Virus record (IMG/VR): IMGVR_UViG_3300032288_004964 | Span: 321,334 to 385,333 of that record | Length of the DNA: 64,000 bases | Strand: one strand, 5' to 3' | Shown: piece by piece, positions 1-64,000 of the stretch | How the letters are laid out: each line of letters begins with the position of its first letter | Position numbering within the stretch: position 1 is the stretch's first letter | Made by a program: the position numbers and the translations under genes | The notes under the pieces: generated by a model | The model's database searches: none | Told to the model about the DNA's origin: nothing | The model's input: the letters and a program-made list of their open reading frames with translations, nothing else

Positions 1-35
1 TATTAAAGAAGAAAACAAGTATATTTTCTACTAAT

Positions 36-158
36 ATGAAAAAACTTTGGAGATACCTATTTGTTGTTAAACCTGAAACAGGTGAAACACTACCCGTAGG
101 ATACTTTATCCTATTCATTATCCTAATAATTGGTGGATATTATATAACTAAAAACTAA
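36..158 (+). CDS. small membrane protein (40 aa, not in ORF track)
   Basis: Manual translation MKKLWRYLFVVKPETGETLPVGYFILFIILIIGGYYITKN; one hydrophobic helix. Confidence 0.6.
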   Translation: MKKLWRYLFVVKPETGETLPVGYFILFIILIIGGYYITKN

Positions 159-169
159 AACTAAAAACT

Positions 170-1252
170 ATGATTCATTACGACTTTAATGACATTCTAA
201 TTACGCCTGCTGTAACTTCAAGTATTAGATCAAGAAGTGAAATTAACCAACATCAAACTTTAATGGGTGAAACTAATTGGTTACCAGTTATTGTATCTCC
301 TATGGATACTGTTATTGGTCTAGATAACTGGGAACTTTATTTAGAAAATAAAATGCCTATTTGCTTTCCAAGAGGTATTTATCCAAGAACATATCCTGTT
401 CAATTTAGTGAAGATGATAGAGCAATGCTACAATGTTTTAAAGATGTAATCTTTTACTCATACTCTTTAGATGAAGCAAATGAATTAGTTCAATGGTTAA
501 TTAACAATCCTGGAAGTGATTTAGATGGTAATGTCCTAATTGATATCGCAAATGGTCATATGCAGCATATGGTTGATTTAGTTAAAGAACTCCGCAGTAG
601 AACAAAAATGAAGATTATGGTTGGTAATATTGCTAACCCTGATACTTATAAAGTTCTTTCCGAAGCAGGTGCTGATTTTATTAGAGTTGGTATTGGATTT
701 GGTGGTGGTTGTTTAACTGCTATGAATACTGGTGTTGGTTACTCTATGGCATCACTTGTTAAAAAGTGTGCTGATATTAAAGAACAAATGAGTTCAAATG
801 ATGAAAGAGTTGCTAGTATTGTAGCTGATGGTGGATTCCGTGAATATTCTGATATTATTAAAGCTCTGGCTTTAGGTGCGGATTATGTCATGTTGGGATC
901 TATCTTAAACAAATGTTTAGAATCTTCTGGTGATACTTATTGGAAAGGTATAAAGTTATCACCAGAGATTGCTAAATTTCTTTGGAAGAGAAAATTCAAA
1001 CTTGAAAAGAAATTCAGAGGAATGTCTACTAAAGAAGTTCAAAAGAAATGGGGTAAGAAAAAATTAACTACATCAGAGGGTGTGGTTAGAATGAGAACTG
1101 TAAAATATACACTTTCGGGTTGGAGAGAAAACTTTGAAGATTATTTAAAATCTACTATGTCTTATACTAATAGTCGGACATTAAATGACTTTATTGGGAA
1201 TGTTAAATGGACAATAATCTCTCAAAGCTCATTTAATAGATTTAATAAGTAA
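170..1252 (+). CDS. IMP dehydrogenase / GMP reductase family protein
   Basis: SPMDTV, IDIANGH, GADFIRVGIGFGGGCLT (catalytic Cys loop), IVADGG, ALALGADYVMLGS, FRGMST, SEG motifs. Confidence 0.9.
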   Translation: MIHYDFNDILITPAVTSSIRSRSEINQHQTLMGETNWLPVIVSPMDTVIGLDNWELYLENKMPICFPRGIYPRTYPVQFSEDDRAMLQCFKDVIFYSYSLDEANELVQWLINNPGSDLDGNVLIDIANGHMQHMVDLVKELRSRTKMKIMVGNIANPDTYKVLSEAGADFIRVGIGFGGGCLTAMNTGVGYSMASLVKKCADIKEQMSSNDERVASIVADGGFREYSDIIKALALGADYVMLGSILNKCLESSGDTYWKGIKLSPEIAKFLWKRKFKLEKKFRGMSTKEVQKKWGKKKLTTSEGVVRMRTVKYTLSGWRENFEDYLKSTMSYTNSRTLNDFIGNVKWTIISQSSFNRFNK

Positions 1253-1306
1253 ACTTAATATGATTTATTCATATAACTCTAAACAAATAAAAACAAATAA
1301 AAACAA

Positions 1307-1495
1307 ATGAAAAAAGGAACAGTAAAATTCTTTAACGAGACCAAGGGTTTCGGTTTTATTAAAGAAGAAAACGGACAGGACATTTTTGTTCATGTAACCG
1401 GATTAAAAGAAGATATTCGTGAAAATGACGAAGTTGTCTTTGATGTAGAAGAAGGAAAAAAAGGCTTAAACGCTATTAATGTAGCTTTAGCTTAA
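1307..1495 (+). CDS. cspA: cold-shock protein
   Basis: GTVKFFNETKGFGFI (RNP1), DIFVHVT (RNP2), KGLNAINV. Confidence 0.95.
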   Translation: MKKGTVKFFNETKGFGFIKEENGQDIFVHVTGLKEDIRENDEVVFDVEEGKKGLNAINVALA

Positions 1496-1519
1496 TTAAA
1501 ATATACTTACAATACAAAC

Positions 1520-1548
1520 AAAAAACCCACCTTATGGTGGGTTTTTTT
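1520..1548. terminator. bidirectional intrinsic terminator
   Basis: aaaaaacccacc-ttat-ggtgggtttttt between convergent genes. Confidence 0.85.
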
Positions 1549-1563
1549 ATTATAATGAGTAAT

Positions 1564-2364
1564 CTAGCGTTTCACCATAAAGAAGAAACTTGAATTTGAC
1601 ATACCATTAACTGATTCTTCAACTTCTTTAACCTCTGCTTGTCCTTGAGATACTAAATCAGCTGAATTGATTTTAACAGAACCTGGTAATGTATAATCAT
1701 ATCTACCAGTTAAGTTACCTAATTGTATCTTACTATATCCAACAACATACTTAAAAAATAAATCATCTCTAAATAAGTTTTCTTGAGGTATGTTAGCATA
1801 AGCCTCCATAATAACATCATATTTAACATTAGTTAAAATATGTAATCTATGATTTAATTGGTTAAAGTTATATTTAAGTGTATATTTATTTAATTGATTT
1901 AACATATCAGACATATTATCTAATATAGTTTTGTAAACACCTAACTCACCAATTGTAGTAACATAAGATGATAAATAAGGTTGATTAGTAACACCTAAGT
2001 TTACTGATAAATTTGGTTGGTTAATACCTAATTGAAAAAGAGAAGATCCTCTTACTTCATAAAGATAACTAACAGATTGAATTTCACAAGGAACATTTAC
2101 ATAGTTATATTTTGTAAATTCTTCAGAAAAGAAAGCTTCTTTAACTATAAGAAAATACATCTTTTGAACAGCATATTGATAATTACGGTAGAACCAAGGT
2201 AAGGCTCTGGTTTCAATAATTTGTCTAACATTATTATCTGGTAGTGTTCTAGGAAGAGCACAGGATATAGTTAATTCATTTTGAACTAAGTCTACTAATT
2301 CTTCTATTGTATAACCCCCTTGATAAGGAACATAACTATTACCGTATCCATTAACATCTGACAT
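1564..2364 (-). CDS. T4 gp13-like neck / head-tail adaptor protein
   Basis: C-terminal YVVGYSKIQLGNLTGRYDYTLPGSVKINSADLVSQGQAEVKEVEE matches the gp13 pattern (QWGxNLxKFxGxxLPGGVxxNG...A..E..E). Confidence 0.7.
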   Translation of the reverse strand: MSDVNGYGNSYVPYQGGYTIEELVDLVQNELTISCALPRTLPDNNVRQIIETRALPWFYRNYQYAVQKMYFLIVKEAFFSEEFTKYNYVNVPCEIQSVSYLYEVRGSSLFQLGINQPNLSVNLGVTNQPYLSSYVTTIGELGVYKTILDNMSDMLNQLNKYTLKYNFNQLNHRLHILTNVKYDVIMEAYANIPQENLFRDDLFFKYVVGYSKIQLGNLTGRYDYTLPGSVKINSADLVSQGQAEVKEVEESVNGMSNSSFFFMVKR

Positions 2365-2417
2365 AAAAATAATTTCTTTTGTTTATATATTAATTTGGCA
2401 ACCTCACTTATTATTTG

Positions 2418-2425
2418 TATATTTG
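2418..2425 (+). promoter_or_regulatory. Bacteroidota sigma70-type -7 element
   Basis: TATATTTG; TTTG at 2394-2397 with 20-nt spacer; ATG follows after a 4-nt gap. Confidence 0.8.
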
Positions 2426-2429
2426 AAGT

Positions 2430-2615
2430 ATGAAAACAGGGAAAATAATCATCGGTAAAGTTACATTTGAGGATATCATGAAAGCTAATAAAAAAGCTTC
2501 AAGAGAAATGAATTTAGAGAATTCTACTGGTTGGAACTCTGTTAGAAAAACTCATAAATCTGTTAAAGATTATACCCGTAAACCTAAGCATAAAAAAAGC
2601 TATTCATTTGAATAG
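2430..2615 (+). CDS. small basic protein, possible ArfA-like ribosome rescue factor
   Basis: HKSVKDYTRKPKHK resembles ArfA KGSYxRKxKH; ends in TAG. Confidence 0.4.
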   Translation: MKTGKIIIGKVTFEDIMKANKKASREMNLENSTGWNSVRKTHKSVKDYTRKPKHKKSYSFE

Positions 2616-2623
2616 CCTTCTAT

Positions 2624-3682
2624 TTATACTGTAAAGTTTTTCGATCCTTTTAATTTCTCAAGAGTGTGTTTCTCATCAAGTTCTATGTTTTTAGGTATTC
2701 TAACATATATCTTAACATAAAGATCACCTAATCCATAATGAACATCAGGTATTCCTTTACCATTTACTCTATAAATCTTACCGTGTTCTGTTCCAGGTTC
2801 AATAGCTATTGTTAAGTCACCATGTGGTGTTTTAACTTTAACATTAGCACCAAGTATAGCATCTAAAACCGAAATAGTTTTTTCAATGTTAATATTGTTT
2901 CTATCTCTTGTAAAATATGTTTCTTTTATTTCTTCTATTATAATTTGAAGATTTCCAGGTAACCCATTTCTAGTGTAGTTACCAAATCCATTCATTGTTA
3001 GCTGAATATCATTTGAAACCCCTGCTGGTATTTCTACATCAACTGTTTGTTCTTTTGAAACAGTACCATCACCGTGACAATCACCACATTTACTTTTTAT
3101 TTGCTTACCTGATCCACCACAATCTGGACAAGTTGTAGCTGTTCTAATCTGACCAAATGGTGTGTTTTGAATAACGGTTCTTTGTCCTACACCATTACAA
3201 GGTAAACAATCCTTAACATCTGTTCCTCCTTGACCAGAACATTTTTCGCATCTATCTTGTCTTCTATACTTTAACTTCTTATTAGTACCTTTAAGAATTT
3301 CATCTATTGTTAAACTAACTTTAATTCTCAAATCAGAGCCTTTTGTTTGCCTAGGTTGTCTATTATATCTTTGACCAAAGATATCACCAAATTGACTAAA
3401 AATGTCATCCATGTTGAAACCATGACCTTGTTGACTAAATGGATTTCCTCCACCAAATGGATTACCGGATGCCGATCCAAATCTATCATAGTTTGATTTT
3501 TTTTCAGGATTTGACAATGTGTCATATGCCTCAGCAGCATCTTTGAATTTAGCTTCTGCTTCAGGGTTATCAGGGTTTTTATCGGGGTGATATTGCATAG
3601 CCATCTTTCGATAAGCCTTTTTAATCTCATCATCAGATGCACCCTTATCTACGCCTAGTATGTTATAATAATCTTTACTCAT
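2624..3682 (-). CDS. dnaJ: DnaJ chaperone
   Basis: J-domain with HPD, G/F region, four CxxCxGxG repeats, C-terminal GDLYV. Confidence 0.97.
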
Positions 3683-3691
3683 AATTTTTTC

Positions 3692-3712
3692 TTATATCAA
3701 ATTTTATGCCAA
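3692..3712 (-). promoter_or_regulatory. sigma54-like -24/-12 box upstream of dnaJ
   Basis: TTGGCATAAAATTTGATATAA (GG-N10-GA); 16/21 identical to the box upstream of dnaK. Confidence 0.55.
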
Positions 3713-4018
3713 TATTTTGGATAAGACTAATTCTCTTTTAATTGATTTAAGTCCATCATCAAATCTTATTTGTGTGTAACTGTTATATTTAATCCAGAAA
3801 TCATCTGGGTGTGTATAACAATCTTTTTTTGTTTTTAATGTTAAGAATGGTAGTTCTTCAACAATCTCTTTAAATACTGTTAGAATATCAACATCACTAT
3901 AGTATTCCATTTCTGATAATCTATTACAAAAATAATCCATACAAGGTTGGACATTTCTTTGAACAACCTCTAAGTATTTCTTTTCAGTTTTAGATGAATC
4001 TATGTACCAATTTAACAT
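3704..4018 (-). CDS. hypothetical protein with C-terminal tail motif
   Basis: ends IKRELVLSKILA. Confidence 0.75.
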   Translation of the reverse strand: MLNWYIDSSKTEKKYLEVVQRNVQPCMDYFCNRLSEMEYYSDVDILTVFKEIVEELPFLTLKTKKDCYTHPDDFWIKYNSYTQIRFDDGLKSIKRELVLSKILA

Positions 4019-4548
4019 CTTATAATATTTTTAATCTTTATATCTCTTTCTCTTTGTAACTTAATACTAGCTATTTCTTTTTCAATATCATTACACTCTT
4101 TTGTTTTTTCAACTAAATGTGCAATGTAATTATCAACTATTAATGTTAATGTTTCAACTGTTCTATCTAATTTATCAAAGTGTATTAAAGATGATTTGGT
4201 CTTCTTCAACATATCTACTAAGTAATTTAAAAAGTCATCTATATCAAAGTATAACTGAAACAACTCCAATCTTCTATCTCTTAAAAGAGATGGTGGTGTT
4301 ATGTAAACTTTTGCCCAAACTCTCCTAATAGAAGGTAGTATTAAATCTAAAGTTTCAGTTTCATCATCATTATATAAACAACCCTTAAATTCTTCTGTGT
4401 CAAATAAAGTATATTTTTCATTAACAATACTATTTAAAACAGATTCAAATTCATTTACATTTGTAATTCCTTCCAAAAGAGTCTTAAAAAGTAGGCTCTT
4501 ATATTTTGGGTGATTTTTTATCTCTAAAAATGGTATCTTTTCTGACAT
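4012..4548 (-). CDS. hypothetical protein with C-terminal tail motif; capsid-like internal segment
   Basis: LLEGI...LILPSIRRVWAKV; ends RERDIKIKNIIRC. Confidence 0.7.
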   Translation of the reverse strand: MSEKIPFLEIKNHPKYKSLLFKTLLEGITNVNEFESVLNSIVNEKYTLFDTEEFKGCLYNDDETETLDLILPSIRRVWAKVYITPPSLLRDRRLELFQLYFDIDDFLNYLVDMLKKTKSSLIHFDKLDRTVETLTLIVDNYIAHLVEKTKECNDIEKEIASIKLQRERDIKIKNIIRC

Positions 4549-5024
4549 TACTTACCTAAAATAATTTTTGGAAAACGGAATGGTTTTCCATTTAATGAAT
4601 AACCTTTACTAACAACATCAATAATTTTTGATTCACCGATTTCCATAACTTGAATTACTTCATGTATATCTTCATCATATTTTTCAGTTTGAATAACTTC
4701 AATGTTGTGTGACTTCAAAAATGTTTCTAATTTCTGAGCAATTAATTTAACACCACTTTTTGCTGATTCATCTTTGATATTTTTTAGAGCAATAGATAAA
4801 TCATTATCCATGTCAAGAATAGATGATATCATAGAAACCTTTGTATTGTTTTTGATATCTTCTTTTTCTTTAGTCATTCTTCTTTTGTAAGTTTCAAAAT
4901 CAGCATAAAGTCTAACATACTTATCTTCTGATTCTGTTAGTTTTGCTTCTAACTCTTGATACTTCGAAAGTAACTCATCAAAAGGAGTTACAATTCTTTC
5001 CGCGTTTTCTGTATTTTCTTCCAT
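4548..5024 (-). CDS. grpE: GrpE nucleotide exchange factor
   Basis: YVRLYADFETYKRR, DEDIHEVI, VVSKGYSLNGKPFRFPKI. Confidence 0.93.
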   Translation of the reverse strand: MEENTENAERIVTPFDELLSKYQELEAKLTESEDKYVRLYADFETYKRRMTKEKEDIKNNTKVSMISSILDMDNDLSIALKNIKDESAKSGVKLIAQKLETFLKSHNIEVIQTEKYDEDIHEVIQVMEIGESKIIDVVSKGYSLNGKPFRFPKIILGK

Positions 5025-5026
5025 AA

Positions 5027-5317
5027 TTATTGTAATACTTTTTCTAATTTTTCATTTCTTTCCCACCATTTAATATTATCATCAACTGTCCTAACAAAAA
5101 TAGGATCTAATTTTTGAATGTGATGTAACATCTTTGATTTAAATTTTTCCCAATATTCTTTACCAAACATTTCTAAGTTGGTAATTAAAATTGAGTATTG
5201 AATAATCTCAGAATCAGTTAAGTAAAGTTGAATACTTGTTCCTAATATTAAACAATTGTAATAATCTTTTCTTTCATTGAAGTTAAGACTTCCTCCAATA
5301 ATATCTAAATTAGCCAT
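5027..5317 (-). CDS. hypothetical protein with C-terminal tail motif
   Basis: ends WERNEKLEKVLQ. Confidence 0.75.
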   Translation of the reverse strand: MANLDIIGGSLNFNERKDYYNCLILGTSIQLYLTDSEIIQYSILITNLEMFGKEYWEKFKSKMLHHIQKLDPIFVRTVDDNIKWWERNEKLEKVLQ

Positions 5318-5802
5318 TAATAATTGAATTTAAGTAGTTTTTTAACATTGTTTGCTCCATAAAATTCATAAGTAACATTCTTATCAACAATTTTATGAAT
5401 CTCTAATTTCTCAATTTCCAGTTTAATAATATCTATGTATTCAACTAAATCTTTAAGAGCCTTTGTATATAATAGATTTGGTTCCCAATAGTCAGGAAAT
5501 TTATCTACAAATTTATCCACCGCATAATCAAATGTTTTCTTTCTAACAAGTAATAAGTCTTTTTCCTTAATAGATTTATTTGTCAAGAACTCCATTACAT
5601 AAGTGTTGAATTTATGAATTAAGTTATCAGTTTCAATTACTTTTAACAAACCAATTACAAGTGCATCTCTTTCAGATATTTCTAACTCTTTATTTTCTTT
5701 AAGAATTTTTTCGGCTTCTTTTTCAGAACCAACAATGTAGTAAACATAATGGTCCCAAACACATCTTTTTACAATATCTTCAGGGTATATTGATATTTTC
5801 AT
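5317..5802 (-). CDS. hypothetical protein
   Basis: 161-aa ORF coupled to the downstream gene. Confidence 0.75.
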   Translation of the reverse strand: MKISIYPEDIVKRCVWDHYVYYIVGSEKEAEKILKENKELEISERDALVIGLLKVIETDNLIHKFNTYVMEFLTNKSIKEKDLLLVRKKTFDYAVDKFVDKFPDYWEPNLLYTKALKDLVEYIDIIKLEIEKLEIHKIVDKNVTYEFYGANNVKKLLKFNY

Positions 5803-5942
5803 ATTTAAGTATTATTTTTTTAGTTATAGGTTATAAGACCTATAAAGTTTAGGCAATTTACCTATACAGAAATTTATTAAAAATATTTAAAAAGTTGATA
5901 AAAAAATAGAATATATAATGCACTTTTATTTAATAAATTTCT

Positions 5943-5950
5943 TATATTTG
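5943..5950 (+). promoter_or_regulatory. Bacteroidota -7 element
   Basis: TATATTTG upstream of ATG 5975. Confidence 0.7.
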
Positions 5951-5974
5951 TATAAATAAAAACCGACAAAAAAA

Positions 5975-6220
5975 ATGTTAAATCAATTGAAAAAACTTGT
6001 AAATTCAGAAGTAGATACCCCTGACGGTGAGGCTACTCTTAATGATGTTTATGTAACTGAGCTTGGTTACATTATGGCTAAAATTTGGTATCCAAAAAAA
6101 CAATGTTGGATTAACCATAAAATAGGAGACTTAAAAAATTTACTTAATGAAGTAGATGTAAAAATAAAGTCTGATTTAACAAAAAAGATACAAATAAAAT
6201 TAAAAAAAGAGTTAGCTTAA
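5975..6220 (+). CDS. hypothetical protein
   Basis: 81-aa ORF behind a TAnnTTTG promoter. Confidence 0.7.
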   Translation: MLNQLKKLVNSEVDTPDGEATLNDVYVTELGYIMAKIWYPKKQCWINHKIGDLKNLLNEVDVKIKSDLTKKIQIKLKKELA

Positions 6221-6230
6221 GCTAACTCTT

Positions 6231-6665
6231 TTATATTGCTTTGAAAGCAAAAGTAATTGAATCTATTTTAAAGTTGTCTGGTAATACATCAACTGATTTA
6301 TAATAGGTATAATTTGGTATTTTTACAACATAAATATATTCTAGTTCTAAACCTAATTCATCTTTAGAATAAGATTCAGCAAATCTTAAAGTTTCTTTTA
6401 TTTCATCTATGTTAAATTCTTTTAGAGTTGGTCCATTATGAGTCATAACCCTTTTCTCAATTTTAACATCAATAGTTTTAATAGTATAGTTTTTAGTTTC
6501 TAAGTTCCAGGAACCAAAAGAATCAGATTTTGAAAAATCCATTTTTTGAGAAGTAGATTCTTTCACACTAACTCTAAATCCTTCATCTTGTAACTCTAAG
6601 AATAACTCTTTGAACCAATCAAATTGATTAGACTCAAATATCTTATAATTTTTTAAGTATCTCAT
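6231..6665 (-). CDS. putative internal virion protein (N-terminal tag, ELxDEGF module)
   Basis: MRYLKNYKIFES; FLELQDEGFRV; TTATATATAC 3 nt before ATG. Confidence 0.7.
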   Translation of the reverse strand: MRYLKNYKIFESNQFDWFKELFLELQDEGFRVSVKESTSQKMDFSKSDSFGSWNLETKNYTIKTIDVKIEKRVMTHNGPTLKEFNIDEIKETLRFAESYSKDELGLELEYIYVVKIPNYTYYKSVDVLPDNFKIDSITFAFKAI

Positions 6666-6691
6666 TAAGTATATATAAAATATCTTAAAAT

Positions 6692-6719
6692 AAAAAACCC
6701 TACTTAAAGTAGGGTTTTT
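6692..6719. terminator. intrinsic terminator
   Basis: aaaaaaccctact-taa-agtagggtttt. Confidence 0.8.
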
Positions 6720-6721
6720 AA

Positions 6722-7021
6722 TTAGTCAAAATAAATTTCTGATTGCTCATCTGTGATTTTTTCACGGATTACATCTTGTTGATTCAACTCATCATATAAA
6801 TCAGAATAATACTCATCATTAGTAGGTTTCATATCAGACGCATTTGATAAGATATAATCTTTCATTTCTTCTTCAGTCATTCCTTCTAATTCTGGATAAT
6901 CTTCTACATTTAACTCAACAGATTCGTGACTTACAAAAGTAGAGTAAGATTCTGTCATTCGAACAGAAATTGTTTTTGGAGATTCTACTTTTTTAGATGT
7001 TTCTTTTTTAGTTTTTCCCAT
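6722..7021 (-). CDS. acidic hypothetical protein
   Basis: basic N-terminus then D/E-rich body. Confidence 0.75.
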   Translation of the reverse strand: MGKTKKETSKKVESPKTISVRMTESYSTFVSHESVELNVEDYPELEGMTEEEMKDYILSNASDMKPTNDEYYSDLYDELNQQDVIREKITDEQSEIYFD

Positions 7022-7096
7022 AATTAAATTTTTATTAGTTTATAAATATTATATAAATCACTTTAGAATTTGTTTTTTTATGATAAGATTTTTTTG

Positions 7097-7104
7097 TATA
7101 TTTG
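7097..7104 (+). promoter_or_regulatory. Bacteroidota -7 element
   Basis: TATATTTG-tagt-ATG(7109). Confidence 0.8.
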
Positions 7105-7108
7105 TAGT

Positions 7109-7525
7109 ATGATAAACGAAACAAAGATTAACTCTATTCAAGAAAAGCTTAAAAAAGCTATCGCTCTTATTGAGAAAGAAGAAAATGTTAAGATTGATTT
7201 TGGCTCAATCTCATTTAATGTTGCTCAATATAGAGCCTCAATGACTGTATCATCACTTGATAAAAGTGAAAAGGTTGAGAAAGTTTATGAATCTGTCTGT
7301 CGTAGATTAGGTTTCACTCAGAATATTATTGGAATGAAATTTGAATCCAGTGGTATGATTTATGAAATAACTGATATAAAAACAAAAAATAGAAAATATC
7401 CAGTTATCGCCAAATCACCAAAGGGTAATTCTTATAAATACTCAGTTGATCATATTAAAAGATTAATTGGTGGTGATAAGATTATAAATAGAAATAAAAA
7501 CTTAGATAAATTACTTGGAGACTAA
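7109..7525 (+). CDS. hypothetical protein with C-terminal tail motif (start revised from 7070)
   Basis: ATG after a 4-nt gap from the promoter; ends INRNKNLDKLLGD. Confidence 0.75.
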   Translation: MINETKINSIQEKLKKAIALIEKEENVKIDFGSISFNVAQYRASMTVSSLDKSEKVEKVYESVCRRLGFTQNIIGMKFESSGMIYEITDIKTKNRKYPVIAKSPKGNSYKYSVDHIKRLIGGDKIINRNKNLDKLLGD

Positions 7526-7754
7526 CATATCATATAAGGTAGCAAATACTAAACTTTATAGAGAATCTAAAGAACTAAAACTTGAATTTCTTTATGAAAC
7601 AGGAGATGCTGCTTATTTTTGTTTAGATGATGGTGGTTATCTTTATTATCTAATAGAAACATTTACCAATGGAAAAATTATGGTATTAGATGAGGATAGT
7701 CATGTTTATTATGACAATAATAGAATATTAAACCTTTTAAGATTAAAGGTTTAG
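7515..7754 (+). CDS. hypothetical protein
   Basis: 79-aa ORF overlapping the upstream stop; ends in TAG. Confidence 0.65.
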   Translation: METNISYKVANTKLYRESKELKLEFLYETGDAAYFCLDDGGYLYYLIETFTNGKIMVLDEDSHVYYDNNRILNLLRLKV

Positions 7755-8569
7755 TTAAACTTTTGCATATACTTTAACTCATATCTATCTATGAATTTAA
7801 GTTTACCACTTTCATGTAGCTCTTTGATTAAATCATCACTTACCCTAACAGGATCAATCATTTCATAAATATAACCATTTTCTTTACAAAAATCCTCAGC
7901 ATATTTTCTTTTACATTCAACATTTTTTGAATTAAAAAGATGTTTTGGTTTACATTCTGTTATTTTATTCTCTGATGGGATAAAAAAGTCTGGATAGTAA
8001 TTCCTTGGTTTATTATCCCAATCAATATATTTAATTCTGAATTTTTTACACTCAGCACTTTGAAACTCTATATTATTCTTTTCAAATGTTATCATACAAG
8101 ATAATTCTTTAAGACTTTTAAAGAATATATCATTATACCAACCACTCCAACCATTACCACTACCATTTGGTGATGGTTTACCATACATATTATTTTTAGA
8201 ACCAGAGTTTCCAATTGAATGTTTCTTTTTATATTCTATCATTTTCTGGTCAGCTGTTTCTTTACCATATTTATATACCCATATATCATAAAAACTCTTA
8301 CCATACATTGGATTATTTTTACCTGATGATATCTTGGACATTTTATCTCTAAACTCTTCTGTTCTATATTTATCTATATTTAGTTTATTAGTTAATACTA
8401 TTTTATCTATAACCTCTTTACTGTGTGACTTCCTATAGAATGGATTATTCTCACCTTTATTACAACATGATCTACAAAGGCTTCTTTTTTCCTTAGCACT
8501 AATCATGTTTTTTAAATTTTTATGTTTTACTTCTTTAAAACATTTTGGACACTCTCTAATATATTCCAT
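7751..8569 (-). CDS. homing endonuclease-like: Zn finger, NUMOD3 repeats, TnsA-like PD-(D/E)XK domain
   Basis: CPKC...CRSC, NNPFYRK/NNPMYGK/NNMYGK repeats, RNYYPDFF...ECKP; TAATATATAC 3 nt before ATG. Confidence 0.8.
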   Translation of the reverse strand: MEYIRECPKCFKEVKHKNLKNMISAKEKRSLCRSCCNKGENNPFYRKSHSKEVIDKIVLTNKLNIDKYRTEEFRDKMSKISSGKNNPMYGKSFYDIWVYKYGKETADQKMIEYKKKHSIGNSGSKNNMYGKPSPNGSGNGWSGWYNDIFFKSLKELSCMITFEKNNIEFQSAECKKFRIKYIDWDNKPRNYYPDFFIPSENKITECKPKHLFNSKNVECKRKYAEDFCKENGYIYEMIDPVRVSDDLIKELHESGKLKFIDRYELKYMQKFN

Positions 8570-8624
8570 ATAGTATATATTAAAATAATGGGTCCTCTTG
8601 GTGTGTTTCTTATTTATTTTTTTG

Positions 8625-8632
8625 TATATTTG
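8625..8632 (+). promoter_or_regulatory. Bacteroidota -7 element
   Basis: TATATTTG upstream of adk. Confidence 0.7.
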
Positions 8633-8652
8633 TTAAAAATAAATTATTAATT

Positions 8653-9246
8653 ATGAATATTGTTATACTTGGGGGACCAGGGAGTGGAAAAGGAACTATC
8701 TGTGAAAAACTTGTAGAAGAGTTTAATTATAAAATGGTTTGTGCTGGTGACTTACTTAGAGAAGAAAAAGCATCTGGTTCAGAATTAGGAAAGCAAATTG
8801 CTAAATTGATTGATGCTGGTAACTTAGTTCCTGATAATGTTATAACTGACATTATCTATAATGAATTTAGGAAACCTATTAGACTTGGTAAATTCTTTTT
8901 AGTAGATGGTTACCCAAGAAGTATAAAACAAGCAATTAGTCTAAGTCAAATGATTAATGTTCAAATTGTTCTTTGGTTAGAAGTAAGTGATGAAACAACT
9001 ATTAAAAGAAATTTGAATAGAGGTTTAACATCAGGTAGACCAGATGATGCAAATGAAGAAATCATTAAAAAGAGACTAGAAAATTATAAAGAAATGTCAG
9101 TTCCTATTAAAAGGTATTACAATGACTGTATTGTAGAGATTGATGGTGAGGGAACACCAGATGAAGTTTATCAAAGGATTATAGACACCTTGTTTGAAAA
9201 TGTAAGAGAACCAAGAGATGTCACTGATATTTTAGATGAAGAGTAA
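8653..9246 (+). CDS. adk: adenylate kinase
   Basis: LGGPGSGKGT P-loop, AGDLLREE, GNLVPD, DGYPRS, GRPDD. Confidence 0.93.
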   Translation: MNIVILGGPGSGKGTICEKLVEEFNYKMVCAGDLLREEKASGSELGKQIAKLIDAGNLVPDNVITDIIYNEFRKPIRLGKFFLVDGYPRSIKQAISLSQMINVQIVLWLEVSDETTIKRNLNRGLTSGRPDDANEEIIKKRLENYKEMSVPIKRYYNDCIVEIDGEGTPDEVYQRIIDTLFENVREPRDVTDILDEE

Positions 9247-9250
9247 AATG

Positions 9251-9274
9251 AAATCCAGATTTAATCTGGATTTT
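9251..9274 (+). terminator. hairpin terminator after adk
   Basis: aaatccagat-tta-atctggatttt. Confidence 0.65.
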
Positions 9275-9275
9275 T

Positions 9276-9285
9276 TAATATATAA
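9276..9285 (+). promoter_or_regulatory. late-promoter-like box
   Basis: TAATATATAA-agta-ATG(9290). Confidence 0.65.
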
Positions 9286-9289
9286 AGTA

Positions 9290-10630
9290 ATGAAACTATT
9301 TAGATATAAAGAATTTATAAAAGAAGGGTTAGAAGTTAAAAATTCAATTCCTACTTATGAACAAGCATTAGAATTATGTTCTATTGAAGAATCTCCATTT
9401 TATGAATCAAAAATGGAAGTAGATGAATATAATGTATCTGTTTTTAATTATAGACTTGCTCAATACAAAGACTTTTCAAATCCTATTCCTGAAAAGCCAG
9501 AATTAAAAGGATTTGAAATGAGAGGTTTAACTTTTATATTTAATAAAGATGGTTCTTTATTTAAAAGATATGTGTTGCTTGAAAAGTTTTTTAATTTAAA
9601 TCAAGTACCAGACTCTTTATACTCTGTTGTTAAAAACTACAAAATTAAGTTTGTTAATAATAAAGAAGATGGTTCAATTGCTTCTTTTGTTAAACTACCA
9701 AATGGTAAAGTTGTTGGTAAATCCAAAATGGGATTTGATAATGACCAAGCTAATGGTATAAATAGAATTTACAAAACTAATTCAGATATTAAAAAATTTG
9801 TTGATTGGGCTTTAGATAATGATATAGTCCCAGTATTCGAATATGTTGCTCCAAACAACCGTATTGTTCTAAGATATCCAGGTGAAGAATTAATCTTATT
9901 AAGATTAAGAGATAATAAAACAGGTAAGCATATTGATATTAGAGACCACTTGGATAAAGTTGGTAATATTAGAATTGCTCCTTTTGAAGATGAAATTAAA
10001 GATTTAGATACATTAATTGAATTAAACGCTACTCAAGTTGATAAAGAAGGTTCTATTGTTACTTGTGAAGATGAGAATGGTCATGACTTTTTCTTTAAGT
10101 TAAAAACACCTTGGTACTGTGAAAGACATGGTTTATTAACAAATGATATTTATAGAGAACATATTATTATTAATTATATCTTAGATGATAAGATAGATGA
10201 TATATTAGGTCAAATACCAGAAGAAGAAGTTGAGGCTCATCAAAGAATTAATAAGATTATTTCTATTGTCAAAAAAGCAATTTCTGACAAAGTGTCTGAA
10301 ATTGAAAAATCTTATGATGATTTTATTAAATCAGGTATTTCTAAAAAAGATTATGCTATAAAAAATAGAGTTGGTAACACTAACTTTGGTTTTGTTATGA
10401 ATATGGTTAAAGCAAATGATTTAAGAAAGATGTCTAAAGAAGAAATATTAGATATCTATGATAATATGGAAGAATATGAAAAGGCATTACAAAGATGTCA
10501 ACCATATGAAATGGCTAAAGAATGGATTAAAGATTTAACTAAGAGATTAAACCTTTCTAGAGAATGGCTAAAGAAAAAAGATCCAACTCTTTTCTTTCAA
10601 GAACCAGAAGAAAGTGATGATGATAATTAA
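9290..10630 (+). CDS. T4 Rnl1/RnlA-family RNA ligase with N-terminal tag (start revised from 9236)
   Basis: EMRGLTF, LEKFFNLN, KEDGS (motif I), FEYVAPNNRIVLRY, EGSIV, FKLKTPWY; starts MKLFRYKEFIKE. Confidence 0.9.
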   Translation: MKLFRYKEFIKEGLEVKNSIPTYEQALELCSIEESPFYESKMEVDEYNVSVFNYRLAQYKDFSNPIPEKPELKGFEMRGLTFIFNKDGSLFKRYVLLEKFFNLNQVPDSLYSVVKNYKIKFVNNKEDGSIASFVKLPNGKVVGKSKMGFDNDQANGINRIYKTNSDIKKFVDWALDNDIVPVFEYVAPNNRIVLRYPGEELILLRLRDNKTGKHIDIRDHLDKVGNIRIAPFEDEIKDLDTLIELNATQVDKEGSIVTCEDENGHDFFFKLKTPWYCERHGLLTNDIYREHIIINYILDDKIDDILGQIPEEEVEAHQRINKIISIVKKAISDKVSEIEKSYDDFIKSGISKKDYAIKNRVGNTNFGFVMNMVKANDLRKMSKEEILDIYDNMEEYEKALQRCQPYEMAKEWIKDLTKRLNLSREWLKKKDPTLFFQEPEESDDDN

Positions 10631-10656
10631 TATATAATAAAAAAATAATAAAATTT

Positions 10657-10875
10657 ATGGCATCACCGTATACAATAAATCAAACTGACCAAGGAGTTAC
10701 AATAACTGAATCTACTTCAAAGACTATAAAAGTTGGTAGTTTGACATTGGATGTAGCTAGATTAAATAAAGAAAAAACATTACTTCAGCAAAAAATAAAT
10801 GATATTGATGCTGAAATCTTATTAAAGCAATCAGCAATTGATGAATATAATGCTGCAATAAATCCAAAAAAGTAA
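10657..10875 (+). CDS. small coiled-coil protein
   Basis: 72-aa ORF; TAATATATAA upstream. Confidence 0.65.
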   Translation: MASPYTINQTDQGVTITESTSKTIKVGSLTLDVARLNKEKTLLQQKINDIDAEILLKQSAIDEYNAAINPKK

Positions 10876-10886
10876 CAAAAATAATT

Positions 10887-10912
10887 AAAAGAGAGTTTTT
10901 AACTCTCTTTTT
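10887..10912 (+). terminator. intrinsic terminator
   Basis: aaaagagagtt-ttt-aactctctttt. Confidence 0.75.
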
Positions 10913-10924
10913 TATATATAGTAT

Positions 10925-11335
10925 ATGAAACATCTAAAGAGATATAAAATATTTGAAAATGCTACTAGCATAATTGATAATGTAAATGATATGTTATTTG
11001 AACTTAATGATGAAGGATTTAAGTGTAGAGTATCTGAGGGGCTAACACCAGATTTATTACCACCAGTTATTATTAATAATGTTCCAATGGGTTATAAATT
11101 AGTTAAAACTCATGATGTAATACTTGTAAATTTTTCTCAAGACAAACCGGGCTTTGATTTTGATGATATTAAAGAAGTATATTGGAGAATAAAATCATAT
11201 CTTGAAGATAATGGATATATTGAAGATGGTGATAGTCTCCAAGATAGACTCAAAGATAAAGAAGAAGAAAATAAAAAAATCATGGGTGCCGGTAAACTAC
11301 TATCAGTTGTAAGCTCATTTACAAAACCTATATAA
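10925..11335 (+). CDS. putative internal virion protein (N-terminal tag, ELxDEGF module)
   Basis: MKHLKRYKIFEN; DMLFELNDEGFK; TTATATATAG 3 nt before ATG. Confidence 0.7.
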   Translation: MKHLKRYKIFENATSIIDNVNDMLFELNDEGFKCRVSEGLTPDLLPPVIINNVPMGYKLVKTHDVILVNFSQDKPGFDFDDIKEVYWRIKSYLEDNGYIEDGDSLQDRLKDKEEENKKIMGAGKLLSVVSSFTKPI

Positions 11336-11336
11336 G

Positions 11337-11480
11337 ATGAAAAAGAAGAAAAGAAGAATTAAGAGATTTACAGAATTCACTAAAATAAGTGATAAGCCTT
11401 ATTCATTTGTTCCTTTAACAAATAGTCAAAGTCCTGCTCCCGCTTCAAATATTAATATTAAAGTTACTCAACTTTCTTAA
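11337..11480 (+). CDS. 47-aa peptide with N-terminal tag-like motif (not in ORF track)
   Basis: MKKKKRRIKRFTEFTKISDKPYSFVPLTNSQSPAPASNINIKVTQLS. Confidence 0.5.
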   Translation: MKKKKRRIKRFTEFTKISDKPYSFVPLTNSQSPAPASNINIKVTQLS

Positions 11481-11532
11481 TTTACATTATACAATGTTTA
11501 TGTTTAACAAAAACTTTTAAGTGTCAAAAAAC

Positions 11533-11553
11533 TTTGGCACGGTTTTTGATATA
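11533..11553 (+). promoter_or_regulatory. sigma54-like -24/-12 box upstream of dnaK
   Basis: TTGGCACGGTTTTTGATATAA (TGGCACG, GG-N10-GA). Confidence 0.6.
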
Positions 11554-11579
11554 ATAAAAACTAAAAACAAAATTTATAT

Positions 11580-13469
11580 ATGGCAAAAGATGTAATTATT
11601 GGAATTGACTTAGGAACTACTAACTCATGTGTGGCAGTAGTTGAAGGTGGTGAACCAATTGTAATCACCAACTCAGAAGGTAAAAGAACAACTCCATCAG
11701 TTGTTGGGTTTACTGAAAATGACAGAAAGATTGGAGACCCTGCTAAGCGTCAGGCGGTAACTAATCCAACAAAAACTGTTTATTCTATCAAAAGATTTAT
11801 CGGGAAAGATTTCTCAAACTGTACTGATGAGGTAACAAGAGTACCTTATCAAGTTGTTAAATCTGGTAGTAATGTACCAGGTGTTAAGATTGATGATAGA
11901 ACTTATACACCTCAAGAAATTTCAGCTATGATTCTTCAAAAGATGAAGAAAACTGCTGAAGATTATTTAGGTTATGAAGTAAAAAGAGCTGTTATTACAG
12001 TTCCTGCTTACTTCGGTGACGCTGAAAGAACTGCAACTATTGAAGCTGGTGAAATCGCTGGTTTGAAAGTTGAGCGTATTATCAATGAACCAACTGCTGC
12101 GGCGTTAGCTTATGGTTTAGATAAGAAAAGTTCAGATTCTAAGATTTTAGTATTTGACTGTGGTGGTGGTACACATGACGTATCAGTTCTTGAAATCGGT
12201 GATGGAGTTTTTGAAGTTAAATCTACTGATGGTGATACTCACTTAGGTGGTGATGACTTTGATAATGAAATCATTAACTGGATGGTAGAAGAATTCAAAT
12301 CAGAACATGGTATGGATTTATCTAAAGATCCAATGGGTCTACAGCGTCTTAAGGATGCTGCAGAAAAGGCTAAGATTGAACTTTCATCAACTTCTCAGAG
12401 TGAAATCAATCTTCCTTATATCACAGCTAAAGATGGAATGCCTTTACACTTTGTTAAAACCCTAACAAAAGCTAAATTTGAACAAATGACCTCTAAACTT
12501 GTTGATAGAGCTATCGCTTGTGCTAAATCTGCTTTGAAGAGTGCTAAGTTAAAACCATCTGATATTGATGAAGTTATTCTTGTTGGTGGTTCTACAAGAA
12601 TTCCGGCGATTCAAGAAGCTGTTGAAAAATACATTGGTAAGAAACCAAACAAATCAGTTAACCCGGATGAAGTTGTTGCCTTAGGTGCGGCTATTCAAGG
12701 AGCTGTTTTAACTGGTGGTATTACTGATGTTCTCCTTTTAGATGTTACTCCTCTTTCATTAGGTATTGAAACTATGGGTGGTGTAATGACAAGATTGATT
12801 GAGTCTAATACAACTATTCCGACCCGTAAGTCAGAAACATTCTCAACTGCATCAGACAATCAACCATCTGTAGAAATTCATGTTCTACAAGGTGAAAGAC
12901 CGATGGCTAGAGATAACCGTTCTCTTGGTAGATTCCATTTAGATGGTATCATGCCAGCTCCAAGAGGAGTACCTCAAGTAGAAGTAACTTTAGATATTGA
13001 TGCTAATGGTATCTTATCTGTATCTGCTAAAGATAAAGCTACTGGTAAAGAAAACAAAATCCGTATTGAAGGAGGTTCTCAATTATCTAAAGAAGAAATT
13101 GAGAAAATGAAAATGGAAGCTGAAGCTAATGCTGAATCTGACCGTCTTGAAAAAGAAAAGGTGGATAAAGTTAATATGGCTGATAACTTAATCTTCCAAA
13201 CTGAAAAACAAATCAAAGAATTCTCTGATAAGTTAACAGAAGAAGATAAATCAAAGCTTAATGCTGATTTAGAAGAAGTTAGAAAAGCTCACTCTGATAA
13301 AGATGTTGAGAAGATTGATGAATCAACTAAGAAGTTAAATGAGACTTGGTCTCAAATTTCTACAAGATTGTATCAACAATCACAAGAAGCTCCACAAGAA
13401 CCACAATCTAATAGCACCGACACTGGTAATGGCGATGTTGAAGATGTAAACTTTGAAGAAGTTAAGTAA
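11580..13469 (+). CDS. dnaK: DnaK (Hsp70)
   Basis: [63 protein letters not shown]. Confidence 0.98.
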
Positions 13470-13481
13470 TTCAAAGTAATT

Positions 13482-13510
13482 AAAAAACCCAGTCAATGAC
13501 TGGGTTTTTT
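13482..13510. terminator. bidirectional intrinsic terminator
   Basis: aaaaaacccagtc-aat-gactgggtttttt between convergent genes. Confidence 0.85.
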
Positions 13511-13513
13511 ATT

Positions 13514-14747
13514 TTACATACTATCATATCCACCACCGGTGTCTCTTAACATCCTATCACCAACTTCTCTGTTAGTAAGAGTATCGCTATCCGTATCTAA
13601 GTAACACATAGTATCACAATAAGGATAATGATCCCAACTACCATCTTTTAATTGAACTATTATTTTAGGACTACTTAATAATTCTGAACCATTTGTAATT
13701 GTTTCACTTGGTTCCATAGATTGTGATTTCTTATACCACCAACCATTCTTTTCAGCAAATTGTTTAAATAAATCAACATCAGAATCAAATCTTGTGTAAA
13801 CTATCCATAAATTTACCTGCTTTACCATTAATAGTAGCATCCCAAAGAATTGCTCTACCTTTTATCTTATCAGATGTATATTTCTCACCGTCAATTTTTC
13901 CATCATCAGAATATAAAATTACTAATGAAACTTGTGGGTTATAACAATAGATATCAAAATATTCTGATGTTTCTACATCAGCCATACAAGAGTTGTTTAA
14001 TGTCCCACCACCTTTAACATAATTATCAATTTCATACCAATAAGCAATTTTCTTACCTTGAATAATATCAAATTGTTTAAGAGCGTCTTTAGCAAAATCA
14101 TAAGTTGCTTTATAAGTATTTGTAAAATCTTCAATGTCTTTATCAGTAAATGTTACTTTAGCTTTTGTTAGAATAGCTCTAACTAATCTACCTATTTTAA
14201 TTGGGTTTCTTGATGTTGACCATATCTTAAAATCTTCAGTATCAGCTTCTTCAACTGCTACTTTATTAATAACACCAATTCTTGGATTAGTTGTTCCATA
14301 TTCTTGGAACATAATATAGATATTACCGGATTGTCTACTAACTGTTTCTGCTAAAATAGTTCCAATAGTCCCTGTTTCAGGTGCCCAACATCCGTATTTT
14401 TCTTTATCATATCCAAGCCTTTCAAATATTTTATCATTTCTACTACTAGTTGTTAAATATTTACCTGACTCGGTAACTTCCCAAGTTTGTGGTTTATCCT
14501 TTGTTAGTTCTTGAACTTTTCTATCAGGAGTAAAACTAACTGAATCTTTCTCATCTGTTATATCAATGTAGTTTTGAACAATTCCATCAACATCTTTTGA
14601 ATAAAGATCAAGTAACTCACTAGCCAATTTATTAGACTTCATTCTAGTTAAAAGGTTAATAAATTTTTTTGAATAAACTACCTTAGATTCTAAAAGAAGA
14701 TCATAAACTACTTTTTCAGAAAGGTATTGGTTATATTTTAATATCAT
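13514..14747 (-). pseudogene. single phage gene split by a frameshift near 13800 (ORFs 13785-14747 and 13514-13840)
   Basis: ...GKFMD then, in another frame, VYTRFDSDVDLFKQ; restoring 2 nt (gatagtt to gatagagtt) gives FMDRVYT; N-terminal tag MILKYNQYLSE. Confidence 0.7.
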
Positions 14748-14836
14748 AATTAAATTTATTTTATTAAGGTATATATTAAATTCACAAAATTCAAATATTA
14801 GTTTTTAATCTAATATATTTTATTAATATATAAATT

Positions 14837-15097
14837 ATGAAAAAAATTCTTATACGTGTTATGAAAAATAAAATAGTTCAATTAATTAAAATACTTGGTG
14901 TAGGAATAAATGAATTGGTTATGGAAATCAATTTAGACTGTGGTTCTTTTGAATCTATTGAGTGGAATAAAGATGAAGATAAGATATATTTACACATCTT
15001 TGAAGATGATGATGTGGATATCACATTTGACTTTGATGAGTTATCAGAGGAAGACCAATTAAAACTTTATCAAATATTAGCAATTTTTTATAATTAA
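14837..15097 (+). CDS. acidic hypothetical protein
   Basis: TAATATATAA 3 nt before ATG; D/E-rich C-half. Confidence 0.65.
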   Translation: MKKILIRVMKNKIVQLIKILGVGINELVMEINLDCGSFESIEWNKDEDKIYLHIFEDDDVDITFDFDELSEEDQLKLYQILAIFYN

Positions 15098-16173
15098 AGA
15101 TTATTAATCATTTGAATCATTTCCTTTTGAGGAAATAAATTATTATTTAACCCATCTAATTGTATAGACCATCTTCTTTTCAAGTAAGTAATTAACTTTC
15201 TTAAACTGTCTATTTGTTCATCTGTATATTTCTCCCAGAATTTAGATCCTTCAAATTCGTTATCTAATTCAATAACTTCATCTTTAGATATTAATTGATG
15301 TGATTGATTATAATAGTTTCCATCTTCTCCAATTACTAATGGTCCAGAATTACAAACTTGAATAGAAATAGTTTTTGAGTTTAATTCAATATCTTTGTTA
15401 TTAAAACAATAAGCCCAATATCTATCATCAAAAGCTTTTAATATAATACCATTACAATCAACCTCAATATCAAAAGATTTTCTACCTATCACAAAGTGAT
15501 TAGCTTCTTTCAGACCGGTATTAAAGTTTTTAATAACTAAATCAGGTCTTGGTCCACTATTTGTATTGTGTAAGTAAATAGATTCTTTTCTTGTTTCTTC
15601 TTTATTATAAGACTCATCTGATAAAATATAATCATATATTCTAAAGTTATCTTCACCAATATAAGATGGTATTCTAAATATTTTATCAATAGATTCTTTT
15701 TTTAGTCTTGCTTCTTCTTCTAATTGTTGAGCTATTCTTCTTTCCTCGAGAATTTTATTATTTATTTCTTCAGCTTTTAATCTTTTTTGTTCTAATAAAA
15801 GTCTTTTTCTTTCTTCTACTATTTTATTTTTTTCAAGTATCTTGGCTAAGTATTCTTTTTTTCTTTCCTCAATAATATTAGCTTTCTCTTGTTCAATTAA
15901 ACTAAGCTCTTCTTGTTCTTTTTTAATTCTTTCTTTTTCGGATTCTTTTACTTTATTATTATAAAATACAATCTTCATCCAAGTCTTTGAATCAATAGTT
16001 CCATTAACATCAAGTCCTATCTCTTGTTGGAATTTATTAACAGCATCTAATGTTGTTTGACCAAAAGAACCAGTAATTCTATCTGTAAAAAATCCAGACT
16101 CTTTTAAGTTTACTTGAATAAAACTAACATCAGTTCCTTTCATATTGGGTGATAATACTCTTTTAAATTCCAT
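15094..16173 (-). CDS. peptidoglycan-binding domain + coiled coil + Amidase_2-like domain
   Basis: DVSFIQVNL...G.FGQTTLDAVNKFQ...GL.V.G.ID..TW; IYLHNT, HFVIG, SIQVCN, YTDEQIDSL. Confidence 0.75.
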   Translation of the reverse strand: MEFKRVLSPNMKGTDVSFIQVNLKESGFFTDRITGSFGQTTLDAVNKFQQEIGLDVNGTIDSKTWMKIVFYNNKVKESEKERIKKEQEELSLIEQEKANIIEERKKEYLAKILEKNKIVEERKRLLLEQKRLKAEEINNKILEERRIAQQLEEEARLKKESIDKIFRIPSYIGEDNFRIYDYILSDESYNKEETRKESIYLHNTNSGPRPDLVIKNFNTGLKEANHFVIGRKSFDIEVDCNGIILKAFDDRYWAYCFNNKDIELNSKTISIQVCNSGPLVIGEDGNYYNQSHQLISKDEVIELDNEFEGSKFWEKYTDEQIDSLRKLITYLKRRWSIQLDGLNNNLFPQKEMIQMINNL

Positions 16174-16690
16174 CTTTATTTTCTTTATTTATTGCATATC
16201 TCATAGAATTCTGCTTATCTAAATAAGCTTTTATATCAGCATATGTTACTTGTCCTGGGTTATTAGTAAGCTTATCAGCATTACCAACTGGTTTAGGCTC
16301 AGCCTTTTTAATTTCAGCTTCTTTTAATCTCTCTGAGTATTCTGTTTCTATCTTCTTAATAATGTGACCAATAAAAAAATCAACTCCTTTTTCTTCAATC
16401 ATCTTTTTATCAAAGTCAAAAACAAATTCTTCTTCATTGTAATAAACAGCCATAACATCTTCTTTGATATAATGGTCTAAATAGAATTTAATATCACCAA
16501 TATTACCTTGTCCAAAAATAGTTGTTTTGTAAGAAGTGTTGTAGAAGTTGGCAAAACTATCTTTATCATTTAATATTCTATTGCCATTTTTATCAACGGT
16601 ATTTACTATACCAAGATTAATCTTGAAATATCTAGATCTTCTCTTGAATTCGTTAATAATTTTAAAATTTGTTACAATGTTATAAGCCAT
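16163..16690 (-). CDS. hypothetical protein
   Basis: 175-aa ORF. Confidence 0.75.
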   Translation of the reverse strand: MAYNIVTNFKIINEFKRRSRYFKINLGIVNTVDKNGNRILNDKDSFANFYNTSYKTTIFGQGNIGDIKFYLDHYIKEDVMAVYYNEEEFVFDFDKKMIEEKGVDFFIGHIIKKIETEYSERLKEAEIKKAEPKPVGNADKLTNNPGQVTYADIKAYLDKQNSMRYAINKENKDGI

Positions 16691-16720
16691 AAACTATTTA
16701 TTAAAAAAATAGTTCTTCAT

Positions 16721-17275
16721 TTAGGTTTCTATTTCAAATTCTTCATTATCTTCACCAAGCTCATCATCTAATTCAATTTTTAGATTAACTAAAAACTCTT
16801 CATTGATATCCTTAATATCAACAGTTTTTCTGATTGGTGGTCCAATGATTTCAACTTTGTCTAAATCATACTTTTTGAACTTTATTGTACATTTTTCAAT
16901 GTCCTTAAATGAAAAATCAACATTTGGATCTTTAGGCATTCCATCTTTAATATCAATTGTAAATATCAAACAATAAGCTGCCATGTCATCTGTAAACCAA
17001 ACTGTATAAGAATCATACATTCTAGAGTATTTAGAAATTTCAGAACTTTCTAATCTAACTCCTAAGTCTCTAAAGCTTACTTTATTTTCTTTAGATTCTT
17101 CTTTAGCTTGTTTAATAGACTTTGGTTTAGATTCTTTTGACTCTTCACTCTCTGGTTGATCTTCAAACATCTTATCAATCTTTCTCTTAATAAAACCTAA
17201 GGCATCTGATATGTATTCTTCAGGAGTGTCATTCAATTCTTCATTGATAAAATCTATAAACTTTCTAATTTTCAT
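16721..17275 (-). CDS. putative internal virion protein (N-terminal tag)
   Basis: MKIRKFIDFINEE; TAATATATAC 3 nt before ATG. Confidence 0.7.
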   Translation of the reverse strand: MKIRKFIDFINEELNDTPEEYISDALGFIKRKIDKMFEDQPESEESKESKPKSIKQAKEESKENKVSFRDLGVRLESSEISKYSRMYDSYTVWFTDDMAAYCLIFTIDIKDGMPKDPNVDFSFKDIEKCTIKFKKYDLDKVEIIGPPIRKTVDIKDINEEFLVNLKIELDDELGEDNEEFEIET

Positions 17276-17328
17276 ATTGTATATATTAAATAATTATTCT
17301 TATTTATTAATTTGTTGTTAATTTTTAG

Positions 17329-17336
17329 TATATTTG
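17329..17336 (+). promoter_or_regulatory. Bacteroidota -7 element
   Basis: TATATTTG-tagt-ATG(17341). Confidence 0.8.
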
Positions 17337-17340
17337 TAGT

Positions 17341-18267
17341 ATGGGTAATATAGGATATTGTTGTATTAATATCTCTCTAAATGAGGGTAAGAGTAAGAAA
17401 GAACAAATAACTGTCAATAGAGGAATGACTAAGAAAACATTTGAGACCAAAGGTCTTGGATATGTATCTGAATTAGCAGTACAGAATATTAATGATCTTG
17501 AGAAAATACTTCAATGGAATTTTAGAAACAATATTCTTGTTTATAGAATGTCAAGTGACATGTTCCCATGTATTGGCTTCTATAAATTGGAAGATTTGCC
17601 AAACTTTAAGCTTATATCTAATAAATTAAAATTAATAGGCGATTACTCAAAATCCAAAGGAATGAGACTTTCCTTTCACCCAACTCACTTCTGTATTCCA
17701 GCTAGTGAAAACCCAATTGTTGTAAAAAATGCTATTGATGAATTAGATAAACATGCTCAAATAATGGATATAATGGGGTTAGACCAGACACATTATTACC
17801 CAATTAATATACATGTTAACACAACTAAACCAACAAGAGAAGAAGCCGCTGAGAGATTTTGCCTTCAATTTTATAATCTAAGTGAATCTTGTCAAAAAAG
17901 ATTAGTAGTTGAAAATGATGATGGTCCAAATCAATATTCAACTAAAATTTTATATGATTTGATTTATAAAAAAATAGGAATTCCGATTACACATGATTTT
18001 CACCATCATAATTACGGACCTCAGGATATCTCACAAGAAGAAGCAATTAGACTTGCTTGTTCTACCTGGGGTGATATAACACCAATGACTCATATGAGTT
18101 CACCAAAAACATTAGAAGATAACTCAGGAAAACAAACAGCACATGCAGATTACATTTATGAGGAAATTAAAACATTTGGTCTTGACTTTGATACAGAGAT
18201 TGAGGCGAAAGCTAAAGACCTCGCAGTTATTAGATACAGAAATCAATTTAAAGTTCTTAAAGGGTGA
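17341..18267 (+). CDS. uvsE: UV-damage endonuclease (UvsE/UvdE)
   Basis: GYCCIN, YRMSSDMFP, RLSFHP, INIH, LVVEND, DFHHH, HADY, EAKAKDLA. Confidence 0.93.
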   Translation: MGNIGYCCINISLNEGKSKKEQITVNRGMTKKTFETKGLGYVSELAVQNINDLEKILQWNFRNNILVYRMSSDMFPCIGFYKLEDLPNFKLISNKLKLIGDYSKSKGMRLSFHPTHFCIPASENPIVVKNAIDELDKHAQIMDIMGLDQTHYYPINIHVNTTKPTREEAAERFCLQFYNLSESCQKRLVVENDDGPNQYSTKILYDLIYKKIGIPITHDFHHHNYGPQDISQEEAIRLACSTWGDITPMTHMSSPKTLEDNSGKQTAHADYIYEEIKTFGLDFDTEIEAKAKDLAVIRYRNQFKVLKG

Positions 18268-18493
18268 TCATGTCTTAATAAGACACTATACACATAAAAG
18301 AATAGAAGGTAAGATTGTTAAGATAACTTATAGTAAATGTAAATCTAATTCTAAATATTTTATACTATATAGGGTTGAATTTATAAGTGGTCCACAAGAT
18401 GAAATTATTAAGTATGACTTTTCTGACTTTGAATTAGAACATATAGATAAAGATAAAGAAAGAGATTGGAAATTAAATCAAATATTGAAATAA
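18143..18493 (+). CDS. hypothetical protein with C-terminal tail motif; true start uncertain
   Basis: KFLKGDHVLI beta-start pattern; ends ERDWKLNQILK; overlaps the uvsE 3' end. Confidence 0.6.
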   Translation: MQITFMRKLKHLVLTLIQRLRRKLKTSQLLDTEINLKFLKGDHVLIRHYTHKRIEGKIVKITYSKCKSNSKYFILYRVEFISGPQDEIIKYDFSDFELEHIDKDKERDWKLNQILK

Positions 18494-18498
18494 ATTGA

Positions 18499-19140
18499 TT
18501 ACTGTTTAAGCACACTTAGACCTGGATTTTCTCTCAGAGCATTCTCTACAGCATTGTCTACACTATTCTGGTCGCGATGTATTACTATATCATATTGTGA
18601 GCTTACAAGTTTCTTGGTATCTTCTATAACACTTGATACATTTGTAGCGGGTTCAGAAGATGTGACTTCATCCTTTCCTGAATATTCTTTAGTAGTCCAT
18701 CCTTTTCCATCTGCCTTACTCACTAAAATCTTATCTGGTATATTATCATAATCATGTTTTGTAATATGTAGGACGCCTTTGTATTTTAAATCCAACTGAT
18801 TTCCGTACATCTTATCTTCATCATATAAAGCAGTTCCCGATACTGGTCTTCCATCTTTTCCCTTTCTAGGACACGCCGCATAGAATGCGTTTGGTCTGTG
18901 TGGTGTAGCAAAAGCTATTCCTTTCTCGATATCATATATCTCATGTCCTTCAGGGGTAGAGTCTCCGACATTTTGACCTGGTCTAAGTGGGGATGTACCT
19001 TGGATCTTACCACCCGTTCCTATAAGTGAGTAGTCACTTCTCTTCCATAAGTCGCCTTTCCTATCTATAGGATCTATTCTATATACATAATTGGGATAGT
19101 TGATACTCTCAAATATTCTGAATGATTTTATATGTTTCAT
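18499..19140 (-). CDS. putative internal virion protein, possible ADP-ribosyltransferase fold
   Basis: MKHIKSFRIFES; YVYRID, IAFATP, KDEVTS; TAATATATAC 4 nt before ATG. Confidence 0.55.
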   Translation of the reverse strand: MKHIKSFRIFESINYPNYVYRIDPIDRKGDLWKRSDYSLIGTGGKIQGTSPLRPGQNVGDSTPEGHEIYDIEKGIAFATPHRPNAFYAACPRKGKDGRPVSGTALYDEDKMYGNQLDLKYKGVLHITKHDYDNIPDKILVSKADGKGWTTKEYSGKDEVTSSEPATNVSSVIEDTKKLVSSQYDIVIHRDQNSVDNAVENALRENPGLSVLKQ

Positions 19141-19185
19141 ATTAGTATATATTAAAAATATAAATTAAAACTTAATATATACTTT

Positions 19186-19548
19186 ATGAGAAAAATGAGT
19201 CAATTAATAAAGGAAAGTGCAGAGTATGTAGGAGTTGGTTGTCAAAGTCTTAACTCTGAGTTAATATTCCTAACAGAAGGTGGCCATCAAGTAGGAAGTC
19301 TTGTAATTATCTACAATGAAAATACCGCTTCTATTTTTTCAGTAGAAGTTCTAAATAAACATAGAGGAAAAGGATATGGTAAGAAATTAGTAGTTGAGGC
19401 TATTAACAGAGCTAAGTCTAAAGGATCATTGTCATTAGAGTTAAACACTGAAACTGATAACACAGTTGCTAATAATCTTTATAAATCATTAGGATTTGAA
19501 CTAAATGGATTAAAAGATGATTTTAATAATTATAGAAAAATATTATAA
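19186..19548 (+). CDS. GNAT acetyltransferase with N-terminal tag
   Basis: VEVLNKHRGKGYGKKL (motif A), NTVANNLYKSLGF (motif B); MRKMSQLIKES; TAATATATAC 3 nt before ATG. Confidence 0.88.
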   Translation: MRKMSQLIKESAEYVGVGCQSLNSELIFLTEGGHQVGSLVIIYNENTASIFSVEVLNKHRGKGYGKKLVVEAINRAKSKGSLSLELNTETDNTVANNLYKSLGFELNGLKDDFNNYRKIL

Positions 19549-19550
19549 AT

Positions 19551-19578
19551 AAAAAGAGAGTCAAATGACTCTCTTTTT
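19551..19578. terminator. bidirectional intrinsic terminator
   Basis: aaaaagagagtc-aaat-gactctcttttt. Confidence 0.85.
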
Positions 19579-20049
19579 TTATTTACTTTTAGAAATTTCT
19601 TTTTCTTTTCTTTCCTTTTCTAATTCTTCTGGATGAAGTAATCCTCTACCATATATTTTGAATCTTTCATTATATCTTGTTTTAACTCTATCTGAAATAG
19701 GTATTGGAGAACCTTCTTCATCTAGCTTAACAAATACCATTTTTGTTGAGCAAACTATTTCTTGTTTACCTGTGTGAACATTATGTTTTCTTGCTTCAAG
19801 ATTAATAGTTACTGATGTGTTTCCAAATTTCTCAACTGAGGCATAAATCTTAATAAGATTTCCAACCTTAACGGGATTTTGAAAAACTACTTCTTCAATT
19901 TTCTTTGTTACCATTTTAGCTGAATCACATATCTGACAAGAATAAGCTGCTGCTGCCTCATCTAAAAAGGCCATCATTGATCCACCAAATAAATTTCCAT
20001 GTACACCTAGGTCTAAGGCCATACATATTTTTGTTGTTACTAATTCCAT
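19579..20049 (-). CDS. acyl-CoA thioesterase (hotdog fold)
   Basis: DLGVHGNLFGGSMMAFLDEAA, VTKKIEEVVFQNPV, FGNTSV, FVKLDEEGSP. Confidence 0.9.
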   Translation of the reverse strand: MELVTTKICMALDLGVHGNLFGGSMMAFLDEAAAAYSCQICDSAKMVTKKIEEVVFQNPVKVGNLIKIYASVEKFGNTSVTINLEARKHNVHTGKQEIVCSTKMVFVKLDEEGSPIPISDRVKTRYNERFKIYGRGLLHPEELEKERKEKEISKSK

Positions 20050-20051
20050 AA

Positions 20052-20555
20052 TTATTTTAATATTTCTTCTATTTTCATATCTCTTTCTTCATACTTTTCA
20101 GTTATATCTGCTAATCTAACTGTATATTTTGAAGTCATTGTTTCTAAGTTTACAAACTTAGTAATTGAAAACATTACAAGTTTTCTAAATTTCTTTTCAT
20201 TGAAAAAATTATCTAATTCATCATCACTATTAAAGTCAAAGTTACTAACCCTATAAGCCTTTGATACAAGATTACTACCTTCTATTTTAAAGATATTAAA
20301 AGATATTAGTGTTGATATAAATGATATTTTCTGCCAATGTTTATCTAAAAATGTTCCTAACCAAAGAGTTGGATCAACTGTAGCAACTCTAACATTAGTG
20401 TTCTCATGTCCCATTCTTTTGCTATTATCTAAAAGAAGTTTTAGACCTTCCATATTATACTCTGAAAATGGATAAATTGATATACTTTTTGGATCAAGAC
20501 TAATCTGTGGATCACTAGCTGACCAAATATTATGTTTTAATAGTTCCTCAAACAT
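20052..20555 (-). CDS. hypothetical protein with C-terminal tail motif
   Basis: ends ERDMKIEEILK. Confidence 0.75.
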   Translation of the reverse strand: MFEELLKHNIWSASDPQISLDPKSISIYPFSEYNMEGLKLLLDNSKRMGHENTNVRVATVDPTLWLGTFLDKHWQKISFISTLISFNIFKIEGSNLVSKAYRVSNFDFNSDDELDNFFNEKKFRKLVMFSITKFVNLETMTSKYTVRLADITEKYEERDMKIEEILK

Positions 20556-20968
20556 TATAAATCATATTTTTTTATTTCTATCCCAGCTTCTTTTAAGAAG
20601 TCTAAACCTGATGTATCTTTATAGTTTTCAAGATAAACTAACCTTTTTATTCCAGATTGTAGTATAAGTTTAGAACATTCTTTACAAGGTGAATGTGTTT
20701 GATATAAAGTACCACCTTCACAGGAATGTCCGTGTTTAGCACATTTTAAAATAGCGTTAGCTTCTCCGTGTATAACATACCAATTAGTATCACCATCACC
20801 ATTTTCACAAGAGTTATCAAATCCGGTTGGTGTGCCATTATATCCATCGGATATAATCATGCCGTTTTTAACTATTAAAGCACCTACTTGTTTTCTGGTG
20901 CAATGTGATAGTTTAGCCCACTCTGTAGCCATTTTAAGATAAACTATATCATACTTCTCTTGTTTCAT
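20555..20968 (-). CDS. dCMP deaminase
   Basis: SHCTRKQVGA, GYNGTP, HGEANAI, THSPCKEC. Confidence 0.93.
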   Translation of the reverse strand: MKQEKYDIVYLKMATEWAKLSHCTRKQVGALIVKNGMIISDGYNGTPTGFDNSCENGDGDTNWYVIHGEANAILKCAKHGHSCEGGTLYQTHSPCKECSKLILQSGIKRLVYLENYKDTSGLDFLKEAGIEIKKYDL

Positions 20969-21107
20969 CTGGGAACATTTTTTTTATTTTTTCTTTTCTT
21001 ATATCTTGTTTTTCTAACCCAATCATTTTCATAATCCAATCTGTTGAAAAGTATTTTTTACTGTATATACTTAACATATCTTTTATTAAATCTAATCTAC
21101 TTTTCAT
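20949..21107 (-). CDS. 52-aa portal (gp20)-fragment-like mini-protein with C-terminal tail (not in ORF track)
   Basis: Manual translation MKSRLDLIKDMLSIYSKKYFSTDWIMKMIGLEKQDIRKEKIKKMFPDETREV; overlaps both neighbours. Confidence 0.6.
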   Translation of the reverse strand: MKSRLDLIKDMLSIYSKKYFSTDWIMKMIGLEKQDIRKEKIKKMFPDETREV

Positions 21108-21285
21108 CAAATATTCTTTTTATTTTATTCTTTCTAATATTGGTCCTATATTTTCTAATAGCTCCTATAAAAGCAGATTGTGGATATATTCTACCATTAT
21201 TGTGTGTATTATCAAATGTTTGTAGAATACCTTTTAAGACAATTACCTTTTCATTAATATTAACTAATTTATCTTCTTCACTCAT
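21097..21285 (-). CDS. 62-aa prohead protease (gp21) N-terminal-fragment-like mini-protein with C-terminal tail
   Basis: VLKGILQTFDNTHNNGRIYPQSAF resembles gp21 IEGIFMQAEVVNRNKRLYP; ends NIRKNKIKRIFDEK. Confidence 0.65.
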   Translation of the reverse strand: MSEEDKLVNINEKVIVLKGILQTFDNTHNNGRIYPQSAFIGAIRKYRTNIRKNKIKRIFDEK

Positions 21286-21463
21286 CTGGAAATAATCTTT
21301 TTATTTTTTCTTTTCTGATATTAGCTCTTTCATCTTTAAGTAGATTATTGATAACACTACCAACCATTGGATTAGTAACAAACCAATCACCGGATCCTCT
21401 TCTTGATTTATCAGCAATCATAGATGATGCTTTTAATAATTTATCAAGTAAGTCTTTCTGCAT
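21278..21463 (-). CDS. 61-aa major capsid protein (gp23)-fragment-like mini-protein with C-terminal tail
   Basis: LLKASSMIADKSRRGSGDWFVTNPMVGSVI resembles gp23 IA..T.RG.GNFI..S..V...L; ends NIRKEKIKRLFPDE. Confidence 0.65.
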   Translation of the reverse strand: MQKDLLDKLLKASSMIADKSRRGSGDWFVTNPMVGSVINNLLKDERANIRKEKIKRLFPDE

Positions 21464-22235
21464 GATTAATTTTAGTTTTTACATTCCAATCTCTTGGTAA
21501 ATACTGACATTGATTATTTTCTAAAAAGTGACTTCTCCACATTTCCACAAAAGATTGTATATCAGTTATTTGACTCATAACAATTTGCCCATGAGTTTTA
21601 TTCAAAATAGTTGTTCTAACCTCTGAAATCTCATTTAGCTTTTTCTTAGATAGTCTTTTGATAGAGAATCTATTTTTTAATTCTGACTTTAAATACTTAA
21701 TTCTTTTTGTAGGAATTTTACTTAAATCTTCTTTGAGTAAAGTCATTGCCATTTTACTAAACTTAATAAATTCTTTATCCTGAGTTGTTTCTCCATTAAC
21801 TGGAGCATTATACTCATTTGCTAAAAAGTCTTTTAATTTATCCGCTTGTCTTTCATATCTTTCGTGACATTGAACACAAAGTGAAAGAACATCATGAAAG
21901 TTATGTGATTTAAGACTTATTGGAAAGTATTTGCGATAACAATAAGGAACAACGTGATGTCTAGTTAAGTATTCTTCAGATCCGCAGCAAACGCACTTGT
22001 TGCTCATTTCTGTTAATCCAAATTCTTTATTATGATTACCTAATCCTTGTGGTTGAAACTTTAACTTAATAGTTAAAGGTTTTTCTTTGATGATATCTGC
22101 TAAATTTCTATTAAGATACCAATTAGCTTTTTTATCATCACATCTAAACATAAGAATACCACCAGGTGAAAACACCTGGCAGTTTCCATAAATCTTTCGG
22201 TTTTTAGTTGCTCCGTATGATGATATTAAACTCAC
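21444..22235 (-). CDS. HNH-type nuclease resembling the EXD2 C-terminal domain
   Basis: YGNCQVFSPGG..MFRCDDKKANWYL, CVCCG, RHHVVPYCYRKYFP, SHNFHDVLSLCVQCH. Confidence 0.8.
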   Translation of the reverse strand: MSLISSYGATKNRKIYGNCQVFSPGGILMFRCDDKKANWYLNRNLADIIKEKPLTIKLKFQPQGLGNHNKEFGLTEMSNKCVCCGSEEYLTRHHVVPYCYRKYFPISLKSHNFHDVLSLCVQCHERYERQADKLKDFLANEYNAPVNGETTQDKEFIKFSKMAMTLLKEDLSKIPTKRIKYLKSELKNRFSIKRLSKKKLNEISEVRTTILNKTHGQIVMSQITDIQSFVEMWRSHFLENNQCQYLPRDWNVKTKINHAERLT

Positions 22236-22789
22236 GACTTTTTGTCAATCTGTAATATGCCTAGTTCTACTGGTGTTTTTCTACCAAATATTAGAACTGA
22301 TACTTTAACTTTTTTATCTTTAATTTCTTCAATTGTTCCAAAGAATCCATTGAAAGGTCCATCAAGAACTTTTACTTCTTCTCCTACAACAAAAGTAGCT
22401 TCTGGTTCTAGTTCTTCTTTTGATTCTTCATGTTTACCTAACATGCTATTTACTTCAGCTTGTGAAAGAGGTTGAACTCCACCAGCTCTATTAGTTAAGA
22501 ATCCTTGAGCACCATTAACTCCTTTTAGGAAATATTTCAATTCACCAATTGCGTTGGTTTCAATAAAAATGTATCCAGGAAAAAGAACTTTTTCTCTCAT
22601 TACCTTTTTACCATTCTTTAGAAAAAAGCTTTTCTCAATAGGAACAATAACTTGACCTACCTTTCCAAAAAGATCTCCTTTTTCTGCTTCTTTAATTAAT
22701 CTCTCAGATACACTTTTTTCTCTGTTAGATTGTGCTCTAACTACATACCATTTCATTGTAGTTTGTTTTTCCATAGTTGCTGTATTCAT
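22232..22789 (-). CDS. nusG: transcription factor NusG
   Basis: WYVVRAQSNRE, LFPGYIFIE, VKVLDGPFNGF (KOW), VLIFGRKTPVEL. Confidence 0.95.
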   Translation of the reverse strand: MNTATMEKQTTMKWYVVRAQSNREKSVSERLIKEAEKGDLFGKVGQVIVPIEKSFFLKNGKKVMREKVLFPGYIFIETNAIGELKYFLKGVNGAQGFLTNRAGGVQPLSQAEVNSMLGKHEESKEELEPEATFVVGEEVKVLDGPFNGFFGTIEEIKDKKVKVSVLIFGRKTPVELGILQIDKKS

Positions 22790-22800
22790 TTGTTTATATT

Positions 22801-23196
22801 TTATTTGTTATTCTTTTCTAAGTCTTTATACCATTTCAATTCTTCTTTGATAAAATCTGGATGATTTTCTATTAAATAATCCAAATCAATATCTTTAATC
22901 TTTAGTTTCAATAGTAAAAGTTTATAATCCTTTTCAGGAATTTCAGACTTATTAGATTTTTCTGACTTAGACCAAAACCAATATGGGTAGGGTTTGTCTT
23001 TCATAAAATGATACCATAAATCTAAAGAGGATACTTTATCTATTAATTTAAGATTCAAAAGTTGAGCTCTTTCAGGATATTTCTTTGCAAAATATCTATT
23101 AAAGATAAAGAAAAATTTCTCTTTATCCTCATCTTTTATTTTTTCCCAAGGTGCTTTTCTAAACATAGCATTGGCAACATCTATCAATTCAGCCAT
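22801..23196 (-). CDS. hypothetical protein, possibly T4 gp62-like clamp-loader small subunit
   Basis: FIFNRYFAKKYP..AQLLN..W pattern; sits next to RNase H. Confidence 0.35.
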   Translation of the reverse strand: MAELIDVANAMFRKAPWEKIKDEDKEKFFFIFNRYFAKKYPERAQLLNLKLIDKVSSLDLWYHFMKDKPYPYWFWSKSEKSNKSEIPEKDYKLLLLKLKIKDIDLDYLIENHPDFIKEELKWYKDLEKNNK

Positions 23197-23197
23197 A

Positions 23198-24181
23198 TTA
23201 TCTTAATAAATTACTACCAGAGTAACCATTTTCCATTTTATCAATAATTTCCTGTGGTAAATTATGTAATCTCAAATCAATAAGTTTCATATTACCTTTA
23301 ATATTTTCTACAATAGATTCAATTTGAGTTTTACTTAATTTCTTTTTCTCACAAATTAAATCAGCTATATTCTCATATAAATCTGGATCACTTAAATTAA
23401 GTTCACCAAACTCTAAAATATAATCATTGTATATTGATTGAGCTCCTTTACCACCAATACCTCTTTTTCTACCATTCTTAGTTACAGACCAAACAGAACC
23501 AATATTATCACTTTGGTCACCAGATATAATCTTAACCATAAGAGATTCTACAGGGTCAATTTCATTAACCTCATATTTACTAATAAACTTATCCATTAAG
23601 TTTAAAAAGTCAGAGTTATCATTTAAGTTAAATATATCATCACTTGGAAGTTTAGATACTTTATTTAAGAATATTTGATAATTCTTTGGTAAGAATAGTT
23701 TTTCTCGGTTATACATCTCATTAGTCATTATATTGACAAAAAGAGGGTCTAGGCCGTAGTTTACAATTTGTTTGATATCATAGTCATTTGATACTATAAT
23801 AGTTGACCTTCCTTCTTTATTTGCTTTAGTTACTAAAAAAGAAATCCAGTCATCACCTTCAACATGTGGTGCTTCTAATACTTTTACGAATCCTCTTAAA
23901 GATTCTTTAAATTCACCATAAGCACTATAAACAAAGTTCCAATCAATATCAGAATCTTTTTTACGAGTAGACTTATAGCCAGTTGTATATTGTTTTCTCC
24001 AAGATTTCTCTTTAGAGTCAGATACAAAATAAACATTAGTAAATGGATACCATTTTCTATAATTATTAACAGATGATTCTAATGACTTATGTAGTGCTCC
24101 GAAAAGTAAATTATTTTTGTGTAAAGTGAATGCGTTTTTAGATAGTAAAAAATTACCATCAATTATTAAATCTACTAACAT
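23198..24181 (-). CDS. T4 RNase H / FEN-family 5'-3' exonuclease
   Basis: LIIDGN, SWRK, EGDDWI, IVSNDYDIKQ, SGDQSDNI. Confidence 0.88.
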   Translation of the reverse strand: MLVDLIIDGNFLLSKNAFTLHKNNLLFGALHKSLESSVNNYRKWYPFTNVYFVSDSKEKSWRKQYTTGYKSTRKKDSDIDWNFVYSAYGEFKESLRGFVKVLEAPHVEGDDWISFLVTKANKEGRSTIIVSNDYDIKQIVNYGLDPLFVNIMTNEMYNREKLFLPKNYQIFLNKVSKLPSDDIFNLNDNSDFLNLMDKFISKYEVNEIDPVESLMVKIISGDQSDNIGSVWSVTKNGRKRGIGGKGAQSIYNDYILEFGELNLSDPDLYENIADLICEKKKLSKTQIESIVENIKGNMKLIDLRLHNLPQEIIDKMENGYSGSNLLR

Positions 24182-24222
24182 TAGCTATTTTATTTTAATA
24201 TATATAGAAAAAAATAACAAAT

Positions 24223-25125
24223 ATGTTGTTAACAAAGTTAATTAATATTACAATGAATAGAGGAAATTTAGGATACTATAATAAAGTTATGTTGAATAAA
24301 TATAAAATCGGAGAAATTATTGAAGTACCAATTAATTTAATTCCTAAAAGTTCATATGTTGTGGTGGATGTTCTATGTGATATTTGCAAAAAAGAATCAA
24401 CTACAACATATAGAAACTATAATGATTGTCTTAATTATGGATTCTACTCTTGTGGTAAGTGTAAACATATTAAGAGAAAAATGACAAATAAAATAAAACA
24501 TGGTATTGATAATTATCAAAATGTTGATAAGATAAAAAGTACGATGATTGATAGATATGGCTATTATAACAATAATAGAGATAAATCTAAAAAAACTTGC
24601 ATTGATAAATATGGAGAGGATAATGTTTCTAAAGTTGACTCGGTTAAACTAACAAAATCTAAAACAAATATCGATAATTGGGGAGTTAGTAATGTATTTC
24701 AATCTAATGAGATAAAGATGAAGTCCAAAAAGACAATGCTTAGTAAGTTTGGAGTTGAACATGCAAATCAAGATTTTAATACCTTTAATAAGGCTCAGAT
24801 ATCTGGATATAAAATAAAAAAATATGGTGGTATTTATTATAGAGGTAAAAATGAACTAGATTTTATAAAATATTGTGAACTTAGAGGTATTAAAGTTGAA
24901 AATGGTCCGTCCGTTAAATTTAAGATTGATAATAAGTTAAAAGTATATCACTCTGACTTCTATATTAGAGATATTAATTTAATATGTGAGATTAAATCAA
25001 AATATACATATGATTATAATAAAAGTATAAATGATTTAAAGAGAGATGCTTGTATAGAACAAGGGTATAAATTTATATTTATAATTGATATGAATTATAC
25101 TGAATTTAATAATATTAACCAATAA
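24223..25125 (+). CDS. homing endonuclease-like: Zn finger, KYG repeats, PD-(D/E)XK domain
   Basis: CDIC..., KHGIDN/KYGEDN/KFGVEH repeats, YHSDFY...ICEIKS. Confidence 0.75.
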   Translation: MLLTKLINITMNRGNLGYYNKVMLNKYKIGEIIEVPINLIPKSSYVVVDVLCDICKKESTTTYRNYNDCLNYGFYSCGKCKHIKRKMTNKIKHGIDNYQNVDKIKSTMIDRYGYYNNNRDKSKKTCIDKYGEDNVSKVDSVKLTKSKTNIDNWGVSNVFQSNEIKMKSKKTMLSKFGVEHANQDFNTFNKAQISGYKIKKYGGIYYRGKNELDFIKYCELRGIKVENGPSVKFKIDNKLKVYHSDFYIRDINLICEIKSKYTYDYNKSINDLKRDACIEQGYKFIFIIDMNYTEFNNINQ

Positions 25126-25540
25126 GTTTTCTTATGTTGCTTTCTCTTTTCAACTTTAAATCCTGATATGAATTATCAATGATTTTATCTAAAGCATCCT
25201 TTTGTAATCTTATATTTACATCAGTTATAATCTTTGCATATTTTTTTGCAAATTCAATATTCTCATCTTTATATTCATTGTAATCATCTCGTGATAAAAT
25301 CACTAATCCTGTTTCTGGACAAACACAAAAATGAATTCTTTGTGTTAATATTGATAAGCCAAGTGCATTGTTTGTTCTGCTTATCATTTTTGTATCTATG
25401 TCGATAGAATAATAAAACTCTTTCTTTTTCTTATCAGTATAGATATCTATTTCTATTTCTTCTAATCTATACTCAATTAAATCATCAATAAATTCTGATA
25501 ATTTATTTATCATGTAATCAGTCACTAATAATAGAATCAA
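25115..25540 (-). CDS. hypothetical protein with C-terminal tail motif (likely start ATG 25513)
   Basis: ends LKRESNIRKLIG. Confidence 0.7.
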   Translation of the reverse strand: MILLLVTDYMINKLSEFIDDLIEYRLEEIEIDIYTDKKKKEFYYSIDIDTKMISRTNNALGLSILTQRIHFCVCPETGLVILSRDDYNEYKDENIEFAKKYAKIITDVNIRLQKDALDKIIDNSYQDLKLKRESNIRKLIG

Positions 25541-25919
25541 TTTTTCTATCTCTTTCTAAGATTAAAAACTTTCTTTCTAAAAAAGTTGATATTTTGTCTG
25601 GTAAACTAACACCTTGTTTAAGTAATTCGTCATAATATGGTTTTCCCAAAACATTTATACAAGCTATAATCGATACCACATTACTATCTTTATATCCTTC
25701 AATTTCAACATCTTCTCCTAAAATATGATATGTGCTTTTTGCTGATATTCCTTGTAAAGTAGTATAGGTTGATCCTGCTGTAGTTATTGTACCAGAAGTT
25801 ATTGTAGATGATCCAGATCCATATATTCCATATGCACCATATGCAACACTTGATCCAGTTAGACCATATCCTATAGCTGATGTGTGCACATTATTTCCGT
25901 TGATATTTACAAATCCCAT
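25518..25919 (-). CDS. hypothetical protein, G/S/T-rich N-half, C-terminal tail motif
   Basis: ends ERDRKIDSIISD. Confidence 0.75.
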   Translation of the reverse strand: MGFVNINGNNVHTSAIGYGLTGSSVAYGAYGIYGSGSSTITSGTITTAGSTYTTLQGISAKSTYHILGEDVEIEGYKDSNVVSIIACINVLGKPYYDELLKQGVSLPDKISTFLERKFLILERDRKIDSIISD

Positions 25920-25948
25920 ATCAATTATATAATTGAGATTAGAAAAGT

Positions 25949-27532
25949 TTATACCACTCTTAGATATCTAGGTGTATCAAACTTATCGGTTTGTATTGAA
26001 AGTGCGTATCTTAAAATCTTAGTTACTACATCATTAGATTCTTTGTGACTTATCTCATGTAATTGAATTATAGAAAGAACAACTTGTAAAGATTGTACTC
26101 TTGAGATTAACTTCTTTTCGCTATTAGAAATATCTTTCCCTCTTGTTATTGGTCTAACAATAATTAAATTACCTTCTGTTTGTTTCTTAATCTTATTAAT
26201 AGTAGATATTAAACTTTTAACTAAAGATTTTAGTTGGTCAATATTTAAAGCTGATAACTCCTGATAGGTTTGTAATTTTTGAATCTTTAATCCTGATTGT
26301 ATCTTAGAATCCAATATTCTTTTAATTGCTTTGAATGATACTTTACCATGTCTTGAAGAAGAACCTTCAACTTCACCATCAATGTTTTGATCTTTGCTAG
26401 TATCAGATGAATCAAAATTTATATTTCTGTCTTTAACATCAACATCTTTATCATTTCTGTGTTTCCAAATTGAAGTAGTTGATATTTTAGAAGATATTCC
26501 TCTCATATCAGATCCAACCATAAATGATTTAATGAAAAAGTCCGGTAATTCTTTACCTAATTCAGAATTAGTAATAATCTTAAAACTTCCAGATACTTTC
26601 TTTAATGAAAGTGGAATTAACATTTTAGAATCAAAGTATTTATTCAATACCATATTGAGTTCATTTATTGTTTCAGCAGAATTGATATCAGTTAGAATTC
26701 TTTCTTTATCAATAAAACTAATCATATAAACATCAGCTGGACAATATTTAGTTATATTTATATCAGTAAAATCTTCAATTTTTGATAATTCTTTATACTT
26801 ATTGTAAATAGCTACATAAGGTGAGTCAGATCCACTATAACCAACATGGTATATAGAGTAAACTTTATTAATATCTATAAAATTACCTGTCTTAGACCAT
26901 AATTTATTAGGTATTCTAAAAAATGTTTCTAACCAGTTAGGATCTTGTAAAAAGTCATCTATTAGATTTTCATCTATTTTAAAACCTCTCATATCATCTT
27001 CTTTCATCACCGAATCTGGTAAATGAACTAAGTTGGATGGATAATTTACAAACTTATTAAAAAATCTTAGTAGATTTGATGAACTTAAATAAGATTCAGG
27101 AAAAGCTTGCTTTATTGCTAAAAATATACACTGAACTGATTCAAATTGTTTTACCAATCTACCAGCACCAGCAGAACCAAACTCTCTTGTTTTCTTAAAC
27201 TGATTTAATCTAAATTCATCACCATCTTCATCTTTGAAGACTGGTTCATATCTATTACCCTTTGTAAAGTATTTCTTAGCTTTATCAGTATCATATTTTC
27301 CATCAGTAGTTATATTATCAACCACATCAGATGGTTCTACCCAATTACCCTCTTCATCTTTCATTTTATCTACTTCAATATTTTTATTATTGTTAGTAGT
27401 AAATGAAGGATCTTCTTTTAGTTTTCTAACTAAAACATCACCTCTTTTTTCATCATCTCTTACTTTACCTAGTTCAGCAAGATTTAATTCTACTTCTTCT
27501 AAGAAGCTTTTATAATTTGGTATTTTTTTCAT
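25949..27532 (-). CDS. putative virion-packaged PD-(D/E)XK-like nuclease
   Basis: MKKIPNYKSFLEE tag; FESVQC, CPADVYMI, LIPLSLKK; TAATATATAT 5 nt before ATG. Confidence 0.55.
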   Translation of the reverse strand: MKKIPNYKSFLEEVELNLAELGKVRDDEKRGDVLVRKLKEDPSFTTNNNKNIEVDKMKDEEGNWVEPSDVVDNITTDGKYDTDKAKKYFTKGNRYEPVFKDEDGDEFRLNQFKKTREFGSAGAGRLVKQFESVQCIFLAIKQAFPESYLSSSNLLRFFNKFVNYPSNLVHLPDSVMKEDDMRGFKIDENLIDDFLQDPNWLETFFRIPNKLWSKTGNFIDINKVYSIYHVGYSGSDSPYVAIYNKYKELSKIEDFTDINITKYCPADVYMISFIDKERILTDINSAETINELNMVLNKYFDSKMLIPLSLKKVSGSFKIITNSELGKELPDFFIKSFMVGSDMRGISSKISTTSIWKHRNDKDVDVKDRNINFDSSDTSKDQNIDGEVEGSSSRHGKVSFKAIKRILDSKIQSGLKIQKLQTYQELSALNIDQLKSLVKSLISTINKIKKQTEGNLIIVRPITRGKDISNSEKKLISRVQSLQVVLSIIQLHEISHKESNDVVTKILRYALSIQTDKFDTPRYLRVV

Positions 27533-27563
27533 CTAACATATATATTAAATATGTTAGACGGAA

Positions 27564-28088
27564 TTATAAAATTTTACTAATTTGTATATCTCTATAAAGA
27601 CCTGTAAAAGATTCTCTTATATCTTCATCATATTCATAGAAATTTCTATTTCCGTAAAAGTCATAATGTTCTCTATTTACTTTTTTCTCAATTTTATCAT
27701 ATGCTTCTTTGACTAAATCAAAACAGTCTTCTTTTTCAGTCCATTTAACCATATTATAAATCAAATCAAAACCAATGTCATTAAATCCTCTAAAGAAGTA
27801 TTTATTAGAATAGTTATTAAAATAGTTTTCAATTATTACTTTATTTAAATTTTCAATCCTTTTTGGTATTGATAATAAAGGTGTTGTGAAATAAAACTCA
27901 CAACCTAAACACATTAAATGTTTTGTTAATTTCAAAATAGCATTATGAACTTTAGAATCTAAGAAAACATATACAATATCATCTTTAATAAAACATACAG
28001 GCACATGTTCATATTTCTTAAACATAAGAAATTTTCCTTTAATAGTCCAGGACTTATTATTATCAGGTATTAAATCACTTAATTCCAT
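27564..28088 (-). CDS. hypothetical protein with C-terminal tail motif
   Basis: ends YRDIQISKIL. Confidence 0.75.
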   Translation of the reverse strand: MELSDLIPDNNKSWTIKGKFLMFKKYEHVPVCFIKDDIVYVFLDSKVHNAILKLTKHLMCLGCEFYFTTPLLSIPKRIENLNKVIIENYFNNYSNKYFFRGFNDIGFDLIYNMVKWTEKEDCFDLVKEAYDKIEKKVNREHYDFYGNRNFYEYDEDIRESFTGLYRDIQISKIL

Positions 28089-28401
28089 ACTCTTTTATTA
28101 TTTTCAAAAATAATCTCTTATTATATTCCCTAGTTTCTAACTTTCTACTATCTCTATAAGACTCCTTTGATCTATTTGGGGAATACTTAATTTTATATTT
28201 TGAATCCCATTTAGTTGTAACATGTGTTTTGAATCTATGAGCATCTTTAGATCCTATGTAATCTTTTACATTACCAGGATCATGACCATATTCGTTTACA
28301 TCTTGGAAGTATCTCCAGTAAGAGCGTATTTTAATAGTAGTCTTAATTCTACTAATTACTATTTTTTCTTCCATATGTCTTCGCCAGGCACGATCTCTCA
28401 T
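28075..28401 (-). CDS. basic hypothetical protein (start revised from 28410)
   Basis: TATATTTG at 28408-28415 (minus strand), ATG after a 6-nt gap. Confidence 0.7.
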   Translation of the reverse strand: MRDRAWRRHMEEKIVISRIKTTIKIRSYWRYFQDVNEYGHDPGNVKDYIGSKDAHRFKTHVTTKWDSKYKIKYSPNRSKESYRDSRKLETREYNKRLFLKIIKEYGIK

Positions 28402-28422
28402 ACCCAACAAATATAAGGAAAA

Positions 28423-30267
28423 TTATTTTAATAGTTCAGTTTTTCTTAGATCGGAGCTTTTACCAAACCAAATATCAAGTGATTTATCTGATACTTCATC
28501 TTTGGTAATAAGAGTCATTCTTGGTGAGTTAATAATATCTTGATACTCATCATCAACAAGTGCTGCTAAACCTTTCTTATACTTAATATCAAATTGTTTC
28601 AAATCATTCTTTTCAACAAATTCATTATATTCAGTTTGAGTATAAAAAAGAACTTTCTTTTTAGTTTTTGATTTAGGAATAGCAACTACAATAGGAGTTT
28701 CAACTTTATAAATCATTCTTCTATCAAACATATCAGGCCAATACTTATGAAAGAAGTTTAATAATAAACTAGCAATAGAGTTACCATCAACATCAGCATC
28801 AACATAGAAAAGTATTCTACCATATCTCAAATCTCTTAAATCTACTTTCTGTCCTAACTTTAAACCAATAGCTGCCATTAAATTAACAACCTCTTCGTTT
28901 AAAACTAGTTTTTGATTAGTCATCTCAGACACATTTACAAATTTACCTTTAAGTGCAAAAGCACCCATAGTTTCCGGTGTTCTATATTTTCTAAAAGCAG
29001 AGATAGCTGAATCACCTTCAAATAAACCAATAGAACATTTCCAACGGTCTTTACCTTTAGCATCAATAAGTTTCTCAACTTTAATCTTACCAAGTTTTTT
29101 ATTTAAATCTCTTTGGAGTTTTGAATCTTCAGCATTTTTCTTTTGTTGAATCCAATCTAATATTGAATTAACAATCTCAGATTTTAAAATTGATTGAATT
29201 AACTTTGTTGGTACTTCAAATGTAGAACCAAAATCTTTAACCTCAGTAATTAACTTTTCTTTTGTTTGAGAAGAGAATGATGGATTAATTACAGTAGAAT
29301 CTAAAAATAGAAACATATGATTTCTTAATTCACCTGGTTTAACATCTACCTTATGTTTTTTCTGAAAATACTCTATTAAAGAAACTTGTATTTGTCTCAT
29401 AACATATTCAACATGTGTTCCACCATCATAAGTATCAGTAGAGTTAGCAAATGAAACTTGTTGAAATCCATTTTCAGAAAGTGCAATACCTACTGACCAA
29501 GTTTTATCTTTTTTAGATTCATAAAAGTAAGTAGGAGTATATAATTTAATATAATCTTCAAATGCTTTGAAGTTAATTAATTTACCATTAAAATAAACTT
29601 TAAGATTAGTATTACAGGCTGCAATATCATAAACTCTTTTTTCAAGCATTTTGAAATGATCATCATCTATTCCTTTAAGTTCAAATTTATCAAAATCTAC
29701 TAAATAATTAATTTCTGTAAATCCTTTGCTACTTTTTTTAATTTTAGCAGGTGTTCTTTTTCTCATATTATTAGAGAAAGTTTGTGTGTAATGATTTAAA
29801 CCATCACAAGTAGTTACTGTAAACTCCTTTGAATATATGTTTGTAAGAGTAGAACCTACACCATTTGTACCAGCCCAAGATCTTTCTTCACTATCATCAA
29901 AGTTAGAACCTGCTTTAAGATTAGAAAAAATCATTTCGGGAATCCATTCTTTGTGTTGTGTGTGTTTTACAACAGGAATACCACCGTTATCCCAGATGTT
30001 TATATAATTTGTTTCCCTATTAATATCTACTTTAATAGTATTTAATTTAGATTCTTTTCTTTTACTTTCATCAACTGAGTTAGTAACAATCTCATCAAAT
30101 ATTTTTAATAAACCAGGATTATAGGTTACTTCTTTTTGAATCATCTTATCTTCTTCAATAATCCATTTATTTGCTTTGTGTGGCTTAATTGAGCCAATAT
30201 ACATACCAGGTCTTAATATAACATGGTCAATGTCATCTAACTTTTGAAACTTTTTATCTACTGACAT
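28423..30267 (-). CDS. type II topoisomerase large subunit (T4 gp39+60-like)
   Basis: RPGMYIGS, EIVTNSVDE, DNGGIP, GTNGVG, EGDSA, ALKGK, DADVDG, KYKKGL. Confidence 0.95.
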   Translation of the reverse strand: MSVDKKFQKLDDIDHVILRPGMYIGSIKPHKANKWIIEEDKMIQKEVTYNPGLLKIFDEIVTNSVDESKRKESKLNTIKVDINRETNYINIWDNGGIPVVKHTQHKEWIPEMIFSNLKAGSNFDDSEERSWAGTNGVGSTLTNIYSKEFTVTTCDGLNHYTQTFSNNMRKRTPAKIKKSSKGFTEINYLVDFDKFELKGIDDDHFKMLEKRVYDIAACNTNLKVYFNGKLINFKAFEDYIKLYTPTYFYESKKDKTWSVGIALSENGFQQVSFANSTDTYDGGTHVEYVMRQIQVSLIEYFQKKHKVDVKPGELRNHMFLFLDSTVINPSFSSQTKEKLITEVKDFGSTFEVPTKLIQSILKSEIVNSILDWIQQKKNAEDSKLQRDLNKKLGKIKVEKLIDAKGKDRWKCSIGLFEGDSAISAFRKYRTPETMGAFALKGKFVNVSEMTNQKLVLNEEVVNLMAAIGLKLGQKVDLRDLRYGRILFYVDADVDGNSIASLLLNFFHKYWPDMFDRRMIYKVETPIVVAIPKSKTKKKVLFYTQTEYNEFVEKNDLKQFDIKYKKGLAALVDDEYQDIINSPRMTLITKDEVSDKSLDIWFGKSSDLRKTELLK

Positions 30268-30323
30268 TAATTTAATTTAAAGATTTTGAGTATATATAGT
30301 AAAATTCTGGATTTGTTTTAAAA

Positions 30324-31028
30324 TTACAATTTAGAAATAACAGGATCATTATTATCAACACCTTTAATTGGAATTGGTGGATTTACATCAAAATTCTTAT
30401 TAATAAAAGTCTTTAACTTATTTTCTATAAAGTGGTCAGGAACCTCACCATCTGGATTCATTAATTCCATTTCTAAACTAAGTTCTGTTGAAAATCTATC
30501 TAAAACTTCTGGCTTAATAGCCTCAACTAATCTATCAGAAACAACAAAAGCTCTTGTAAATCTATCTTTAAGTGGAACTTCTCCTTCTGGTAATTTCATA
30601 TAAATATCTATCATCTTCTTCAAAAAGTCTGTATATTTTGAATGCGGGTTTATATAATTAAATATTGGATCAAATACTCTACGAAACATTCTAGATGTAC
30701 CAAATACAATTCCAACAATTGCTACTATTGGAAAGAATGGAACAAGAGCTAATGGTATAGCAGATGGTAGAATATTAAATATACCTTTTTTTATGTCTGT
30801 TTTTCTTTTAGCATCAATAGCATCTTTAAAGATAGCATTTAACATACCAAATGTAAACTTTTCACCTTTTTCATTTAAGTAATGGCCAAGATGACCATTT
30901 TTTGCTAAGTGAACTTGTTTGTTTAATTCATCTTCATCACTAACTCCCATTTCAATTAACTTAGCTCTGATATTTCTATCATATCTTTCTAAAATTAAAA
31001 AATGGTTATATCTCTTTAATGTGCGCAT
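30324..31028 (-). CDS. putative virion protein with N-terminal tag and hydrophobic segment (start revised from 31037)
   Basis: MRTLKRYNHFLILE; ALVPFFPIVAIVGIVFG. Confidence 0.65.
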   Translation of the reverse strand: MRTLKRYNHFLILERYDRNIRAKLIEMGVSDEDELNKQVHLAKNGHLGHYLNEKGEKFTFGMLNAIFKDAIDAKRKTDIKKGIFNILPSAIPLALVPFFPIVAIVGIVFGTSRMFRRVFDPIFNYINPHSKYTDFLKKMIDIYMKLPEGEVPLKDRFTRAFVVSDRLVEAIKPEVLDRFSTELSLEMELMNPDGEVPDHFIENKLKTFINKNFDVNPPIPIKGVDNNDPVISKL

Positions 31029-31064
31029 AAAAAACAAAATAAACTTTTTATTATATATAAAACT

Positions 31065-32408
31065 ATGGTAACAGAAAAAAGTATTACAGAATTCTTATCC
31101 AATGAGTACAAAGAATTTGCGATGTATTCAATTGAAGGCCGTGCTATTCCTTCGGTTATTGATGGTTTTAAACCAACTCAAAGAAAAATTATACACGGAT
31201 CATCTCAGATTTGGAAAACAGGAAATGAAAAAACCTTAAAGATATTTCAACTATCTGGATATATTGCAGCAAATTGTTTTTATCATCACGGTGATGCGTC
31301 ATTATCAAATGCCATTATTAATATGGCCCAGAGATTTAAGAACAATGCCCCTCTTTTAGAAGAAGAAGGTCAGTTTGGTTCTTTAAGATCACCACAAGCT
31401 GGTGCTCCTCGTTACATAGGTACTAAATTATCTGATAACTTTAGACTAATCTATAAAGACTTTGACCTATTAGATTATAAAGAAGAAGAAGGTGAGTCAA
31501 TTGAACCTAAATACTTTTTACCTATTGTTCCAGCTGTTTTATTAAATGGTTCATCAGGTATTGCTGTAGGATTTGCCTCTAATGTTTTAAATAGAGATAT
31601 TAAGTCTATTATAGATGCTTGTATTAAAGTTTTAGCTGGTAAAAATCCAGGTGAAGTTAAACCATCTTTAAATGAGTTTACTGGAGAATTTATACAAGAT
31701 AAAGAAAATAACAAAAGATGGATTATTAGAGGTAGATTTGAAAGAGCTAATACAACAACTGTTAAAATTAGTGAACTTCCTCCTTCAATGACTTATGAGA
31801 AGTATGAGGAAATATTAGATAAGTTAGCGGATGATAAACTAATTGTCTCTTATGATGATAATTGCAAAGATAATATTGATTATGTTATTAAATTCACCAG
31901 AGCAGATTTAGAGAAATTAGATGATGAAAAATTAGTTAAGTTATTGAAACTTGAAGAATCATCAACTGAGATTTTCTCAACACTAGATGAGAATGGTAAA
32001 TTAAAAATATTTGAAAATACATCTGATATTATTAAATACTTTGTTGATTTTAGATTAACTTATTACCATAAAAGAAAACAATTCCTCTTAGACAAAATGA
32101 ATCGTGACCTTAAAATATTAGGTAACAGAGGTAGATTTATTAAAGCGATTCTTGATGGTAAGTTAAAAGTAAATAATGTTCCAAAGGTTCAAATTATTGA
32201 AGGAATTGAAGCAATGAGTTTAGATAAGATAGATGATTCTTATGACTATCTTTTAAGAATGCCTATCTACTCTTTAACAAAAGAAGTATTTGATAAATTA
32301 AAAGAAGATTTTTCAGCTAAGAAAGAAGAAATAAAAGCTTTAGAAGCAACTGATCCTAAAGATATGTATGTTCAGGATTTAACTGAATTAAAAAAGAAAT
32401 TTAAATGA
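31065..32408 (+). CDS. type II topoisomerase medium subunit (T4 gp52-like)
   Basis: RAIPSVIDGFKPTQRK, YHHGDASL, AGAPRY (catalytic Tyr), NGSSGIAVGF. Confidence 0.95.
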   Translation: MVTEKSITEFLSNEYKEFAMYSIEGRAIPSVIDGFKPTQRKIIHGSSQIWKTGNEKTLKIFQLSGYIAANCFYHHGDASLSNAIINMAQRFKNNAPLLEEEGQFGSLRSPQAGAPRYIGTKLSDNFRLIYKDFDLLDYKEEEGESIEPKYFLPIVPAVLLNGSSGIAVGFASNVLNRDIKSIIDACIKVLAGKNPGEVKPSLNEFTGEFIQDKENNKRWIIRGRFERANTTTVKISELPPSMTYEKYEEILDKLADDKLIVSYDDNCKDNIDYVIKFTRADLEKLDDEKLVKLLKLEESSTEIFSTLDENGKLKIFENTSDIIKYFVDFRLTYYHKRKQFLLDKMNRDLKILGNRGRFIKAILDGKLKVNNVPKVQIIEGIEAMSLDKIDDSYDYLLRMPIYSLTKEVFDKLKEDFSAKKEEIKALEATDPKDMYVQDLTELKKKFK

Positions 32409-32554
32409 GACCACATAGAACTTGGTTTAAAATAATATTTAATCCTATTTTAAGAAAGTTTGGATGGTCTATTGTTAGTGTATTTGATGGTGATGAATTA
32501 AAAGGATATCAATTAAGAAGATACCCAGAAAACTGCGAAGTGTTAAAAAAATAG
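32405..32554 (+). CDS. 49-aa hypothetical protein (not in ORF track)
   Basis: MRPHRTWFKIIFNPILRKFGWSIVSVFDGDELKGYQLRRYPENCEVLKK; start overlaps the gp52 stop; TAG TAA double stop. Confidence 0.6.
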   Translation: MRPHRTWFKIIFNPILRKFGWSIVSVFDGDELKGYQLRRYPENCEVLKK

Positions 32555-32565
32555 TAAACTAACTT

Positions 32566-32931
32566 ATGAATCAAAGATCAATTAATCTTTCACCTTGGAA
32601 AGAAATATCTATTACTAGAAGAATGCAACATCATACTATGATTGATGTTGCTACAATCATTATTGGTTATAATGATTATTACTTTTATATCCAAGATGAT
32701 ATTGAGAAGATAATTGATGTTAGTTGTATGCCTAACTATATTAAAGAAGATTGGGTTAATTATAATAAAAAAGAATTAACAATTAATATAGTAGAAGACC
32801 ATATAAAAAAGTATGTTGATTTAAGAGATTCTGAAATTTATTTAGAAGTACCTAATCAAACTTATGATGATATTATAAATGAGCTACAATCAATTAAAAG
32901 AGATTTAATAATTAAAAAGATTATTATTTAA
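32566..32931 (+). CDS. hypothetical protein with C-terminal tail motif
   Basis: ends IKRDLIIKKIII. Confidence 0.75.
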   Translation: MNQRSINLSPWKEISITRRMQHHTMIDVATIIIGYNDYYFYIQDDIEKIIDVSCMPNYIKEDWVNYNKKELTINIVEDHIKKYVDLRDSEIYLEVPNQTYDDIINELQSIKRDLIIKKIII

Positions 32932-32941
32932 TTTATTTCCT

Positions 32942-32949
32942 TATATTTG
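32942..32949 (+). promoter_or_regulatory. Bacteroidota -7 element
   Basis: TATATTTG-taat-ATG(32954). Confidence 0.8.
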
Positions 32950-32953
32950 TAAT

Positions 32954-33124
32954 ATGGAAAATTTACAAAGAGAAAGAGTGAGTCTTAATGAGTTTGCTCC
33001 GCTTAATACAAAAGACTGCCAAAACATGTGTGAAAGAGATGTACTTATGACTAAACAGGGTCCAGTTATTATATGTCACGCCTGTAAAAGAATTGTAATG
33101 GATAATAGAAATCAAATTAAATAA
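32954..33124 (+). CDS. 56-aa Zn-ribbon-like protein (not in ORF track)
   Basis: CQNMC...CHAC; ATG after a 4-nt gap from the promoter. Confidence 0.65.
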   Translation: MENLQRERVSLNEFAPLNTKDCQNMCERDVLMTKQGPVIICHACKRIVMDNRNQIK

Positions 33125-33128
33125 TAAT

Positions 33129-33728
33129 ATGTTCCAATCATCAAAAACCGTTAAACAACTATTTTATATCAACTTTATAGTTTTCATTATTGGAATTCTA
33201 TTACAATTAGTTGGTTTTCCATTCTATAAGGTATTTGCCTTGTATCCACCCGGCAGTCCAAACTTTGAAATATATCAGTTTATAACTTATATGTTTTTAC
33301 ACTCTGGTATATTACACATAGTTTTTAATATGTTAGCACTGGCTTCTTTTGGTCATATAACTGAGGATTATTTTGGTAGAAACAAATTCATTTTATTTTA
33401 TTTAACAACTGGTATAGGTGCAACCTTATTACATCTTTTAATGACTAATAGTCAATTACCAATGGTTGGTGCGTCTGGTGCTATTTATGGTATATTAGTA
33501 GTATCAGCTTTAATAAGTCCAAATGAGAAAGTAAGTATATTTCCAATTCCTATTGGAATTAAGTTAAAGTATTTAATATCTTCTTTATTTGTGATGGAAA
33601 TACTTTTAGGGTTTCTATCAACAGGTGATGGTGTTGGGCACTTTGCACATGTAGGCGGTGGATTAACAGGTATTTTATTTTATTTAATTAGCAGAAAATT
33701 TTCACCAAAAAAGAAAAGATGGTCATGA
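33129..33728 (+). CDS. rhomboid intramembrane serine protease
   Basis: FLHSGILHIVFNM, VGASGAIYG (Ser), HFAHVGG (His). Confidence 0.93.
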   Translation: MFQSSKTVKQLFYINFIVFIIGILLQLVGFPFYKVFALYPPGSPNFEIYQFITYMFLHSGILHIVFNMLALASFGHITEDYFGRNKFILFYLTTGIGATLLHLLMTNSQLPMVGASGAIYGILVVSALISPNEKVSIFPIPIGIKLKYLISSLFVMEILLGFLSTGDGVGHFAHVGGGLTGILFYLISRKFSPKKKRWS

Positions 33729-34303
33729 AAAAATTATTAATATTAGATATGGATGAAACTCTATTACACACAGAGACTTCCAGAGAGATTGATTACTTAC
33801 CTGAAGGATCATATGATTTTAAGTTTCCTTTAGGAGGAGGTGGTTGGTCAAATGATGAACATTGGTACTTCACACTTAAAAGACCTTTTTTAGATGAATT
33901 TATGAAATATGCCTTTGATAACTTTAAGGTTGCTATCTGGACAGCAGGTGGATCCGATTATGCTTCAGAAGCTATTTCAAGAGCTGGAATTGATAAAAGT
34001 AAATTAGAATTCTTTTGGACTCGTGAAAGATGTACTATGAAATATGATTTTGAAACAGGATTTAGTTATGGTGTTAAGAATTTAGAAAAAGTTCATAAAT
34101 CACTTGGATGGGATTTGAATAATGTCTTAATTGTTGATGATGTTCAAAAAACAGCAATTAATAATTATGGTAACTTAATTCATATTAAAGAGTTCTACAA
34201 TGATAGAAATGATATTGAGTTAAAAAAACTAATGAACTATTTAGATAGAATTAAAGATTCTCCTAATTTTAGGAGTATTGAAAAAAGAGGTTGGTCTAAT
34301 TAA
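33719..34303 (+). CDS. HAD-family (FCP1/NIF-like) phosphatase
   Basis: LILDMDETLLH, KRPFLDEF, IWTAG, LIVDD. Confidence 0.88.
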   Translation: MVMKKLLILDMDETLLHTETSREIDYLPEGSYDFKFPLGGGGWSNDEHWYFTLKRPFLDEFMKYAFDNFKVAIWTAGGSDYASEAISRAGIDKSKLEFFWTRERCTMKYDFETGFSYGVKNLEKVHKSLGWDLNNVLIVDDVQKTAINNYGNLIHIKEFYNDRNDIELKKLMNYLDRIKDSPNFRSIEKRGWSN

Positions 34304-34334
34304 AAATATATCTAAAATTTTTAGATATATTTTT
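34302..34334. terminator. AT-rich palindrome / terminator
   Basis: aaaaatatatctaaaa-t-ttttagatatattttt. Confidence 0.55.
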
Positions 34335-34418
34335 TTTACATTTTTGATTATTATATATACTATGTAATCTCAATCCAGAGTATATAGGGTTAGAGACAAA
34401 AAAATCATAATTAAAATT

Positions 34419-36107
34419 ATGAAAAATTTATGTCTTTTATTATTATTTATAATTATTTCACCTAAAATTGGTAAATCTCAAATGTGTAATACCACTCCAA
34501 CAAATATGGGTGGTTTAACACTAACGGGCACTTGGCAAAATGCCGCTGCCGCTTCCGGTGCTAAAAGATACTGGACATTTAATGCGACTGCTGGATGTAC
34601 CTATGACTTTAGTTCTTGTAATAGTATAAATACAAATGATACTTATTTAAGATTATACTCTGGTACAAATCCACTGACTGCTGTTTTACAAACTTCTAAT
34701 GATGATAATGGTCCTTGGTGTACTGGTACAAAAGCTTCTATTTCTTGGGTTTGTCCAACAACTGGTGCTTATTCTATATTATTGACAAATTATTCTTGTG
34801 CTAACATATCTTCAAACTCTATTTTAAGTTATAGACAAATATGCGCACCTCCTTATAATCCATGTTTAACAATACCATCAATTAATTGTGGTGTTTTAAC
34901 TAATTTATCTGTATCATCTGGTAATGGTATATACAATCCGCCATCAACTACTTGTGGTTTCTCAACACCTGGTAAAGAATATATCTACTCATTTACACCA
35001 ACTGTAACTGGTAACTATCAAATATCACAACCTACAAGTTTTGGATATATTGATTACTTTTATAAGTTAGCATCTGGTGGTTGTAATGGTACTGGTTGGA
35101 CTTGTATAGATGATATCTCAAATGCCAATGTTGGTAATGCTAATGTAAATATTGCTTTAACATCTGGTGTTACATATTATATCTTATTAGATCCAGAATC
35201 TACCGCTGGTGGATCAGTTTCTTTTAGTATAACTTGTCCAGCTCCTGTAATACCCCCTGCTAATAATGACTGTTCTGGTGCTATATCTATAGCATCCTTA
35301 CCTTATAGTAGTGGTATTGTTTCAAATAATAATGCAACAGATGATGTGCCAACTTCAACATCTGGTTGTAGTACACAAGGATCAAATGTTTGGTATACTG
35401 TAGTTGGTAATGGTAATAACTTAACAGATACAACTTGTAACGCTTCTACTAATTTTGATACTGAGGTAAGAGTTTATACTGGAAATTGTTCGTCATTAAA
35501 TAGTATGGTTGAAGTTACTTGTAATGATGATTATTCATCTTGTGCTAGTAGTGGTCTGCAATCAAGTGTTAGTTGGTGTTCTCAAGTAGGTATAACTTAT
35601 TATATTTCGGTTGGGTATTTTGCGTCTGGTGTTGGTTATGGTAATTATGTTTTGAGTGTAACAGATGGTGTTTCTTGCTCACCATTACCAATAGAATTAA
35701 TTAGTTTTACTGGAAATTTAACAGAAGATAATAGTGTTTTATTAAAATGGACAACTGAAACAGAAAGAAATAATAATTACTTTCTTGTTGAAAAATCATT
35801 AGATGCTGTTAATTGGTCTAATGTATCAAGAGTACAAGCTGCTGGAAATTCACTGTATAGAATAGATTATTCAACTATTGATAATAGTCCTACTATTGGA
35901 GTTAATTATTATAAATTAACACAAGTTGATTATGATGGTCAAAGAGAATCTTTTAATATCATAGCGGTAGAGCTAGTAATAGATATGGAAAAATGTTCAG
36001 ATACATTTTATGATTTAATGGGTAGAGTAATAGATATTACAATTGCATCACCTGGTGTTTATTTACAAAAGTGTAATGGTGGGTATAAAAAGATAATTAA
36101 AAGATAA
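34419..36107 (+). CDS. secreted Cys/Ser/Thr-rich Bacteroidota-type surface protein with reduced T9SS type-A-like CTD
   Basis: signal peptide; PANNDCSGA; PLPIELISF...KWTTETERNNNYF...YYKLTQVDYDG; YDLMGR...GVY...KKIIK. Confidence 0.8.
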   Translation: MKNLCLLLLFIIISPKIGKSQMCNTTPTNMGGLTLTGTWQNAAAASGAKRYWTFNATAGCTYDFSSCNSINTNDTYLRLYSGTNPLTAVLQTSNDDNGPWCTGTKASISWVCPTTGAYSILLTNYSCANISSNSILSYRQICAPPYNPCLTIPSINCGVLTNLSVSSGNGIYNPPSTTCGFSTPGKEYIYSFTPTVTGNYQISQPTSFGYIDYFYKLASGGCNGTGWTCIDDISNANVGNANVNIALTSGVTYYILLDPESTAGGSVSFSITCPAPVIPPANNDCSGAISIASLPYSSGIVSNNNATDDVPTSTSGCSTQGSNVWYTVVGNGNNLTDTTCNASTNFDTEVRVYTGNCSSLNSMVEVTCNDDYSSCASSGLQSSVSWCSQVGITYYISVGYFASGVGYGNYVLSVTDGVSCSPLPIELISFTGNLTEDNSVLLKWTTETERNNNYFLVEKSLDAVNWSNVSRVQAAGNSLYRIDYSTIDNSPTIGVNYYKLTQVDYDGQRESFNIIAVELVIDMEKCSDTFYDLMGRVIDITIASPGVYLQKCNGGYKKIIKR

Positions 36108-36234
36108 TAATTAAAACAAAAATAAATATTAAAAATATACAAATTATATTATATTAATTTTTCTAGATTTAAGATATTATGAGGTATCGAATTTCAATCT
36201 ATATGATATAATTATATTAAATTAAACCCAAATT

Positions 36235-38931
36235 ATGAAAAAATTGCTTTTAATAGCAACATTCTTGATTACAAGCCTGTTGTCTTATTCTCAAGCACCT
36301 GCTAATGATAATTGTAGCGGTGCTCAAAGTCTCGGAACACTTCCAACACCAGCCGCCTGTCCAAGTGGTATTGGTTCATCGGTCAATGTTTCAGGTACAA
36401 ATATTAATGCGACAGGACCATTGCCATATACAACATTATTAGGATGTCAGACTGGTGGTAATCAGCCTGGTCCAGCTTTAGATGTATGGTACTCTTTTGT
36501 TGCATCAGGTAATCAAGTTAATATAAATATAACACCTGGTTCTGCTCCATTTTTAGCAAGTCCGGCTATTACACTTTGGACAGGATCTTGTGGGGCTTTA
36601 GTAGGATTTAACTGTGATAATAATGGAACTTTAACTGGTAATAATTCAGTTACATTTCAACCCATGACACCTGGTCAAACATATTACATACAAATAAGTG
36701 GTATGAATGCTACTAATCAGGGAAATTTCAACTTATCTGTGAATTCTTCTAATGATTGTAATAATTGTTTACAAGTTGCTAATCTAACAGTTAGTCCTGC
36801 TCCCACAAATGGAACTTACCCACCAAATACAACAGTTAATTTTTGCTATAATATTTCTTCTTTTACTCAAGTAAGTTCCAATTGGTTACATGGAGTAATA
36901 CCTACTTTTGGGTGTGGGTGGAATTTATCTACACTTACTACAACACCTGCCGCATCTTGTTCTGGTAGTGGAACTTGGAGTTGGTATCCATCTTGGACCA
37001 GTTCAGCAAATGGTTCTACTTGGGGACCTGGATTTGCTTATGATTATAATACATCTCCTGGCAATCCTGGTAATAACTTTGGTGATAACTGTTCAACTCC
37101 TAATTGGAACTTTTGTTGGTCTATTAAAACAAAAGCTGTTTGTAGTCCAACTTGTACAAACTTAAATATTAATATCAATACAACCGGTGATGGTGAGTCT
37201 GGATCTTGGACATCAGTAGCTTGTCTAGGTGATCCAAACTATCAATTTGCAGCAGTTATGTCTTGTTGTAGTTCAACTGCATCCAGTACAAATCCAACTT
37301 GTTTTGGTGGTTCTAATGGTTCAGCAACTGCTATTCCTGGTTCAACCGGTGTTCCTCCATTTACATATTCTTGGAATACAGTTCCCACACAGACTACACA
37401 AACTGCTACTAATTTAAGTGCTGGGGCATATACCTGCACAGTTACTGATTTTAATGGATGTACTTCTACTTGTAATGTTACTATTTCAAATCCTCCTCAA
37501 ATTTTAGTACCAGTAACACAATCAAATGTAACTTGTTTCGGCGGTTCTAATGGATCAGCAACTGCTAACCCATCTGGTGGAGTTGGTCCTTATACTTATT
37601 CTTGGAATACAGTTCCTACACAAACTACACAAACTGCTACTAATCTAATACCTGGTACATATACTGTAACTGTGGCAAGCTCAAATGGTTGTATAAAAAC
37701 AAACACAGTTAGTATTACTCAACCAACGGCAATAGTTGTAACTACTTCAACTACCAGTGCTTCTTGTGGTAATTCAAATGGTTCAGCAACTGCTAACCCA
37801 TCTGGTGTTGGTCCTTATACCTATTCTTGGAACACAACACCAGTTCAAACTACACAAACGGCAACAAATATACCATTTGGTAGTTATACTGTTACTGTTA
37901 CAAATAGTAGTGGATGTACTGGGACAACAACTGCTAATGTACCATCAACTGGTAGTGTAAGTGCTACTTCAACATCAACACCAACAAGTTGTTTTGGTAG
38001 TTCAGATGGTTCTGCCACTGCTAATGGATTTGGAGGTACTTTATATACATATCTTTGGAATACAACACCACCTCAAACAAGTCAAACAATTACTGGATTA
38101 CCAGCGGGCGTTTATACTTGTACTATATCAAGTGCTGCTTGTAATGCAACAACAACTATTATAGTTACCGAACCACCTATTATAAATGTAACATACTCAA
38201 CTACTCCATTATCTGGGTGTGTACCATTAGCAGTAACATATAATAATACAACTCCAGGTATATCAAATTGTAGTTGGAATATAAATGGTGTGATTACTAA
38301 TAGTTGTAATGTTACTCAAGTATTTACATCAGGTGGAACATATAACTCAACACTAACTGTAACTGATGCTAATGGTTGTTCAAATTCAACAGGTCCAATA
38401 GTTGCTAATGCTTACCCTATTCCATTTGCTTCTTTTTCTCCAAATCCATCAGTAACTAATTTATTATCACCAACTATTACATTTGATAATATGAGTTCGG
38501 GTGGTAGTTATTTTTGGAATTTTGGTGATGGTAACACATCAAGTAGTCTAAATCCTACAAACACATATGCTGATACAGGAACATATGTGATTAATCTAAC
38601 AGTAACTAGTCAATATGGTTGTTCTGATTCAACCTATTCTACAATACATATAACTGATATTCTCTCTGTTTATATACCTAATGCTTTTACACCTAATGGT
38701 GATGGTAAGAATGATTCATTTTTACCAATTATTTTAGGATTTGATAAATATGAATATTGGATATTTGACCGTTGGGGTGAAATGATATTCAATACAAATT
38801 CTGGTAGATCTTGGGATGGAACTTATAAAGGTAAATTAGTTCAACAAGATGTTTATATTTGTAAGTTAGTAGTTTATGATTTAAATAAGAAAAAGTATGA
38901 ATATACTAATCACATTTCTTTAATTAGATAA
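36235..38931 (+). CDS. secreted SprB-repeat / PKD protein with T9SS type-B (gliding-motility-associated) CTD
   Basis: signal peptide; four SprB-like repeats (TCFGGSNGSATA...YTYSWNT...VTD.NGC); YFWNFGDG PKD; YIPNAFTPNGDGKND...IFDRWG...WDGTYKG. Confidence 0.9.
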   Translation: MKKLLLIATFLITSLLSYSQAPANDNCSGAQSLGTLPTPAACPSGIGSSVNVSGTNINATGPLPYTTLLGCQTGGNQPGPALDVWYSFVASGNQVNINITPGSAPFLASPAITLWTGSCGALVGFNCDNNGTLTGNNSVTFQPMTPGQTYYIQISGMNATNQGNFNLSVNSSNDCNNCLQVANLTVSPAPTNGTYPPNTTVNFCYNISSFTQVSSNWLHGVIPTFGCGWNLSTLTTTPAASCSGSGTWSWYPSWTSSANGSTWGPGFAYDYNTSPGNPGNNFGDNCSTPNWNFCWSIKTKAVCSPTCTNLNININTTGDGESGSWTSVACLGDPNYQFAAVMSCCSSTASSTNPTCFGGSNGSATAIPGSTGVPPFTYSWNTVPTQTTQTATNLSAGAYTCTVTDFNGCTSTCNVTISNPPQILVPVTQSNVTCFGGSNGSATANPSGGVGPYTYSWNTVPTQTTQTATNLIPGTYTVTVASSNGCIKTNTVSITQPTAIVVTTSTTSASCGNSNGSATANPSGVGPYTYSWNTTPVQTTQTATNIPFGSYTVTVTNSSGCTGTTTANVPSTGSVSATSTSTPTSCFGSSDGSATANGFGGTLYTYLWNTTPPQTSQTITGLPAGVYTCTISSAACNATTTIIVTEPPIINVTYSTTPLSGCVPLAVTYNNTTPGISNCSWNINGVITNSCNVTQVFTSGGTYNSTLTVTDANGCSNSTGPIVANAYPIPFASFSPNPSVTNLLSPTITFDNMSSGGSYFWNFGDGNTSSSLNPTNTYADTGTYVINLTVTSQYGCSDSTYSTIHITDILSVYIPNAFTPNGDGKNDSFLPIILGFDKYEYWIFDRWGEMIFNTNSGRSWDGTYKGKLVQQDVYICKLVVYDLNKKKYEYTNHISLIR
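37262..38185 (+). repeat. four ~78-aa SprB-like intragenic repeats
   Basis: recurrent ggttcagcaactgcta and tattcttggaa(t/c)aca blocks; boundaries approximate. Confidence 0.75.
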
Positions 38932-38938
38932 TTTTTCT

Positions 38939-38946
38939 TATATTTG
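38939..38946 (+). promoter_or_regulatory. Bacteroidota -7 element
   Basis: TATATTTG-taaa-ATG(38951). Confidence 0.8.
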
Positions 38947-38950
38947 TAAA

Positions 38951-39319
38951 ATGAGAAAAGAGAGTATTATTGAAATGATTGATAAAAGAATTGTAGATTC
39001 TTATGTTCAAGGTATTGCAACATCTTCTATTATAGAAGATATGAGTACTCGTATTAGAAATATGTCTACCGTTGTTAAAATGGAAGGACTTGATTTATCA
39101 ACTCTTCTTCAAAAAGAATTTGAAGAATTAGATAATGAGGATATTAAAGTAAGAGCAAAATATAGTGTATTTTATATTAAACACTCTACTCAAAGAATTA
39201 AAGATTTAAATTGGTTGGATTCTAAAAAGAAATCTTTTTTTGGATACTCAAATTCACAAATATTTAAGTTAATAAAACTAAAGGAAAAACTTTTAGTGAA
39301 ACATAGTATGCCGTTTTAA
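38951..39319 (+). CDS. hypothetical protein
   Basis: 122-aa ORF behind a promoter. Confidence 0.7.
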   Translation: MRKESIIEMIDKRIVDSYVQGIATSSIIEDMSTRIRNMSTVVKMEGLDLSTLLQKEFEELDNEDIKVRAKYSVFYIKHSTQRIKDLNWLDSKKKSFFGYSNSQIFKLIKLKEKLLVKHSMPF

Positions 39320-39352
39320 TAAACAAAGTTTCATTTTTTTCATAAAATAAAA

Positions 39353-39919
39353 ATGAAATTCTATTTAAACAAACCTATTATTTCCGAACAGGAAAAACTA
39401 TCTTGGGAAAAAGGTGATTTACCTAAAATGACATTATCTCAATATGAAATAATGGAAGGTAGTCTTGATGATATTGAACAACATATTATCAACTTTATAA
39501 AAAAATCATTTTCTGATATAAAGGAAGCTTTAGAAATAAATGAGTTTGAAGAAGCTTCTATAATAATGCCAGCTTTACAAATGTGTTCAGTTGATGAAAT
39601 AGATGTTATTGATATGAATATAGAAATAACAAATACAGAAGAAGATAGCTTACAATGGGCTCTAAAGAATTTATCAAATGGTTTAACTGATGAATTAGAA
39701 GAAGTTGAAGAAGATGAAGAAGTTGAAGAAGATATAGATGATGTGGGTGAAGTTATAATAGATGATACTGAGCAAGAAGAAACAGAAGAATCAGTAGAAG
39801 AAGATGCTGTTGAGCATATCTATGAAGAAACTGAGAACCCAACAGATGATGAGATATCTGAAATGGAAATGGATATAATCAGAAAGAGTCTTTTAGGAGA
39901 TGAAGATAAAACCATGTAA
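39353..39919 (+). CDS. very acidic hypothetical protein
   Basis: E/D-rich C-half (EEVEEDEEVEEDIDD). Confidence 0.75.
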   Translation: MKFYLNKPIISEQEKLSWEKGDLPKMTLSQYEIMEGSLDDIEQHIINFIKKSFSDIKEALEINEFEEASIIMPALQMCSVDEIDVIDMNIEITNTEEDSLQWALKNLSNGLTDELEEVEEDEEVEEDIDDVGEVIIDDTEQEETEESVEEDAVEHIYEETENPTDDEISEMEMDIIRKSLLGDEDKTM

Positions 39920-39972
39920 CATCATGATGATATTTCTATAATAAATACTGACGAAAATTGACATCGGATTTT

Positions 39973-40701
39973 TTATAGTCTGATCCATTCTCTGAATCTA
40001 ATTACAGATTCATGTAATGTTTCAACAAAATTAAACTCTTTAAGGAAAGTTGAGTATTCATCTTTATATCCTTTTTTAGTTTCATCAAACTTATCTTTAG
40101 TAAATTGCCAATTAAATGATAATTGATTTGGTGTTTTAAATCCAAAGAAACCTAATACTTCTTTTTCAAGTTTTACAGCTTCTTCACCATTCCAATTGTG
40201 ACCTACCGCAACTATACCACACTCTTTATCTTTTAATAAATTAGATTCACCTAAAGTAGCATGTCTATTTTCTAACCAAGTTAACCTTTCAATTAACTGA
40301 GTATAGATAGCATTCATCTTACCCCAACGGATTGAGCCGAAAAAGATAACTATATCAGCATCATAAATAGCATTTGCTACTTTGTGCATTTCATCTGATT
40401 TATTATTAACAGAAGCCCAACATCTAATAAACTTATTAGGATTATTACTCTTTAAAATAGAATCTTTGATACCACAAGTATTTCCTTTATGTGTTGATAC
40501 ATTACCCTCACAAGGAAATATTTTAAGCTTACTGACATTTATTATATCAACATTATCTAATCTCTTTTTAAGTTCATCTGCTATAATAGATGATTTAGGA
40601 AGTTCTTTTTCACCTTCCCATCTATTAGATGTGGTTAGAAAAACAATCTTTTTACCTTCTTGTTTCTTTAAATAATTATATAATCTTTTAAGCTTATCCA
40701 T
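39973..40701 (-). CDS. flavodoxin-fold NADPH-dependent FMN reductase / iron-sulfur flavoprotein-like
   Basis: FLTTSNR, IFPCEG, DADIVIFFGSIRWG, IERL, GIVAVG; TTATATATAC 4 nt before ATG. Confidence 0.75.
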   Translation of the reverse strand: MDKLKRLYNYLKKQEGKKIVFLTTSNRWEGEKELPKSSIIADELKKRLDNVDIINVSKLKIFPCEGNVSTHKGNTCGIKDSILKSNNPNKFIRCWASVNNKSDEMHKVANAIYDADIVIFFGSIRWGKMNAIYTQLIERLTWLENRHATLGESNLLKDKECGIVAVGHNWNGEEAVKLEKEVLGFFGFKTPNQLSFNWQFTKDKFDETKKGYKDEYSTFLKEFNFVETLHESVIRFREWIRL

Positions 40702-40749
40702 TAAAGTATATATAAATTTTTAATATATAAATAAAATCAAAATATTAAG

Positions 40750-40848
40750 ATGAAAAATAGAATAAGAAAATTTAACGAGTCAGATGAAAACTTTTATAGT
40801 ATATCTGATGAAAACGGAAATATGTCGTCCGGTAAGTTGATTTTATGA
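40750..40848 (+). CDS. 32-aa peptide with N-terminal tag, possibly a gene remnant
   Basis: MKNRIRKFNESDENFYSISDENGNMSSGKLIL; TAATATATAA at 40721. Confidence 0.4.
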   Translation: MKNRIRKFNESDENFYSISDENGNMSSGKLIL

Positions 40849-40890
40849 AAGATAAATAATTTATACCTTAAACAATACTAAACAAACTTT

Positions 40891-41457
40891 ATGAAACATT
40901 TAAAATATTTTGAAGCTAAAAAGAAAAATTATCAGGAATTACTAGATGAGTATGCTGAAGATATCATCAGAGTTTTACCTTTATATTATAATAATTTCTC
41001 AACTGATACTTTACATAATTATATTGATGAGTTAATATGGGAATGTAGAGAAGCGGATAGATTAAGAGGAGATGATGAAGTTTTAAGTGAAGAAGTTGTA
41101 AGAGTTTTGATAGATGAAATTAAAGAAGTAGCAGGTAGTTGGTCTTCATCAAAATTACTTGATATTTATTATGATTGTTTACCTCATGTTAAACATATAA
41201 ATAAAGATAAGGTTGAAGTATTAAAAGAGATATTTCTTGACTATTCAGATGAGGGTGGTGAAATATTAATAAGTAAGACAGCTAAATTCCGTGATGAAAG
41301 ATATGAAGTGAGATTAGAGTTGGAAAATGTATTTTTAAAAATAAACTTTGAAGAAGTTTTTGGTAGAGTTAAAGAATTTATGGGAATTGAAAGTTACCAT
41401 ATTACAGGAACAAAAGATTTAATAACAATTGAATTTTGGAAACCTTTACCAAAATAA
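40891..41457 (+). CDS. putative internal virion protein (N-terminal tag)
   Basis: MKHLKYFEA; LKEIFLDYSDEG module. Confidence 0.7.
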   Translation: MKHLKYFEAKKKNYQELLDEYAEDIIRVLPLYYNNFSTDTLHNYIDELIWECREADRLRGDDEVLSEEVVRVLIDEIKEVAGSWSSSKLLDIYYDCLPHVKHINKDKVEVLKEIFLDYSDEGGEILISKTAKFRDERYEVRLELENVFLKINFEEVFGRVKEFMGIESYHITGTKDLITIEFWKPLPK

Positions 41458-41483
41458 AAAACCCACTTTAGAGTGGGTTTTTT
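41456..41483. terminator. bidirectional intrinsic terminator
   Basis: aaaaaacccact-ttag-agtgggtttttt. Confidence 0.85.
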
Positions 41484-41484
41484 A

Positions 41485-42459
41485 TTAGTTAATCATATTA
41501 TTATCTACTCTTTCTTTTAATTTCTGAATTGCTCTTGTTAATTCTCCTCCTACTTGAACAATAACTGGGTGGTTAAAGTCTGATAGTGAATTTGCTATAT
41601 TAGCAATATTTCTAACCTCTGCCTCAATTCCTTTTAGTTCAGCTTCTAAATCTGAGTAAATTTTACTTTTATTAGCTTCAGTAATTTCATTCATTTTAGA
41701 TTCTAATTTAGATTCTAATTCTTTAACCTTTTTGAATCCAGATTCTAGTTCTTTTTCTCTCTTAGAAAGGTCAGCTAAATCTGAATCAATCTTAGATTGA
41801 AGTTCTGCATATTTAGAATCATATTCTTTAGCTGATGAAAGTGCAGTTCTATCAAGATTTCTTTCTCTCTCATTTAACTCTTGAGTTTTATCTTGTAAAT
41901 CTAATTCTTTTTCAGTTATAGTTCTTGTTCTAGATCTTAACTCATCATCTTTCTTTTCAATAACTTTAAGATCCAATTTATATTCGTCTTCTCTTTTCTC
42001 AACTCTTTTAACTCTGATATCAAGTTCATCTTCTTTATCCTTGATTCTTCTTTCTCTTGAGTCTAAATCTGTTTCTCTTCTATCAAGGTCTCTTTTAAAT
42101 GTATTTAATTCAGACTCTCTTTTTTCAACATCCTTCATTAAGGTAGGATCGGTGGATGGTCCACTTGATTGTTGAATAGAAGACATAACCATCTCTTCAA
42201 AAAATGGAATTAATTTTTTACCAAGTTGAGCTGGTTGAGGCATTTTATTAACTTTCATGAAAGTCATTAATTCTGCTTTCCAATCTATGATTTCGAAAAA
42301 TTCGGGGTTATTATCAATAATTGCTTTATCAATAGGTATTAATTCACTTTTAACTTTATGAATATACTCTTCTAAAATAGTTCCAGACTTAAGGATAAAT
42401 ATTTTCTTATCAGGACTTAAATACTGAAAATCATTTATTACTTTATGTTTAATTTTCAT
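41485..42459 (-). CDS. long coiled-coil protein
   Basis: RESEL/RETDL/REDEY/RERNL charged repeats. Confidence 0.75.
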   Translation of the reverse strand: MKIKHKVINDFQYLSPDKKIFILKSGTILEEYIHKVKSELIPIDKAIIDNNPEFFEIIDWKAELMTFMKVNKMPQPAQLGKKLIPFFEEMVMSSIQQSSGPSTDPTLMKDVEKRESELNTFKRDLDRRETDLDSRERRIKDKEDELDIRVKRVEKREDEYKLDLKVIEKKDDELRSRTRTITEKELDLQDKTQELNERERNLDRTALSSAKEYDSKYAELQSKIDSDLADLSKREKELESGFKKVKELESKLESKMNEITEANKSKIYSDLEAELKGIEAEVRNIANIANSLSDFNHPVIVQVGGELTRAIQKLKERVDNNMIN

Positions 42460-42518
42460 TTCAAAAAATGTATTTTGTTTTATATATTAAAAAATGTTGA
42501 TTTTGTTTATTTTTTTAG

Positions 42519-42526
42519 TATATTTG
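42519..42526 (+). promoter_or_regulatory. Bacteroidota -7 element
   Basis: TATATTTG-tgta-ATG(42531). Confidence 0.8.
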
Positions 42527-42530
42527 TGTA

Positions 42531-43001
42531 ATGGAAAAAAACCAGTTAAATAACTTAATTAGATTCTGTTTTAATTTCCATAGAAGTATGGATTGTGACT
42601 GGACTATGCAACATCCAAGTTATATTTTAGAGAAGTGGAATAAGTATATTGGTGTTAAACCTAATAAGTTAGAATTATATCCATCTAATGACCTGACTAT
42701 CAAGTGGTTAAAAACTTGGAATGTTAGTAATAAAGATTGGGAAGAGTTAAAAGAGATTGTTACTTTTATTCAAGTTGTTAATATGAGAGCACTTGTTGTA
42801 TCTAGTGGAAATAAAGGTAATAGATTTATACAATGGTCACCATCTGAACTATTAGATGAATTTGAAAGATTGATTGGTGATAAAAATAAAATAAACAAAG
42901 ATGAATATAAAGGTTTGCATGAACTAGTTGATAGAGAAGTTGAATATTGGCTATGGCAAACAGATAACAAAAGAGATTATAATTTAAATTTATTAGTATA
43001 A
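42531..43001 (+). CDS. hypothetical protein with C-terminal tail motif
   Basis: ends NKRDYNLNLLV. Confidence 0.75.
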   Translation: MEKNQLNNLIRFCFNFHRSMDCDWTMQHPSYILEKWNKYIGVKPNKLELYPSNDLTIKWLKTWNVSNKDWEELKEIVTFIQVVNMRALVVSSGNKGNRFIQWSPSELLDEFERLIGDKNKINKDEYKGLHELVDREVEYWLWQTDNKRDYNLNLLV

Positions 43002-43210
43002 GTAAGAGAACCTATCGCTGGTGAAAACTGGAGGAAGTTCGCGACTACAGAACCTAACACGGGAGAATAAGTAGAGAAATTGAAAGTTCGTTTGTACCGA
43101 GGAAGTAGCAACACATACAGATCTAGAGTGTCGGTTCCTCTATGATGATCGGGTTGTGGCATAGATAAATGATAGGATAGAACAGAATCGTGGCTAAGCT
43201 CAACTTTACT
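43001..43210 (+). ncRNA. rnpB: RNase P RNA, compact form
   Basis: CR-I GAGGAAGTTCGCGA; CR-IV/V TAGATAAATGA...AACAGAATCGTGGCTAA; P4 AGT(T)CGCGA pairs with TCGTGGCT with the bulged U; P2 CCTATC/GATAGG; P3 GAAA hairpin; AAGTAGCAACAC resembles CR-II. Confidence 0.85.
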
Positions 43211-43257
43211 GATAAATTTTATAAAACAAAATATAAACAATAAAAAAACAAAACAAA

Positions 43258-43538
43258 ATGAAAACAATTAAATTTTTACTATTGGCTCTTGCCATCACAT
43301 CACTAACTTCTTGTTTGGTTGGAAAGTTAAAATCACTTATCATCAAACATCTGGTTATAACTGGTTTAATAATAGAGGTGAAACTAATCATTTTGTAACT
43401 AGTGTCCAAGTACTAGATAAAAACCCAATCGGTCACGCTTTTGGTAACAACACAGATGATAAAAAATCAAATTGTGATTGTAAAGTAAGTGGTAAGGTAA
43501 TAGATACCATTTATGTAGTGATTGATAAAACTAAATAA
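43258..43538 (+). pseudogene. lipoprotein gene with a 1-nt frameshift near 43316
   Basis: MKTIKFLLLALAITSLTSC lipobox in one frame, GWKVKITYHQ... in another; one extra T in tgtttgg restores C-F-G-W. Confidence 0.65.
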
Positions 43539-44299
43539 TGAAAGAAAATAATAATAATTTCAGTAATGAAATAAGAGACCTGCGATTAGCAGTTCTAATA
43601 GATGCAGACAATGTTCCGTATTCTAATGTAAAACAAATGTTTGAGGAGATTGCAAAATATGGAACTCCGACATTTAAAAGAATTTATGCAGACTGGACTA
43701 AACCAACCGTATCTGGTTGGAAAACCGTTCTGCTTGAAAATGCAATCACACCAATTCAACAATACAGTTACTCTACTGGTAAAAATTCAAGTGATAGTGC
43801 TATGATTATTGATGCGATGGATATACTTTACTCTGGTAAAGTTGATGGATTTTGTATTGTATCAAGTGATAGTGACTTCACAAGACTTGCTACAAGATTA
43901 AGAGAAGCTGGTATGAAAGTAATTGGTATTGGTGAAAAGAAAACACTAAAACCATTTATTGTTAGTTGTGATAAGTTTATTTACTTTGAAATCTTAAAAG
44001 CAAATAAAAATGTAACTGAAGGTGCTGTTGCTGCGGCTACTGAGACAACATCTAAAGTAGATAAAGAATTAATTCATTTAATTAATGATAGTATTTCTGA
44101 CTTAGCTGATGAAACAGGATGGGCCTTCTTAGGTATGTTAGGAACTTTAATCTTAAAAAAGAAACCAGATTTTGACTCAAGAAACTATGGATTTGAGAAA
44201 CTACTTCCATTCTTAAAGAGTCTAAAGAAATTTGAGATTGATGAAAGGGAAACTGGTAAAGGTAAAACAAAACATGTTTATATAAAAACTATTTCATAA
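43538..44299 (+). CDS. NYN (LabA/DUF88) PIN-like ribonuclease with C-terminal OST-HTH/LOTUS domain
   Basis: AVLIDADN, KNSSDSAMIIDAM, SSDSDFTRL, PDFDSRNYGF.KL. Confidence 0.9.
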   Translation: MKENNNNFSNEIRDLRLAVLIDADNVPYSNVKQMFEEIAKYGTPTFKRIYADWTKPTVSGWKTVLLENAITPIQQYSYSTGKNSSDSAMIIDAMDILYSGKVDGFCIVSSDSDFTRLATRLREAGMKVIGIGEKKTLKPFIVSCDKFIYFEILKANKNVTEGAVAAATETTSKVDKELIHLINDSISDLADETGWAFLGMLGTLILKKKPDFDSRNYGFEKLLPFLKSLKKFEIDERETGKGKTKHVYIKTIS

Positions 44300-44721
44300 T
44301 GTTAAATAATAAAAATAAACAAATAATTGATACACTTATTGAAGTAACTAAAAGTGGTGACTTGGTGTGGATAGAAACTGATTCTACTTCTGATAAAAGA
44401 AAACATCAAAGGGATATGCACGCCTTTGGTGAAGATGGTACTAAATATGAAACTCAAGTTAGATTTCATATTGTCAATTCTACTTTCGTGTTAGAATCTA
44501 GTCCTTCTTTGTGGATTAAAAATAAAGACTTACCGGGTGGTTCTTATTACATATATGGAGGTAGTAATGATCTTACTTCCTTAAGAGATGTTATTAAAGA
44601 AAAATATTGCTCAGATATGAATCCTATGATTCAAGATTTAGAAGACCAACTTGAGCAAATATGTAAAGGTATTTCTATTTCTACTTATAGAGATAATAAG
44701 ATAAATAAGATAATAGATTAA
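44299..44721 (+). CDS. hypothetical protein with C-terminal tail motif
   Basis: ends YRDNKINKIID. Confidence 0.75.
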   Translation: MLNNKNKQIIDTLIEVTKSGDLVWIETDSTSDKRKHQRDMHAFGEDGTKYETQVRFHIVNSTFVLESSPSLWIKNKDLPGGSYYIYGGSNDLTSLRDVIKEKYCSDMNPMIQDLEDQLEQICKGISISTYRDNKINKIID

Positions 44722-44735
44722 TTGATATATACAAA

Positions 44736-45359
44736 ATGGATTTAAGTATAACAATATTAGTATTATTTTTAACAATAGTTCCTTTATTTATCGCTTACTT
44801 TCTTGGTTCAATACCAACATCGGTTTGGATAAGTAAATGGATATATGGAATTGACATCAGAGAATTTGGAAGTAAAAATGCAGGTGCTACAAACACTCTT
44901 AGAGTATTAGGCAAATGGGCAGCAATTCCTGTTTTAGTCATAGATATTTTAAAAGGATTCTTTGCAGTTTATATAACACATTATACTATTATGATGGATA
45001 ATACAGCTGTCATGTGTTTATTAGGACTTTTTGCTATTATTGGTCATATATTTCCAATTTTTGCTAAATTTAGAGGTGGTAAAGGAGTTGCTACAACATT
45101 AGGTGTTTCAATTGCTTTATTTCCAATAGCTACTTTGATATCTATTTTTGTATTTTTAATATCTGTTATTTATTATAGAATTGTATCATTATCATCAATC
45201 ATCGCTAGTCTTTTACTTCCAATATTTGTTTACTTCTTAACGGATAATCAAACTTTAGTAGACTTTTCAATGTTTATACCTGTTTTGTTTATAATAACAC
45301 ATCATAAAAATATTAAAAGAATAATTAATAAATCAGAACCTAAATTTACCTTACTATGA
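44736..45359 (+). CDS. plsY: glycerol-3-phosphate acyltransferase PlsY
   Basis: AYFLGSIP, DIREFGSKNAGATN, DILKG, GHIFP, FRGGKGVAT, HHKNIKR. Confidence 0.93.
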   Translation: MDLSITILVLFLTIVPLFIAYFLGSIPTSVWISKWIYGIDIREFGSKNAGATNTLRVLGKWAAIPVLVIDILKGFFAVYITHYTIMMDNTAVMCLLGLFAIIGHIFPIFAKFRGGKGVATTLGVSIALFPIATLISIFVFLISVIYYRIVSLSSIIASLLLPIFVYFLTDNQTLVDFSMFIPVLFIITHHKNIKRIINKSEPKFTLL

Positions 45360-45688
45360 GTAGTTGGAGTGAAAGATTCTTAAAGCCTTGTCCTTATTGT
45401 AATGGTAAGATTACAGATCACTCTTATGATAGAAGAATAGTTTTCAAGTGTATTCCTTGTAATCTATATAAAGATTATCCAGGTTTACTACAAACTAAAG
45501 TAAGTCCTGTTCCTGTTCCTTATGTAGATAAAGATGGTAGTCCAGTAGATCCAAAAGATGTTAAGAATCAAGAATATTACCACCAAAATGCTAATGAGGA
45601 AGCAATTGATGAATTTAATAAATGGGTAGATAAAGAAAATCTACAAAAAACTAGAGAAGAAAAACTAACAAAAATATTTAATACATAA
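45356..45688 (+). CDS. Zn-finger protein (Lar-like start) with C-terminal tail motif
   Basis: LKPCPYCNG...CIPC; ends TREEKLTKIFNT. Confidence 0.6.
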   Translation: MSSWSERFLKPCPYCNGKITDHSYDRRIVFKCIPCNLYKDYPGLLQTKVSPVPVPYVDKDGSPVDPKDVKNQEYYHQNANEEAIDEFNKWVDKENLQKTREEKLTKIFNT

Positions 45689-45693
45689 ACCCA

Positions 45694-45927
45694 ATGAAAA
45701 AACTAATAATCTTATCACTGTTTTTTGGAGCTTGTAGTAGTCCAAAAATTAAAGAGGTTGTGCCTCATGTTGTAACAAGTATTGATACTGATCAGGTATT
45801 TGATCCAGTTACTCAACAATATCAAAATATGTATATCATTAAAATAGATGATAGTATTAAAACAAGTGTTTCAAGAAATCCGTATAAAGTAGGAGATACC
45901 GTTAACTTCCTTTATTATGGTTATTAA
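45694..45927 (+). CDS. small lipoprotein
   Basis: MKKLIILSLFFGAC lipobox. Confidence 0.7.
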   Translation: MKKLIILSLFFGACSSPKIKEVVPHVVTSIDTDQVFDPVTQQYQNMYIIKIDDSIKTSVSRNPYKVGDTVNFLYYGY

Positions 45928-45963
45928 TTAAACTTTATTATTATTTTATTCTAAAATGTAATA

Positions 45964-46782
45964 ATGGAAATTAATAAAATATACCAAGGAAACTCCTTAG
46001 ACCTACTTAAACAGATGCCTGATAACTCAGTTGATCTTGTTATCACATCACCTCCCTATGCTGACTTAAAAGTTTACATAGATAATCCAGGAATACTCGC
46101 AGATGATTATGTAGAATGGTTTTTACCATTTTGTAATGAGATATGTAGAGTTATAAAACCAACAGGTTCTTTTATTCTAAATATTAATGATAAAGTAGAA
46201 AATGGATTTAGACATCCTTATGTTTATGATCTAATATCAGCAATTCACAAGAAAACAGATTTAAAAATGTTTGAAAGATTATTTTGGAATAAAATGAAAG
46301 GTCTTCCAAATAGGAGTAGATTTGGTGATAGAGTTGAATATATATTCTGGTTTGCTAAAGAAAAAGGATTTCAGTTTTATATAGATGAAATGAGAACCGA
46401 GTATGCTCAGAAATCTATTGAGAGAATGAAGAATCCTCTTAAAAAGAGATTTGCTAGAGATAAAGATAATCAAGATGCTAATGATTATAAGGATTGGGAA
46501 CCAAATCCAAAAGGAGCTCTTCCAACTACATTGGTTAGTATATCATCTGAGTCTAAAAGAATTGCTGATAATCATGTAGCGGTTTATCCAGTAGAATTAG
46601 TTAAATACTTTATAAAAGGAGCAACTAAAGAAGGTGATTTAGTTTTAGATCCGTTTATGGGTACTGGAACAACTGGACTAGCTGCTAAGTTACTAAATAG
46701 AAATTGGATGGGATTTGAAATGCAAAGTGATTATATATCGCTTGCTGAAAAAAGAATAGGTGATTATGTGGAGAATATCTAA
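45964..46782 (+). CDS. orphan beta-class DNA methyltransferase (SPPY, probably N4-cytosine)
   Basis: LVITSPPY (motif IV) precedes VLDPFMGTGTT (motif I). Confidence 0.92.
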   Translation: MEINKIYQGNSLDLLKQMPDNSVDLVITSPPYADLKVYIDNPGILADDYVEWFLPFCNEICRVIKPTGSFILNINDKVENGFRHPYVYDLISAIHKKTDLKMFERLFWNKMKGLPNRSRFGDRVEYIFWFAKEKGFQFYIDEMRTEYAQKSIERMKNPLKKRFARDKDNQDANDYKDWEPNPKGALPTTLVSISSESKRIADNHVAVYPVELVKYFIKGATKEGDLVLDPFMGTGTTGLAAKLLNRNWMGFEMQSDYISLAEKRIGDYVENI

Positions 46783-47032
46783 GGAAACAAGTAAGATTAA
46801 ATCAATTAAAAGAGGTGACTATGATGTTGATAGTGTAATTGTTATACCTGGTGTATGTTCTTATGAGAATGTTTATACAAAGCAAAACTTTTTATATTTC
46901 TCAAATAGTGATTATAATAAAACAATATCTGTTGAGTTTGTATCAGAGGGTGATCTTGATAGATTCTTTACTCAGATATTTAGAGATAATAAATTAAATC
47001 AAATATTAGGTGATACTAAAGATAAAAAATAA
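46760..47032 (+). CDS. hypothetical protein with C-terminal tail motif
   Basis: ends FRDNKLNQILGD. Confidence 0.7.
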   Translation: MIMWRISKETSKIKSIKRGDYDVDSVIVIPGVCSYENVYTKQNFLYFSNSDYNKTISVEFVSEGDLDRFFTQIFRDNKLNQILGDTKDKK

Positions 47033-47040
47033 TTTTATGG

Positions 47041-47334
47041 TTGAAAGTTTATTGTAAAAGAACCTATCTCGATACAAATCAAAACTTCTTTAAGATAAGA
47101 GGTAAAGGTTATGGTGAAAGTTATGCTAAGTGGGAAAAGAATAAGTATTATTCAATAAGACTACCACAAGATATAGAAAGAAAAATGGGCATTTTCTATT
47201 ATATACAAACCGAAGTAAATGAAGATAGTTATTCACCAATAAAGAAAAAAGAATTTGAAAAGTACTTTATAGATATAGATGAATTAAGAAATAATAAAAT
47301 AGAACAAATATTAAATGGAACCTCTGAAATTTAA
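47041..47334 (+). CDS. hypothetical protein with C-terminal tail motif (TTG start)
   Basis: ends ELRNNKIEQIL; similar to 50171-50464. Confidence 0.7.
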   Translation: MKVYCKRTYLDTNQNFFKIRGKGYGESYAKWEKNKYYSIRLPQDIERKMGIFYYIQTEVNEDSYSPIKKKEFEKYFIDIDELRNNKIEQILNGTSEI

Positions 47335-47836
47335 CATACAAAATGTAATTTGTATACCAATAAAATCAATGAATGAGCAACAATTGTTTGCTGTTTCTGA
47401 AACATATACAATTGCGTTTACCGCCTTAATGTCTTTCAAAAAAGATGGATTTGAAAAAATCTGGCTTGAGAAAGATGGTGATTATGCTATTGCATTTGAA
47501 ATTGATGGTGAGTTTTCAATAAATCCTATGTACTGTCCTATTACAAAAAAGAATAGAGATTCTATACTTAAGGTTAAACCAATTAAGTCACCTAAGATGC
47601 CAAAGGATGAGAGATCGGTTGGAGCTTATAAGTATTATTTATCTAAAGGATTTGATGTTAAAACTAAGAGTTTAGATAGAAAAGTTGAATACTTAGATAA
47701 TGTCGAAGATGTTGAAGAAATTAATGAAGAGATAATTTTAGATGTTGATATTATTTTGGATAAGATATCTAAATTAGGTGTCGGGTCTTTGAGTAAAGAA
47801 GAAAAGGAATTCTTAGATAATAAAAGCAAAAGTTAA
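47315..47836 (+). CDS. hypothetical protein with DUF6576-like C-terminal helix hairpin
   Basis: VDIILDKISKLGVGSLSKEEKEFL. Confidence 0.7.
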   Translation: MEPLKFNIQNVICIPIKSMNEQQLFAVSETYTIAFTALMSFKKDGFEKIWLEKDGDYAIAFEIDGEFSINPMYCPITKKNRDSILKVKPIKSPKMPKDERSVGAYKYYLSKGFDVKTKSLDRKVEYLDNVEDVEEINEEIILDVDIILDKISKLGVGSLSKEEKEFLDNKSKS

Positions 47837-47888
47837 TCAATTAAACTTTTGTAATTAAATAAAATACAACTTATTAATATTATTAAAA

Positions 47889-48638
47889 ATGAAATTTAGA
47901 TATTTATCAGATACCGAAATACTTAGGTGGAATAAGAGATTAGATAATAGTGGATATTCAGTATATCCGAAACCTAATAATAAATCAGCTGAGCCATATA
48001 TTTGTTTCAAACAAAAAGTAGGATATCAAAATAATGCTATGGGTAGTCAGTTTGTAATTACTACTGATCCTTTTATGAGATATGACTTTGTATTCTCAAT
48101 ATCTAGTAATAGAATTGATAATTTTTTTGAGATTTTTAATAAACTATCTAAAATTCCTTTTGGTAGTAAATCAATTTATGTAGATTTGAATAATGAAAAA
48201 ATTACTGATATTAAATTTACCGATGATATTATTGAAAGTAAAGAAGAAACAAAACATAAAGTATCCGACAAGGAATATATTAGATATACTTACCACTTTG
48301 CTGGTAAGTTATCTAGTATTATGGCTTATGTTATGTATTTAGAAGATGCTATTAATTTCCTAAGTGAGATATTTGGATATAATGAAGATGGATCAGAAGT
48401 TTGTTTGTTAAAATTTCCAATAGGTACACAAGTTTCAACATTGAAAGATAAATCAACAGATTATTTAGTTTTAGATTATGTTTATAGAAAAATGGATGGT
48501 AAGTATTTCATTAGTTATGTTGCTAGTGAAATGATTAAAAGTAATGGTAACTCTATAACATATGGTGAGGTTTTAAACTTCAATGAGAAGGATTTATGTT
48601 ATAGTAGAAATAGTAGAATAGATGATATATTAAATTAA
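47889..48638 (+). CDS. hypothetical protein with C-terminal tail motif
   Basis: ends SRNSRIDDILN. Confidence 0.75.
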   Translation: MKFRYLSDTEILRWNKRLDNSGYSVYPKPNNKSAEPYICFKQKVGYQNNAMGSQFVITTDPFMRYDFVFSISSNRIDNFFEIFNKLSKIPFGSKSIYVDLNNEKITDIKFTDDIIESKEETKHKVSDKEYIRYTYHFAGKLSSIMAYVMYLEDAINFLSEIFGYNEDGSEVCLLKFPIGTQVSTLKDKSTDYLVLDYVYRKMDGKYFISYVASEMIKSNGNSITYGEVLNFNEKDLCYSRNSRIDDILN

Positions 48639-48751
48639 TGAAAGAACTAGAAGATATATTTAATACAGAGGAATTTAAATCACTTCCTTGGATTAAAAGA
48701 TTTTGGATAAGAGTTAAAGTAGCTTTTATACAAACTATAAATATGATGTAA
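48638..48751 (+). CDS. 37-aa hypothetical protein (not in ORF track)
   Basis: MKELEDIFNTEEFKSLPWIKRFWIRVKVAFIQTINMM; TAATG overlap. Confidence 0.55.
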   Translation: MKELEDIFNTEEFKSLPWIKRFWIRVKVAFIQTINMM

Positions 48752-48781
48752 AAAAAATTAGGTTAATACTAATTTTATTTT

Positions 48782-48789
48782 TACATTTG
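48782..48789 (+). promoter_or_regulatory. Bacteroidota -7 element for the tRNA
   Basis: TACATTTG, 9-nt gap to the tRNA 5' end. Confidence 0.7.
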
Positions 48790-48798
48790 TAGATAATT

Positions 48799-48870
48799 GC
48801 AGGTATAGCTCAGTGGTAGAGCAGGATTCTCTAAAAGTCTTTGTCGTGGGTTCGATCCCCGCTACCCGCA
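48799..48870 (+). tRNA. tRNA with anticodon CUA (amber suppressor); CCA not encoded
   Basis: GCAGGTA-TA-GCTC AGTGGTA GAGC-A-GGATT CT[CTA]AA AGTCT-TTGTC-GTGGG TTCGATC CCCGC-TACCCGC-A; full cloverleaf with one A-C mismatch at 3:70. Confidence 0.88.
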
Positions 48871-48886
48871 CTAAAATAAAACAAAC

Positions 48887-49294
48887 ATGAAAAAAATCAT
48901 AACAATTCTGTTCTTATCATTTACCTCTGTTATTTTTGCAAAGGGTAATGATTCAATCTTTGAAAAATCACCAATATTATTTTCAAAGTCAAATTTTAAT
49001 TACAATACTCAAAAGATTAATCTAAAAATGAGTATGTATAAAGACTATAGTTCATCTGATAAGAGAACTGCTGGTTTAGTTTTAATGTTAGCTGGTTTAG
49101 CATTCACAACCGCTTCAATACTTGAAAGTGATGCTGCTTATGGTACTTGGACTAACAATCCTCAACCTGGTAATCCATACAATCAAACTTATACTACAAA
49201 ACCTTTTATTCAACAATTCCCACGTAATATAATGTTAGTAGTTGGTATTGGATTTACATTCTCTGGTTTTGGTGTTATGGCTAGTAATAAGTAA
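48887..49294 (+). CDS. membrane protein with signal peptide
   Basis: N-terminal signal; two hydrophobic helices. Confidence 0.7.
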   Translation: MKKIITILFLSFTSVIFAKGNDSIFEKSPILFSKSNFNYNTQKINLKMSMYKDYSSSDKRTAGLVLMLAGLAFTTASILESDAAYGTWTNNPQPGNPYNQTYTTKPFIQQFPRNIMLVVGIGFTFSGFGVMASNK

Positions 49295-49367
49295 TGAAGA
49301 ATTTAAATAATTTTTTAATTGAATAGAAATTAGATAAAGGGAGGGAAGGCATAAGAATATATACATT

Positions 49368-50075
49368 ATGGAACATTTTGTATATATTCATAAAAACCCT
49401 GTAAATGAAGAGGTATTTTATATTGGTCAAGGAACAAGACATAGAGATAAAAATGAAAGAGCTTATTCTAAAAGGTCAAGAAGTAAATGGTGGTATAATT
49501 ATGTTAATAAGTATGGAATGCCTATAGTTGAGATAGTGGCTACCAATCTCAGTAAAGAAGATGCTGATAAATTAGAAATAGACTTAATAAAGTCATATGG
49601 TAGAAAAGATATAAATGAAGGTACTTTGGTTAACCTAACCGATGGTGGTGATGGTAGTGGGAAAAGATCTTTAGAATATTGTGAACAATTATCATTGAGA
49701 ATGAGAGGAGAGAATCATCCTATGTGGGGTAAAAAACACAATAAAAATTGGGTAGAAAATAACTCTAAATCGAAAATTGGTAAAAAGTTATCAGAGGAAA
49801 CTAAAAAGAAAATGTCTGAATCAAGAAAAGGTCAGAAAAGAACAGATGAAACCAAAAGAAAAATGTCTGAATCATTATCAGGTGATAGAAATCCTATGTA
49901 TGGAAGAACTGGTGATAGAAATCCAGCTTCTAAATTAACTTGGAATATAGTTAAAGAGATAAGAGATTCATATAAAGAAGGTAATACTTCTATAAGAAAA
50001 CTAGCTAAAAAATATAATGTTTCAAACATAACAATTGAAAATGTTATTAAACATAGAACTTGGAAGGAATTATAA
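49368..50075 (+). CDS. GIY-YIG homing endonuclease with NUMOD3 repeats and C-terminal HTH
   Basis: FVYIH...FYIGQG...R; LEIDLI; NLTDGG; HPMWGKKH, SEETKKKMS, NPMYG. Confidence 0.88.
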   Translation: MEHFVYIHKNPVNEEVFYIGQGTRHRDKNERAYSKRSRSKWWYNYVNKYGMPIVEIVATNLSKEDADKLEIDLIKSYGRKDINEGTLVNLTDGGDGSGKRSLEYCEQLSLRMRGENHPMWGKKHNKNWVENNSKSKIGKKLSEETKKKMSESRKGQKRTDETKRKMSESLSGDRNPMYGRTGDRNPASKLTWNIVKEIRDSYKEGNTSIRKLAKKYNVSNITIENVIKHRTWKEL

Positions 50076-50093
50076 AAACTAATAGATAAAGAA

Positions 50094-50171
50094 ATGAATC
50101 AAGCTTATGAACTTGGATCTGTATCAAAACAAGATTATCGCAACTATAAATTAGAGAAGTTAGGAATTTAA
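50094..50171 (+). CDS. 25-aa peptide with C-terminal tail motif, possible remnant
   Basis: MNQAYELGSVSKQDYRNYKLEKLGI; TAATG coupling to the next gene. Confidence 0.45.
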   Translation: MNQAYELGSVSKQDYRNYKLEKLGI

Positions 50172-50464
50172 TGGCATACGGTGATGGTGATATTATAAAA
50201 ACTAAATTCCTTTGTAAAACAACATGTAGTGGTGGTTCCTATGGTAATATCAAAGAAAGATTTATTAAAGGAAAATGGTATGATGGTGAATATGAAACTT
50301 GGTGGTTTGAAGGTGGTTATAAAATGAATGGTGGTCACCGAAAATACTGGGCTATAAATGAAGGTGGTGTTAGAGAAGATATTGGAAAGTCTATGTTCAA
50401 AATAATTTTTGAAACAGATACAAATGAATTAAGAGATAATAAAATAGAACAAATATTAAAATAA
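50171..50464 (+). CDS. hypothetical protein with C-terminal tail motif
   Basis: ends ELRDNKIEQILK. Confidence 0.75.
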   Translation: MAYGDGDIIKTKFLCKTTCSGGSYGNIKERFIKGKWYDGEYETWWFEGGYKMNGGHRKYWAINEGGVREDIGKSMFKIIFETDTNELRDNKIEQILK

Positions 50465-50850
50465 TGGAAGAAAAAGATAATAAAATTGTAGTAAGTAATG
50501 AGTTTGTAGATATCTACCGAAACTTCAATATAGGTAATCAAGTTGATAAAATGAAAGCTCTAACTAAAAGAGAGTTGTATTTACTTTTAACTTTGTGTTT
50601 AGATAAACATTCTGATGAAAATCCAACGGTTAATAGTAATTTCAAAGACTTTAAAGAACAATGTCTTGAGATATTTGATGTTCAAGATGAAAAAACAACT
50701 GAGAATCAAATACTTTTAGATTTAATTAAAGAAAGTGGGGACCAATATATTGAAACAGATGATATTGTAGATTCTAAAGGTGATAAACTACCTGAACCTT
50801 ATACTAAGGAAGAAATTAGAGATATTAGAATTGGTATCATCGGAAAATAA
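50464..50850 (+). CDS. hypothetical protein with C-terminal tail motif
   Basis: ends EIRDIRIGIIGK. Confidence 0.75.
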   Translation: MEEKDNKIVVSNEFVDIYRNFNIGNQVDKMKALTKRELYLLLTLCLDKHSDENPTVNSNFKDFKEQCLEIFDVQDEKTTENQILLDLIKESGDQYIETDDIVDSKGDKLPEPYTKEEIRDIRIGIIGK

Positions 50851-50872
50851 TTGTTATTTAAAATAATTTTTG

Positions 50873-50880
50873 TATATTTG
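50873..50880 (+). promoter_or_regulatory. Bacteroidota -7 element
   Basis: TATATTTG upstream of ATG 50899. Confidence 0.7.
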
Positions 50881-50898
50881 TAATTCAAATAAAATAAT

Positions 50899-52107
50899 AT
50901 GACTGAACAAGAAACTAAAACTGAAGAAGTAAAAGAACCAATTATCGGAGAATTTAAACCTAAGCGTAAATTCCTAAACTTTGTATCTGCCGTAAATGGT
51001 GCTAAAATCCGTTTTATAAGGGATATTGCCTTCTTAAAGGCTGAAAAACTATCAGGTATTCTTGATGGTGTAGTATTTAAAATTACAATCTGTGATGAAG
51101 GTACAATTAACTTTGAAGAAGTTGATACTAACCGTTGTGATAAAGCAATGATTCAAAGATTTGTTGATGAACTTAGTGAAACTCCAACTACTGGATACGC
51201 ACAAAAATTTGTAGTATCTGGATTTGAGTTCACAGATGTTGATGGTAGTCGTTGCTACTTAGAAGTAGAAGAAAAGAAACCTATTGATAAATTAAAAGCT
51301 TTATTTGATAAGCCAGAAGTATCTGAAAAGGGTTTATCTATTTTAGACCAATTATTTGGATCTGATGATTTAGATTTAACTGAAGATGATGTTGAGATTA
51401 TTGTTGAGGCAAATGAAAACCCACCAGCTCCGAATGAAGAGTTAAAAGGTGCGGCTGAATCATATATGGAAGAATCATTCCGTAAGATGAATGAAGGAAA
51501 AGTTTTAGAACTTAAATCACGAATTGAAGATAAGCAAAAAGAGATTATTCAATTCAACCGTGAGATTTCTCAATCTGAGAAGAAATTAAAAGAATCTACT
51601 GAACAATTAGGAGTTCTTGAGACTCGTTTAGAAACAATGTCACCTGGTGATGAACCTAATGGTTTTGTATTCTATGTATCAGAAGAACAAAAGAATGAGT
51701 TAGGATTAGATGAAAATACAAAGGCTATTGCTGATAAGATTGCTGATCTAATGAGTCTTAAAAAAGATGTTCTTTTTGATTACTTAACAGGTGGTTTTTA
51801 TAAAATAAAAATCGCTAAGAAAGATGATATTACTAATCAAGATTTTCAATTAGATAAAGATATCTATGAGAAGATATCAACTCTTGATGTAACTGGTAAA
51901 ATGACCGTTGTTGATGGATCATTTGAATACCGTGGAACATTAAATTGGCATCAATTAGTTTCAAAGATGTTAAGAAAAGGATTTGAACAAGATCCTGATT
52001 TTGATAAACTTTGTCAATCTAATTCATATGAGAGTAAGGAAGAATTAAAAGATGATCATAGCTGTGATGATGCTGGTTGTGGTGATGGTGGTTGTTCAAT
52101 TAAATAA
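50899..52107 (+). CDS. hypothetical coiled-coil protein
   Basis: 402-aa ORF with strong codon bias. Confidence 0.8.
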   Translation: MTEQETKTEEVKEPIIGEFKPKRKFLNFVSAVNGAKIRFIRDIAFLKAEKLSGILDGVVFKITICDEGTINFEEVDTNRCDKAMIQRFVDELSETPTTGYAQKFVVSGFEFTDVDGSRCYLEVEEKKPIDKLKALFDKPEVSEKGLSILDQLFGSDDLDLTEDDVEIIVEANENPPAPNEELKGAAESYMEESFRKMNEGKVLELKSRIEDKQKEIIQFNREISQSEKKLKESTEQLGVLETRLETMSPGDEPNGFVFYVSEEQKNELGLDENTKAIADKIADLMSLKKDVLFDYLTGGFYKIKIAKKDDITNQDFQLDKDIYEKISTLDVTGKMTVVDGSFEYRGTLNWHQLVSKMLRKGFEQDPDFDKLCQSNSYESKEELKDDHSCDDAGCGDGGCSIK

Positions 52108-52116
52108 ATAAAATAA

Positions 52117-52578
52117 ATGTTAGGATATAATTTAAAATACCGTTATAAAAGAATTCGTGTTTATTGGAGACAATGGCAAATGTCTATCAATGATACAATG
52201 ACTGCAGATAAGAGAAAACTAACTCCCTACGAGGAAAAGGCTATTCGCCTTTGGAGATTATGTCTTAAAGATGAAGATACTCAAATGGCTTATAATACAC
52301 ATGGTGTTAGACAAATTGAGAAAGAACATCTTTTCATTATGTTTCAACCAGGTGGTAATCAAGATTATATTATGACTATCATGGATGTAAATAATGATAG
52401 TAGAAGTTTATATGAGTTTCACATTCCTCAGAAAGATTCTGATGATGTTTGTGAGTATTTTGACTTAGAAATGGAAAAGCGAATGAGAAAAGTTGAAAAT
52501 AATAAAAGAAGTATTATTGAGACTGATATTGATAAGTTGCTAGCACAAGAAGAAAAAAATATCAAAAAAGTATCATAA
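52117..52578 (+). CDS. hypothetical protein
   Basis: 153-aa ORF. Confidence 0.75.
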   Translation: MLGYNLKYRYKRIRVYWRQWQMSINDTMTADKRKLTPYEEKAIRLWRLCLKDEDTQMAYNTHGVRQIEKEHLFIMFQPGGNQDYIMTIMDVNNDSRSLYEFHIPQKDSDDVCEYFDLEMEKRMRKVENNKRSIIETDIDKLLAQEEKNIKKVS

Positions 52579-52602
52579 TTTTGATATTTATAAAAATCTC
52601 CT

Positions 52603-52610
52603 TATATTTG
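52603..52610 (+). promoter_or_regulatory. Bacteroidota -7 element
   Basis: TATATTTG upstream of ATG 52633. Confidence 0.7.
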
Positions 52611-52632
52611 TAAAACAAATTAAAATATTAAA

Positions 52633-54129
52633 ATGGTAATAAAAAACATACACGAAAAGCTTTTAGCTGGTATCCAAACAATGTTAATTGATACTAAGGT
52701 TAATCTACCTTACTACGGTGAATTTAATCTTCATATCAGTTTCCATGAGCAAGATTCTATCGGTACTTGTGCAGTTAATGTAACAAGTAAAGGTATGAAT
52801 TTCTTCTATTCTCCTAAATTCCTTGAGAATATGTCACAAAAAGAAGTGAACTTCATTACTTTACATGAAGACTTCCACTTACTTTTCAATCACCCACGTA
52901 GAACCGTTACTGGTCAGTATGACCACAAACTTTCTAATATTGTTCAAGATATGATTATTAATCATGTTATTTGGGAAGATATTTCACATACCTTTGTTGA
53001 AATTCCTAAATCAAAAGATGGTAAGAATATGGCTCTATTTGTTCCAAAAGATTACACTGGTAAGTTAATCTTTGAAGAACTTTATGAGTGGATGAAAGAA
53101 CAAAAAGAGAAGTGGGAAAAAGAGAAAAAGAAAAACTCTGAATGTCAATCTTGTAAAGGATCTGGTAAGAAAGATCAAAAAGGTGATAAAGGCGACAAAG
53201 GAGAAAAAGGTGATAAAGGCGACAAAGGTAAAGGCGAAGGTCAACCTAGCAATGAAAAAGGTGATAGCCAAGGCGAAGGTCAAGGTGAAGGCGATGGTCA
53301 AGGTGAATCTTGTCCAGATTGTGGTGGTTCTGGTTCAGAAGGTGGTAAAGACTCTACTGGTAAACCATCATACGGTCCTTATGGTAAGAACCCATCTAAA
53401 GATGGTGGTGACTCATTAGATACTTGGTCTAAAGAGCAAATCTTTGAGGATATGGAAAAGAACAACGGTGAATATATGGATAAACATATTGGAGACGATG
53501 TTCCTGAAGAAATGCGTGAAGCAATGGTTAAAGATGTTATGGAGCGTTTAGCGGCTCGTGGTTTATCTGCGGGTAATGTTGAAGCTACTCTTAACAAACT
53601 TCGTAAGAAGCGTAAAGACTACTTGAAAGAAATCAAGAGAGCAGTATCAAATATGATTTTTGGTACCGTAAAACAAAAAACTATTGTTAAGCCTAACCGT
53701 CGTCAAATCGCTGGTCTAAAGGGTAACCGTAAAGTAAAAACAGCAATCAATGTTATCTTAGATACATCTGGTTCAATGGGTAACACCTTTGAGAAAGTTC
53801 TATCTTACATTTACCGTAATGACATTGAGGTGAATATGATTCAAGCTGATACTCAAGTTAATTGGGTTGAGAAGTTTATGGACCAAAAGAAGATTGACAG
53901 AATGAAAATTTCTGGGTTAGGTGGAACAATTTTAACTCCAGCGGTTGATTATGTAGTTGAGCACTTTAATCAATATAATACTTGTATTTTGACAGATGGA
54001 TATTGTGACAGTTTAGACCTCTCTGGATTAAAAGGAAAGGTGTTGATTATATCAATAGGAGTGAAAGTTCCAATCTCTAAATCTAATGGTAAAGTCAAAC
54101 AGATTTGTGTTGATATTAATGACAAGTAA
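52633..54129 (+). CDS. metallopeptidase-like (HExxH) + vWA domain protein
   Basis: LHEDFH, DMIINH, ILDTSGSMG (MIDAS), GGGT-like GLGGT, LTDGY. Confidence 0.85.
   Translation: MVIKNIHEKLLAGIQTMLIDTKVNLPYYGEFNLHISFHEQDSIGTCAVNVTSKGMNFFYSPKFLENMSQKEVNFITLHEDFHLLFNHPRRTVTGQYDHKLSNIVQDMIINHVIWEDISHTFVEIPKSKDGKNMALFVPKDYTGKLIFEELYEWMKEQKEKWEKEKKKNSECQSCKGSGKKDQKGDKGDKGEKGDKGDKGKGEGQPSNEKGDSQGEGQGEGDGQGESCPDCGGSGSEGGKDSTGKPSYGPYGKNPSKDGGDSLDTWSKEQIFEDMEKNNGEYMDKHIGDDVPEEMREAMVKDVMERLAARGLSAGNVEATLNKLRKKRKDYLKEIKRAVSNMIFGTVKQKTIVKPNRRQIAGLKGNRKVKTAINVILDTSGSMGNTFEKVLSYIYRNDIEVNMIQADTQVNWVEKFMDQKKIDRMKISGLGGTILTPAVDYVVEHFNQYNTCILTDGYCDSLDLSGLKGKVLIISIGVKVPISKSNGKVKQICVDINDK
53177..53228 (+). repeat. 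27-bp-period tandem repeat encoding collagen-like GDK triplets
   Basis: aaaaaggtgataaaggcgacaaagg twice. Confidence 0.75.
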
Positions 54130-54150
54130 TAATATCCTAATATTATTTAA

Positions 54151-54180
54151 AAAAGACTCGAAAATTACTTCGAGTCTTTT
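54151..54180. terminator. bidirectional intrinsic terminator
   Basis: aaaagactcgaa-aattac-ttcgagtctttt. Confidence 0.85.
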
Positions 54181-55082
54181 TTGTTTTTAAACTCTCTAAT
54201 AAACTCTATCTCACACTTTTCCTTCTTTAATCCATTAATCCATTGTTTTGTTATACAAATATTTTCTATTCCTCCTATTTCCTCAGGGTCTATATTATTA
54301 TAGAATCCATAAATAACTGATGTTTTGTGGTCAAAGTGTGGAAAGTTTCTATCATTTGGGCTTAAACTAAAGTTGTCTTTAATATATTCACCATCATAAT
54401 AATCAAGACCATCCCAACAACTTAAAACATCATCTTTTATTCTACATGTTATTCTATTTACGGATAATCTATATTTTCTATATTCTGAAACTAAATCATC
54501 TGGTAACTGAAATCCTCTACTAATCCTTGTTTTTTTTCTTGATTCCTGTCCCTCTTTAGTTTTGGACTGATGATCTACTCCATATTTTTCCAAACAAGTT
54601 CTAATTGTTTTTTCTTTGAACTCTTCAGTTTTTGTATAATTACTTACTCCATATTTTTCTAAACAGGTTTCCTTAATTTTATCTTTTGTTAATTCTAAAA
54701 ACATTGGATGTTCAACACCATACTTTTCTACAAGAGTTTCTTTTATTTTATCTTTAATTTCTTCTACTTGAAATGGATTATTGACTCCCCATTTTGCTTG
54801 ACAGACATCTTTTATTTTTTGATTGGAGCATTCAATAGATGAGCAAGAAGATTTATTTACTAATTTAGTAGTTAAGTTATATCTTTTATATGGTAATCTT
54901 AATGGTTTATTGCAATAGTCACAGGTTATGTCTATTTCGTAATGTGATGATTTTGATAGAATTGATAGTGGAATTTTAGCAATATCTCCTACTTTTAAAT
55001 CTTTACTTAGGTTATACTTTTTGACTAGTTTATTAAAGGTTCTATTTGTTAATGGTATTTCTACCTCTTTTGATATTATCAT
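54165..55082 (-). CDS. homing endonuclease-like: Zn finger, EKYGV repeats, HNH-like C-terminus
   Basis: CDYC..., EKYGVEH/EKYGVSN/EKYGVDH, PHFDHKTS...N...N..K. Confidence 0.75.
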   Translation of the reverse strand: MIISKEVEIPLTNRTFNKLVKKYNLSKDLKVGDIAKIPLSILSKSSHYEIDITCDYCNKPLRLPYKRYNLTTKLVNKSSCSSIECSNQKIKDVCQAKWGVNNPFQVEEIKDKIKETLVEKYGVEHPMFLELTKDKIKETCLEKYGVSNYTKTEEFKEKTIRTCLEKYGVDHQSKTKEGQESRKKTRISRGFQLPDDLVSEYRKYRLSVNRITCRIKDDVLSCWDGLDYYDGEYIKDNFSLSPNDRNFPHFDHKTSVIYGFYNNIDPEEIGGIENICITKQWINGLKKEKCEIEFIREFKNKKDSK

Positions 55083-55185
55083 AATATTCTATTATTTTAT
55101 ATCTTATATATAAAAGAGAATAGTCCCTCCTGGTCCATTAATTTCTCCTTTTTTATCCGTATATTGTAATAATAATATATAATGT

Positions 55186-55689
55186 ATGATATATTGCTTA
55201 GGATTTGAAAAATATTATGAGGATAAAGAGTATCACACTGATGCTTGTTCTGCCTTGCTTTCTATCTATGATATCTACAGAAGAAGAGGATTGAATTGTT
55301 CTTTTTTATATAAGTATAAACTACCTAACTTAAAAAATGAGTGGGTAAATCCTAAGGAGATACAAAATAAATTTGGAGCAGTTAATCCAGATAGATTAGA
55401 TTTTTCCAAGATTGATACTGACTATGTTATATTATATCATTTAGATATTTATGAAAGTTGTCCTGGTAGAATTGGAGAAATATTTGAATTTTGTATAAAA
55501 AATAATAAGGATTTATTTCTTCCAGTTAAAATTGGAACTTATTCATTCAATCCAGATTTTTGGAAAGAGATAAGAAATCAATTAAACAAATATGATCATC
55601 AGTTATTTGAAATTAAACAAATAGAAGATGAGTTTAAGTTACAAAAAGTAATAGAAAGAGATTTTACATTAAAAAATTTACTAAATTAA
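55186..55689 (+). CDS. hypothetical protein with C-terminal tail motif
   Basis: ends IERDFTLKNLLN. Confidence 0.75.
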   Translation: MIYCLGFEKYYEDKEYHTDACSALLSIYDIYRRRGLNCSFLYKYKLPNLKNEWVNPKEIQNKFGAVNPDRLDFSKIDTDYVILYHLDIYESCPGRIGEIFEFCIKNNKDLFLPVKIGTYSFNPDFWKEIRNQLNKYDHQLFEIKQIEDEFKLQKVIERDFTLKNLLN

Positions 55690-56697
55690 ACTATTATCAT
55701 AATTGTGGTTAAGAGTAATTCTTAAAAAAGTTCTTCTTTTACCTTTACTAATTAACAATGTTTCGTGAGGTGTATTACTTGACATAAAGTATAATTGATT
55801 CTTTTCAAAAATAACTTTTTTATCATCAGTTAACTGGTCTTCCATTTTCTCAAATGAACCTTCTGACATAATCTCACCGTGGAAATCACCAGTCCAAGCT
55901 TGACACCCAACTTCAGTTGATACAGTTAAGATACCACCTTTTGAAGATGATACATATTCAGAGATAGGAATAACAATATCATAAGGTAGAACCCAATCCA
56001 TTTTAACGTGTGAGTTATCTGGTTGTTCTTCAAATTTTGATTCTCTTATTATTCTAGCAACACCATCTTCACCTCTTACAATTTTAAATTGTGGAGTTCC
56101 TGATTTTGATCTTGCCCCACCCCAACTTGGCATTGGTTCAGCACCACCCCAAGAAGATTTAGAAGTAACTGGCTCAGCGCCTCCCCAACTTGATTTAGGA
56201 CTAGCACCACCCCAAGATGATTTAGATGTTGGTTCTTGATAAGAAGCACCACCCCAAGATGATCCACCGTAAGAAGCACCACCCCAAGAAGCTTTCTCTG
56301 TAATAGCTGATGAGAAATAAGGATCAACACAGAAGTTACCATCTATGTGAACACCTTCTCTTCTCAAAAACTCATCTGTTGTAAAGAATTTTGTATCTAT
56401 TGTAACATAGTGAGTGTTAGCACCTTCTTGTAAAGGAATATATTTTAGAACTTCATTGAAAGATTCTTCCCATTGTTTGAAACCTTCTGGTAAAGAAACC
56501 CAAGAACCATTGTTTTCAAATGGCATAACACTTAGTTTGAAATCACCAGTATTTGGATCTGGTAGAATAACTTCACCAAGATTTTTAACACTTGTTCTGT
56601 GATAGTTAACATTTTCAATAAGCATTTTTTCTGATTTACTTTCAGGCTTTGATAGTAAACTTTCTTTGAATTTTAATAAGTTTTTTAAATACTTCAT
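55681..56697 (-). CDS. 2OG-Fe(II) oxygenase-like protein with N-terminal tag and SWGG-repeat insert
   Basis: GVHIDGN (HxD), TPHET (His), RRTFLRIT (Arg); MKYLKNLLKFKES. Confidence 0.65.
   Translation of the reverse strand: MKYLKNLLKFKESLLSKPESKSEKMLIENVNYHRTSVKNLGEVILPDPNTGDFKLSVMPFENNGSWVSLPEGFKQWEESFNEVLKYIPLQEGANTHYVTIDTKFFTTDEFLRREGVHIDGNFCVDPYFSSAITEKASWGGASYGGSSWGGASYQEPTSKSSWGGASPKSSWGGAEPVTSKSSWGGAEPMPSWGGARSKSGTPQFKIVRGEDGVARIIRESKFEEQPDNSHVKMDWVLPYDIVIPISEYVSSSKGGILTVSTEVGCQAWTGDFHGEIMSEGSFEKMEDQLTDDKKVIFEKNQLYFMSSNTPHETLLISKGKRRTFLRITLNHNYDNSLI
56111..56292 (-). repeat. six SWGGA peptide repeats
   Basis: plus-strand gcaccaccccaag four times plus two variants. Confidence 0.85.
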
Positions 56698-56699
56698 AA

Positions 56700-56954
56700 T
56701 TACATTTCTATTTTTTCTACATCTTTTAAATCAACTGAGTATTCTCTACCATCAACTTCAACGGTGATTAAACCATCATCATCAATGTCTATAGGTTTTA
56801 ATGCTGATTTTGGATCATTATCTGGAAGGTCTTTTATTATAGTAGTATAGATAACACCACCATCTTTGATACATTTAATTATATCATCATTGGTAATTAA
56901 TGTTCCTTCTACATTATTTTGTTTAAAATCTTCAAATAATTTTATGTATCTCAT
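56700..56954 (-). CDS. putative internal virion protein (start revised from 57011)
   Basis: MRYIKLFEDF; TTATATATAG 4 nt before ATG. Confidence 0.7.
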   Translation of the reverse strand: MRYIKLFEDFKQNNVEGTLITNDDIIKCIKDGGVIYTTIIKDLPDNDPKSALKPIDIDDDGLITVEVDGREYSVDLKDVEKIEM

Positions 56955-56958
56955 AATT

Positions 56959-56982
56959 CTATATATAAAAAATAATATATAA
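56959..56982. promoter_or_regulatory. back-to-back late-promoter-like boxes
   Basis: TTATATATAG (minus, 56959-56968) and TAATATATAA (plus, 56973-56982) serving divergent tagged genes. Confidence 0.65.
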
Positions 56983-56988
56983 CATAGT

Positions 56989-57804
56989 ATGAAATATATC
57001 AAAAAATTCAATGAAGAGTTAAAGCCTGAAACTTATAGAAGAGCAGGTAGAATGTTAACTAGAATGAATAAGGTATCAAGAGGTGCCCCACTAGTGGATT
57101 ATGGTGATGAAAAGGAATTTGGATTCTATAATATGCACTTTGCTAATCCAAATTCATTAATTGGTGGTAATTCACTACAATTTACTAATCCAAGTGTTAA
57201 GTTTCATTTCCAACCATTTAATATAGGTAGAGATTCTTTAGTAGCAATAAAGGATTATGATGAAGAATCATTAGTTCAAGGTTGGTTAAGAGGTGATGTA
57301 AACTTAGCTGTTACATTTGAGTTTTTGTTTCAAGCAAGTCAATTAGTAAAAAATAAACTCAGACATGATGCATTAAATACTTGGGGTGGTACTCCAATGT
57401 TTGCAATACAATTAGATTTATGTGATTTTAATGGTGGTTTAGATGAGTGGAATACTGATCAAGATACTGGAGAAATGTTTCCAGAAGAACAAAGAACTGA
57501 TATGTATCATTACTTTGATAACACTTCTATAGCTGAATTACAATTGAAAAGACCAACTGGTACTTATTTTGGTATATTCTCGGATAGAAAATCAGCACTT
57601 AAATTTAAGAAAGAATTACCTAAATTGATTGAGCCACATATGGAAAAAATAATGGATATCTTATCTATTGTAGGTGGTGATGTGGAAGATTTTGAGAGAA
57701 TAAAGAAATCATTTGATGGAATCAGAGTCAATAATCTTTATGATGATGAAAAGATTCTAAATACTACTGGTTTGAATAACAGATGGTTTAGACATTTAAT
57801 ATAA
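56989..57804 (+). CDS. putative internal virion protein, EELxPxTY paralog 1
   Basis: MKYIKKFNEELKPETYRRAGRML...DRKSALKF. Confidence 0.75.
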   Translation: MKYIKKFNEELKPETYRRAGRMLTRMNKVSRGAPLVDYGDEKEFGFYNMHFANPNSLIGGNSLQFTNPSVKFHFQPFNIGRDSLVAIKDYDEESLVQGWLRGDVNLAVTFEFLFQASQLVKNKLRHDALNTWGGTPMFAIQLDLCDFNGGLDEWNTDQDTGEMFPEEQRTDMYHYFDNTSIAELQLKRPTGTYFGIFSDRKSALKFKKELPKLIEPHMEKIMDILSIVGGDVEDFERIKKSFDGIRVNNLYDDEKILNTTGLNNRWFRHLI

Positions 57805-57818
57805 AATAAAAAAGGATT

Positions 57819-58580
57819 ATGAAATATTTAAAAAGATTTAACGAAGAATTAAAACCAGGAACTTATTTTAGTGCTGCTAGAAAACTTACTAAATTAGGTG
57901 ATACAGATAGAGCTTCTAAATTAAAAGATTGGGGTCAAAAGGTAGAGATGAGTGAAAACCTTATCAAATGGAAAGAAAATCTTCAAACCTATTCACCTTT
58001 TGGGATATTTAAATTAAATATTGTTAATCCTAAAAACGGTAAAAAATTAACTGGAGATTTTGCTTTAGATTTTAATTTTGATCCAGATTCATTTGCTGAT
58101 AATTATGAGTGTGAAAAAGAAGAGAATCCTAATGATATAACAAATCAGTATATTACTTTCTTTCTTGGATTAATTCCCACATCAGAAGAATTAATACAAC
58201 AATGTGAAGAAGTAATGCCAGCACCTGAAATGAGTAATGGATTTTACTGGGGTATATCCTGTTCAATTAAATTTGATATAGTTAATGGTGTGATTAATTT
58301 TAAAGAATTATTACTTGATTCTTATGATGATAACTTATCTGGTAAAATTACAATTGCTGATAGACCTTCTGCTGGTAAATTTAAGATGGTATTAAAAAAT
58401 CTATTTAGTAATCCAGGTTATAATTACCCAAGTTCAAGAACTGATTGCTCATCACAATGGGAAGCATTAGAAAGAACTATTTTAACTGAATGTGGATTCT
58501 CATCTGAATATGGATTTGAGTTAGAACAAGTAGCTAATTTTATTAATACAATATCACCAAATACATTATATAAACCTTAA
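57819..58580 (+). CDS. putative internal virion protein, paralog 2
   Basis: MKYLKRFNEELKPGTYFSAARKL...DRPSAGKF. Confidence 0.75.
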   Translation: MKYLKRFNEELKPGTYFSAARKLTKLGDTDRASKLKDWGQKVEMSENLIKWKENLQTYSPFGIFKLNIVNPKNGKKLTGDFALDFNFDPDSFADNYECEKEENPNDITNQYITFFLGLIPTSEELIQQCEEVMPAPEMSNGFYWGISCSIKFDIVNGVINFKELLLDSYDDNLSGKITIADRPSAGKFKMVLKNLFSNPGYNYPSSRTDCSSQWEALERTILTECGFSSEYGFELEQVANFINTISPNTLYKP

Positions 58581-58581
58581 T

Positions 58582-59382
58582 ATGAAATATTTAAAGAGAT
58601 ATAACGAAGAATTATTACCTAGCACATATAGATCTGCTTCTACTAAACTAAAGACCATTGGTCATGTTAGAAGAAGTGGTGAAATGGAAGCTTATGCTAA
58701 AGAATTAGAAGAAAAGGAAAGGCTTAGGAAAAATGAAATTAGAAGACAAGGTATGACTTCGATTGATCCATTTCATTTAATTTATTTAAAATCATCATAT
58801 AATTCAAGCACTAAATCACACTCAGAAAAATTTCTTTGTGATGGTTTATTTTATATAGAACCATCTTTTGATTGGTCTTGGTTTTCAGATATGTATGTAG
58901 ATTGGGAAAATGATAATTTTTCATATACACTATCTTTACCATTTGAATTTGGAACAATGCCAGCAGATGAAGAAACTCAACAAAAATTTGATGCAGCTCC
59001 TTTTTCAGAAGAAGCATATGAGGGTGTTCATTATGGAACAAGAATGTGGTTAAATATTATTAATCAAAATGAGAGAGATGTTAGTGTTTCTGGTAAGTAT
59101 AGTTGGGAAGGTCGTGATAGTGATGAATTTGTTTTTGCGACTAGACAAGAAGCTATTAGATTTAAGAAATGTTTAGCTGATGCGGTTGAAGGTAAAACAC
59201 AATGGGGTAAAACTGGATGGGCACCTGAAGGAATACAATCTAATTTTAATGATTACTTCAAAAATAGTAAAGAATGGAGAGAAAAAAATAATAAACCAGA
59301 AAGTCATTTTACTAAAGATGATATGCCGAAAATAGCAGAGTCTATTAGAAGAATGTCTTTAAATCAAATATATAGAAACTAA
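58582..59382 (+). CDS. putative internal virion protein, paralog 3
   Basis: MKYLKRYNEELLPSTYRSASTKL...TRQEAIRF. Confidence 0.75.
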   Translation: MKYLKRYNEELLPSTYRSASTKLKTIGHVRRSGEMEAYAKELEEKERLRKNEIRRQGMTSIDPFHLIYLKSSYNSSTKSHSEKFLCDGLFYIEPSFDWSWFSDMYVDWENDNFSYTLSLPFEFGTMPADEETQQKFDAAPFSEEAYEGVHYGTRMWLNIINQNERDVSVSGKYSWEGRDSDEFVFATRQEAIRFKKCLADAVEGKTQWGKTGWAPEGIQSNFNDYFKNSKEWREKNNKPESHFTKDDMPKIAESIRRMSLNQIYRN

Positions 59383-60572
59383 TGAAATACTTAAAGGCAT
59401 ATGAAGGTTTTGATAACAAATCACCAGAAGGTGTAAAGTTATATTGCCATGACTTACTTGCTGAATTAAGAGATGAAGGTTTCAAAACATCTGTAGAAGT
59501 TTCTGGTAAATGGTTAGAACCCTTATCTATGAAAAACAAGTCATATGTTGCTATTAATATATCAAAGAATATAGAAGTTACTGAATCTACATTGACTGAT
59601 GATATAAACGCATTTAAATGGAGAGATATTAAAGAATATGTTGATGTAGTAGCTAATTACTTATCTGAATTAGGTTTTAAAGACATGACTCTATTGCATC
59701 AAGAGCCTGGTCGTAAAATAGTAGGAAGAGATGCTATCAGAAATCCTTATGATTTTTCAATTCGTGGAATTAAAAACTCCTGTGATTTATGGTATGTAAG
59801 ATATGAACCAGAAGAGACAAATGAAGAATTAAAATCCGATGTTTATAAATCAGCTGCTGATAAATTAATCAAAATAGGTCATATTAAAAGACCTGAGGAA
59901 CTAATGAAGTGGCATGATGTTATTAAGAAAAGAGAACAGGATATCATAAAGAAGAAATCAATTGAGGATGCTAAGCAGTTTGGTGTATATCAATGTAAAT
60001 TGAGTTTTAGACATAGAATTGTAAACAATAGGGCAGAATATAAAGATTTTACTGGTGATTTTTATTTGAGGTTATATTATGATTCTGATCAATTTAGTCA
60101 AAATCATGACGAAGACTTTGTACATGATGGTGGTGGTATGTGGTTACCTTTTAGTTTTGGTATAATACCGGTAAATGCAGAAGCTGAAGAATATTGTCAA
60201 GAAATTGTAGAACCAATAAATGGATTATCAAGAGACGGTGTGACTTATTGGCTCGGCTGTTTTTGGTTAAATTTAACAGAAGGTAACGCCCCTGGTGATT
60301 TAACTTTTAAACCTGTTGGAAAAGGTTACTTTGAATGTTATGAGGGTAATTTTGATCTAGCTAACAGAAAATCTGCTGTACAGTTCAAAAATAAATTATT
60401 TGAGTTATTCAAAGGTGATATAGTTCTTAATGAAACACCTCAATTACCAGGTGGTGAAAAAGAAAGAATCATTGATGATTTATGTAATGAGATGGGTCAT
60501 GGTATTGATGAGTTTGAGGAAATTATGAACTCAATTAAAAAAATTAACTTAAATAAGCTCTATAAGGACTAA
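59382..60572 (+). CDS. putative internal virion protein, fusion of ELxDEGF module and paralog 4
   Basis: MKYLKAYEGF..LAELRDEGF; internal NEELKSDVYKSAADKL...NRKSAVQF. Confidence 0.75.
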   Translation: MKYLKAYEGFDNKSPEGVKLYCHDLLAELRDEGFKTSVEVSGKWLEPLSMKNKSYVAINISKNIEVTESTLTDDINAFKWRDIKEYVDVVANYLSELGFKDMTLLHQEPGRKIVGRDAIRNPYDFSIRGIKNSCDLWYVRYEPEETNEELKSDVYKSAADKLIKIGHIKRPEELMKWHDVIKKREQDIIKKKSIEDAKQFGVYQCKLSFRHRIVNNRAEYKDFTGDFYLRLYYDSDQFSQNHDEDFVHDGGGMWLPFSFGIIPVNAEAEEYCQEIVEPINGLSRDGVTYWLGCFWLNLTEGNAPGDLTFKPVGKGYFECYEGNFDLANRKSAVQFKNKLFELFKGDIVLNETPQLPGGEKERIIDDLCNEMGHGIDEFEEIMNSIKKINLNKLYKD

Positions 60573-61252
60573 TGAAATATCTAAAATCACATATGATATT
60601 TGAAAGTTTGAATAAACATTTCAAACTAAGCCAATCTATTTTAAATGAACTAAGAGGTCAGAATAAAATAATCGAAGATGTTGAAGATATTATGTTAGAA
60701 GTTGGTGATTCTTGGGGATTTGAAGTTCCACCATCTTATGAATTAAGAGATTCAAGTAATCCACAAAATCAACACTATGCTGAGTTAAGAACTCAAAAGA
60801 ATTTAGACTACTTTGGGATGGATGAAGGTGATTTTGATGAGCCTGTAGAAGATTATAAATGGACTATTGATTTTGTTAATGATATCAGAAGTGGTAAAAG
60901 AAATAAATTAATCTTAGATATAGATTTTCAATATGCTAATGATTCAAATGGATTTAAACCACTTAAATTAAGTGATGAACAAAAGAAAACCTTAGATGAA
61001 GTAGAAGAAAGACTAAAATCTATTGGATGTGAAGTAGATTATGAATACAGCAATGATGGTAGTAATCTTGGACCAGGTCTTTGGAAAATAAGAGTTAGTG
61101 TTCCGGTTAAGTTTCAACCAAATAAAGTAATAAGTGGTTTAGATGGATTTTCAAAAGATTTTATAAAAGATTTTACTAAATTTGTAAAAGATTATTCAAT
61201 TGATATAGATGGTCAGGTTAAACTATCAAATCTAATAAGAAGAGCGAAATGA
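60572..61252 (+). CDS. putative internal virion protein (N-terminal tag)
   Basis: MKYLKSHMIFES. Confidence 0.7.
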   Translation: MKYLKSHMIFESLNKHFKLSQSILNELRGQNKIIEDVEDIMLEVGDSWGFEVPPSYELRDSSNPQNQHYAELRTQKNLDYFGMDEGDFDEPVEDYKWTIDFVNDIRSGKRNKLILDIDFQYANDSNGFKPLKLSDEQKKTLDEVEERLKSIGCEVDYEYSNDGSNLGPGLWKIRVSVPVKFQPNKVISGLDGFSKDFIKDFTKFVKDYSIDIDGQVKLSNLIRRAK

Positions 61253-61644
61253 AACATTTGAAGAAGTATGAAAATAAATCTGATGATTGGAGCGAATCAG
61301 AATTTAATGTAATAAAAGATATCTTATTAGAGATTAAAGATAGTTATCCTACTATAGATGGTGAAATATTAAGATATGATGAAAAAGCTTATTTATCAAA
61401 GCCTGAATTCACAATTAACGGTAAACTTATTTACCTAATAAAATTAGATTGTTCTAATATAAAAATAGAAGGTGATACTTATAGTTTAGAATACTATGAT
61501 AGCAAAATTAAGTTTATGAATCTAGTTAAAGAAGTTTGCTGGAGATTAGAAAGAGCTTTAGATGTTAAGGTTAGAATACCTAACTTTGATGATTTCGATC
61601 ATTGGCAATATGAAGAAATGAAAATACAATTAATTAAACTTTAG
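61249..61644 (+). CDS. putative internal virion protein (N-terminal tag)
   Basis: MKHLKKYENK; IKDILLEIKD; ends in TAG. Confidence 0.7.
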   Translation: MKHLKKYENKSDDWSESEFNVIKDILLEIKDSYPTIDGEILRYDEKAYLSKPEFTINGKLIYLIKLDCSNIKIEGDTYSLEYYDSKIKFMNLVKEVCWRLERALDVKVRIPNFDDFDHWQYEEMKIQLIKL

Positions 61645-61656
61645 GGATTTTTTTAT

Positions 61657-61676
61657 TATATTTGTATAATATATAC
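61657..61676 (+). promoter_or_regulatory. tandem host-type and late-type promoter boxes
   Basis: TATATTTG (61657-61664) then TAATATATAC (61667-61676), ATG at 61680. Confidence 0.7.
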
Positions 61677-61679
61677 CTA

Positions 61680-62846
61680 ATGAAAATCAAAAAATACAAA
61701 TCATTCTTAGAATCTAAATCCGATATGTGGGATATCATTCCACAATCTGTTAAAGATTTACACAATCTATTCCAATCAGCTGGAAAGAAACTTTACTTAG
61801 TTGGTGGTTCTGTCCGTGACTTCTTAACAGGAGATAAACCAAAAGATTTTGACTTAGCAACCGATGCTCTTCCTGATGAGGTATTAGAAATTGTTGGTGA
61901 AAAATTTAGAACTAACTTACAGGGTAAAGCATTCGGAGTGGTTGTTGTTTATACTAAAGAAGTTCCAGAAGGAATGGAAGTAGCTACATTTAGACAAGAT
62001 GTTAGTAAAGGTAGAAACCCTGAGGTTAAATTAGGAGTTACTATTGAAGATGATGTTAAGCGTAGAGATTTAACATATAACTCACTTTTTTATGATTTAG
62101 ATACTCGTCAAATTGTTGACTTAGTTGGAGGTAAAGAAGATTTAGAATCTGGTGTCACAAGAATGGTTGGTGATCCAATTGAAAGATTTGATGAAGATTC
62201 ATTAAGAATTTTAAGAGCGTTTAGGTTCTCTTCAAGATATGAACATCCCTTACATAAAGATACTGAAAAGGCAATTGAAAAAAGAAAACAACTTCAAAAC
62301 ATTGACCCAGAGACTGGTGAAATGAAAAGAATCTCTCAAGAAAGAGTTTGGGAAGAAATGCGTAAAGCTTGGAAACAAGCTAAAGATTACAACTACTACT
62401 TATCTTATTTTACTAAGTTCCATATGTGGGATGAAGTTTTTCCAGGTGCTAATATCAATACTAACTTAGTTAAATCAAAAGACTTTGTAGTTGTGATTGC
62501 TAACTTATTTAAGAATGAATCTACTATTGGGTTAGAGAATAAACTGGTTCAAGAATATAAGATTGAAATTGAATTGGCTACTAAAGTAGTTTTCTTAATT
62601 TCTTTATTAAATTTCAAAGTAGAAGATGTATTTGATATCTACAAGAAAAAACAACAATGTGCTATTACTGATGCTACTATTTTAGAATGGATTAAACTAA
62701 TGGATTTATCAGATATGGTGATTAAGTTTGTTCAATATAAACCAAGTGTATCAGCACAAGAATTGATGTCTCAAGGATTTAAGGGTAAAGATCTTGGAAT
62801 TGAAATTAAGAGATTAGAGATAGAAAAATTCAAATCAATGATATAA
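61680..62846 (+). CDS. cca: CCA-adding enzyme / poly(A) polymerase family nucleotidyltransferase with N-terminal tag (start revised from 61662)
   Basis: VGGSVRD, KDFDLAT, EVATFR, DDVKRRDLTYN, DEDSLRILRAFRF; MKIKKYKSFLES. Confidence 0.88.
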   Translation: MKIKKYKSFLESKSDMWDIIPQSVKDLHNLFQSAGKKLYLVGGSVRDFLTGDKPKDFDLATDALPDEVLEIVGEKFRTNLQGKAFGVVVVYTKEVPEGMEVATFRQDVSKGRNPEVKLGVTIEDDVKRRDLTYNSLFYDLDTRQIVDLVGGKEDLESGVTRMVGDPIERFDEDSLRILRAFRFSSRYEHPLHKDTEKAIEKRKQLQNIDPETGEMKRISQERVWEEMRKAWKQAKDYNYYLSYFTKFHMWDEVFPGANINTNLVKSKDFVVVIANLFKNESTIGLENKLVQEYKIEIELATKVVFLISLLNFKVEDVFDIYKKKQQCAITDATILEWIKLMDLSDMVIKFVQYKPSVSAQELMSQGFKGKDLGIEIKRLEIEKFKSMI

Positions 62847-62859
62847 TATATAGACAACT

Positions 62860-63597
62860 ATGATATACTACTTAACATATTTAAAAGACACAATAGGAAA
62901 TAATTACCTGGGTATTCAAATACCAAATGGTTCAATTAATCCATTCTTAAATGAATTAAAAGACATTATCGGTGAAGATGATTTCAAAACTTATACCGAG
63001 AACCAACAAAAAAGAGATCACGGTGATTATCATATTACCGTTATTAATGTAATGGAATACAATGCTCTTTCTAAGAGTATGGGTATAGATAAGTTTATTA
63101 ATTCCTTAGAACCTATTTTCAAATATGAGATTGATGATTTGAAAATGATGGGTGTTGGAACTGCAACTAAGAATGAGAACAGAGCTTATTTTGTTGTTAT
63201 TAATTCTGATAAGTTGGACGCGATTAGAGATAGATATGAATTACCTAAACAGGATTTTCATATTACATTAGGATTTAAATTTAAAGATGTATTTGGTGTT
63301 AGAAAAAATCAAGTTTTGGAAAAAGAAGGAAAATTCTTACAACTTTTGAAGCAGGAATATTATAAGAATGTCAACTGGGAGTTTATAAAAACAATAGGTA
63401 ATTTTAATCTAAATAAAGATGAGGAATTAACACCAGTAGATATATCAGATAGTAGAATAAAATTTAAGTGTGGTGATAATTACATTGATGTTGGTTTATT
63501 AGATGATGAGAAATTTTGGGTAATGGCTCAATATCCAATAGTAGAAGAAATGCCGAGATTATCGGAAACAGAGATAGCAAAGAAACTTAAAAAATAA
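62860..63597 (+). CDS. 2H phosphoesterase
   Basis: two HxT motifs, YHITV and FHITL; TAATATATAG 6 nt before ATG. Confidence 0.8.
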   Translation: MIYYLTYLKDTIGNNYLGIQIPNGSINPFLNELKDIIGEDDFKTYTENQQKRDHGDYHITVINVMEYNALSKSMGIDKFINSLEPIFKYEIDDLKMMGVGTATKNENRAYFVVINSDKLDAIRDRYELPKQDFHITLGFKFKDVFGVRKNQVLEKEGKFLQLLKQEYYKNVNWEFIKTIGNFNLNKDEELTPVDISDSRIKFKCGDNYIDVGLLDDEKFWVMAQYPIVEEMPRLSETEIAKKLKK

Positions 63598-63607
63598 AAT
63601 ATACTGA

Positions 63608-63886
63608 ATGGAAACTATGTTTAATTATTACAGCTTAGATGAGTGCATTGACAGAGATGCAGTATTAGAGAAGTTAGTGAAATTGAAAAATGACGGAAAA
63701 ATAATCTATAGTGTTGATATGGATATCCTTAAAATGGAAGATATTGACTTAGAAGAAAAAGACATTAAAAGCTTAGAAAAATTATTTGATGATAATGATG
63801 TTTATCCTTATTTAGACCTAAATGGTGAAGAAGGAGATGAAGGTGATGGATTTGATGATTTTGATGATGATTATGATGATTACTAA
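63608..63886 (+). CDS. acidic hypothetical protein
   Basis: tail GEEGDEGDGFDDFDDDYDDY. Confidence 0.75.
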   Translation: METMFNYYSLDECIDRDAVLEKLVKLKNDGKIIYSVDMDILKMEDIDLEEKDIKSLEKLFDDNDVYPYLDLNGEEGDEGDGFDDFDDDYDDY

Positions 63887-63905
63887 TAATTAAAAACTTA
63901 TAACT

Positions 63906-64000
63906 ATGACAAACGAGTATGAAATGCAAAACTTCTGGAGATTAGAAATTCAGAATGATGAAAAAGAAAAAATAAAAGACGAGAACTATTGTTATTATAG
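63906..64000 (+). CDS. partial ORF running off the window end
   Basis: MTNEYEMQNFWRLEIQNDEKEK... Confidence 0.5.
   Translation, partial: MTNEYEMQNFWRLEIQNDEKEKIKDENYCYY

What the first reader, a model, noticed from the sequence alone, without database searches (positions are those of the whole stretch)
20949..21463. Three coupled mini-genes resembling fragments of major capsid, prohead protease and portal, each fused to the same C-terminal tail: candidate decoy cassette
Seen: three overlapping 52-62 aa ORFs (one absent from the ORF track) in the nusG/HNH/dCMP-deaminase gene run, all ending in (N/D)IRK(E/N)KIK(R/K)(L/I/M)F(P)DE with similar DNA. Recognised from T4-family motifs: IADKSRRGSGDWFVTNPMV resembles the gp23 RG.GNF region; LKGILQTFDNTHNNGRIYP resembles the gp21 N-terminus but lacks the catalytic His/Ser; RLDLIKDMLSIYSKKYFSTDWIMKMI resembles the gp20 portal C-terminal RL.L....PY.GKYFS...I segment. 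Established: capsid and portal proteins trigger defence systems (Lit/Gol, CapRel, Avs2), and prohead protease has been reported to activate some CBASS systems. Inference: these are epitope mimics made ahead of morphogenesis that occupy immune sensors, or dominant-negative inhibitors of head assembly by rival phages.
Basis: partly seen in the sequence, partly recalled or inferred. Interest (0 to 1): 0.95.

Follow-up and report, generated by a model that had tools for sequence, protein, structure and literature searches.

The report
Conserved mini-genes from head-protein fragments
A giant freshwater phage carries three tiny coupled genes, each an old copy of a short conserved piece of its capsid, capsid-protease or portal protein joined to a tail motif that about a hundred other proteins of this phage group also end in; they are real, selected genes whose job is unknown, most plausibly molecular mimics.

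Summary
Three overlapping minus-strand ORFs (61, 62 and 52-53 aa) lie between a NusG-like gene (plus an inserted HNH endonuclease) and dCMP deaminase, and all end in the same tail. With the tail removed, their profiles hit only the capsid protein, protease-scaffold and portal of this megaphage clade, each at the homologous position. They are not debris. They stay intact across relatives with saturated synonymous divergence, pN/pS is 0.54 for the bait and 0.15 for the tail, and the protease-type family has about 68 distinct clusters, nearly all 32-82 aa.

Two facts change the picture. First, the tail is not special to these genes. It is a basic variant of a clade-wide C-terminal motif carried by 14 ORFs in the window and 107 in a complete relative, against 1.65 expected. 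Second, other tail-bearing mini-genes carry pieces of DNA polymerase B, ribonucleotide reductase, scaffold repeats, tail fibre and other capsid regions.

The array is modular (A, A+B, A+C, C alone, hybrids), and the HNH gene is a separate insertion. Function is untested. The best guess is "bait-and-tail" mimics made before late proteins.

The parts
21278..21463 (-). Mini-gene A: capsid-protein (gp23-type) A-domain segment plus tail
   Evidence: ORF. 12 of 17 family members hit Pfam Gp23, best E 1.1e-7. The tail-less profile hits 46 of 46 clade capsid proteins at the homologous site and nothing else among 414 ORFs. It also hits T4 gp23 residues 356-388. Relatives are intact at 43-97% identity. 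The AF2 model is a helical hairpin, pLDDT 70.6.
21097..21285 (-). Mini-gene B: prohead-protease N-terminal segment (no catalytic residues) plus tail
   Evidence: ORF. Hits phrog_207 and phrog_31489. All annotated tblastn hits lie in gp21-type protease genes. The top PDB hit is T4 gp21 5jbl, residues 59-88. The profile hits 39 of 46 clade protease-scaffold proteins at residues about 24-54. The exhaustive search finds 70 representatives, 68 of them 32-82 aa. AF2 predicts a disordered N-terminal part and a confident helix at 36-60.
20949..21110 (-). Mini-gene C: portal C-terminal segment plus tail; likely start is the ATG at 21107
   Evidence: ORF. Pfam Portal_T4 positions 387-427 of 433, E 0.003. 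All tblastn hits lie in the portal gene of jumbo phages (most rows annotated portal). The profile hits 9 of 46 clade portals at residues about 459-496 and no other ORF. Relatives. This is the weakest of the three homologies.
21291..21321 (-). Tail-coding repeat of A (RKEKIKRLF)
   Evidence: Direct-repeat family D1. Codon variation is mostly at third positions. Tail pN/pS is 0.15 with a normal pS of 0.45.
21110..21140 (-). Tail-coding repeat of B (RKNKIKRIF)
20974..21004 (-). Tail-coding repeat of C (RKEKIKKMF)
21444..22235 (-). HNH endonuclease gene: a separate free-standing insertion between the NusG-like gene and A, not part of the mini-gene unit
   Evidence: Weak HNH hits. Absent from relatives that keep the mini-genes (L001, L007, L008 and one further contig). 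Present in others (L002, L003, L006, L014-L017).
22232..22789 (-). NusG-like gene, the conserved upstream neighbour in the same operon
   Evidence: Pfam NusG and KOW. Synteny in all relatives.
20555..20968 (-). dCMP deaminase gene, translationally coupled to C (its ATG lies inside C's tail codons)
20052..20555 (-). 167-aa ORFan ending in the general form of the C-terminal motif (ERDMKIEEILK)
   Evidence: one of 14 window ORFs with the motif
19551..19578 (.). Bidirectional terminator hairpin closing the minus-strand operon

Best explanation
A, B and C are three separately translated, translationally coupled micro-protein genes in a transcription and nucleotide-metabolism operon of a freshwater megaphage. 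The source is a 385-kb IMG/VR contig related to the 635-642 kb uncultured phages LR745206 and LR756502.

Each gene has two parts. The 'bait' is a 35-45-residue copy, made long ago, of a conserved segment of a head-assembly protein. For A this is the capsid A-domain segment, for B the protease N-terminus ending before the catalytic His, and for C the portal C-terminal segment. The 'tail' is a C-terminal helix carrying R-K-x-K-I-K-(R/K)-(L/I/M)-F. This is a basic variant of a motif that about a hundred otherwise unrelated ORFan proteins of this clade also end in.

Shown: the ORFs, the homologies, long-term retention as small ORFs, purifying selection on bait and tail at the protein level, modular gain and loss by recombination at the tail repeat, and the generality of the tail.

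Inferred mechanism: they work like microProteins. They are made from a replication and nucleotide-metabolism operon, so presumably before the late head proteins, though timing was not measured. The bait occupies a factor that recognises that segment in newly made, unassembled protein. That factor is most plausibly a host pattern-recognition defence sensor. The tail docks the micro-protein onto a hub shared by all tail-bearing proteins.

I put about 0.9 on 'real, selected, fragment-derived micro-proteins with a generic tail'. I put about 0.35 on the mimic mechanism with a host factor as the target.
For: Real genes:
- Intact orthologues across relatives whose NusG and deaminase genes have dS of 0.4-1.6.
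- Pooled pN/pS is 0.54 for the bait (Fisher p 3e-7) and 0.15 for the tail (p 3e-5), with an ordinary tail pS of 0.45.
- The B family has 70 representatives at 50% clustering, 68 of them 32-82 aa, with G-R-x-Y of the protease motif nearly invariant.

Homology:
-.

Old and independent of the parent genes:
- No nucleotide similarity between mini-genes and full-length genes within one complete genome.
- Residues conserved in the parents stay conserved in the minis although the parental fold is gone. This points to selection for resemblance.

Accessory behaviour:
- Relatives carry A, A+B, A+C, C alone or hybrids.

Timing and context:
- The operon holds an exonuclease, NusG, deaminase and thioesterase and ends at a terminator.

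Sources overlap known defence triggers:
- Capsid protein, portal, DNA polymerase, protease and tail fibre (for the literature; for the extra mini-genes).

Tail is a protein motif on a predicted helix:
-.
Against: - No binding partner, expression data or phenotype is available.
- Most known sensors are activated by binding their trigger, so a binding fragment could switch them on rather than block them.
- Avs-type sensors read whole folds over large interfaces, which a 40-residue piece cannot offer.
- CBASS senses protease activity, not a protease epitope.
- The baits are largely buried core segments in the parent folds.
- Only about 8-10 of 68 tail-bearing minis in the complete relative have a recognisable parent, so mimicry may be incidental to a family defined by its tail.
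- Seeing only 'most conserved motifs' is partly detection bias.
- The C homology is weak.
Confidence: 0.35

Rival explanations
1. Tail-family proteins with incidental baits. The three belong to a very large clade-specific family of small proteins defined by the C-terminal motif. Gene fragments were simply raw material for new N-termini. Function depends on the tail's partner (for example loading into the capsid, a clamp-like hub or a protease) and not on resemblance to head proteins.
For: 107 motif-bearing ORFs in LR745206.1 and 14 in the window. All carriers tested are Pfam-less ORFans. Most minis have no recognisable parent. The tail is under much stronger constraint than the bait and is the confidently predicted part of the models.
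Against: The baits keep the parental motif residues over deep divergence. Examples are the protease G-R-I-Y-P across about 68 clusters and the capsid G-x-x-N-Y-x-V motif. Bait pN/pS is clearly below 1. A family indifferent to the bait should have lost that resemblance.
Confidence: 0.25
2. Subunit poisons or timers of head assembly. The fragments bind the full-length capsid, protease or portal proteins or their assembly partners. One option is that they hold the phage's own protease and head proteins in check outside the procapsid. The other is that they poison assembly of co-infecting related phages.
For: The fragments come from oligomeric assembly proteins, and a scaffold-repeat mini-gene also exists. 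The central motif of A resembles canonical T4-type capsid proteins (19-32 bits) at least as well as the clade's own (15-24 bits), which could spare self. The protease-activity sensing reported in PMC12991175 would give a motive for restraining free protease.
Against: The genes are expressed from a replication and nucleotide-metabolism operon and are not linked to the head module. They are dispensable in close relatives. Stoichiometry against a massively expressed capsid protein is unfavourable. Polymerase and reductase active-site motifs are unlikely assembly poisons.
Confidence: 0.2
3. Neutral debris kept open only as spacer cistrons. The ORFs are remnants of captured gene pieces. They persist because ribosomes must read through them to reach the downstream gene by stop-start coupling.
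For: Every junction is a stop-start overlap with the next ATG inside the tail codons. Recombinant hybrids and truncated B copies exist.
Against: Selection acts on amino-acid sequence, not only on openness. The family is large, old and constant in size. The motif ties to the upstream ORF's C-terminus and does not sit at a fixed distance from the next start: 0-9 residues follow it, and some carriers have no closely following gene (coordinates).
Confidence: 0.07
4. Nucleic-acid-level element. Either a repeat-spacer-like array whose fragments guide or pair with head-gene DNA or RNA, or the tail DNA acting as a promoter or translation-initiation signal.
For: Repeat-plus-variable-segment layout. The tail DNA is A-rich and sits just upstream of the next start.
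Against: No nucleotide similarity to the parent genes. Tail changes are synonymous at the normal rate and rarely non-synonymous. An unbiased DNA matrix scan finds the motif almost only in frame at ORF ends. Promoter-like sites are not enriched.
Confidence: 0.03
5. Cargo or scars of the HNH homing endonuclease: flanking exon pieces carried along from head genes.
For: The HNH gene abuts A. Capsid genes can be endonuclease targets, as in the Bacillus phage SP-15 capsid gene split by an endonuclease.
Against: Relatives have A and B, or C, without the HNH gene at the same site. Mini-genes elsewhere in these genomes have no adjacent endonuclease.
Confidence: 0.03

Closest known systems
Eukaryotic microProteins (small single-domain proteins derived from larger regulators, e.g. 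LITTLE ZIPPER or Id proteins; from my own knowledge)
   Same: Small proteins that keep one interaction segment of a larger parent and lack its functional parts, encoded as separate genes. The logic is titration or formation of non-productive complexes.
   Different: These are phage genes whose parents are virion and replication proteins. They have an added common C-terminal motif, no partner is demonstrated, and I know of no description of this in phages.
Defence triggers that are short capsid motifs: T4 Gol peptide with Lit, and CapRel with the major capsid protein (named; details from my own knowledge)
   Same: A short stretch of a T4-type capsid protein is what a host factor reads.
   Different: Those are parts of the full-length capsid protein that activate defence. 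Here the pieces are free-standing genes in a replication and nucleotide-metabolism operon, presumably early or middle. A maps to T4 gp23 residues about 356-388, not to the Gol region.
C-terminal cargo-loading peptides of encapsulins and the T4 capsid-targeting sequence (from my own knowledge; T4 reviews listed)
   Same: A short terminal peptide shared by many unrelated proteins, which could direct them to one destination such as the interior of an HK97-fold shell.
   Different: The T4 signal is N-terminal and is cleaved off. The sequences are unrelated. No virion data exist for this clade, and the real capsid, portal and protease-scaffold proteins do not carry the motif.
PIP-box and clamp-binding C-terminal motifs (from my own knowledge)
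   Same: Position at the extreme C-terminus, and spacing of key residues at 1-4-7-8 with two hydrophobic residues at the end.
   Different: Position 1 is D, N or K rather than Q. Lysines are conserved at other positions. About 15% of the proteome would be clamp clients. Not tested.
Mobile regulatory cassettes (PeSL) that shuffle small genes in T4-type phage genomes (from my own knowledge)
   Same: Small accessory genes bounded by a repeated sequence that promotes modular gain, loss and shuffling.
   Different: Here the repeat is coding sequence, selected at the protein level, not an intergenic promoter-stem-loop.
Free-standing HNH homing endonucleases of T4-type phages (seg and mob genes; from my own knowledge)
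   Same: Explains the 263-aa HNH gene, which is precisely inserted between two conserved genes and is present or absent among relatives.
   Different: It does not explain the mini-genes, which exist without it.

Membership tests
Major capsid protein Gp23 (PF07068) | Sequence similarity to the family profile | tested here: met
   12 of 17 A-type proteins match, best E 1.1e-7. The window copy scores 15.7 bits, below the 24.4 cut-off. 46 of 46 clade capsid proteins are hit at the homologous site.
Major capsid protein Gp23 (PF07068) | Complete HK97-type fold able to build a shell | tested here: not met
   61 aa covering profile positions 222-259 of 376. The model is a helical hairpin. A is a fragment, not a capsid protein.
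T4 gp21-type prohead protease | N-terminal conserved segment | tested here: met
   phrog_207 and phrog_31489. T4 gp21 5jbl residues 59-88 is the top PDB hit. 39 of 46 clade proteases are hit.
T4 gp21-type prohead protease | Catalytic His and Ser | tested here: not met
   B ends before the G-E-F-D-H-P motif that follows this segment in the clade's real protease and covers only profile positions 36-79 of 519.
T4 gp20-type portal (PF07230) | Similarity to the family profile | tested here: inconclusive
   E 0.003-0.009 for 2 of 8 members. All tblastn hits lie in portal genes of jumbo phages at E about 4. 9 of 46 clade portals are hit at the homologous site and nothing else is. No PDB portal is hit.
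T4 gp20-type portal (PF07230) | Full-length portal able to form a dodecamer | tested here: not met
   52-53 aa covering profile positions 387-427 of 433.
Clade-wide C-terminal motif family | R-[DNKESQ]-x-[KR]-[ILV]-x-x-[ILVM]-[LFIYM] within 12 residues of the C-terminus | tested here: met
   A, B and C all match. Window: 14 C-terminal against 1 internal. LR745206.1: 107 against 1.65 expected from shuffles.
microProtein-like mimic | Derived from one segment of a larger protein and lacking its functional parts | tested here: met
microProtein-like mimic | Forms a non-productive complex with the parent's partner | not testable with these tools
   Needs binding or genetic assays. Only single-chain structure prediction was available.
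Anti-defence decoy | Inhibits or escapes a named defence system | not testable with these tools
   No host, no defence system and no assay. The literature gives motive only.
Homing-endonuclease cargo | Mini-genes travel only with the endonuclease | tested here: not met
   L001, L007 and L008 carry mini-genes without the HNH gene.
Repeat-spacer (CRISPR-like) array | Non-coding array whose spacers match targets at nucleotide level | tested here: not met
   Coding and under protein-level selection. No nucleotide matches to parent genes.
One gene read by programmed frameshifts | The three frames always occur together as one unit | tested here: not met
   Each ORF has its own ATG and occurs alone or in other combinations in relatives.

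The most novel reading that the evidence does not exclude
These megaphages run a genome-wide 'bait-and-tail' system. More than a hundred small proteins per genome share a C-terminal docking helix. A subset displays conserved snippets of the phage's own core proteome: capsid, protease, scaffold, portal, DNA polymerase, ribonucleotide reductase and tail fibre. These would be made ahead of the late proteins to blind or jam host pattern-recognition immunity, or rival phages, that read exactly those hard-to-mutate motifs.
Probability: 0.2. Interest if true: 0.9.

Novelty: categorically new. Interest (0 to 1): 0.8.

Why it matters
If the mimic reading is right, this would be a new counter-strategy against immune sensors that target conserved viral proteins: a library of epitope-sized mimics rather than escape mutation or a dedicated inhibitor. 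It would also give ready-made peptide probes for finding such sensors in Bacteroidota-type hosts.

Two results stand even if that reading is wrong:
- Phages can keep short fragments of essential genes as independent selected genes for long periods, which is one route by which ORFans are born.
- A single C-terminal motif marks roughly one gene in seven of a 635-kb phage genome. That implies an unknown hub or sorting step in megaphage biology that can be tested directly.

Tried and rejected
1. Stop-codon recoding. Window stops are TAA 72, TGA 12 and TAG 4, and opening TAG or TGA does not lengthen the longest ORF. Beyond B's TAG there are only 12 more codons. Standard code was kept.
2. Head genes inside the window. 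None found by local tblastn or by PHROG scans of the ten largest ORFs.
3. Tail as a repeated DNA element elsewhere in the window. Not found at up to 3 mismatches.
4. Finding the megaphage capsid gene by tblastn with foreign capsid proteins. The hits were swamped by thousands of T4-like records. Solved by fetching LR745206.1 in 13 pieces and searching them locally.
5. The window contig's own capsid gene. It was not among the 80 loci returned, so clade relatives stood in for it.
6. Function of motif carriers. Pfam finds nothing for 20 of them.
7. Literature on the motif or on capsid-fragment decoys. Nothing relevant found.
8. Motif in a cultured relative. It is absent from 40 kb of Flavobacterium phage immuto.
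9. Polymerase motif-B minis. They give no Pfam hit, so that assignment rests on the K-x-x-x-N-S-x-Y-G pattern alone.
10. Fold search of the models. Not run, because a 60-residue helical hairpin gives meaningless matches.
It was rerun without that row.
Full report
WHAT IS THERE

On the minus strand of the window three small ORFs follow one another in three different frames:
- A: 21278..21463, 61 aa.
- B: 21097..21285, 62 aa.
- C: 20949..21110, 52 aa from the ATG at 21107.

Each ends in N/D-I-R-K-E/N-K-I-K-R/K-L/I/M-F, followed by 3-7 residues. In every case the final GATGA of the tail holds the ATG of the next cistron: A into B, B into C, and C into dCMP deaminase. The tail DNA is a 31-47-nt direct repeat at 81-87% identity. 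A back-translated pattern finds the three copies against 0.04 expected.

The run lies in one operon: 5'-3' exonuclease, a 131-aa ORF, a NusG-like gene, an HNH gene, A, B, C, dCMP deaminase, a 167-aa ORFan and a thioesterase. A bidirectional terminator at 19551-19578 closes it. The window has 28.7% G+C and shows no sign of stop-codon recoding.

WHERE IT COMES FROM

The window is identical to part of IMG/VR contig 3300032288_004964, which is 385 kb. The nearest database records are the 635-kb and 642-kb uncultured phages LR745206.1 and LR756502.1, at about 70% nucleotide identity. Relatives come from freshwater metagenomes.

THE HEAD-PROTEIN RESEMBLANCES ARE REAL HOMOLOGIES

Window copies alone give marginal hits:
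- A matches Pfam Gp23 positions 222-259 of 376, E 0.01.
- B matches phrog_207 and phrog_31489 (head maturation protease), E about 5e-4.
- C matches Pfam Portal_T4 positions 387-427 of 433, E 0.003.

In tblastn against 50,697 phage records, the annotated hits lie under capsid genes for A, gp21-type protease genes for B and portal genes for C.

With relatives the signal becomes firm:
- 12 of 17 A-type proteins hit Gp23, best E 1.1e-7.
- 11 of 26 B-type proteins hit phrog_207.

I then fetched a complete relative piecewise and found its true head module: portal at 193109-194857, protease-scaffold at 198486-200669 and capsid protein at 200731-202431. I also fetched 80 further capsid loci of the clade.

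Among 414 ORFs of 46 head-module loci, the tail-less profiles behave as follows:
- The A profile hits 46 of 46 capsid proteins, at residues about 400-450.
- The B profile hits 39 of 46 protease-scaffold proteins, at residues about 24-54.
- The C profile hits 9 of 46 portals, at residues about 459-496.
- Nothing else is hit.

Against the PDB, B's best hit is T4 gp21 (5jbl, residues 59-88). A hits T4 gp23 residues 356-388. C hits no portal. B stops immediately before the catalytic-His motif.

THEY ARE SELECTED PROTEIN-CODING GENES, NOT DEBRIS

Evidence for retention as small genes:
- A-type ORFs are intact in 9 protein clusters and 9 viral contigs at 43-97% identity.
- B-type ORFs fall into 23 close clusters.
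- In an exhaustive profile search of 1.84 billion representatives, B finds 70 proteins, 68 of which are 32-82 aa. The protease-like core and the tail are both conserved in them.

Evidence for selection on amino-acid sequence:
- Pairwise dN/dS is 0.3-0.6 for A, 0.3-0.7 for C and about 0.2 for B. The neighbours give 0.07-0.35 (NusG) and 0.02-0.11 (deaminase).
- Over five independent A pairs, pN/pS is 0.54 for the bait (p 3e-7) and 0.15 for the tail (p 3e-5). The tail's synonymous divergence is ordinary at 0.45. The tail is therefore conserved as protein, not as DNA.

Evidence that the minis are independent of their parent genes:
- Mini-genes and their parent genes in one genome share no nucleotide similarity.
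- This rules out recent copying, gene conversion and any antisense or guide role.

AlphaFold2 predictions:
- A is a helical hairpin, pLDDT 70.6.
- B has an unstructured bait followed by a confident helix at 36-60 that includes the tail.

THE ARRAY IS MODULAR AND THE HNH GENE IS SEPARATE

Relatives show these arrangements between NusG and the deaminase:
- NusG, A, B.
- NusG, A, a hybrid ORF, B.
- NusG, HNH, A, B.
- NusG, HNH, A, C, deaminase.
- NusG, HNH, A, deaminase.
- NusG, C, deaminase.

Further points:
- The last residues of each tail change with whichever gene follows.
- One hybrid ORF joins B's start to A's end.
- B's DNA is nearly identical between lineages whose flanking genes differ (dS 0.04 against 0.3-0.6).

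Recombination at the shared tail sequence explains this plasticity. The HNH gene is a free-standing endonuclease inserted between NusG and A in some genomes only.

THE TAIL IS A CLADE-WIDE C-TERMINAL MOTIF

A DNA matrix built from the 27-nt tail was scanned over the 635-kb relative. It finds the motif almost only in frame, 0-9 codons before the stop of ORFs of 36-150 aa.

Written as a protein pattern, R-[DNKESQ]-x-[KR]-[ILV]-x-x-[ILVM]-[LFIYM], the counts are:
- Window: within 12 residues of the C-terminus in 14 ORFs, against one internal site in 28,474 residues.
- Complete relative: 107 ORFs, against 1.65 expected from residue shuffles and 23 internal sites.

All carriers tested are ORFans with no Pfam domain. 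The real capsid, portal and protease-scaffold proteins lack the motif. So does a 40-kb stretch of a cultured Flavobacterium phage. The tail on A, B and C is the K-rich, F-ending variant of this motif.

THE BAITS ARE NOT ONLY HEAD PROTEINS

Tail-pattern scans of IMG/VR and own-genome searches found tail-bearing mini-genes made from:
- the capsid C-terminus, which shares a 9-residue identity with the clade's own capsid protein;
- the capsid spine-helix region;
- the 14-residue repeats of the protease-scaffold protein (50-55% identity, E 1e-17);
- polymerase B motif A (Pfam E 0.003);
- the polymerase B K-x-x-x-N-S-x-Y-G motif, including one on the window's own contig (L071);
- a chimera of a ribonucleotide-reductase motif and polymerase motif A;
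- a DUF2793 tail-fibre motif (E 3.6e-4).

A further B-type gene sits directly upstream of a gene I read from its sequence as dihydrofolate reductase, in LR756504.1. Only about one in seven tail-bearing minis has a recognisable parent, and recognition favours conserved motifs.

HOW IT MOST LIKELY WORKS

Shown: small, translated-looking, coupled genes, each with a parent-like bait and a generic helical tail. They are old, selected, accessory and modular, and they sit in a replication and nucleotide-metabolism operon.

Inferred: because the parental fold is gone yet the parental motif residues stay conserved, selection is probably for resemblance. That is, each mini binds something that recognises that segment in the unassembled parent. 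The operon context, dispensability and faster evolution fit a host-interaction or competition role better than a core assembly role. The parents overlap the known triggers of bacterial pattern-recognition defences. I therefore favour microProtein-like mimics that occupy a host factor, with the tail docking to a shared hub. My confidence in this is about 0.35.

Rivals:
- A tail-defined family whose baits are incidental (0.25).
- Poisons or timers of head assembly and of the protease (0.2).
- Spacer cistrons (0.07).
- A nucleic-acid element (0.03).
- Endonuclease cargo (0.03).

Arguments against the decoy version:
- Binding usually activates sensors.
- Avs sensors read whole folds.
- CBASS reads protease activity.

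COMPARISON AND NOVELTY

None of the three is a member of the capsid, protease or portal families in any functional sense; they are fragments. The nearest concept is the eukaryotic microProtein. The nearest analogues for the tail are terminal sorting or docking peptides, such as encapsulin cargo peptides, the T4 capsid-targeting sequence and PIP-type motifs. I found no description of either feature in phages. I rate it as lying outside known kinds, with the caveat that the function is inferred.

Noticed in passing
window: 4012-4548(-), 5027-5317(-), 18143-18493(+), 20052-20555(-), 25518-25919(-), 44299-44721(+), 45356-45688(+), 46760-47032(+), 47041-47334(+), 47889-48638(+), 50171-50464(+): Eleven further ORFs end in the same C-terminal motif (consensus E-R-D-x-K-I-x-x-I-L plus 1-7 residues). 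With A, B and C that makes 14 C-terminal instances against 1 internal. A complete relative has 107 against 1.65 expected. All carriers are ORFans.
   Followed up: yes
window 21444-22235 (-): The HNH endonuclease gene is precisely inserted between the NusG-like gene and mini-gene A. It is absent at the same site in several relatives, so it behaves as a free-standing homing endonuclease.
   Followed up: partly
window 52633-54129 (+): A second, larger HNH-type endonuclease ORF (498 aa, phrog_1314, E 5e-42).
   Followed up: no
L071:1953-2117 (same 385-kb contig as the window, other region); L106: A 54-aa mini-gene with a polymerase-B-like K-x-x-x-N-S-x-Y-G motif plus the tail. It is wedged by stop-start overlaps between a phosphoesterase-like gene and a 109-aa gene that itself ends in the general motif.
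   Followed up: partly
L003:4200-4328, L005, L007:345-476: Here B is cut short by a TGA after 42-43 codons. A degenerate tail (R-P-E-K-R-I-K-K-R-L-F) follows in frame and overlaps a terminator hairpin, so tail-less B copies are common.
   Followed up: partly
L008:275-406: A hybrid 43-aa ORF joins the first residues of B to the last 24 residues of A. This is direct evidence of unequal recombination within the array.
   Followed up: partly
window 21097-21285 versus L003, L005, L007: B's DNA is almost identical across lineages (dS 0.04) although the adjacent A and NusG genes differ at dS 0.3-0.6. This suggests recent lateral exchange of the B cassette.
   Followed up: partly
L076:221-478, L129:4918-5154, L026: 78-85-aa ORFs equal to the capsid C-terminus, with a tail-like R-K-R-K-I-N-K-I-F stretch inserted internally rather than at the end. 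Each is preceded by another tail-bearing mini-gene (M-S-F-A-x-G-W type) of unknown parent.
   Followed up: partly
L009:14977-15159 (LR756504.1): A B-type mini-gene lies directly upstream, with an ATGA overlap, of a gene that looks like dihydrofolate reductase from its sequence alone (not profile-tested). This is a second case of a mini-gene preceding a nucleotide-metabolism gene.
   Followed up: no
P0102: A 100-aa protein with the same protease N-terminal segment but a C-terminal hydrophobic helix instead of the tail. This suggests protease N-terminal fragments have been recruited more than once.
   Followed up: no
window 28423-30267(-), 31065-32408(+), 9236-10630(+), 61662-62846(+): T4-style replication and RNA-repair genes: split topoisomerase II subunits, an RNA ligase 1-like gene and a tRNA nucleotidyltransferase. 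The 28423-30267 subunit is read from a homologous ORF in L002, not profile-tested. The 629-aa ORF 11580-13469 matches phrog_22485 (unknown function) at E 4e-248.
   Followed up: no
L113 (IMG/VR contig): GrpE-like gene ~4804-5241(-) (rc 268..705), DnaJ-like gene ~2843-3895(-) (rc 1614..2666), mini-gene 2670-2846(-): By eye, from sequence, this clade member appears to encode GrpE- and DnaJ-like chaperone genes. A tail-fibre-motif mini-gene is coupled directly upstream of the DnaJ-like gene.
   Followed up: no

What the first reader, a model, noticed from the sequence alone, without database searches (positions are those of the whole stretch)
36235..38931. Phage-encoded SprB-repeat adhesin-like protein with a T9SS type-B CTD
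Seen: signal peptide, four SprB-like repeats, a PKD domain and an intact PNAFTPNGDG CTD. Established: type-B CTD proteins such as SprB are exported by T9SS onto the gliding track, and gliding/T9SS surface components are implicated in phage susceptibility in Flavobacterium. Inference: the phage remodels the infected cell surface (superinfection exclusion, motility or aggregation change). This is unusual cargo for a phage.
Basis: partly seen in the sequence, partly recalled or inferred. Interest (0 to 1): 0.75.

Follow-up and report, generated by a model that had tools for sequence, protein, structure and literature searches.

The report
Huge-phage gene for a T9SS-exported adhesin
A 385-kb tailed phage of Bacteroidota carries an intact, conserved gene for a surface-adhesin-like protein with the signals for export by the host's type IX secretion system, so the phage probably places its own sticky protein on the infected cell; this has been reported for other phages, but not for this type of signal or for this phage group.

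Summary
ORF 36235..38931 (+) encodes 898 aa with six parts:
- a Sec-type signal peptide;
- a two-beta-sandwich head (aa 21-345);
- 4 SprB repeats;
- 2 PKD stretches;
- a complete type-B T9SS C-terminal domain (CTD), above the curated cut-offs of PF13585 and TIGR04131.

The gene is truly phage DNA and not a misassembly.
- The record has a major head protein, portal, terminase and tail sheath.
- A contig from another study spans both gene junctions.
- A curated 642-kb phage genome has the orthologue in the same place.
- Codon use matches the phage, and dN/dS is about 0.16.

Orthologues occur in at least 17 related huge-phage contigs, with 4 to 14 SprB repeats. They sit inside a family of chromosomal Bacteroidota surface proteins; the nearest verified cellular copy is in Crocinitomicaceae.

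The phage has no PorP/SprF shuttle gene, so the protein is an "orphan" cargo that must use a host shuttle.

Best reading: the protein is exported by Sec and T9SS and held on the infected cell's surface as an adhesin. Export itself, the ligand and the benefit to the phage (adhesion or exclusion of other phages) are untested.

It is not an SprB orthologue. Phage-borne T9SS cargo has been published, with type-A signals in one case, and IMG/VR holds about 320 viral type-B CTD stretches. This is therefore a new variant of a known kind.

The parts
36235..38931 (+). Whole gene: 898-aa secreted adhesin-like protein, T9SS type-B cargo
   Evidence: ORF list; Pfam and NCBIfam domains; dN/dS 0.157 against the 88%-identical orthologue in L103
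36235..36294 (+). Sec-type signal peptide, aa 1-20; predicted cleavage leaves Gln-20 or Ala-21 at the new N-terminus
   Evidence: Read from the sequence. Conserved as MKKxLLxxxFLLxSLxxxAQ in 26 relatives. Modelled as a helix at aa 2-18. No lipobox Cys.
36295..36750 (+). Head domain 1 (aa 21-172): beta-sandwich of the PPC / collagen-binding-domain type
   Evidence: AF2 model, pLDDT 83.6. Foldseek match to the ColG collagen-binding domain 1nqd, probability 1.0, TM by target about 0.6. ESM Atlas neighbours carry PPC and GBD_T9SS_assoc domains. Shares 32% identity with a domain of the neighbouring 562-aa protein.
36763..37269 (+). Head domain 2 (aa 177-345): cysteine-rich beta-sandwich with no named family; the most constrained part of the protein
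   Evidence: AF2 model. AFDB hit A0A7Y5QUL2, 44% identity, rmsd 2.2 A. dN/dS 0.063. Many invariant Cys.
37270..38154 (+). Stalk: four SprB repeats (aa 346-640, period about 77 aa). Repeat cores lie at 37276-37386, 37516-37617, 37741-37836 and 37966-38064.
   Evidence: Pfam PF13573, 4 stretches; six-frame hits in the own genome; repeat spacing
38155..38673 (+). Two PKD-type Ig-like domains (aa 641-813)
   Evidence: Pfam PKD_4, 2 stretches, E 9.4e-18; PKD, E 5.4e-7
38674..38928 (+). Type-B T9SS C-terminal sorting domain (aa 814-898)
   Evidence: PF13585 and TIGR04131 above their curated cut-offs. All conserved blocks present. dN/dS 0.21. Predicted docking on a PorP/SprF barrel: ipSAE 0.54, best control 0.07, weak support.
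34419..36107 (+). Neighbouring gene: 562-aa secreted protein with a PPC-like domain related to head domain 1, an Fn3-like domain and a shortened type-A-like CTD remnant
   Evidence: Signal-peptide-like N-terminus. BLASTP E 1e-7 to the head. Homologues P0126, P0130 and P0132 carry a full PF18962 where the phage copy has about 35 aa. Found next to the orthologue in L103 as well.
38951..39319 (+). Conserved downstream 122-aa ORF of unknown function, with no signal peptide
   Evidence: An ORF of similar size (118-122 aa) follows the orthologue in L103, L008 and LR756502; homology to the window's ORF was shown by tblastn for L008, L020 and L021, and by alignment for L103 (91% identity). No Pfam or PHROG match.
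33129..34303 (+). Context: rhomboid protease gene (33129-33728) and NIF-type phosphatase gene (33719-34303), upstream on the same strand
   Evidence: Pfam Rhomboid E 6e-31 and NIF E 2.5e-34. The same pair lies upstream of the orthologue in LR756502. Rhomboid also lies upstream in L008.

Best explanation
This is a real gene of a huge tailed phage of Bacteroidota. It belongs to a family that such phages exchange with their hosts' chromosomes.

Proposed mechanism:
1. The protein is made in the infected cell.
2. Sec carries it across the inner membrane, using the signal peptide.
3. The host type IX secretion system carries it across the outer membrane, using the type-B CTD.
4. A host PorP/SprF-type outer-membrane shuttle picks it up and holds it on the cell surface. 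The phage has no shuttle gene of its own.
5. On the surface, a stalk of 4 SprB repeats and 2 PKD domains projects a disulfide-rich head made of two beta-sandwiches, which binds a still unknown ligand.

The selected function is most likely ligand binding by the head. The infected cell would gain a phage-specified adhesin that changes what it sticks to, such as particles or other host cells.

A side effect, or an alternative benefit, is competition with host type-B adhesins for shuttles. Those adhesins are thought to be phage receptors in Flavobacterium.

Shown here: gene identity, phage origin, conservation, purifying selection and intact signals. Inferred: export, anchoring and adhesin function. 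Speculative: the benefit to the phage.
For: Domain calls:
- SprB x4, PKD x2, CHU_C and TIGR04131 are all above their cut-offs.
- All CTD blocks are intact.

Phage origin:
- G000 encodes a major head protein, prohead protease, portal, large terminase and tail sheath.
- It also has T4-type topoisomerase II genes and an RNA ligase.
- Its nearest DNA relatives are the 634-kb and 642-kb uncultured phages LR745206 and LR756502. PMC7162821 describes its four largest complete, curated, circular genomes as 634, 636, 642 and 735 kb and predicts Bacteroidetes hosts for all genomes above 634 kb; these two records are assumed to be among them from their lengths.

Not chimeric:
- One 7,556-nt contig from a different study covers window 34000-39722 with 5 differences and even depth.
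- L103 repeats the same three-gene cassette.
- LR756502 has topoisomerase II, rhomboid, NIF, then a 1670-aa orthologue with 14 SprB repeats, PKD and CHU_C.

Adapted to the phage and functional:
- Gene GC is 0.354, against 0.358 expected from its amino-acid make-up and the phage's codon preferences.
- GC3 is 0.124 and the codon-fit rank is 0.47.
- dN/dS is 0.157 overall, 0.063 in head domain 2 and 0.21 in the CTD.

Extracytoplasmic signature:
- There are 14 invariant or nearly invariant cysteines in the head.
- Cysteine is 3.8% of the protein against 1.2% genome-wide.

Adhesin-like anatomy:
- The head folds as two beta-sandwiches. Domain 1 resembles the ColG collagen-binding (PPC) module.
- No enzyme domain was found.
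- Stalk length varies by whole repeats, 4 to 14, among orthologues.

Cellular relatives:
- 235 Bacteroidota relatives share the signal peptide and head; the complete ones checked are long SprB-repeat proteins ending like type-B CTDs.
- The nearest verified chromosomal copy, L027 in Crocinitomicaceae, lies beside LpxC-FabZ and CinA genes.

Shuttle use:
- Type-B cargo is anchored by PorP-like proteins (PMC9143113).
- Orphan type-B cargoes can share a non-adjacent shuttle (PMC12618676).
- The phage CTD is predicted to dock on the PorP/SprF protein encoded next to a bacterial homologue: ipSAE 0.54, best control 0.07, graded weak support. That mark was reached by 51 of 78 solved complexes and 2 of 108 mismatched pairs. 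All contacts lie in aa 815-897.
Against: - There is no experimental or transcript evidence. No RNA run holds the gene.
- The host is unknown, so the presence of a T9SS and a matching shuttle is only inferred.
- The phage encodes no PorP/SprF protein. Type-B CTD and shuttle pairing can be specific (PMC12618676).
- The complex prediction is graded weak, and its shuttle came from a bacterium not shown to be the host.
- In some related phages the orthologue lies about 2.6 kb from the tail-sheath gene.
- One SprB repeat matches a PHROG annotated 'virion structural protein'.
- The ligand and the benefit to the phage are not constrained by any result here.
Confidence: 0.6

Rival explanations
1. Superinfection exclusion is the main selected function. 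By loading the host T9SS and the PorP/SprF shuttles with phage cargo, or by covering the surface, the protein displaces or masks host SprB/RemA-type adhesins that other phages use as receptors.
For: - SprB and RemA are thought to act as phage receptors, and T9SS or gliding mutants are phage-resistant in Flavobacterium (PMC9804748).
- The phage cargo must borrow a host shuttle, because none is phage-encoded.
- The phage carries a second type-B cargo gene of 1547 aa.
Against: - The head, not the CTD, is the most constrained part: dN/dS 0.06 against 0.21.
- Head-only forms without a CTD are common in viruses. This points to ligand binding by the head rather than shuttle blocking.
- To my knowledge, known exclusion proteins are small membrane proteins or lipoproteins.
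Confidence: 0.2
2. It is a virion protein, such as a fibre, whisker or Ig-like decoration. The signal peptide and CTD would be inherited baggage with no function in the phage.
For: - PKD and Ig-like domains are common on virions (own knowledge; Fraser et al. 2006, cited in PMC6949934).
- In L007, L012, L013 and L015 the orthologue lies near the tail-sheath gene.
- One repeat matches phrog_26672, 'virion structural protein', at E 7e-8.
Against: - The signal peptide is conserved in all orthologues.
- The CTD is under purifying selection, dN/dS 0.21, with every conserved block intact.
- The many conserved cysteines fit an oxidising compartment.
- In the window, L008, L011, L020, L021 and LR756502 the gene lies in a non-structural region next to topoisomerase II.
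- Sec export would separate the protein from virion assembly in the cytoplasm.
Confidence: 0.08
3. It is exported by T9SS but released, either soluble or on vesicles, rather than anchored. It would then act at a distance, for example by coating particles, neighbouring cells or other phages.
For: - No cognate shuttle or anchor is encoded by the phage.
- CTDs are proposed to carry separate secretion and targeting signals (PMC12618676 abstract), so a cargo could in principle be secreted without being anchored.
Against: - Type-B cargoes studied so far (SprB, PG1035) stay bound to PorP-like proteins on the surface (PMC9143113).
- A stalk of variable length makes most sense for an anchored protein.
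- The docking prediction favours binding to a shuttle.
Confidence: 0.1
4. It is a host-derived misassembly, or a recent non-functional passenger gene.
For: - Local GC is higher than in the rest of the window (0.354 against about 0.28).
- The closest cellular homologues are bacterial surface proteins.
Against: - The GC excess is fully explained by amino-acid composition.
- GC3 and codon fit are phage-like.
- Independent contigs span both junctions.
- Synteny holds in a curated complete phage genome.
- Orthologues occur in at least 17 phage contigs.
- dN/dS is 0.16-0.29.
Confidence: 0.02

Closest known systems
[quoted passage not shown]
   Same: - Sec signal peptide plus a C-terminal type-B sorting domain with all conserved blocks.
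- Repetitive Ig-like body and a putative adhesin role.
- No adjacent PorP/SprF gene. The F. johnsoniae orphans also lack one and share the non-adjacent shuttle Fjoh_1677 (PMC12618676).
   Different: - It is encoded by a phage, so the shuttle must come from another genome, the host's.
- It has a distinct conserved two-domain head.
- Secretion has not been tested.
SprB, the mobile gliding adhesin of Flavobacterium johnsoniae
   Same: Both have SprB repeats (PF13573) and a type-B CTD.
   Different: - SprB is 669 kDa and co-expressed with its shuttle SprF. Its C-terminal 368 aa link it to the motility machinery (PMC9143113).
- The phage protein is 898 aa with only 4 repeats, has PKD domains before the CTD, and has no sprF.
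- It is not an orthologue, and there is no evidence that it rides the gliding track.
Phage-encoded T9SS cargo in 'Cryophage' (Bellas et al. 2020, PMC7468147) and T9SS sorting-domain ORFs in gut crAss-BACON phage clusters (de Jonge et al. 2019, PMC6949934)
   Same: Phages of Bacteroidota that carry genes whose products bear T9SS sorting domains and are presumed to hijack the host secretion system.
   Different: - The Cryophage cargoes have type-A CTDs and are enzymes or a PA14 protein. They are hypervariable between phage variants.
- Here the CTD is type B, which uses a different shuttle and anchoring route.
- Here the body is an adhesin-like stalk and head.
- Here the gene is conserved and syntenic across a clade of huge phages.
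Chromosomal homologues in Bacteroidota MAGs, for example the 1880-aa protein of a Crocinitomicaceae MAG (L027)
   Same: They share the signal peptide and head (44-58% identity); the complete copies checked are long SprB-repeat proteins ending like type-B CTDs.
   Different: - Complete bacterial copies are mostly longer, about 1,000 to more than 3,000 aa.
- The phage copies fall in one well-supported group of 25 sequences that also holds 9 MAG-labelled sequences. Some of these are verified bacterial copies interleaved with the phage copies, which implies repeated exchange.
PblA/PblB of Streptococcus mitis phage SM1 (own knowledge; not checked here)
   Same: The concept is the same: a phage-encoded protein ends up on the bacterial surface and acts as an adhesin.
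   Different: - PblA and PblB are tail-fibre-like virion proteins released by lysis, which re-bind the Gram-positive wall.
- The protein here has dedicated Sec and T9SS export signals.
- There is no sequence relationship.

Membership tests
T9SS type-B CTD cargo (TIGR04131 / PF13585) | A domain at the extreme C-terminus that matches the type-B sorting-domain models above their curated cut-offs | tested here: met
   PF13585 41.5 bits (cut-off 27), aa 814-891. TIGR04131 48.6 bits (cut-off 35), aa 814-898, model positions 3-85 of 85.
T9SS type-B CTD cargo (TIGR04131 / PF13585) | The conserved sequence blocks of the last 100 aa are intact. Paillat et al. 2025 showed that five motifs, A to E, are each needed for secretion. 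| tested here: met
   Aligned with 14 other type-B CTDs, every invariant or nearly invariant column is kept: P, F, P, N-D, RWG, W, Y, G. Mapping these blocks onto the published motifs A-E is my inference, because the figure is not held.
T9SS type-B CTD cargo (TIGR04131 / PF13585) | An N-terminal Sec signal peptide | tested here: met
   MKK, then a 13-residue hydrophobic core, then SYS|Q. Conserved in 26 relatives and modelled as a helix at aa 2-18. This was judged by eye and by conservation, because no SignalP-type tool was available.
T9SS type-B CTD cargo (TIGR04131 / PF13585) | A cognate PorP/SprF-like shuttle, usually encoded next to the cargo gene | tested here: not met
   PF11751 has no match anywhere in the 385-kb phage genome, even at E <= 1. 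This is not disqualifying: 3 of the 12 F. johnsoniae cargoes are orphans, and only 1 of 9 bacterial homologue loci tested has an adjacent PorP/SprF gene. Predicted docking on a bacterial PorP/SprF protein has weak support: 0.54 against a best control of 0.07.
T9SS type-B CTD cargo (TIGR04131 / PF13585) | It is made in a cell that has a T9SS, and its secretion depends on that system | not testable with these tools
   The host is unknown. The nearest phage relatives by DNA are the 634-kb and 642-kb records LR745206 and LR756502; PMC7162821 predicts Bacteroidetes hosts for all of its genomes above 634 kb. Nearly all cellular homologues are from Bacteroidota.
SprB gliding adhesin (orthologue of F. 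johnsoniae SprB) | SprB repeats (PF13573) | tested here: met
   4 stretches, E 8.8e-28
SprB gliding adhesin (orthologue of F. johnsoniae SprB) | A very large (669 kDa), highly repetitive protein co-expressed with its shuttle SprF | tested here: not met
   898 aa with 4 repeats. No sprF/porP-like gene in the phage. SprB features are taken from PMC9143113.
SprB gliding adhesin (orthologue of F. johnsoniae SprB) | It is propelled along the cell surface by the gliding machinery through its C-terminal 368 aa | not tested
   No SprB sequence was fetched for comparison, and movement can only be tested by experiment.
Phage virion Ig-like decoration or fibre proteins | Cytoplasmic assembly with no export signals, a gene in the structural module, and presence in virions | tested here: inconclusive
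   - Export signals are present and conserved.
- The gene lies next to topoisomerase II in the window and five relatives, but near the tail sheath in four others.
- No virion proteome is available.
Phage-encoded type-A T9SS cargo (Cryophage type) | A type-A CTD (PF18962 / TIGR04183) | tested here: not met
   The protein has no PF18962 match, and the whole phage genome has none at E <= 0.001. The control genomes did not ring either, so the genome-wide negative is weak. The neighbouring 562-aa protein has only a shortened type-A-like tail.

The most novel reading that the evidence does not exclude
A clade of the largest known phages, the relatives of the 634-kb and 642-kb uncultured phages, keeps a dedicated cassette for remodelling the surface of the infected cell. 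One or more phage-made adhesins would be exported through the host T9SS and anchored on host PorP/SprF shuttles. The adjacent rhomboid protease, NIF phosphatase and a second secreted protein might assist. Infected cells would then actively change their attachment, aggregation or gliding, or become closed to other phages. This would be a phage-directed use of the Bacteroidota type-B secretion and anchoring route.
Probability: 0.2. Interest if true: 0.8.

Novelty: new variant of a known kind. Interest (0 to 1): 0.55.

Why it matters
- The gene gives an independent sequence-based link between this group of huge phages and T9SS-bearing Bacteroidota, with Crocinitomicaceae-like Flavobacteriales as the nearest cellular source.
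- It extends phage-borne T9SS cargo from type-A enzymes to type-B anchored adhesins, which use a different shuttle and anchoring route.
- Because the phage cargo is an orphan, it is a natural test of how type-B CTDs choose PorP/SprF shuttles. That question is open (PMC12618676).
- If export is confirmed, it would be a clear case of a lytic-type huge phage re-dressing the surface of its host during infection. This could affect particle attachment, aggregation and competition between phages in freshwater Bacteroidota.

Tried and rejected
- **Host-derived misassembly: rejected.** Evidence is.
- **A phage-encoded PorP/SprF shuttle:** none found.
- **Type-A CTDs in the phage genome:** no match. The control genomes did not ring either, so this negative is weak.
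- **Whether bacterial homologues usually have an adjacent shuttle gene that the phage lost:** only L090 of 9 loci does, so nothing can be concluded. L027 has a PorP/SprF gene 1.3 kb away, but it is paired with another CHU_C gene.
- **Promoter and terminator scan of 30900-40200:** promoter-like sites are fewer than in shuffles, and no convincing terminator flanks the gene. Uninformative.
- **Transcript evidence:** no RNA run holds the gene.
- **PHROGs:** the only hit is a single-repeat match to a 'virion structural protein' family. It was taken as a weak lead for the virion rival, not as an annotation.
- **Foldseek of the head against PDB, AFDB and BFVD:** only generic beta-sandwich binding modules came up (ColG collagen-binding domain, PPC, GBD_T9SS_assoc, GEVED). 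No enzyme fold and no known phage receptor-binding protein was found.
- **TAG recoding, suggested by the suppressor tRNA:** rejected for this gene. Its stop codon is TAA, the C-terminus is the canonical CTD end, and the genome is 93% coding under the standard code.
- **Not done:** comparison with the F. johnsoniae SprB C-terminal 368 aa, a full-length structure model, and host assignment from CRISPR spacers.
Full report
**1. What is there**

ORF 36235..38931 (+) encodes 898 aa. The database matches are:
- Pfam: four SprB repeats (E 8.8e-28), two PKD_4 stretches (E 9.4e-18) and CHU_C at aa 814-891.
- NCBIfam: TIGR04131, the T9SS type B sorting domain, over aa 814-898, at 48.6 bits against a cut-off of 35.

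Aligned with 14 other type-B CTDs, the phage CTD keeps every conserved block: PNAFTPNGDGxND, IFDRWG, WDG, the VY block, and the H.SLIR end.

The N-terminus (MKK, a hydrophobic core, then SYS|Q) is a Sec-type signal. It is conserved in all relatives and modelled as a helix.

It missed aa 21-345, a conserved head that no Pfam model covers.

**2. The head**

An AlphaFold2 model built on 26 relatives (pLDDT 83.6, pTM 0.77) shows two beta-sandwiches, at aa 21-172 and aa 177-345.
- Domain 1 matches the collagen-binding (PPC-fold) module of clostridial ColG, with probability 1.0 and TM by target about 0.6.
- Domain 1 also matches 'T9SS-like galactose-binding' and PPC models.
- Domain 2 matches only unnamed N-terminal domains of Bacteroidota proteins.
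- No enzyme fold appears. A search of viral structures gave only generic binding modules.

The head has 14 invariant or nearly invariant cysteines. The protein is 3.8% Cys against 1.2% genome-wide. This fits folding outside the cytoplasm.

**3. Is it really phage DNA?**

The window is the last 64 kb of a 385,333-bp IMG/VR record, rated 95% complete by CheckV.

Phage gene content:
- The record encodes a major head protein, prohead protease, portal, large terminase and tail sheath.
- The window itself has both T4-type topoisomerase II subunits, an RNA ligase, Hsp70 and a tRNA nucleotidyltransferase.
- The nearest DNA relatives are the 634-kb and 642-kb uncultured phages LR745206 and LR756502. 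Al-Shayeb et al. (PMC7162821) describe curated complete genomes of 634, 636, 642 and 735 kb and predict Bacteroidetes hosts for all genomes above 634 kb. I take these two records to be among them from their lengths.

Four independent lines exclude a chimeric or host-derived insert:
- **Independent assembly.** A single 7,556-nt contig from another study's freshwater metagenome covers window 34000-39722 with five differences and flat depth.
- **A close relative.** L103 has the same trio of genes, of 563, 897 and 122 aa.
- **Synteny in a published phage genome.** LR756502 has, in order, both topoisomerase II genes, rhomboid, NIF phosphatase, a 122-aa ORF, a 1670-aa orthologue (14 SprB repeats, PKD, CHU_C) and a 121-aa ORF. 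The 617-kb contig L008 is also syntenic.
- **Composition.** The local GC bump (0.354) equals the value expected from the amino-acid composition under the phage's own codon preferences (0.358). GC3 is 0.124, against a genome mean of 0.166. Codon fit is at the median.

**4. Distribution and evolution**

Orthologues with 56-91% head identity lie on 12 IMG/VR contigs, on 4 contigs from other public metagenome assemblies, and on LR756502. All of those tested share other phage genes with this genome in their flanks. Bacterial loci share essentially none.

The gene occupies at least three positions in related phages: next to topoisomerase II, near the tail sheath, and elsewhere.

Orthologue lengths are 898, 1123, 1205, 1280, 1360, 1439, 1515 and 1670 aa. 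These differ by multiples of about 77 aa, which is one SprB repeat. Pfam counts 4 repeats here and 14 in LR756502.

Purifying selection holds in every part. dN/dS is 0.157 overall against L103, 0.063 in head domain 2, 0.18 in the stalk and 0.21 in the CTD.

The same head occurs in 235 stretches of bacterial assemblies, nearly all Bacteroidota, at 44-58% identity on chromosome-size contigs. In a tree of the head:
- All phage copies fall in one group of 25 sequences (SH-aLRT 96), nested among Bacteroidota sequences.
- Bacterial copies are interleaved with the phage copies.
- L027 (Crocinitomicaceae, beside LpxC-FabZ and CinA) and L031 (beside methylmalonyl-CoA mutase) are verified chromosomal.

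So the family has moved between Bacteroidota chromosomes and their huge phages more than once.

**5. How it most likely works**

Established knowledge:
- T9SS cargo has a Sec signal and a CTD.
- Type-B CTD proteins are collected and held on the surface by PorP/SprF-like outer-membrane barrels (PMC9143113).
- In F. johnsoniae, 9 of 12 type-B cargo genes sit next to their shuttle gene, while 3 orphans share the non-adjacent shuttle Fjoh_1677.
- Five CTD motifs are needed for secretion (PMC12618676).

The phage has no PorP/SprF gene, so its protein is an orphan cargo that must use a host shuttle.

A complex prediction paired the phage C-terminus (aa 725-898) with the PorP/SprF protein encoded next to a bacterial homologue (L090, Lishizhenia).
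- It gave ipSAE 0.54 against a best control of 0.07, graded weak support.
- That mark was reached by 51 of 78 solved complexes and 2 of 108 mismatched pairs.
- All confident contacts lie within aa 815-897.

I therefore infer Sec export, T9SS translocation and shuttle-mediated anchoring. The SprB and PKD stalk would then present the head at the surface.

The head is the most constrained part. Head-only forms also exist in viruses: an ESM Atlas cluster of 107 members is 94% viral. The selected activity is therefore most likely ligand binding, which makes this an adhesin.

Competition with host type-B adhesins could add, or could instead be, the benefit. Those adhesins are thought to be phage receptors (PMC9804748).

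None of these steps was shown experimentally, and no RNA run holds the gene.

**6. Comparison with what is known**

- **Type-B cargo class.** The protein belongs here by sequence. The shuttle-adjacency criterion is not met, but that criterion is not universal.
- **SprB.** It is not an orthologue. It is too small, has no sprF, and has a different region before the CTD. Placement on the gliding track is unsupported.
- **Earlier reports of phage-borne T9SS cargo.**
  - Cryophage carries type-A CTD enzymes and a PA14 protein. Its authors called it 'a unique occurrence' (PMC7468147).
  - Some gut crAss-BACON phage clusters carry T9SS sorting-domain ORFs (PMC6949934).
  - Al-Shayeb et al. noted in general terms that huge phages encode surface proteins.
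- **Literature search.** I found no paper in the held library that links type-B CTDs or SprB-repeat proteins to huge phages.
- **How common it is.** A scan of IMG/VR found 322 type-B CTD stretches on viral contigs, many on contigs of 100-320 kb. The phenomenon is recurrent but hardly described.

**7. Verdict**

The claim that this is unusual cargo is overstated. This is a new variant of a known kind, with interest 0.55.

Noticed in passing
window 48799-48871 (+): ARAGORN calls a tRNA with anticodon CTA, labelled tRNA-Pyl, which is an amber-suppressor type. The genome still looks standard-code: it is 93% coding under table 11, and TAG ends 27 of 274 long ORFs. The role of this tRNA is unexplained.
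   Followed up: partly
window 33129-33728 and 33719-34303 (+): A rhomboid intramembrane protease gene and a NIF-type phosphatase gene lie just upstream on the same strand. The same pair precedes the orthologue in LR756502, and rhomboid precedes it in L008. A phage rhomboid next to secreted-protein genes may point to envelope manipulation.
   Followed up: partly
window 34419-36107 (+): The neighbouring 562-aa protein has a signal peptide, a PPC-like domain related to head domain 1 (32% identity, E 1e-7) and an Fn3-like domain. Its roughly 35-aa tail aligns to the ends of full type-A CTDs in homologues, but most of that domain is missing. Whether it is still T9SS cargo is unknown.
   Followed up: partly
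G000:C1:216908-221551 (-), equal to L010 2909-7552: This is a second type-B T9SS cargo gene in the same phage. It encodes 1547 aa with a signal-peptide-like N-terminus, a PKD domain and CHU_C (53 bits). The rest resembles Ig-like or CHU_C-associated repeats.
   Followed up: partly
L017, L019, L021, L022 (phage) and L031, L058, L092, L101 (bacterial): Short, CTD-less members of the head family all end in the same way...P(I/L)xH(N/D) then TAA. Each is followed within about 10-130 bases by a gene for a second signal-peptide protein, most of them with an NPDTVC...Y.W motif near the start. This looks like a conserved two-gene split form with an unknown C-terminal signal or partner.
   Followed up: partly
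window 11580-13469 (+): The phage encodes a full-length Hsp70/DnaK-type chaperone (PF00012, E 1e-251; phrog_22485).
   Followed up: no
L008 639-2402 (617-kb JGI contig): The topoisomerase II large-subunit gene of this relative carries a weak precomputed Pfam hit to an intein splicing domain. Its topoisomerase IV-type gene is split around a 427-aa ORF.
   Followed up: no
L023, L043, L053, L070, L082, L101 (genome contigs): Contigs that carry this Bacteroidota or phage gene family are binned in MAGs labelled Dehalococcoidales, Legionellaceae, Bifidobacterium, Synechococcus and Comamonadaceae. These are almost certainly binning errors. L025 is a near-copy of phage contig L016.
   Followed up: no

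Follow-up and report, generated by a model that had tools for sequence, protein, structure and literature searches.

A window of 64,000 nt from the IMG/VR virus record IMGVR_UViG_3300032288_004964 was analysed. It encodes Hsp70, GrpE, NusG, a type II topoisomerase, a T4-type RNA ligase, adenylate kinase, dCMP deaminase, a DNA methylase and a SprB/PKD protein with a CHU_C type IX secretion sorting domain, together with a single tRNA gene. Between the stop codon of ORF 42531-43001 and the next ATG, at 43258, lies an island of 43% G+C in DNA of 28% G+C (0.41-0.43 at 43000-43199, against 0.15-0.30 in the flanks). This island carries the conserved regions CR-I, CR-IV and CR-V of an RNase P RNA, the P4 pseudoknot with a bulged uridine, and helices P1-P3, P5-P7 and P15-P17 (Table 1). 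All of the elements named in a preliminary description of the locus, namely the P4 pseudoknot with its bulged U, the P2 pairing, a GNRA-capped P3 and CR-IV, are thus confirmed. Only 56 nt lie between the two P5 strands, forming P6, a P7-like helix and one hairpin, where a normal RNase P RNA carries a specificity domain of roughly 150 nt.

Table 1. Features of the RNase P-like RNA locus and the single tRNA gene of the window
Position	Strand	Feature	Observations
43000-43206	+	Whole RNA gene (~207 nt)	Rfam RF00373 match at 43001-43205; match to our family model R1 at 42998-43208, 220 bits
43000-43008	+	P1, 5' strand	43000-03 pairs with 43203-06 and 43006-08 with 43199-201, with a small internal loop between them; inner GAG/CUC changes to CUC/GAG, UUC/GAA and AAG/CUU in relatives; terminal helices of 6-10 bp with different sequences in five other loci
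43011-43016	+	P2, 5' strand	6 bp with 43171-43176
43018-43031	+	P3 hairpin	5 bp with a GAAA loop; all three innermost pairs show changes on both sides; extended by an extra hairpin in LR745206
43030-43044	+	CR-I	GGAGGAAGUUCGCGA
43031-43044	+	CR-I and P4, 5' strand	GAGGAAGUUCGCGA; 43036-37 and 43039-44 pair with 43188-43195, with U43038 bulged (at least 97% conserved)
43045-43048	+	P5, 5' strand	Pairs with 43105-43108; paired in 61-62 of 62 sequences, 3 of the 4 pairs covary
43050-43054	+	P6 pseudoknot, 5' strand	GAACC, pairing with GGUUC at 43133-43137 in the P17 loop
43059-43100	+	Specificity-domain stub (~42 nt)	P7-like helix (43059/60-62 with 43097-99/100) enclosing one hairpin, plus a conserved 3' bulge UUGYA; inner hairpin predicted by RNAalifold, with covariation
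43105-43111	+	P5, 3' strand, and J5/15 CAA	GCAA at least 97% conserved; matches E. coli GGAG-CAA at 243-249, which contains A248
43112-43158	+	P15-P16-P17 arm	GGU on the 3' side of the P15/P16 loop at 43152-43154; all three helices covary; GGGUU at least 97% conserved, aligned with E. coli G292-G293-U294
43162-43171	+	CR-IV	UAGAUAAAUG
43171-43176	+	P2, 3' strand	
43182-43195	+	CR-V	ACAGAA followed by the P4 3' strand UCGUGGCU
43199-43206	+	P1, 3' strand	
48799-48871	+	tRNA, anticodon CUA (amber suppressor)	Rfam tRNA, 59.5 bits; also found by ARAGORN; no encoded CCA; candidate substrate

Covariance-model searches of the window

At Rfam gathering scores the only hit in the window is the tRNA. 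In E-value mode, however, a search of 801 nt around the island gives a single, full-length match to the archaeal RNase P model RF00373 (model positions 1-288), at 28.2 bits against a gathering score of 84, with E 3.8e-6, or roughly 3e-4 when scaled to the whole window. Published random-genome maxima for this model are at most 14.3 bits (PMC3579882). The minimum-free-energy fold of the single sequence is uninformative, and its energy is worse than that of shuffled sequences (z = +1.9), implying that thermodynamics alone would not have found this RNA.

Homologues and covariation

A blastn search of GenBank phages found a 72.5%-identical copy in LR745206 (634,780 bp) and a partial match in LR756501 (735,411 bp), both uncultured huge phages. 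An exact 14-nt pattern proved far too unspecific in viral contigs, returning 117 or more loci of which only two were real, but further motif patterns retrieved copies from IMG/VR, from 58 genuine metagenome contigs and from one 3-kb contig of a metagenome-assembled genome. Contigs that carry the RNA reach 476, 385, 357 and 327 kb, the 385-kb IMG/VR contig being identical to the window across this locus. On 11 diverse copies, RNAalifold recovered P3, P4, P5, P15, P16 and P17 without guidance, with compensatory changes at 16 of its 36 pairs. A covariance model built from that alignment (R1) found 73 copies, at 89-230 bits, in a first set and 18 more in the 16 new loci of a last pattern search, giving about 90 homologues in all, from lakes, sediments, soil, wastewater and marine samples. 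Six pattern hits, one of them on a 515-kb 'Acidobacteriota' contig, were rejected by the model with filters off. The only hit in a cellular genome is the 3-kb contig, assigned to Roizmanbacteria and packed with 13 tRNAs, which is most likely misbinned phage DNA.

The 73 copies of the first set comprise 62 distinct sequences in about 34 clusters at 85% identity. In these, 98.4% of cells are standard pairs, and 22 of the 36 modelled pairs and 357 cells change on both sides; slid controls give at most 28 such cells and at most 49% pairing, and none of 500 shuffles reaches the observed values. P4 is paired in 62 of 62 sequences at all 8 pairs, with 29 double-change cells and compensatory changes at 4 pairs. 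Importantly, helices that were not part of the model, and to which the alignment was thus not fitted, behave in the same way. P2 is 92% paired with 77 double-change cells, against at most 54% paired in slid controls and 0 of 500 shuffles reaching the observed value. For the P6 pseudoknot, all five pairs are formed in 61 of 61 sequences with letters, with 111 double-change cells that 0 of 500 shuffles reach, and P7 is 91.5% paired with 60 double-change cells.

Conservation of CR-I and CR-IV in the first set is partly imposed by the search patterns. A second set was therefore collected using only the L15, CR-IV and CR-V motifs. In this set GAGGAA[G/C]UUC is kept in 15 of the 17 sequences in which CR-I is present, the structure is 94.3% paired, and 25 of 36 pairs, including 5 in P4, show compensatory changes. 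Family members range from 174 to 311 nt, with 15-127 nt between the P5 strands in the second set.

Comparison with known RNase P RNAs

The three conserved blocks of the window RNA, GAGGAAGUUC, UAGAUAAAUG and ACAGAA-N8, align with the corresponding blocks of RF00373 and RF00010 and of Escherichia coli M1 RNA. Comparison with M1 RNA, the bacterial type A RNA encoded by rnpB, shows that the J5/15 CAA (E. coli C247-A249), the GGU loop and the ACAGAA of CR-V followed by an 8-nt P4 strand all correspond, and that CR-IV is identical to E. coli UAGAUGAAUG at 9 of 10 positions. The P1-P2-P3 scaffold and the P6 pseudoknot to the P17 loop are likewise shared. There are differences, however. The phage RNA is about 207 nt, compared with 377 nt, and the ~42-nt stub replaces P8-P14, with CR-II and CR-III. 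CR-I has GGAAGU where RNase P RNAs normally have GGAAAGU, so that the bulged U follows the second rather than the third P4 pair. P18 is absent from the window RNA, although a P18-like GNRA hairpin is present in some members (those of loci L002, L122, L123 and L197). The phage-family model, run on the E. coli rnpB locus, placed its best hit on rnpB, but only weakly (6.4 bits, E 0.038, 3' half only).

Other members of the family also match RNase P models below threshold. Of 24 other loci examined, 12 match RF00373 at 26-49 bits, and the L197 member, from a 146-kb viral contig, matches the bacterial class A model RF00010 at 62.5 bits (E 8e-19) against a gathering score of 100, with P1-P3, CR-I, P5, P15-P18, CR-IV and CR-V aligned and the specificity domain deleted. 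About 90 model positions are deleted in the Rfam alignments.

The archaeal type T RNAs of Thermoproteaceae (Chan et al. [quoted passage not shown] Type T RNAs, however, have a 3-bp P2, a 2-nt J5/15, a shortened P15 and an archaeal type A-like core, with 61-78% G+C, whereas the phage RNA has a 6-bp P2, a 3-nt J5/15, bacterial-style P6 and P15-P17 with GGU, and 42% G+C. The best match within the Rfam clan (CL00002) was RF00373 or RF00010, not the type T model. The reduction thus looks convergent rather than a sign of shared family membership.

Engineered catalytic-domain-only bacterial RNase P RNAs retain the same part of the molecule and cleave pre-tRNA with reduced efficiency (PMC5839562), but these are laboratory truncations, whereas the phage RNAs form a natural, conserved gene family with its own stub in place of the specificity domain. 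The diverged RNase P RNAs of CPR bacteria and Mycoplasma fermentans (PMC8172020) also need sub-threshold Infernal searches and manual refolding, and some lack P12, P13, P14 and P18, but they are cellular and still have a specificity domain. Two-thirds of the CPR examples lack the CCA-binding motif (written UGG in that paper), which the phage family keeps invariantly, as GGU. The camelpox/orthopoxvirus RNase P-like RNA (PMC3001073) is also virus-encoded, but it comes from a eukaryotic virus, its similarity is limited to some secondary structure, and it showed no pre-tRNA cleavage in vitro; the phage family keeps the full set of core motifs, has covariation support and sits among tRNA genes.

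Genomic context

The window is syntenic with the curated huge phage records LR745206 and LR756502. Al-Shayeb et al. place their five genomes above 634 kb, predicted to infect Bacteroidetes, in the Mahaphage clade (PMC7162821); given its length, we read LR745206 as one of these, and the CHU_C domain encoded in the window fits that host. In the window's own subfamily the gene order is o188, o324(-), a 156-aa ORF, the RNA, a small lipoprotein-like ORF and o140, and no tRNA is adjacent, the nearest being 5.6 kb away. The 156-aa ORF has no Pfam or PHROG family and no credible Atlas lead. The downstream NYN + OST-HTH protein has a nuclease fold but occurs only in the window and one other locus, and is not a conserved partner.

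In the more divergent subfamilies the RNA lies inside tRNA arrays. A tRNA is present in the fetched locus for 29 of 73 hits, and 21 of these lie within 300 nt. The nearest tRNA is on the same strand in 27 of 29 cases, and 174 of 185 tRNAs share the strand. In ten loci the RNA is separated from flanking tRNAs by only 0-11 nt, like one more unit of the array. In LR756501 the RNA is followed by a clean intrinsic terminator.

No gene for RnpA was found in the window. Pfam scans of 62 ORFs of the window gave no PF00825, and a tblastn search with E. coli RnpA, albeit an insensitive test, hit only bacterial contamination or unrelated records, with none in LR745206 or LR756501-3. A protein database search returned only Enterobacterales RnpA (at least 76% identity), and was of no use as a distant profile.

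Discussion

We conclude that the locus is best explained as the gene for a miniature, phage-encoded RNase P RNA, derived from a bacterial type A RNA by loss of nearly the whole specificity domain, and we hold this reading with reasonable but not full confidence. The preliminary description, which took the RNA for a catalytic-domain-centred variant with a reduced specificity domain, is supported in this respect. The core helices and both pseudoknots covary across about 34 sequence clusters, and the retained elements include the J5/15 CAA that corresponds to E. coli A248 and the GGU loop that in bacteria pairs with the tRNA 3' end. We infer that the RNA folds into the catalytic domain, probably recruits the RnpA protein of a Bacteroidota host (the preliminary description suggested that it may borrow host RnpA or a phage protein), and removes 5' leaders from the phage's own pre-tRNAs, which are made in large, tightly spaced polycistronic arrays. 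The binding site for RnpA in bacterial holoenzymes appears to lie in the retained domain, and the activity of isolated bacterial catalytic domains makes such an enzyme biochemically plausible. Where the RNA lies upstream of a tRNA, the cut at the 5' end of that tRNA would also generate its own 3' end.

Some features fit this interpretation less well. The domain that recognises the tRNA T-loop is missing, and the scores lie below the Rfam gathering thresholds. The GGU loop is invariant, yet none of the 185 phage tRNA genes encodes CCA, implying either that CCA is added before 5' processing or that the loop has another role.

The family is absent from Rfam 15, since nothing reaches gathering score in the window or in about 25 relatives' loci. 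The preliminary description stated that RNase P RNAs have been reported in some huge phages, but we found no such report in literature searches that did not cover most subscription journals, so that prior description cannot be excluded, and Al-Shayeb et al. do not mention RNase P. RNase P RNA is one of the few universal ribozymes and has been treated as a cellular and organellar gene. A conserved phage family would add tRNA 5' maturation to the translation genes already known from huge phages (tRNAs, synthetases, tmRNA and ribosomal proteins), would represent the smallest natural bacterial-type RNase P RNA, and would be a second, independent loss of the specificity domain after the archaeal type T. 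It would also offer a compact, low-G+C scaffold for structural and mechanistic work on the catalytic core, and a marker for huge-phage contigs. Curated covariance thresholds hide the whole family, and phage ncRNA annotation under-reports it.

Could the RNA have another role? It is possible, though unlikely, that it is an active ribozyme whose main substrates are not ordinary pre-tRNAs but tRNA-like or other structured sites in phage or host transcripts, or a relaxed-specificity enzyme for atypical phage tRNAs such as the suppressor tRNA. Loss of the specificity domain that reads the T-loop should relax substrate choice, the gene in the window's subfamily is not next to tRNAs, and some phages carry two divergent paralogues in tandem (loci L168, L205 and L206), which suggests specialisation. 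The strongest context signal in the family as a whole, however, is ordinary tRNA arrays covering many anticodons, and no alternative substrate has been identified. About equally doubtful is a catalytically dead RNA that acts as a decoy or sponge for host RnpA or pre-tRNAs, to redirect or shut down host tRNA maturation during infection. The protein-binding part of bacterial RNase P RNA appears to lie in the retained domain, CR-I deviates by one A, the specificity domain is gone, no phage RnpA gene was found in the searches above, and the inactive camelpox RNA, the only previously described viral RNase P-like RNA, was discussed as a possible decoy (PMC3001073). Nevertheless, selection keeps elements that a protein sponge would not need, namely the bulged U in a fully paired, covarying P4, the J5/15 CAA, the GGU loop and the P6 pseudoknot with P15-P17, and placement on the same strand inside phage tRNA operons fits a processing role better. 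A decaying fragment of a captured host rnpB gene, or a chance resemblance, is suggested only by the sub-threshold Rfam match and the folding energy, and is effectively refuted by the 94-98% pairing and abundant compensatory changes, since a pseudogene would not preserve pairing.

Finally, we consider it somewhat more likely than not that huge phages encode their own working RNase P ribozyme, a natural catalytic-domain-only enzyme of bacterial type that is excised from phage tRNA polycistrons by the same processing it performs. This would be the first functional virus-encoded RNase P. It would give the phage host-independent, possibly relaxed-specificity, tRNA 5' maturation, including for suppressor tRNAs used in stop-codon recoding. 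Reading TAG as sense does not lengthen genes in this window.

Genomic context of the mini RNase P RNA

The only tRNA encoded in the window has the anticodon CUA (an amber suppressor; labelled Pyl by ARAGORN) and no encoded CCA. TAG ends only 3 of 71 long ORFs, yet reading TAG as sense does not lengthen any gene in these 64 kb. The window also encodes a protein with a T4-type RNA ligase 1 domain (PF09511). This is the kind of enzyme that phages use to repair cleaved tRNAs, and so represents another tRNA-maintenance function in the same window.

The ORF immediately upstream, of 156 aa, ends at the first bases of the RNA and is conserved upstream of it in 13 relatives and in the huge phage LR745206 (27-38% identity). 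It has no Pfam or PHROG family and gave no credible Atlas lead. The protein encoded 330 nt downstream of the RNA, which combines a NYN nuclease domain with an OST-HTH/LOTUS domain, is present only in the window and in one related locus, L159, and is absent from the otherwise syntenic relatives. It therefore looks like a recent insertion rather than a partner of the RNA. On the opposite strand a TTG-start ORF of 96 aa overlaps the whole RNA, but this is a mechanical ORF and there is no reason to think that it is a gene.

Elsewhere in the window, an 898-aa protein with SprB repeats, PKD domains and a CHU_C type IX secretion sorting domain carries a Bacteroidota signature, pointing to the host phylum. 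The window also encodes a number of cell-like genes, comprising Hsp70 with a GrpE, NusG, adenylate kinase, dCMP deaminase, a rhomboid protease, GNAT acetyltransferases and the PlsY acyltransferase.

Coordinates of features in the window and in related loci (L numbers denote individual loci)
Sequence	Position	Strand	Feature
Window	9236-10630	+	T4-type RNA ligase 1 domain protein
Window	11580-13469, 44736-45359 and small ORFs across the window	+ (for the two positions given)	Cell-like genes
Window	36235-38931	+	SprB/PKD/CHU_C protein
Window	42531-43001	+	Upstream ORF
Window	42977-43267	-	ORF overlapping the RNA
Window	43538-44299	+	NYN plus OST-HTH/LOTUS protein
Window	48799-48871	+	tRNA (CUA)
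L002 (LR756501)	3228-3262	+	Intrinsic terminator
L127	5069-5412	-	tmRNA gene
L168	56-266 and 484-719	-	Tandem mini RNase P genes
L199	862-1153	+	Larger family member
L204	120-430	-	Larger family member
L205	7668-7841 and 8140-8272	-	Tandem mini RNase P genes
L206	8618-8791 and 9068-9314	-	Tandem mini RNase P genes
L193 (JAAXWV010000224.1)			Mini RNase P RNA and tRNAs

Variation among related loci

Some phages carry two mini RNase P genes in tandem, as seen at the loci L168, L205 and L206. In L205 and L206 the second copy is only 174 nt, has a degenerate CR-I and scores 50.9 bits. At the other extreme, the larger family members L204 and L199 (311 and 292 nt, respectively) have 102-127 nt between the P5 strands. 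Rfam gave no RNase P hit for them at E < 0.01.

In LR756501 a strong intrinsic terminator (GGGGUA...UACCCC followed by a U run) sits about 20 nt after the RNA, marking it as a discrete transcription unit on that strand. In L127, a locus on a 105-kb viral contig, a tmRNA gene (tag ANPALALAA) lies in the same tRNA island as 18 tRNAs, a CUA suppressor tRNA and the mini RNase P RNA. Finally, L193, a contig of 3,053 bp that is binned as Candidatus Roizmanbacteria, carries the mini RNase P RNA plus 13 or more tRNAs on one strand, and looks like huge-phage DNA misassigned to a MAG.
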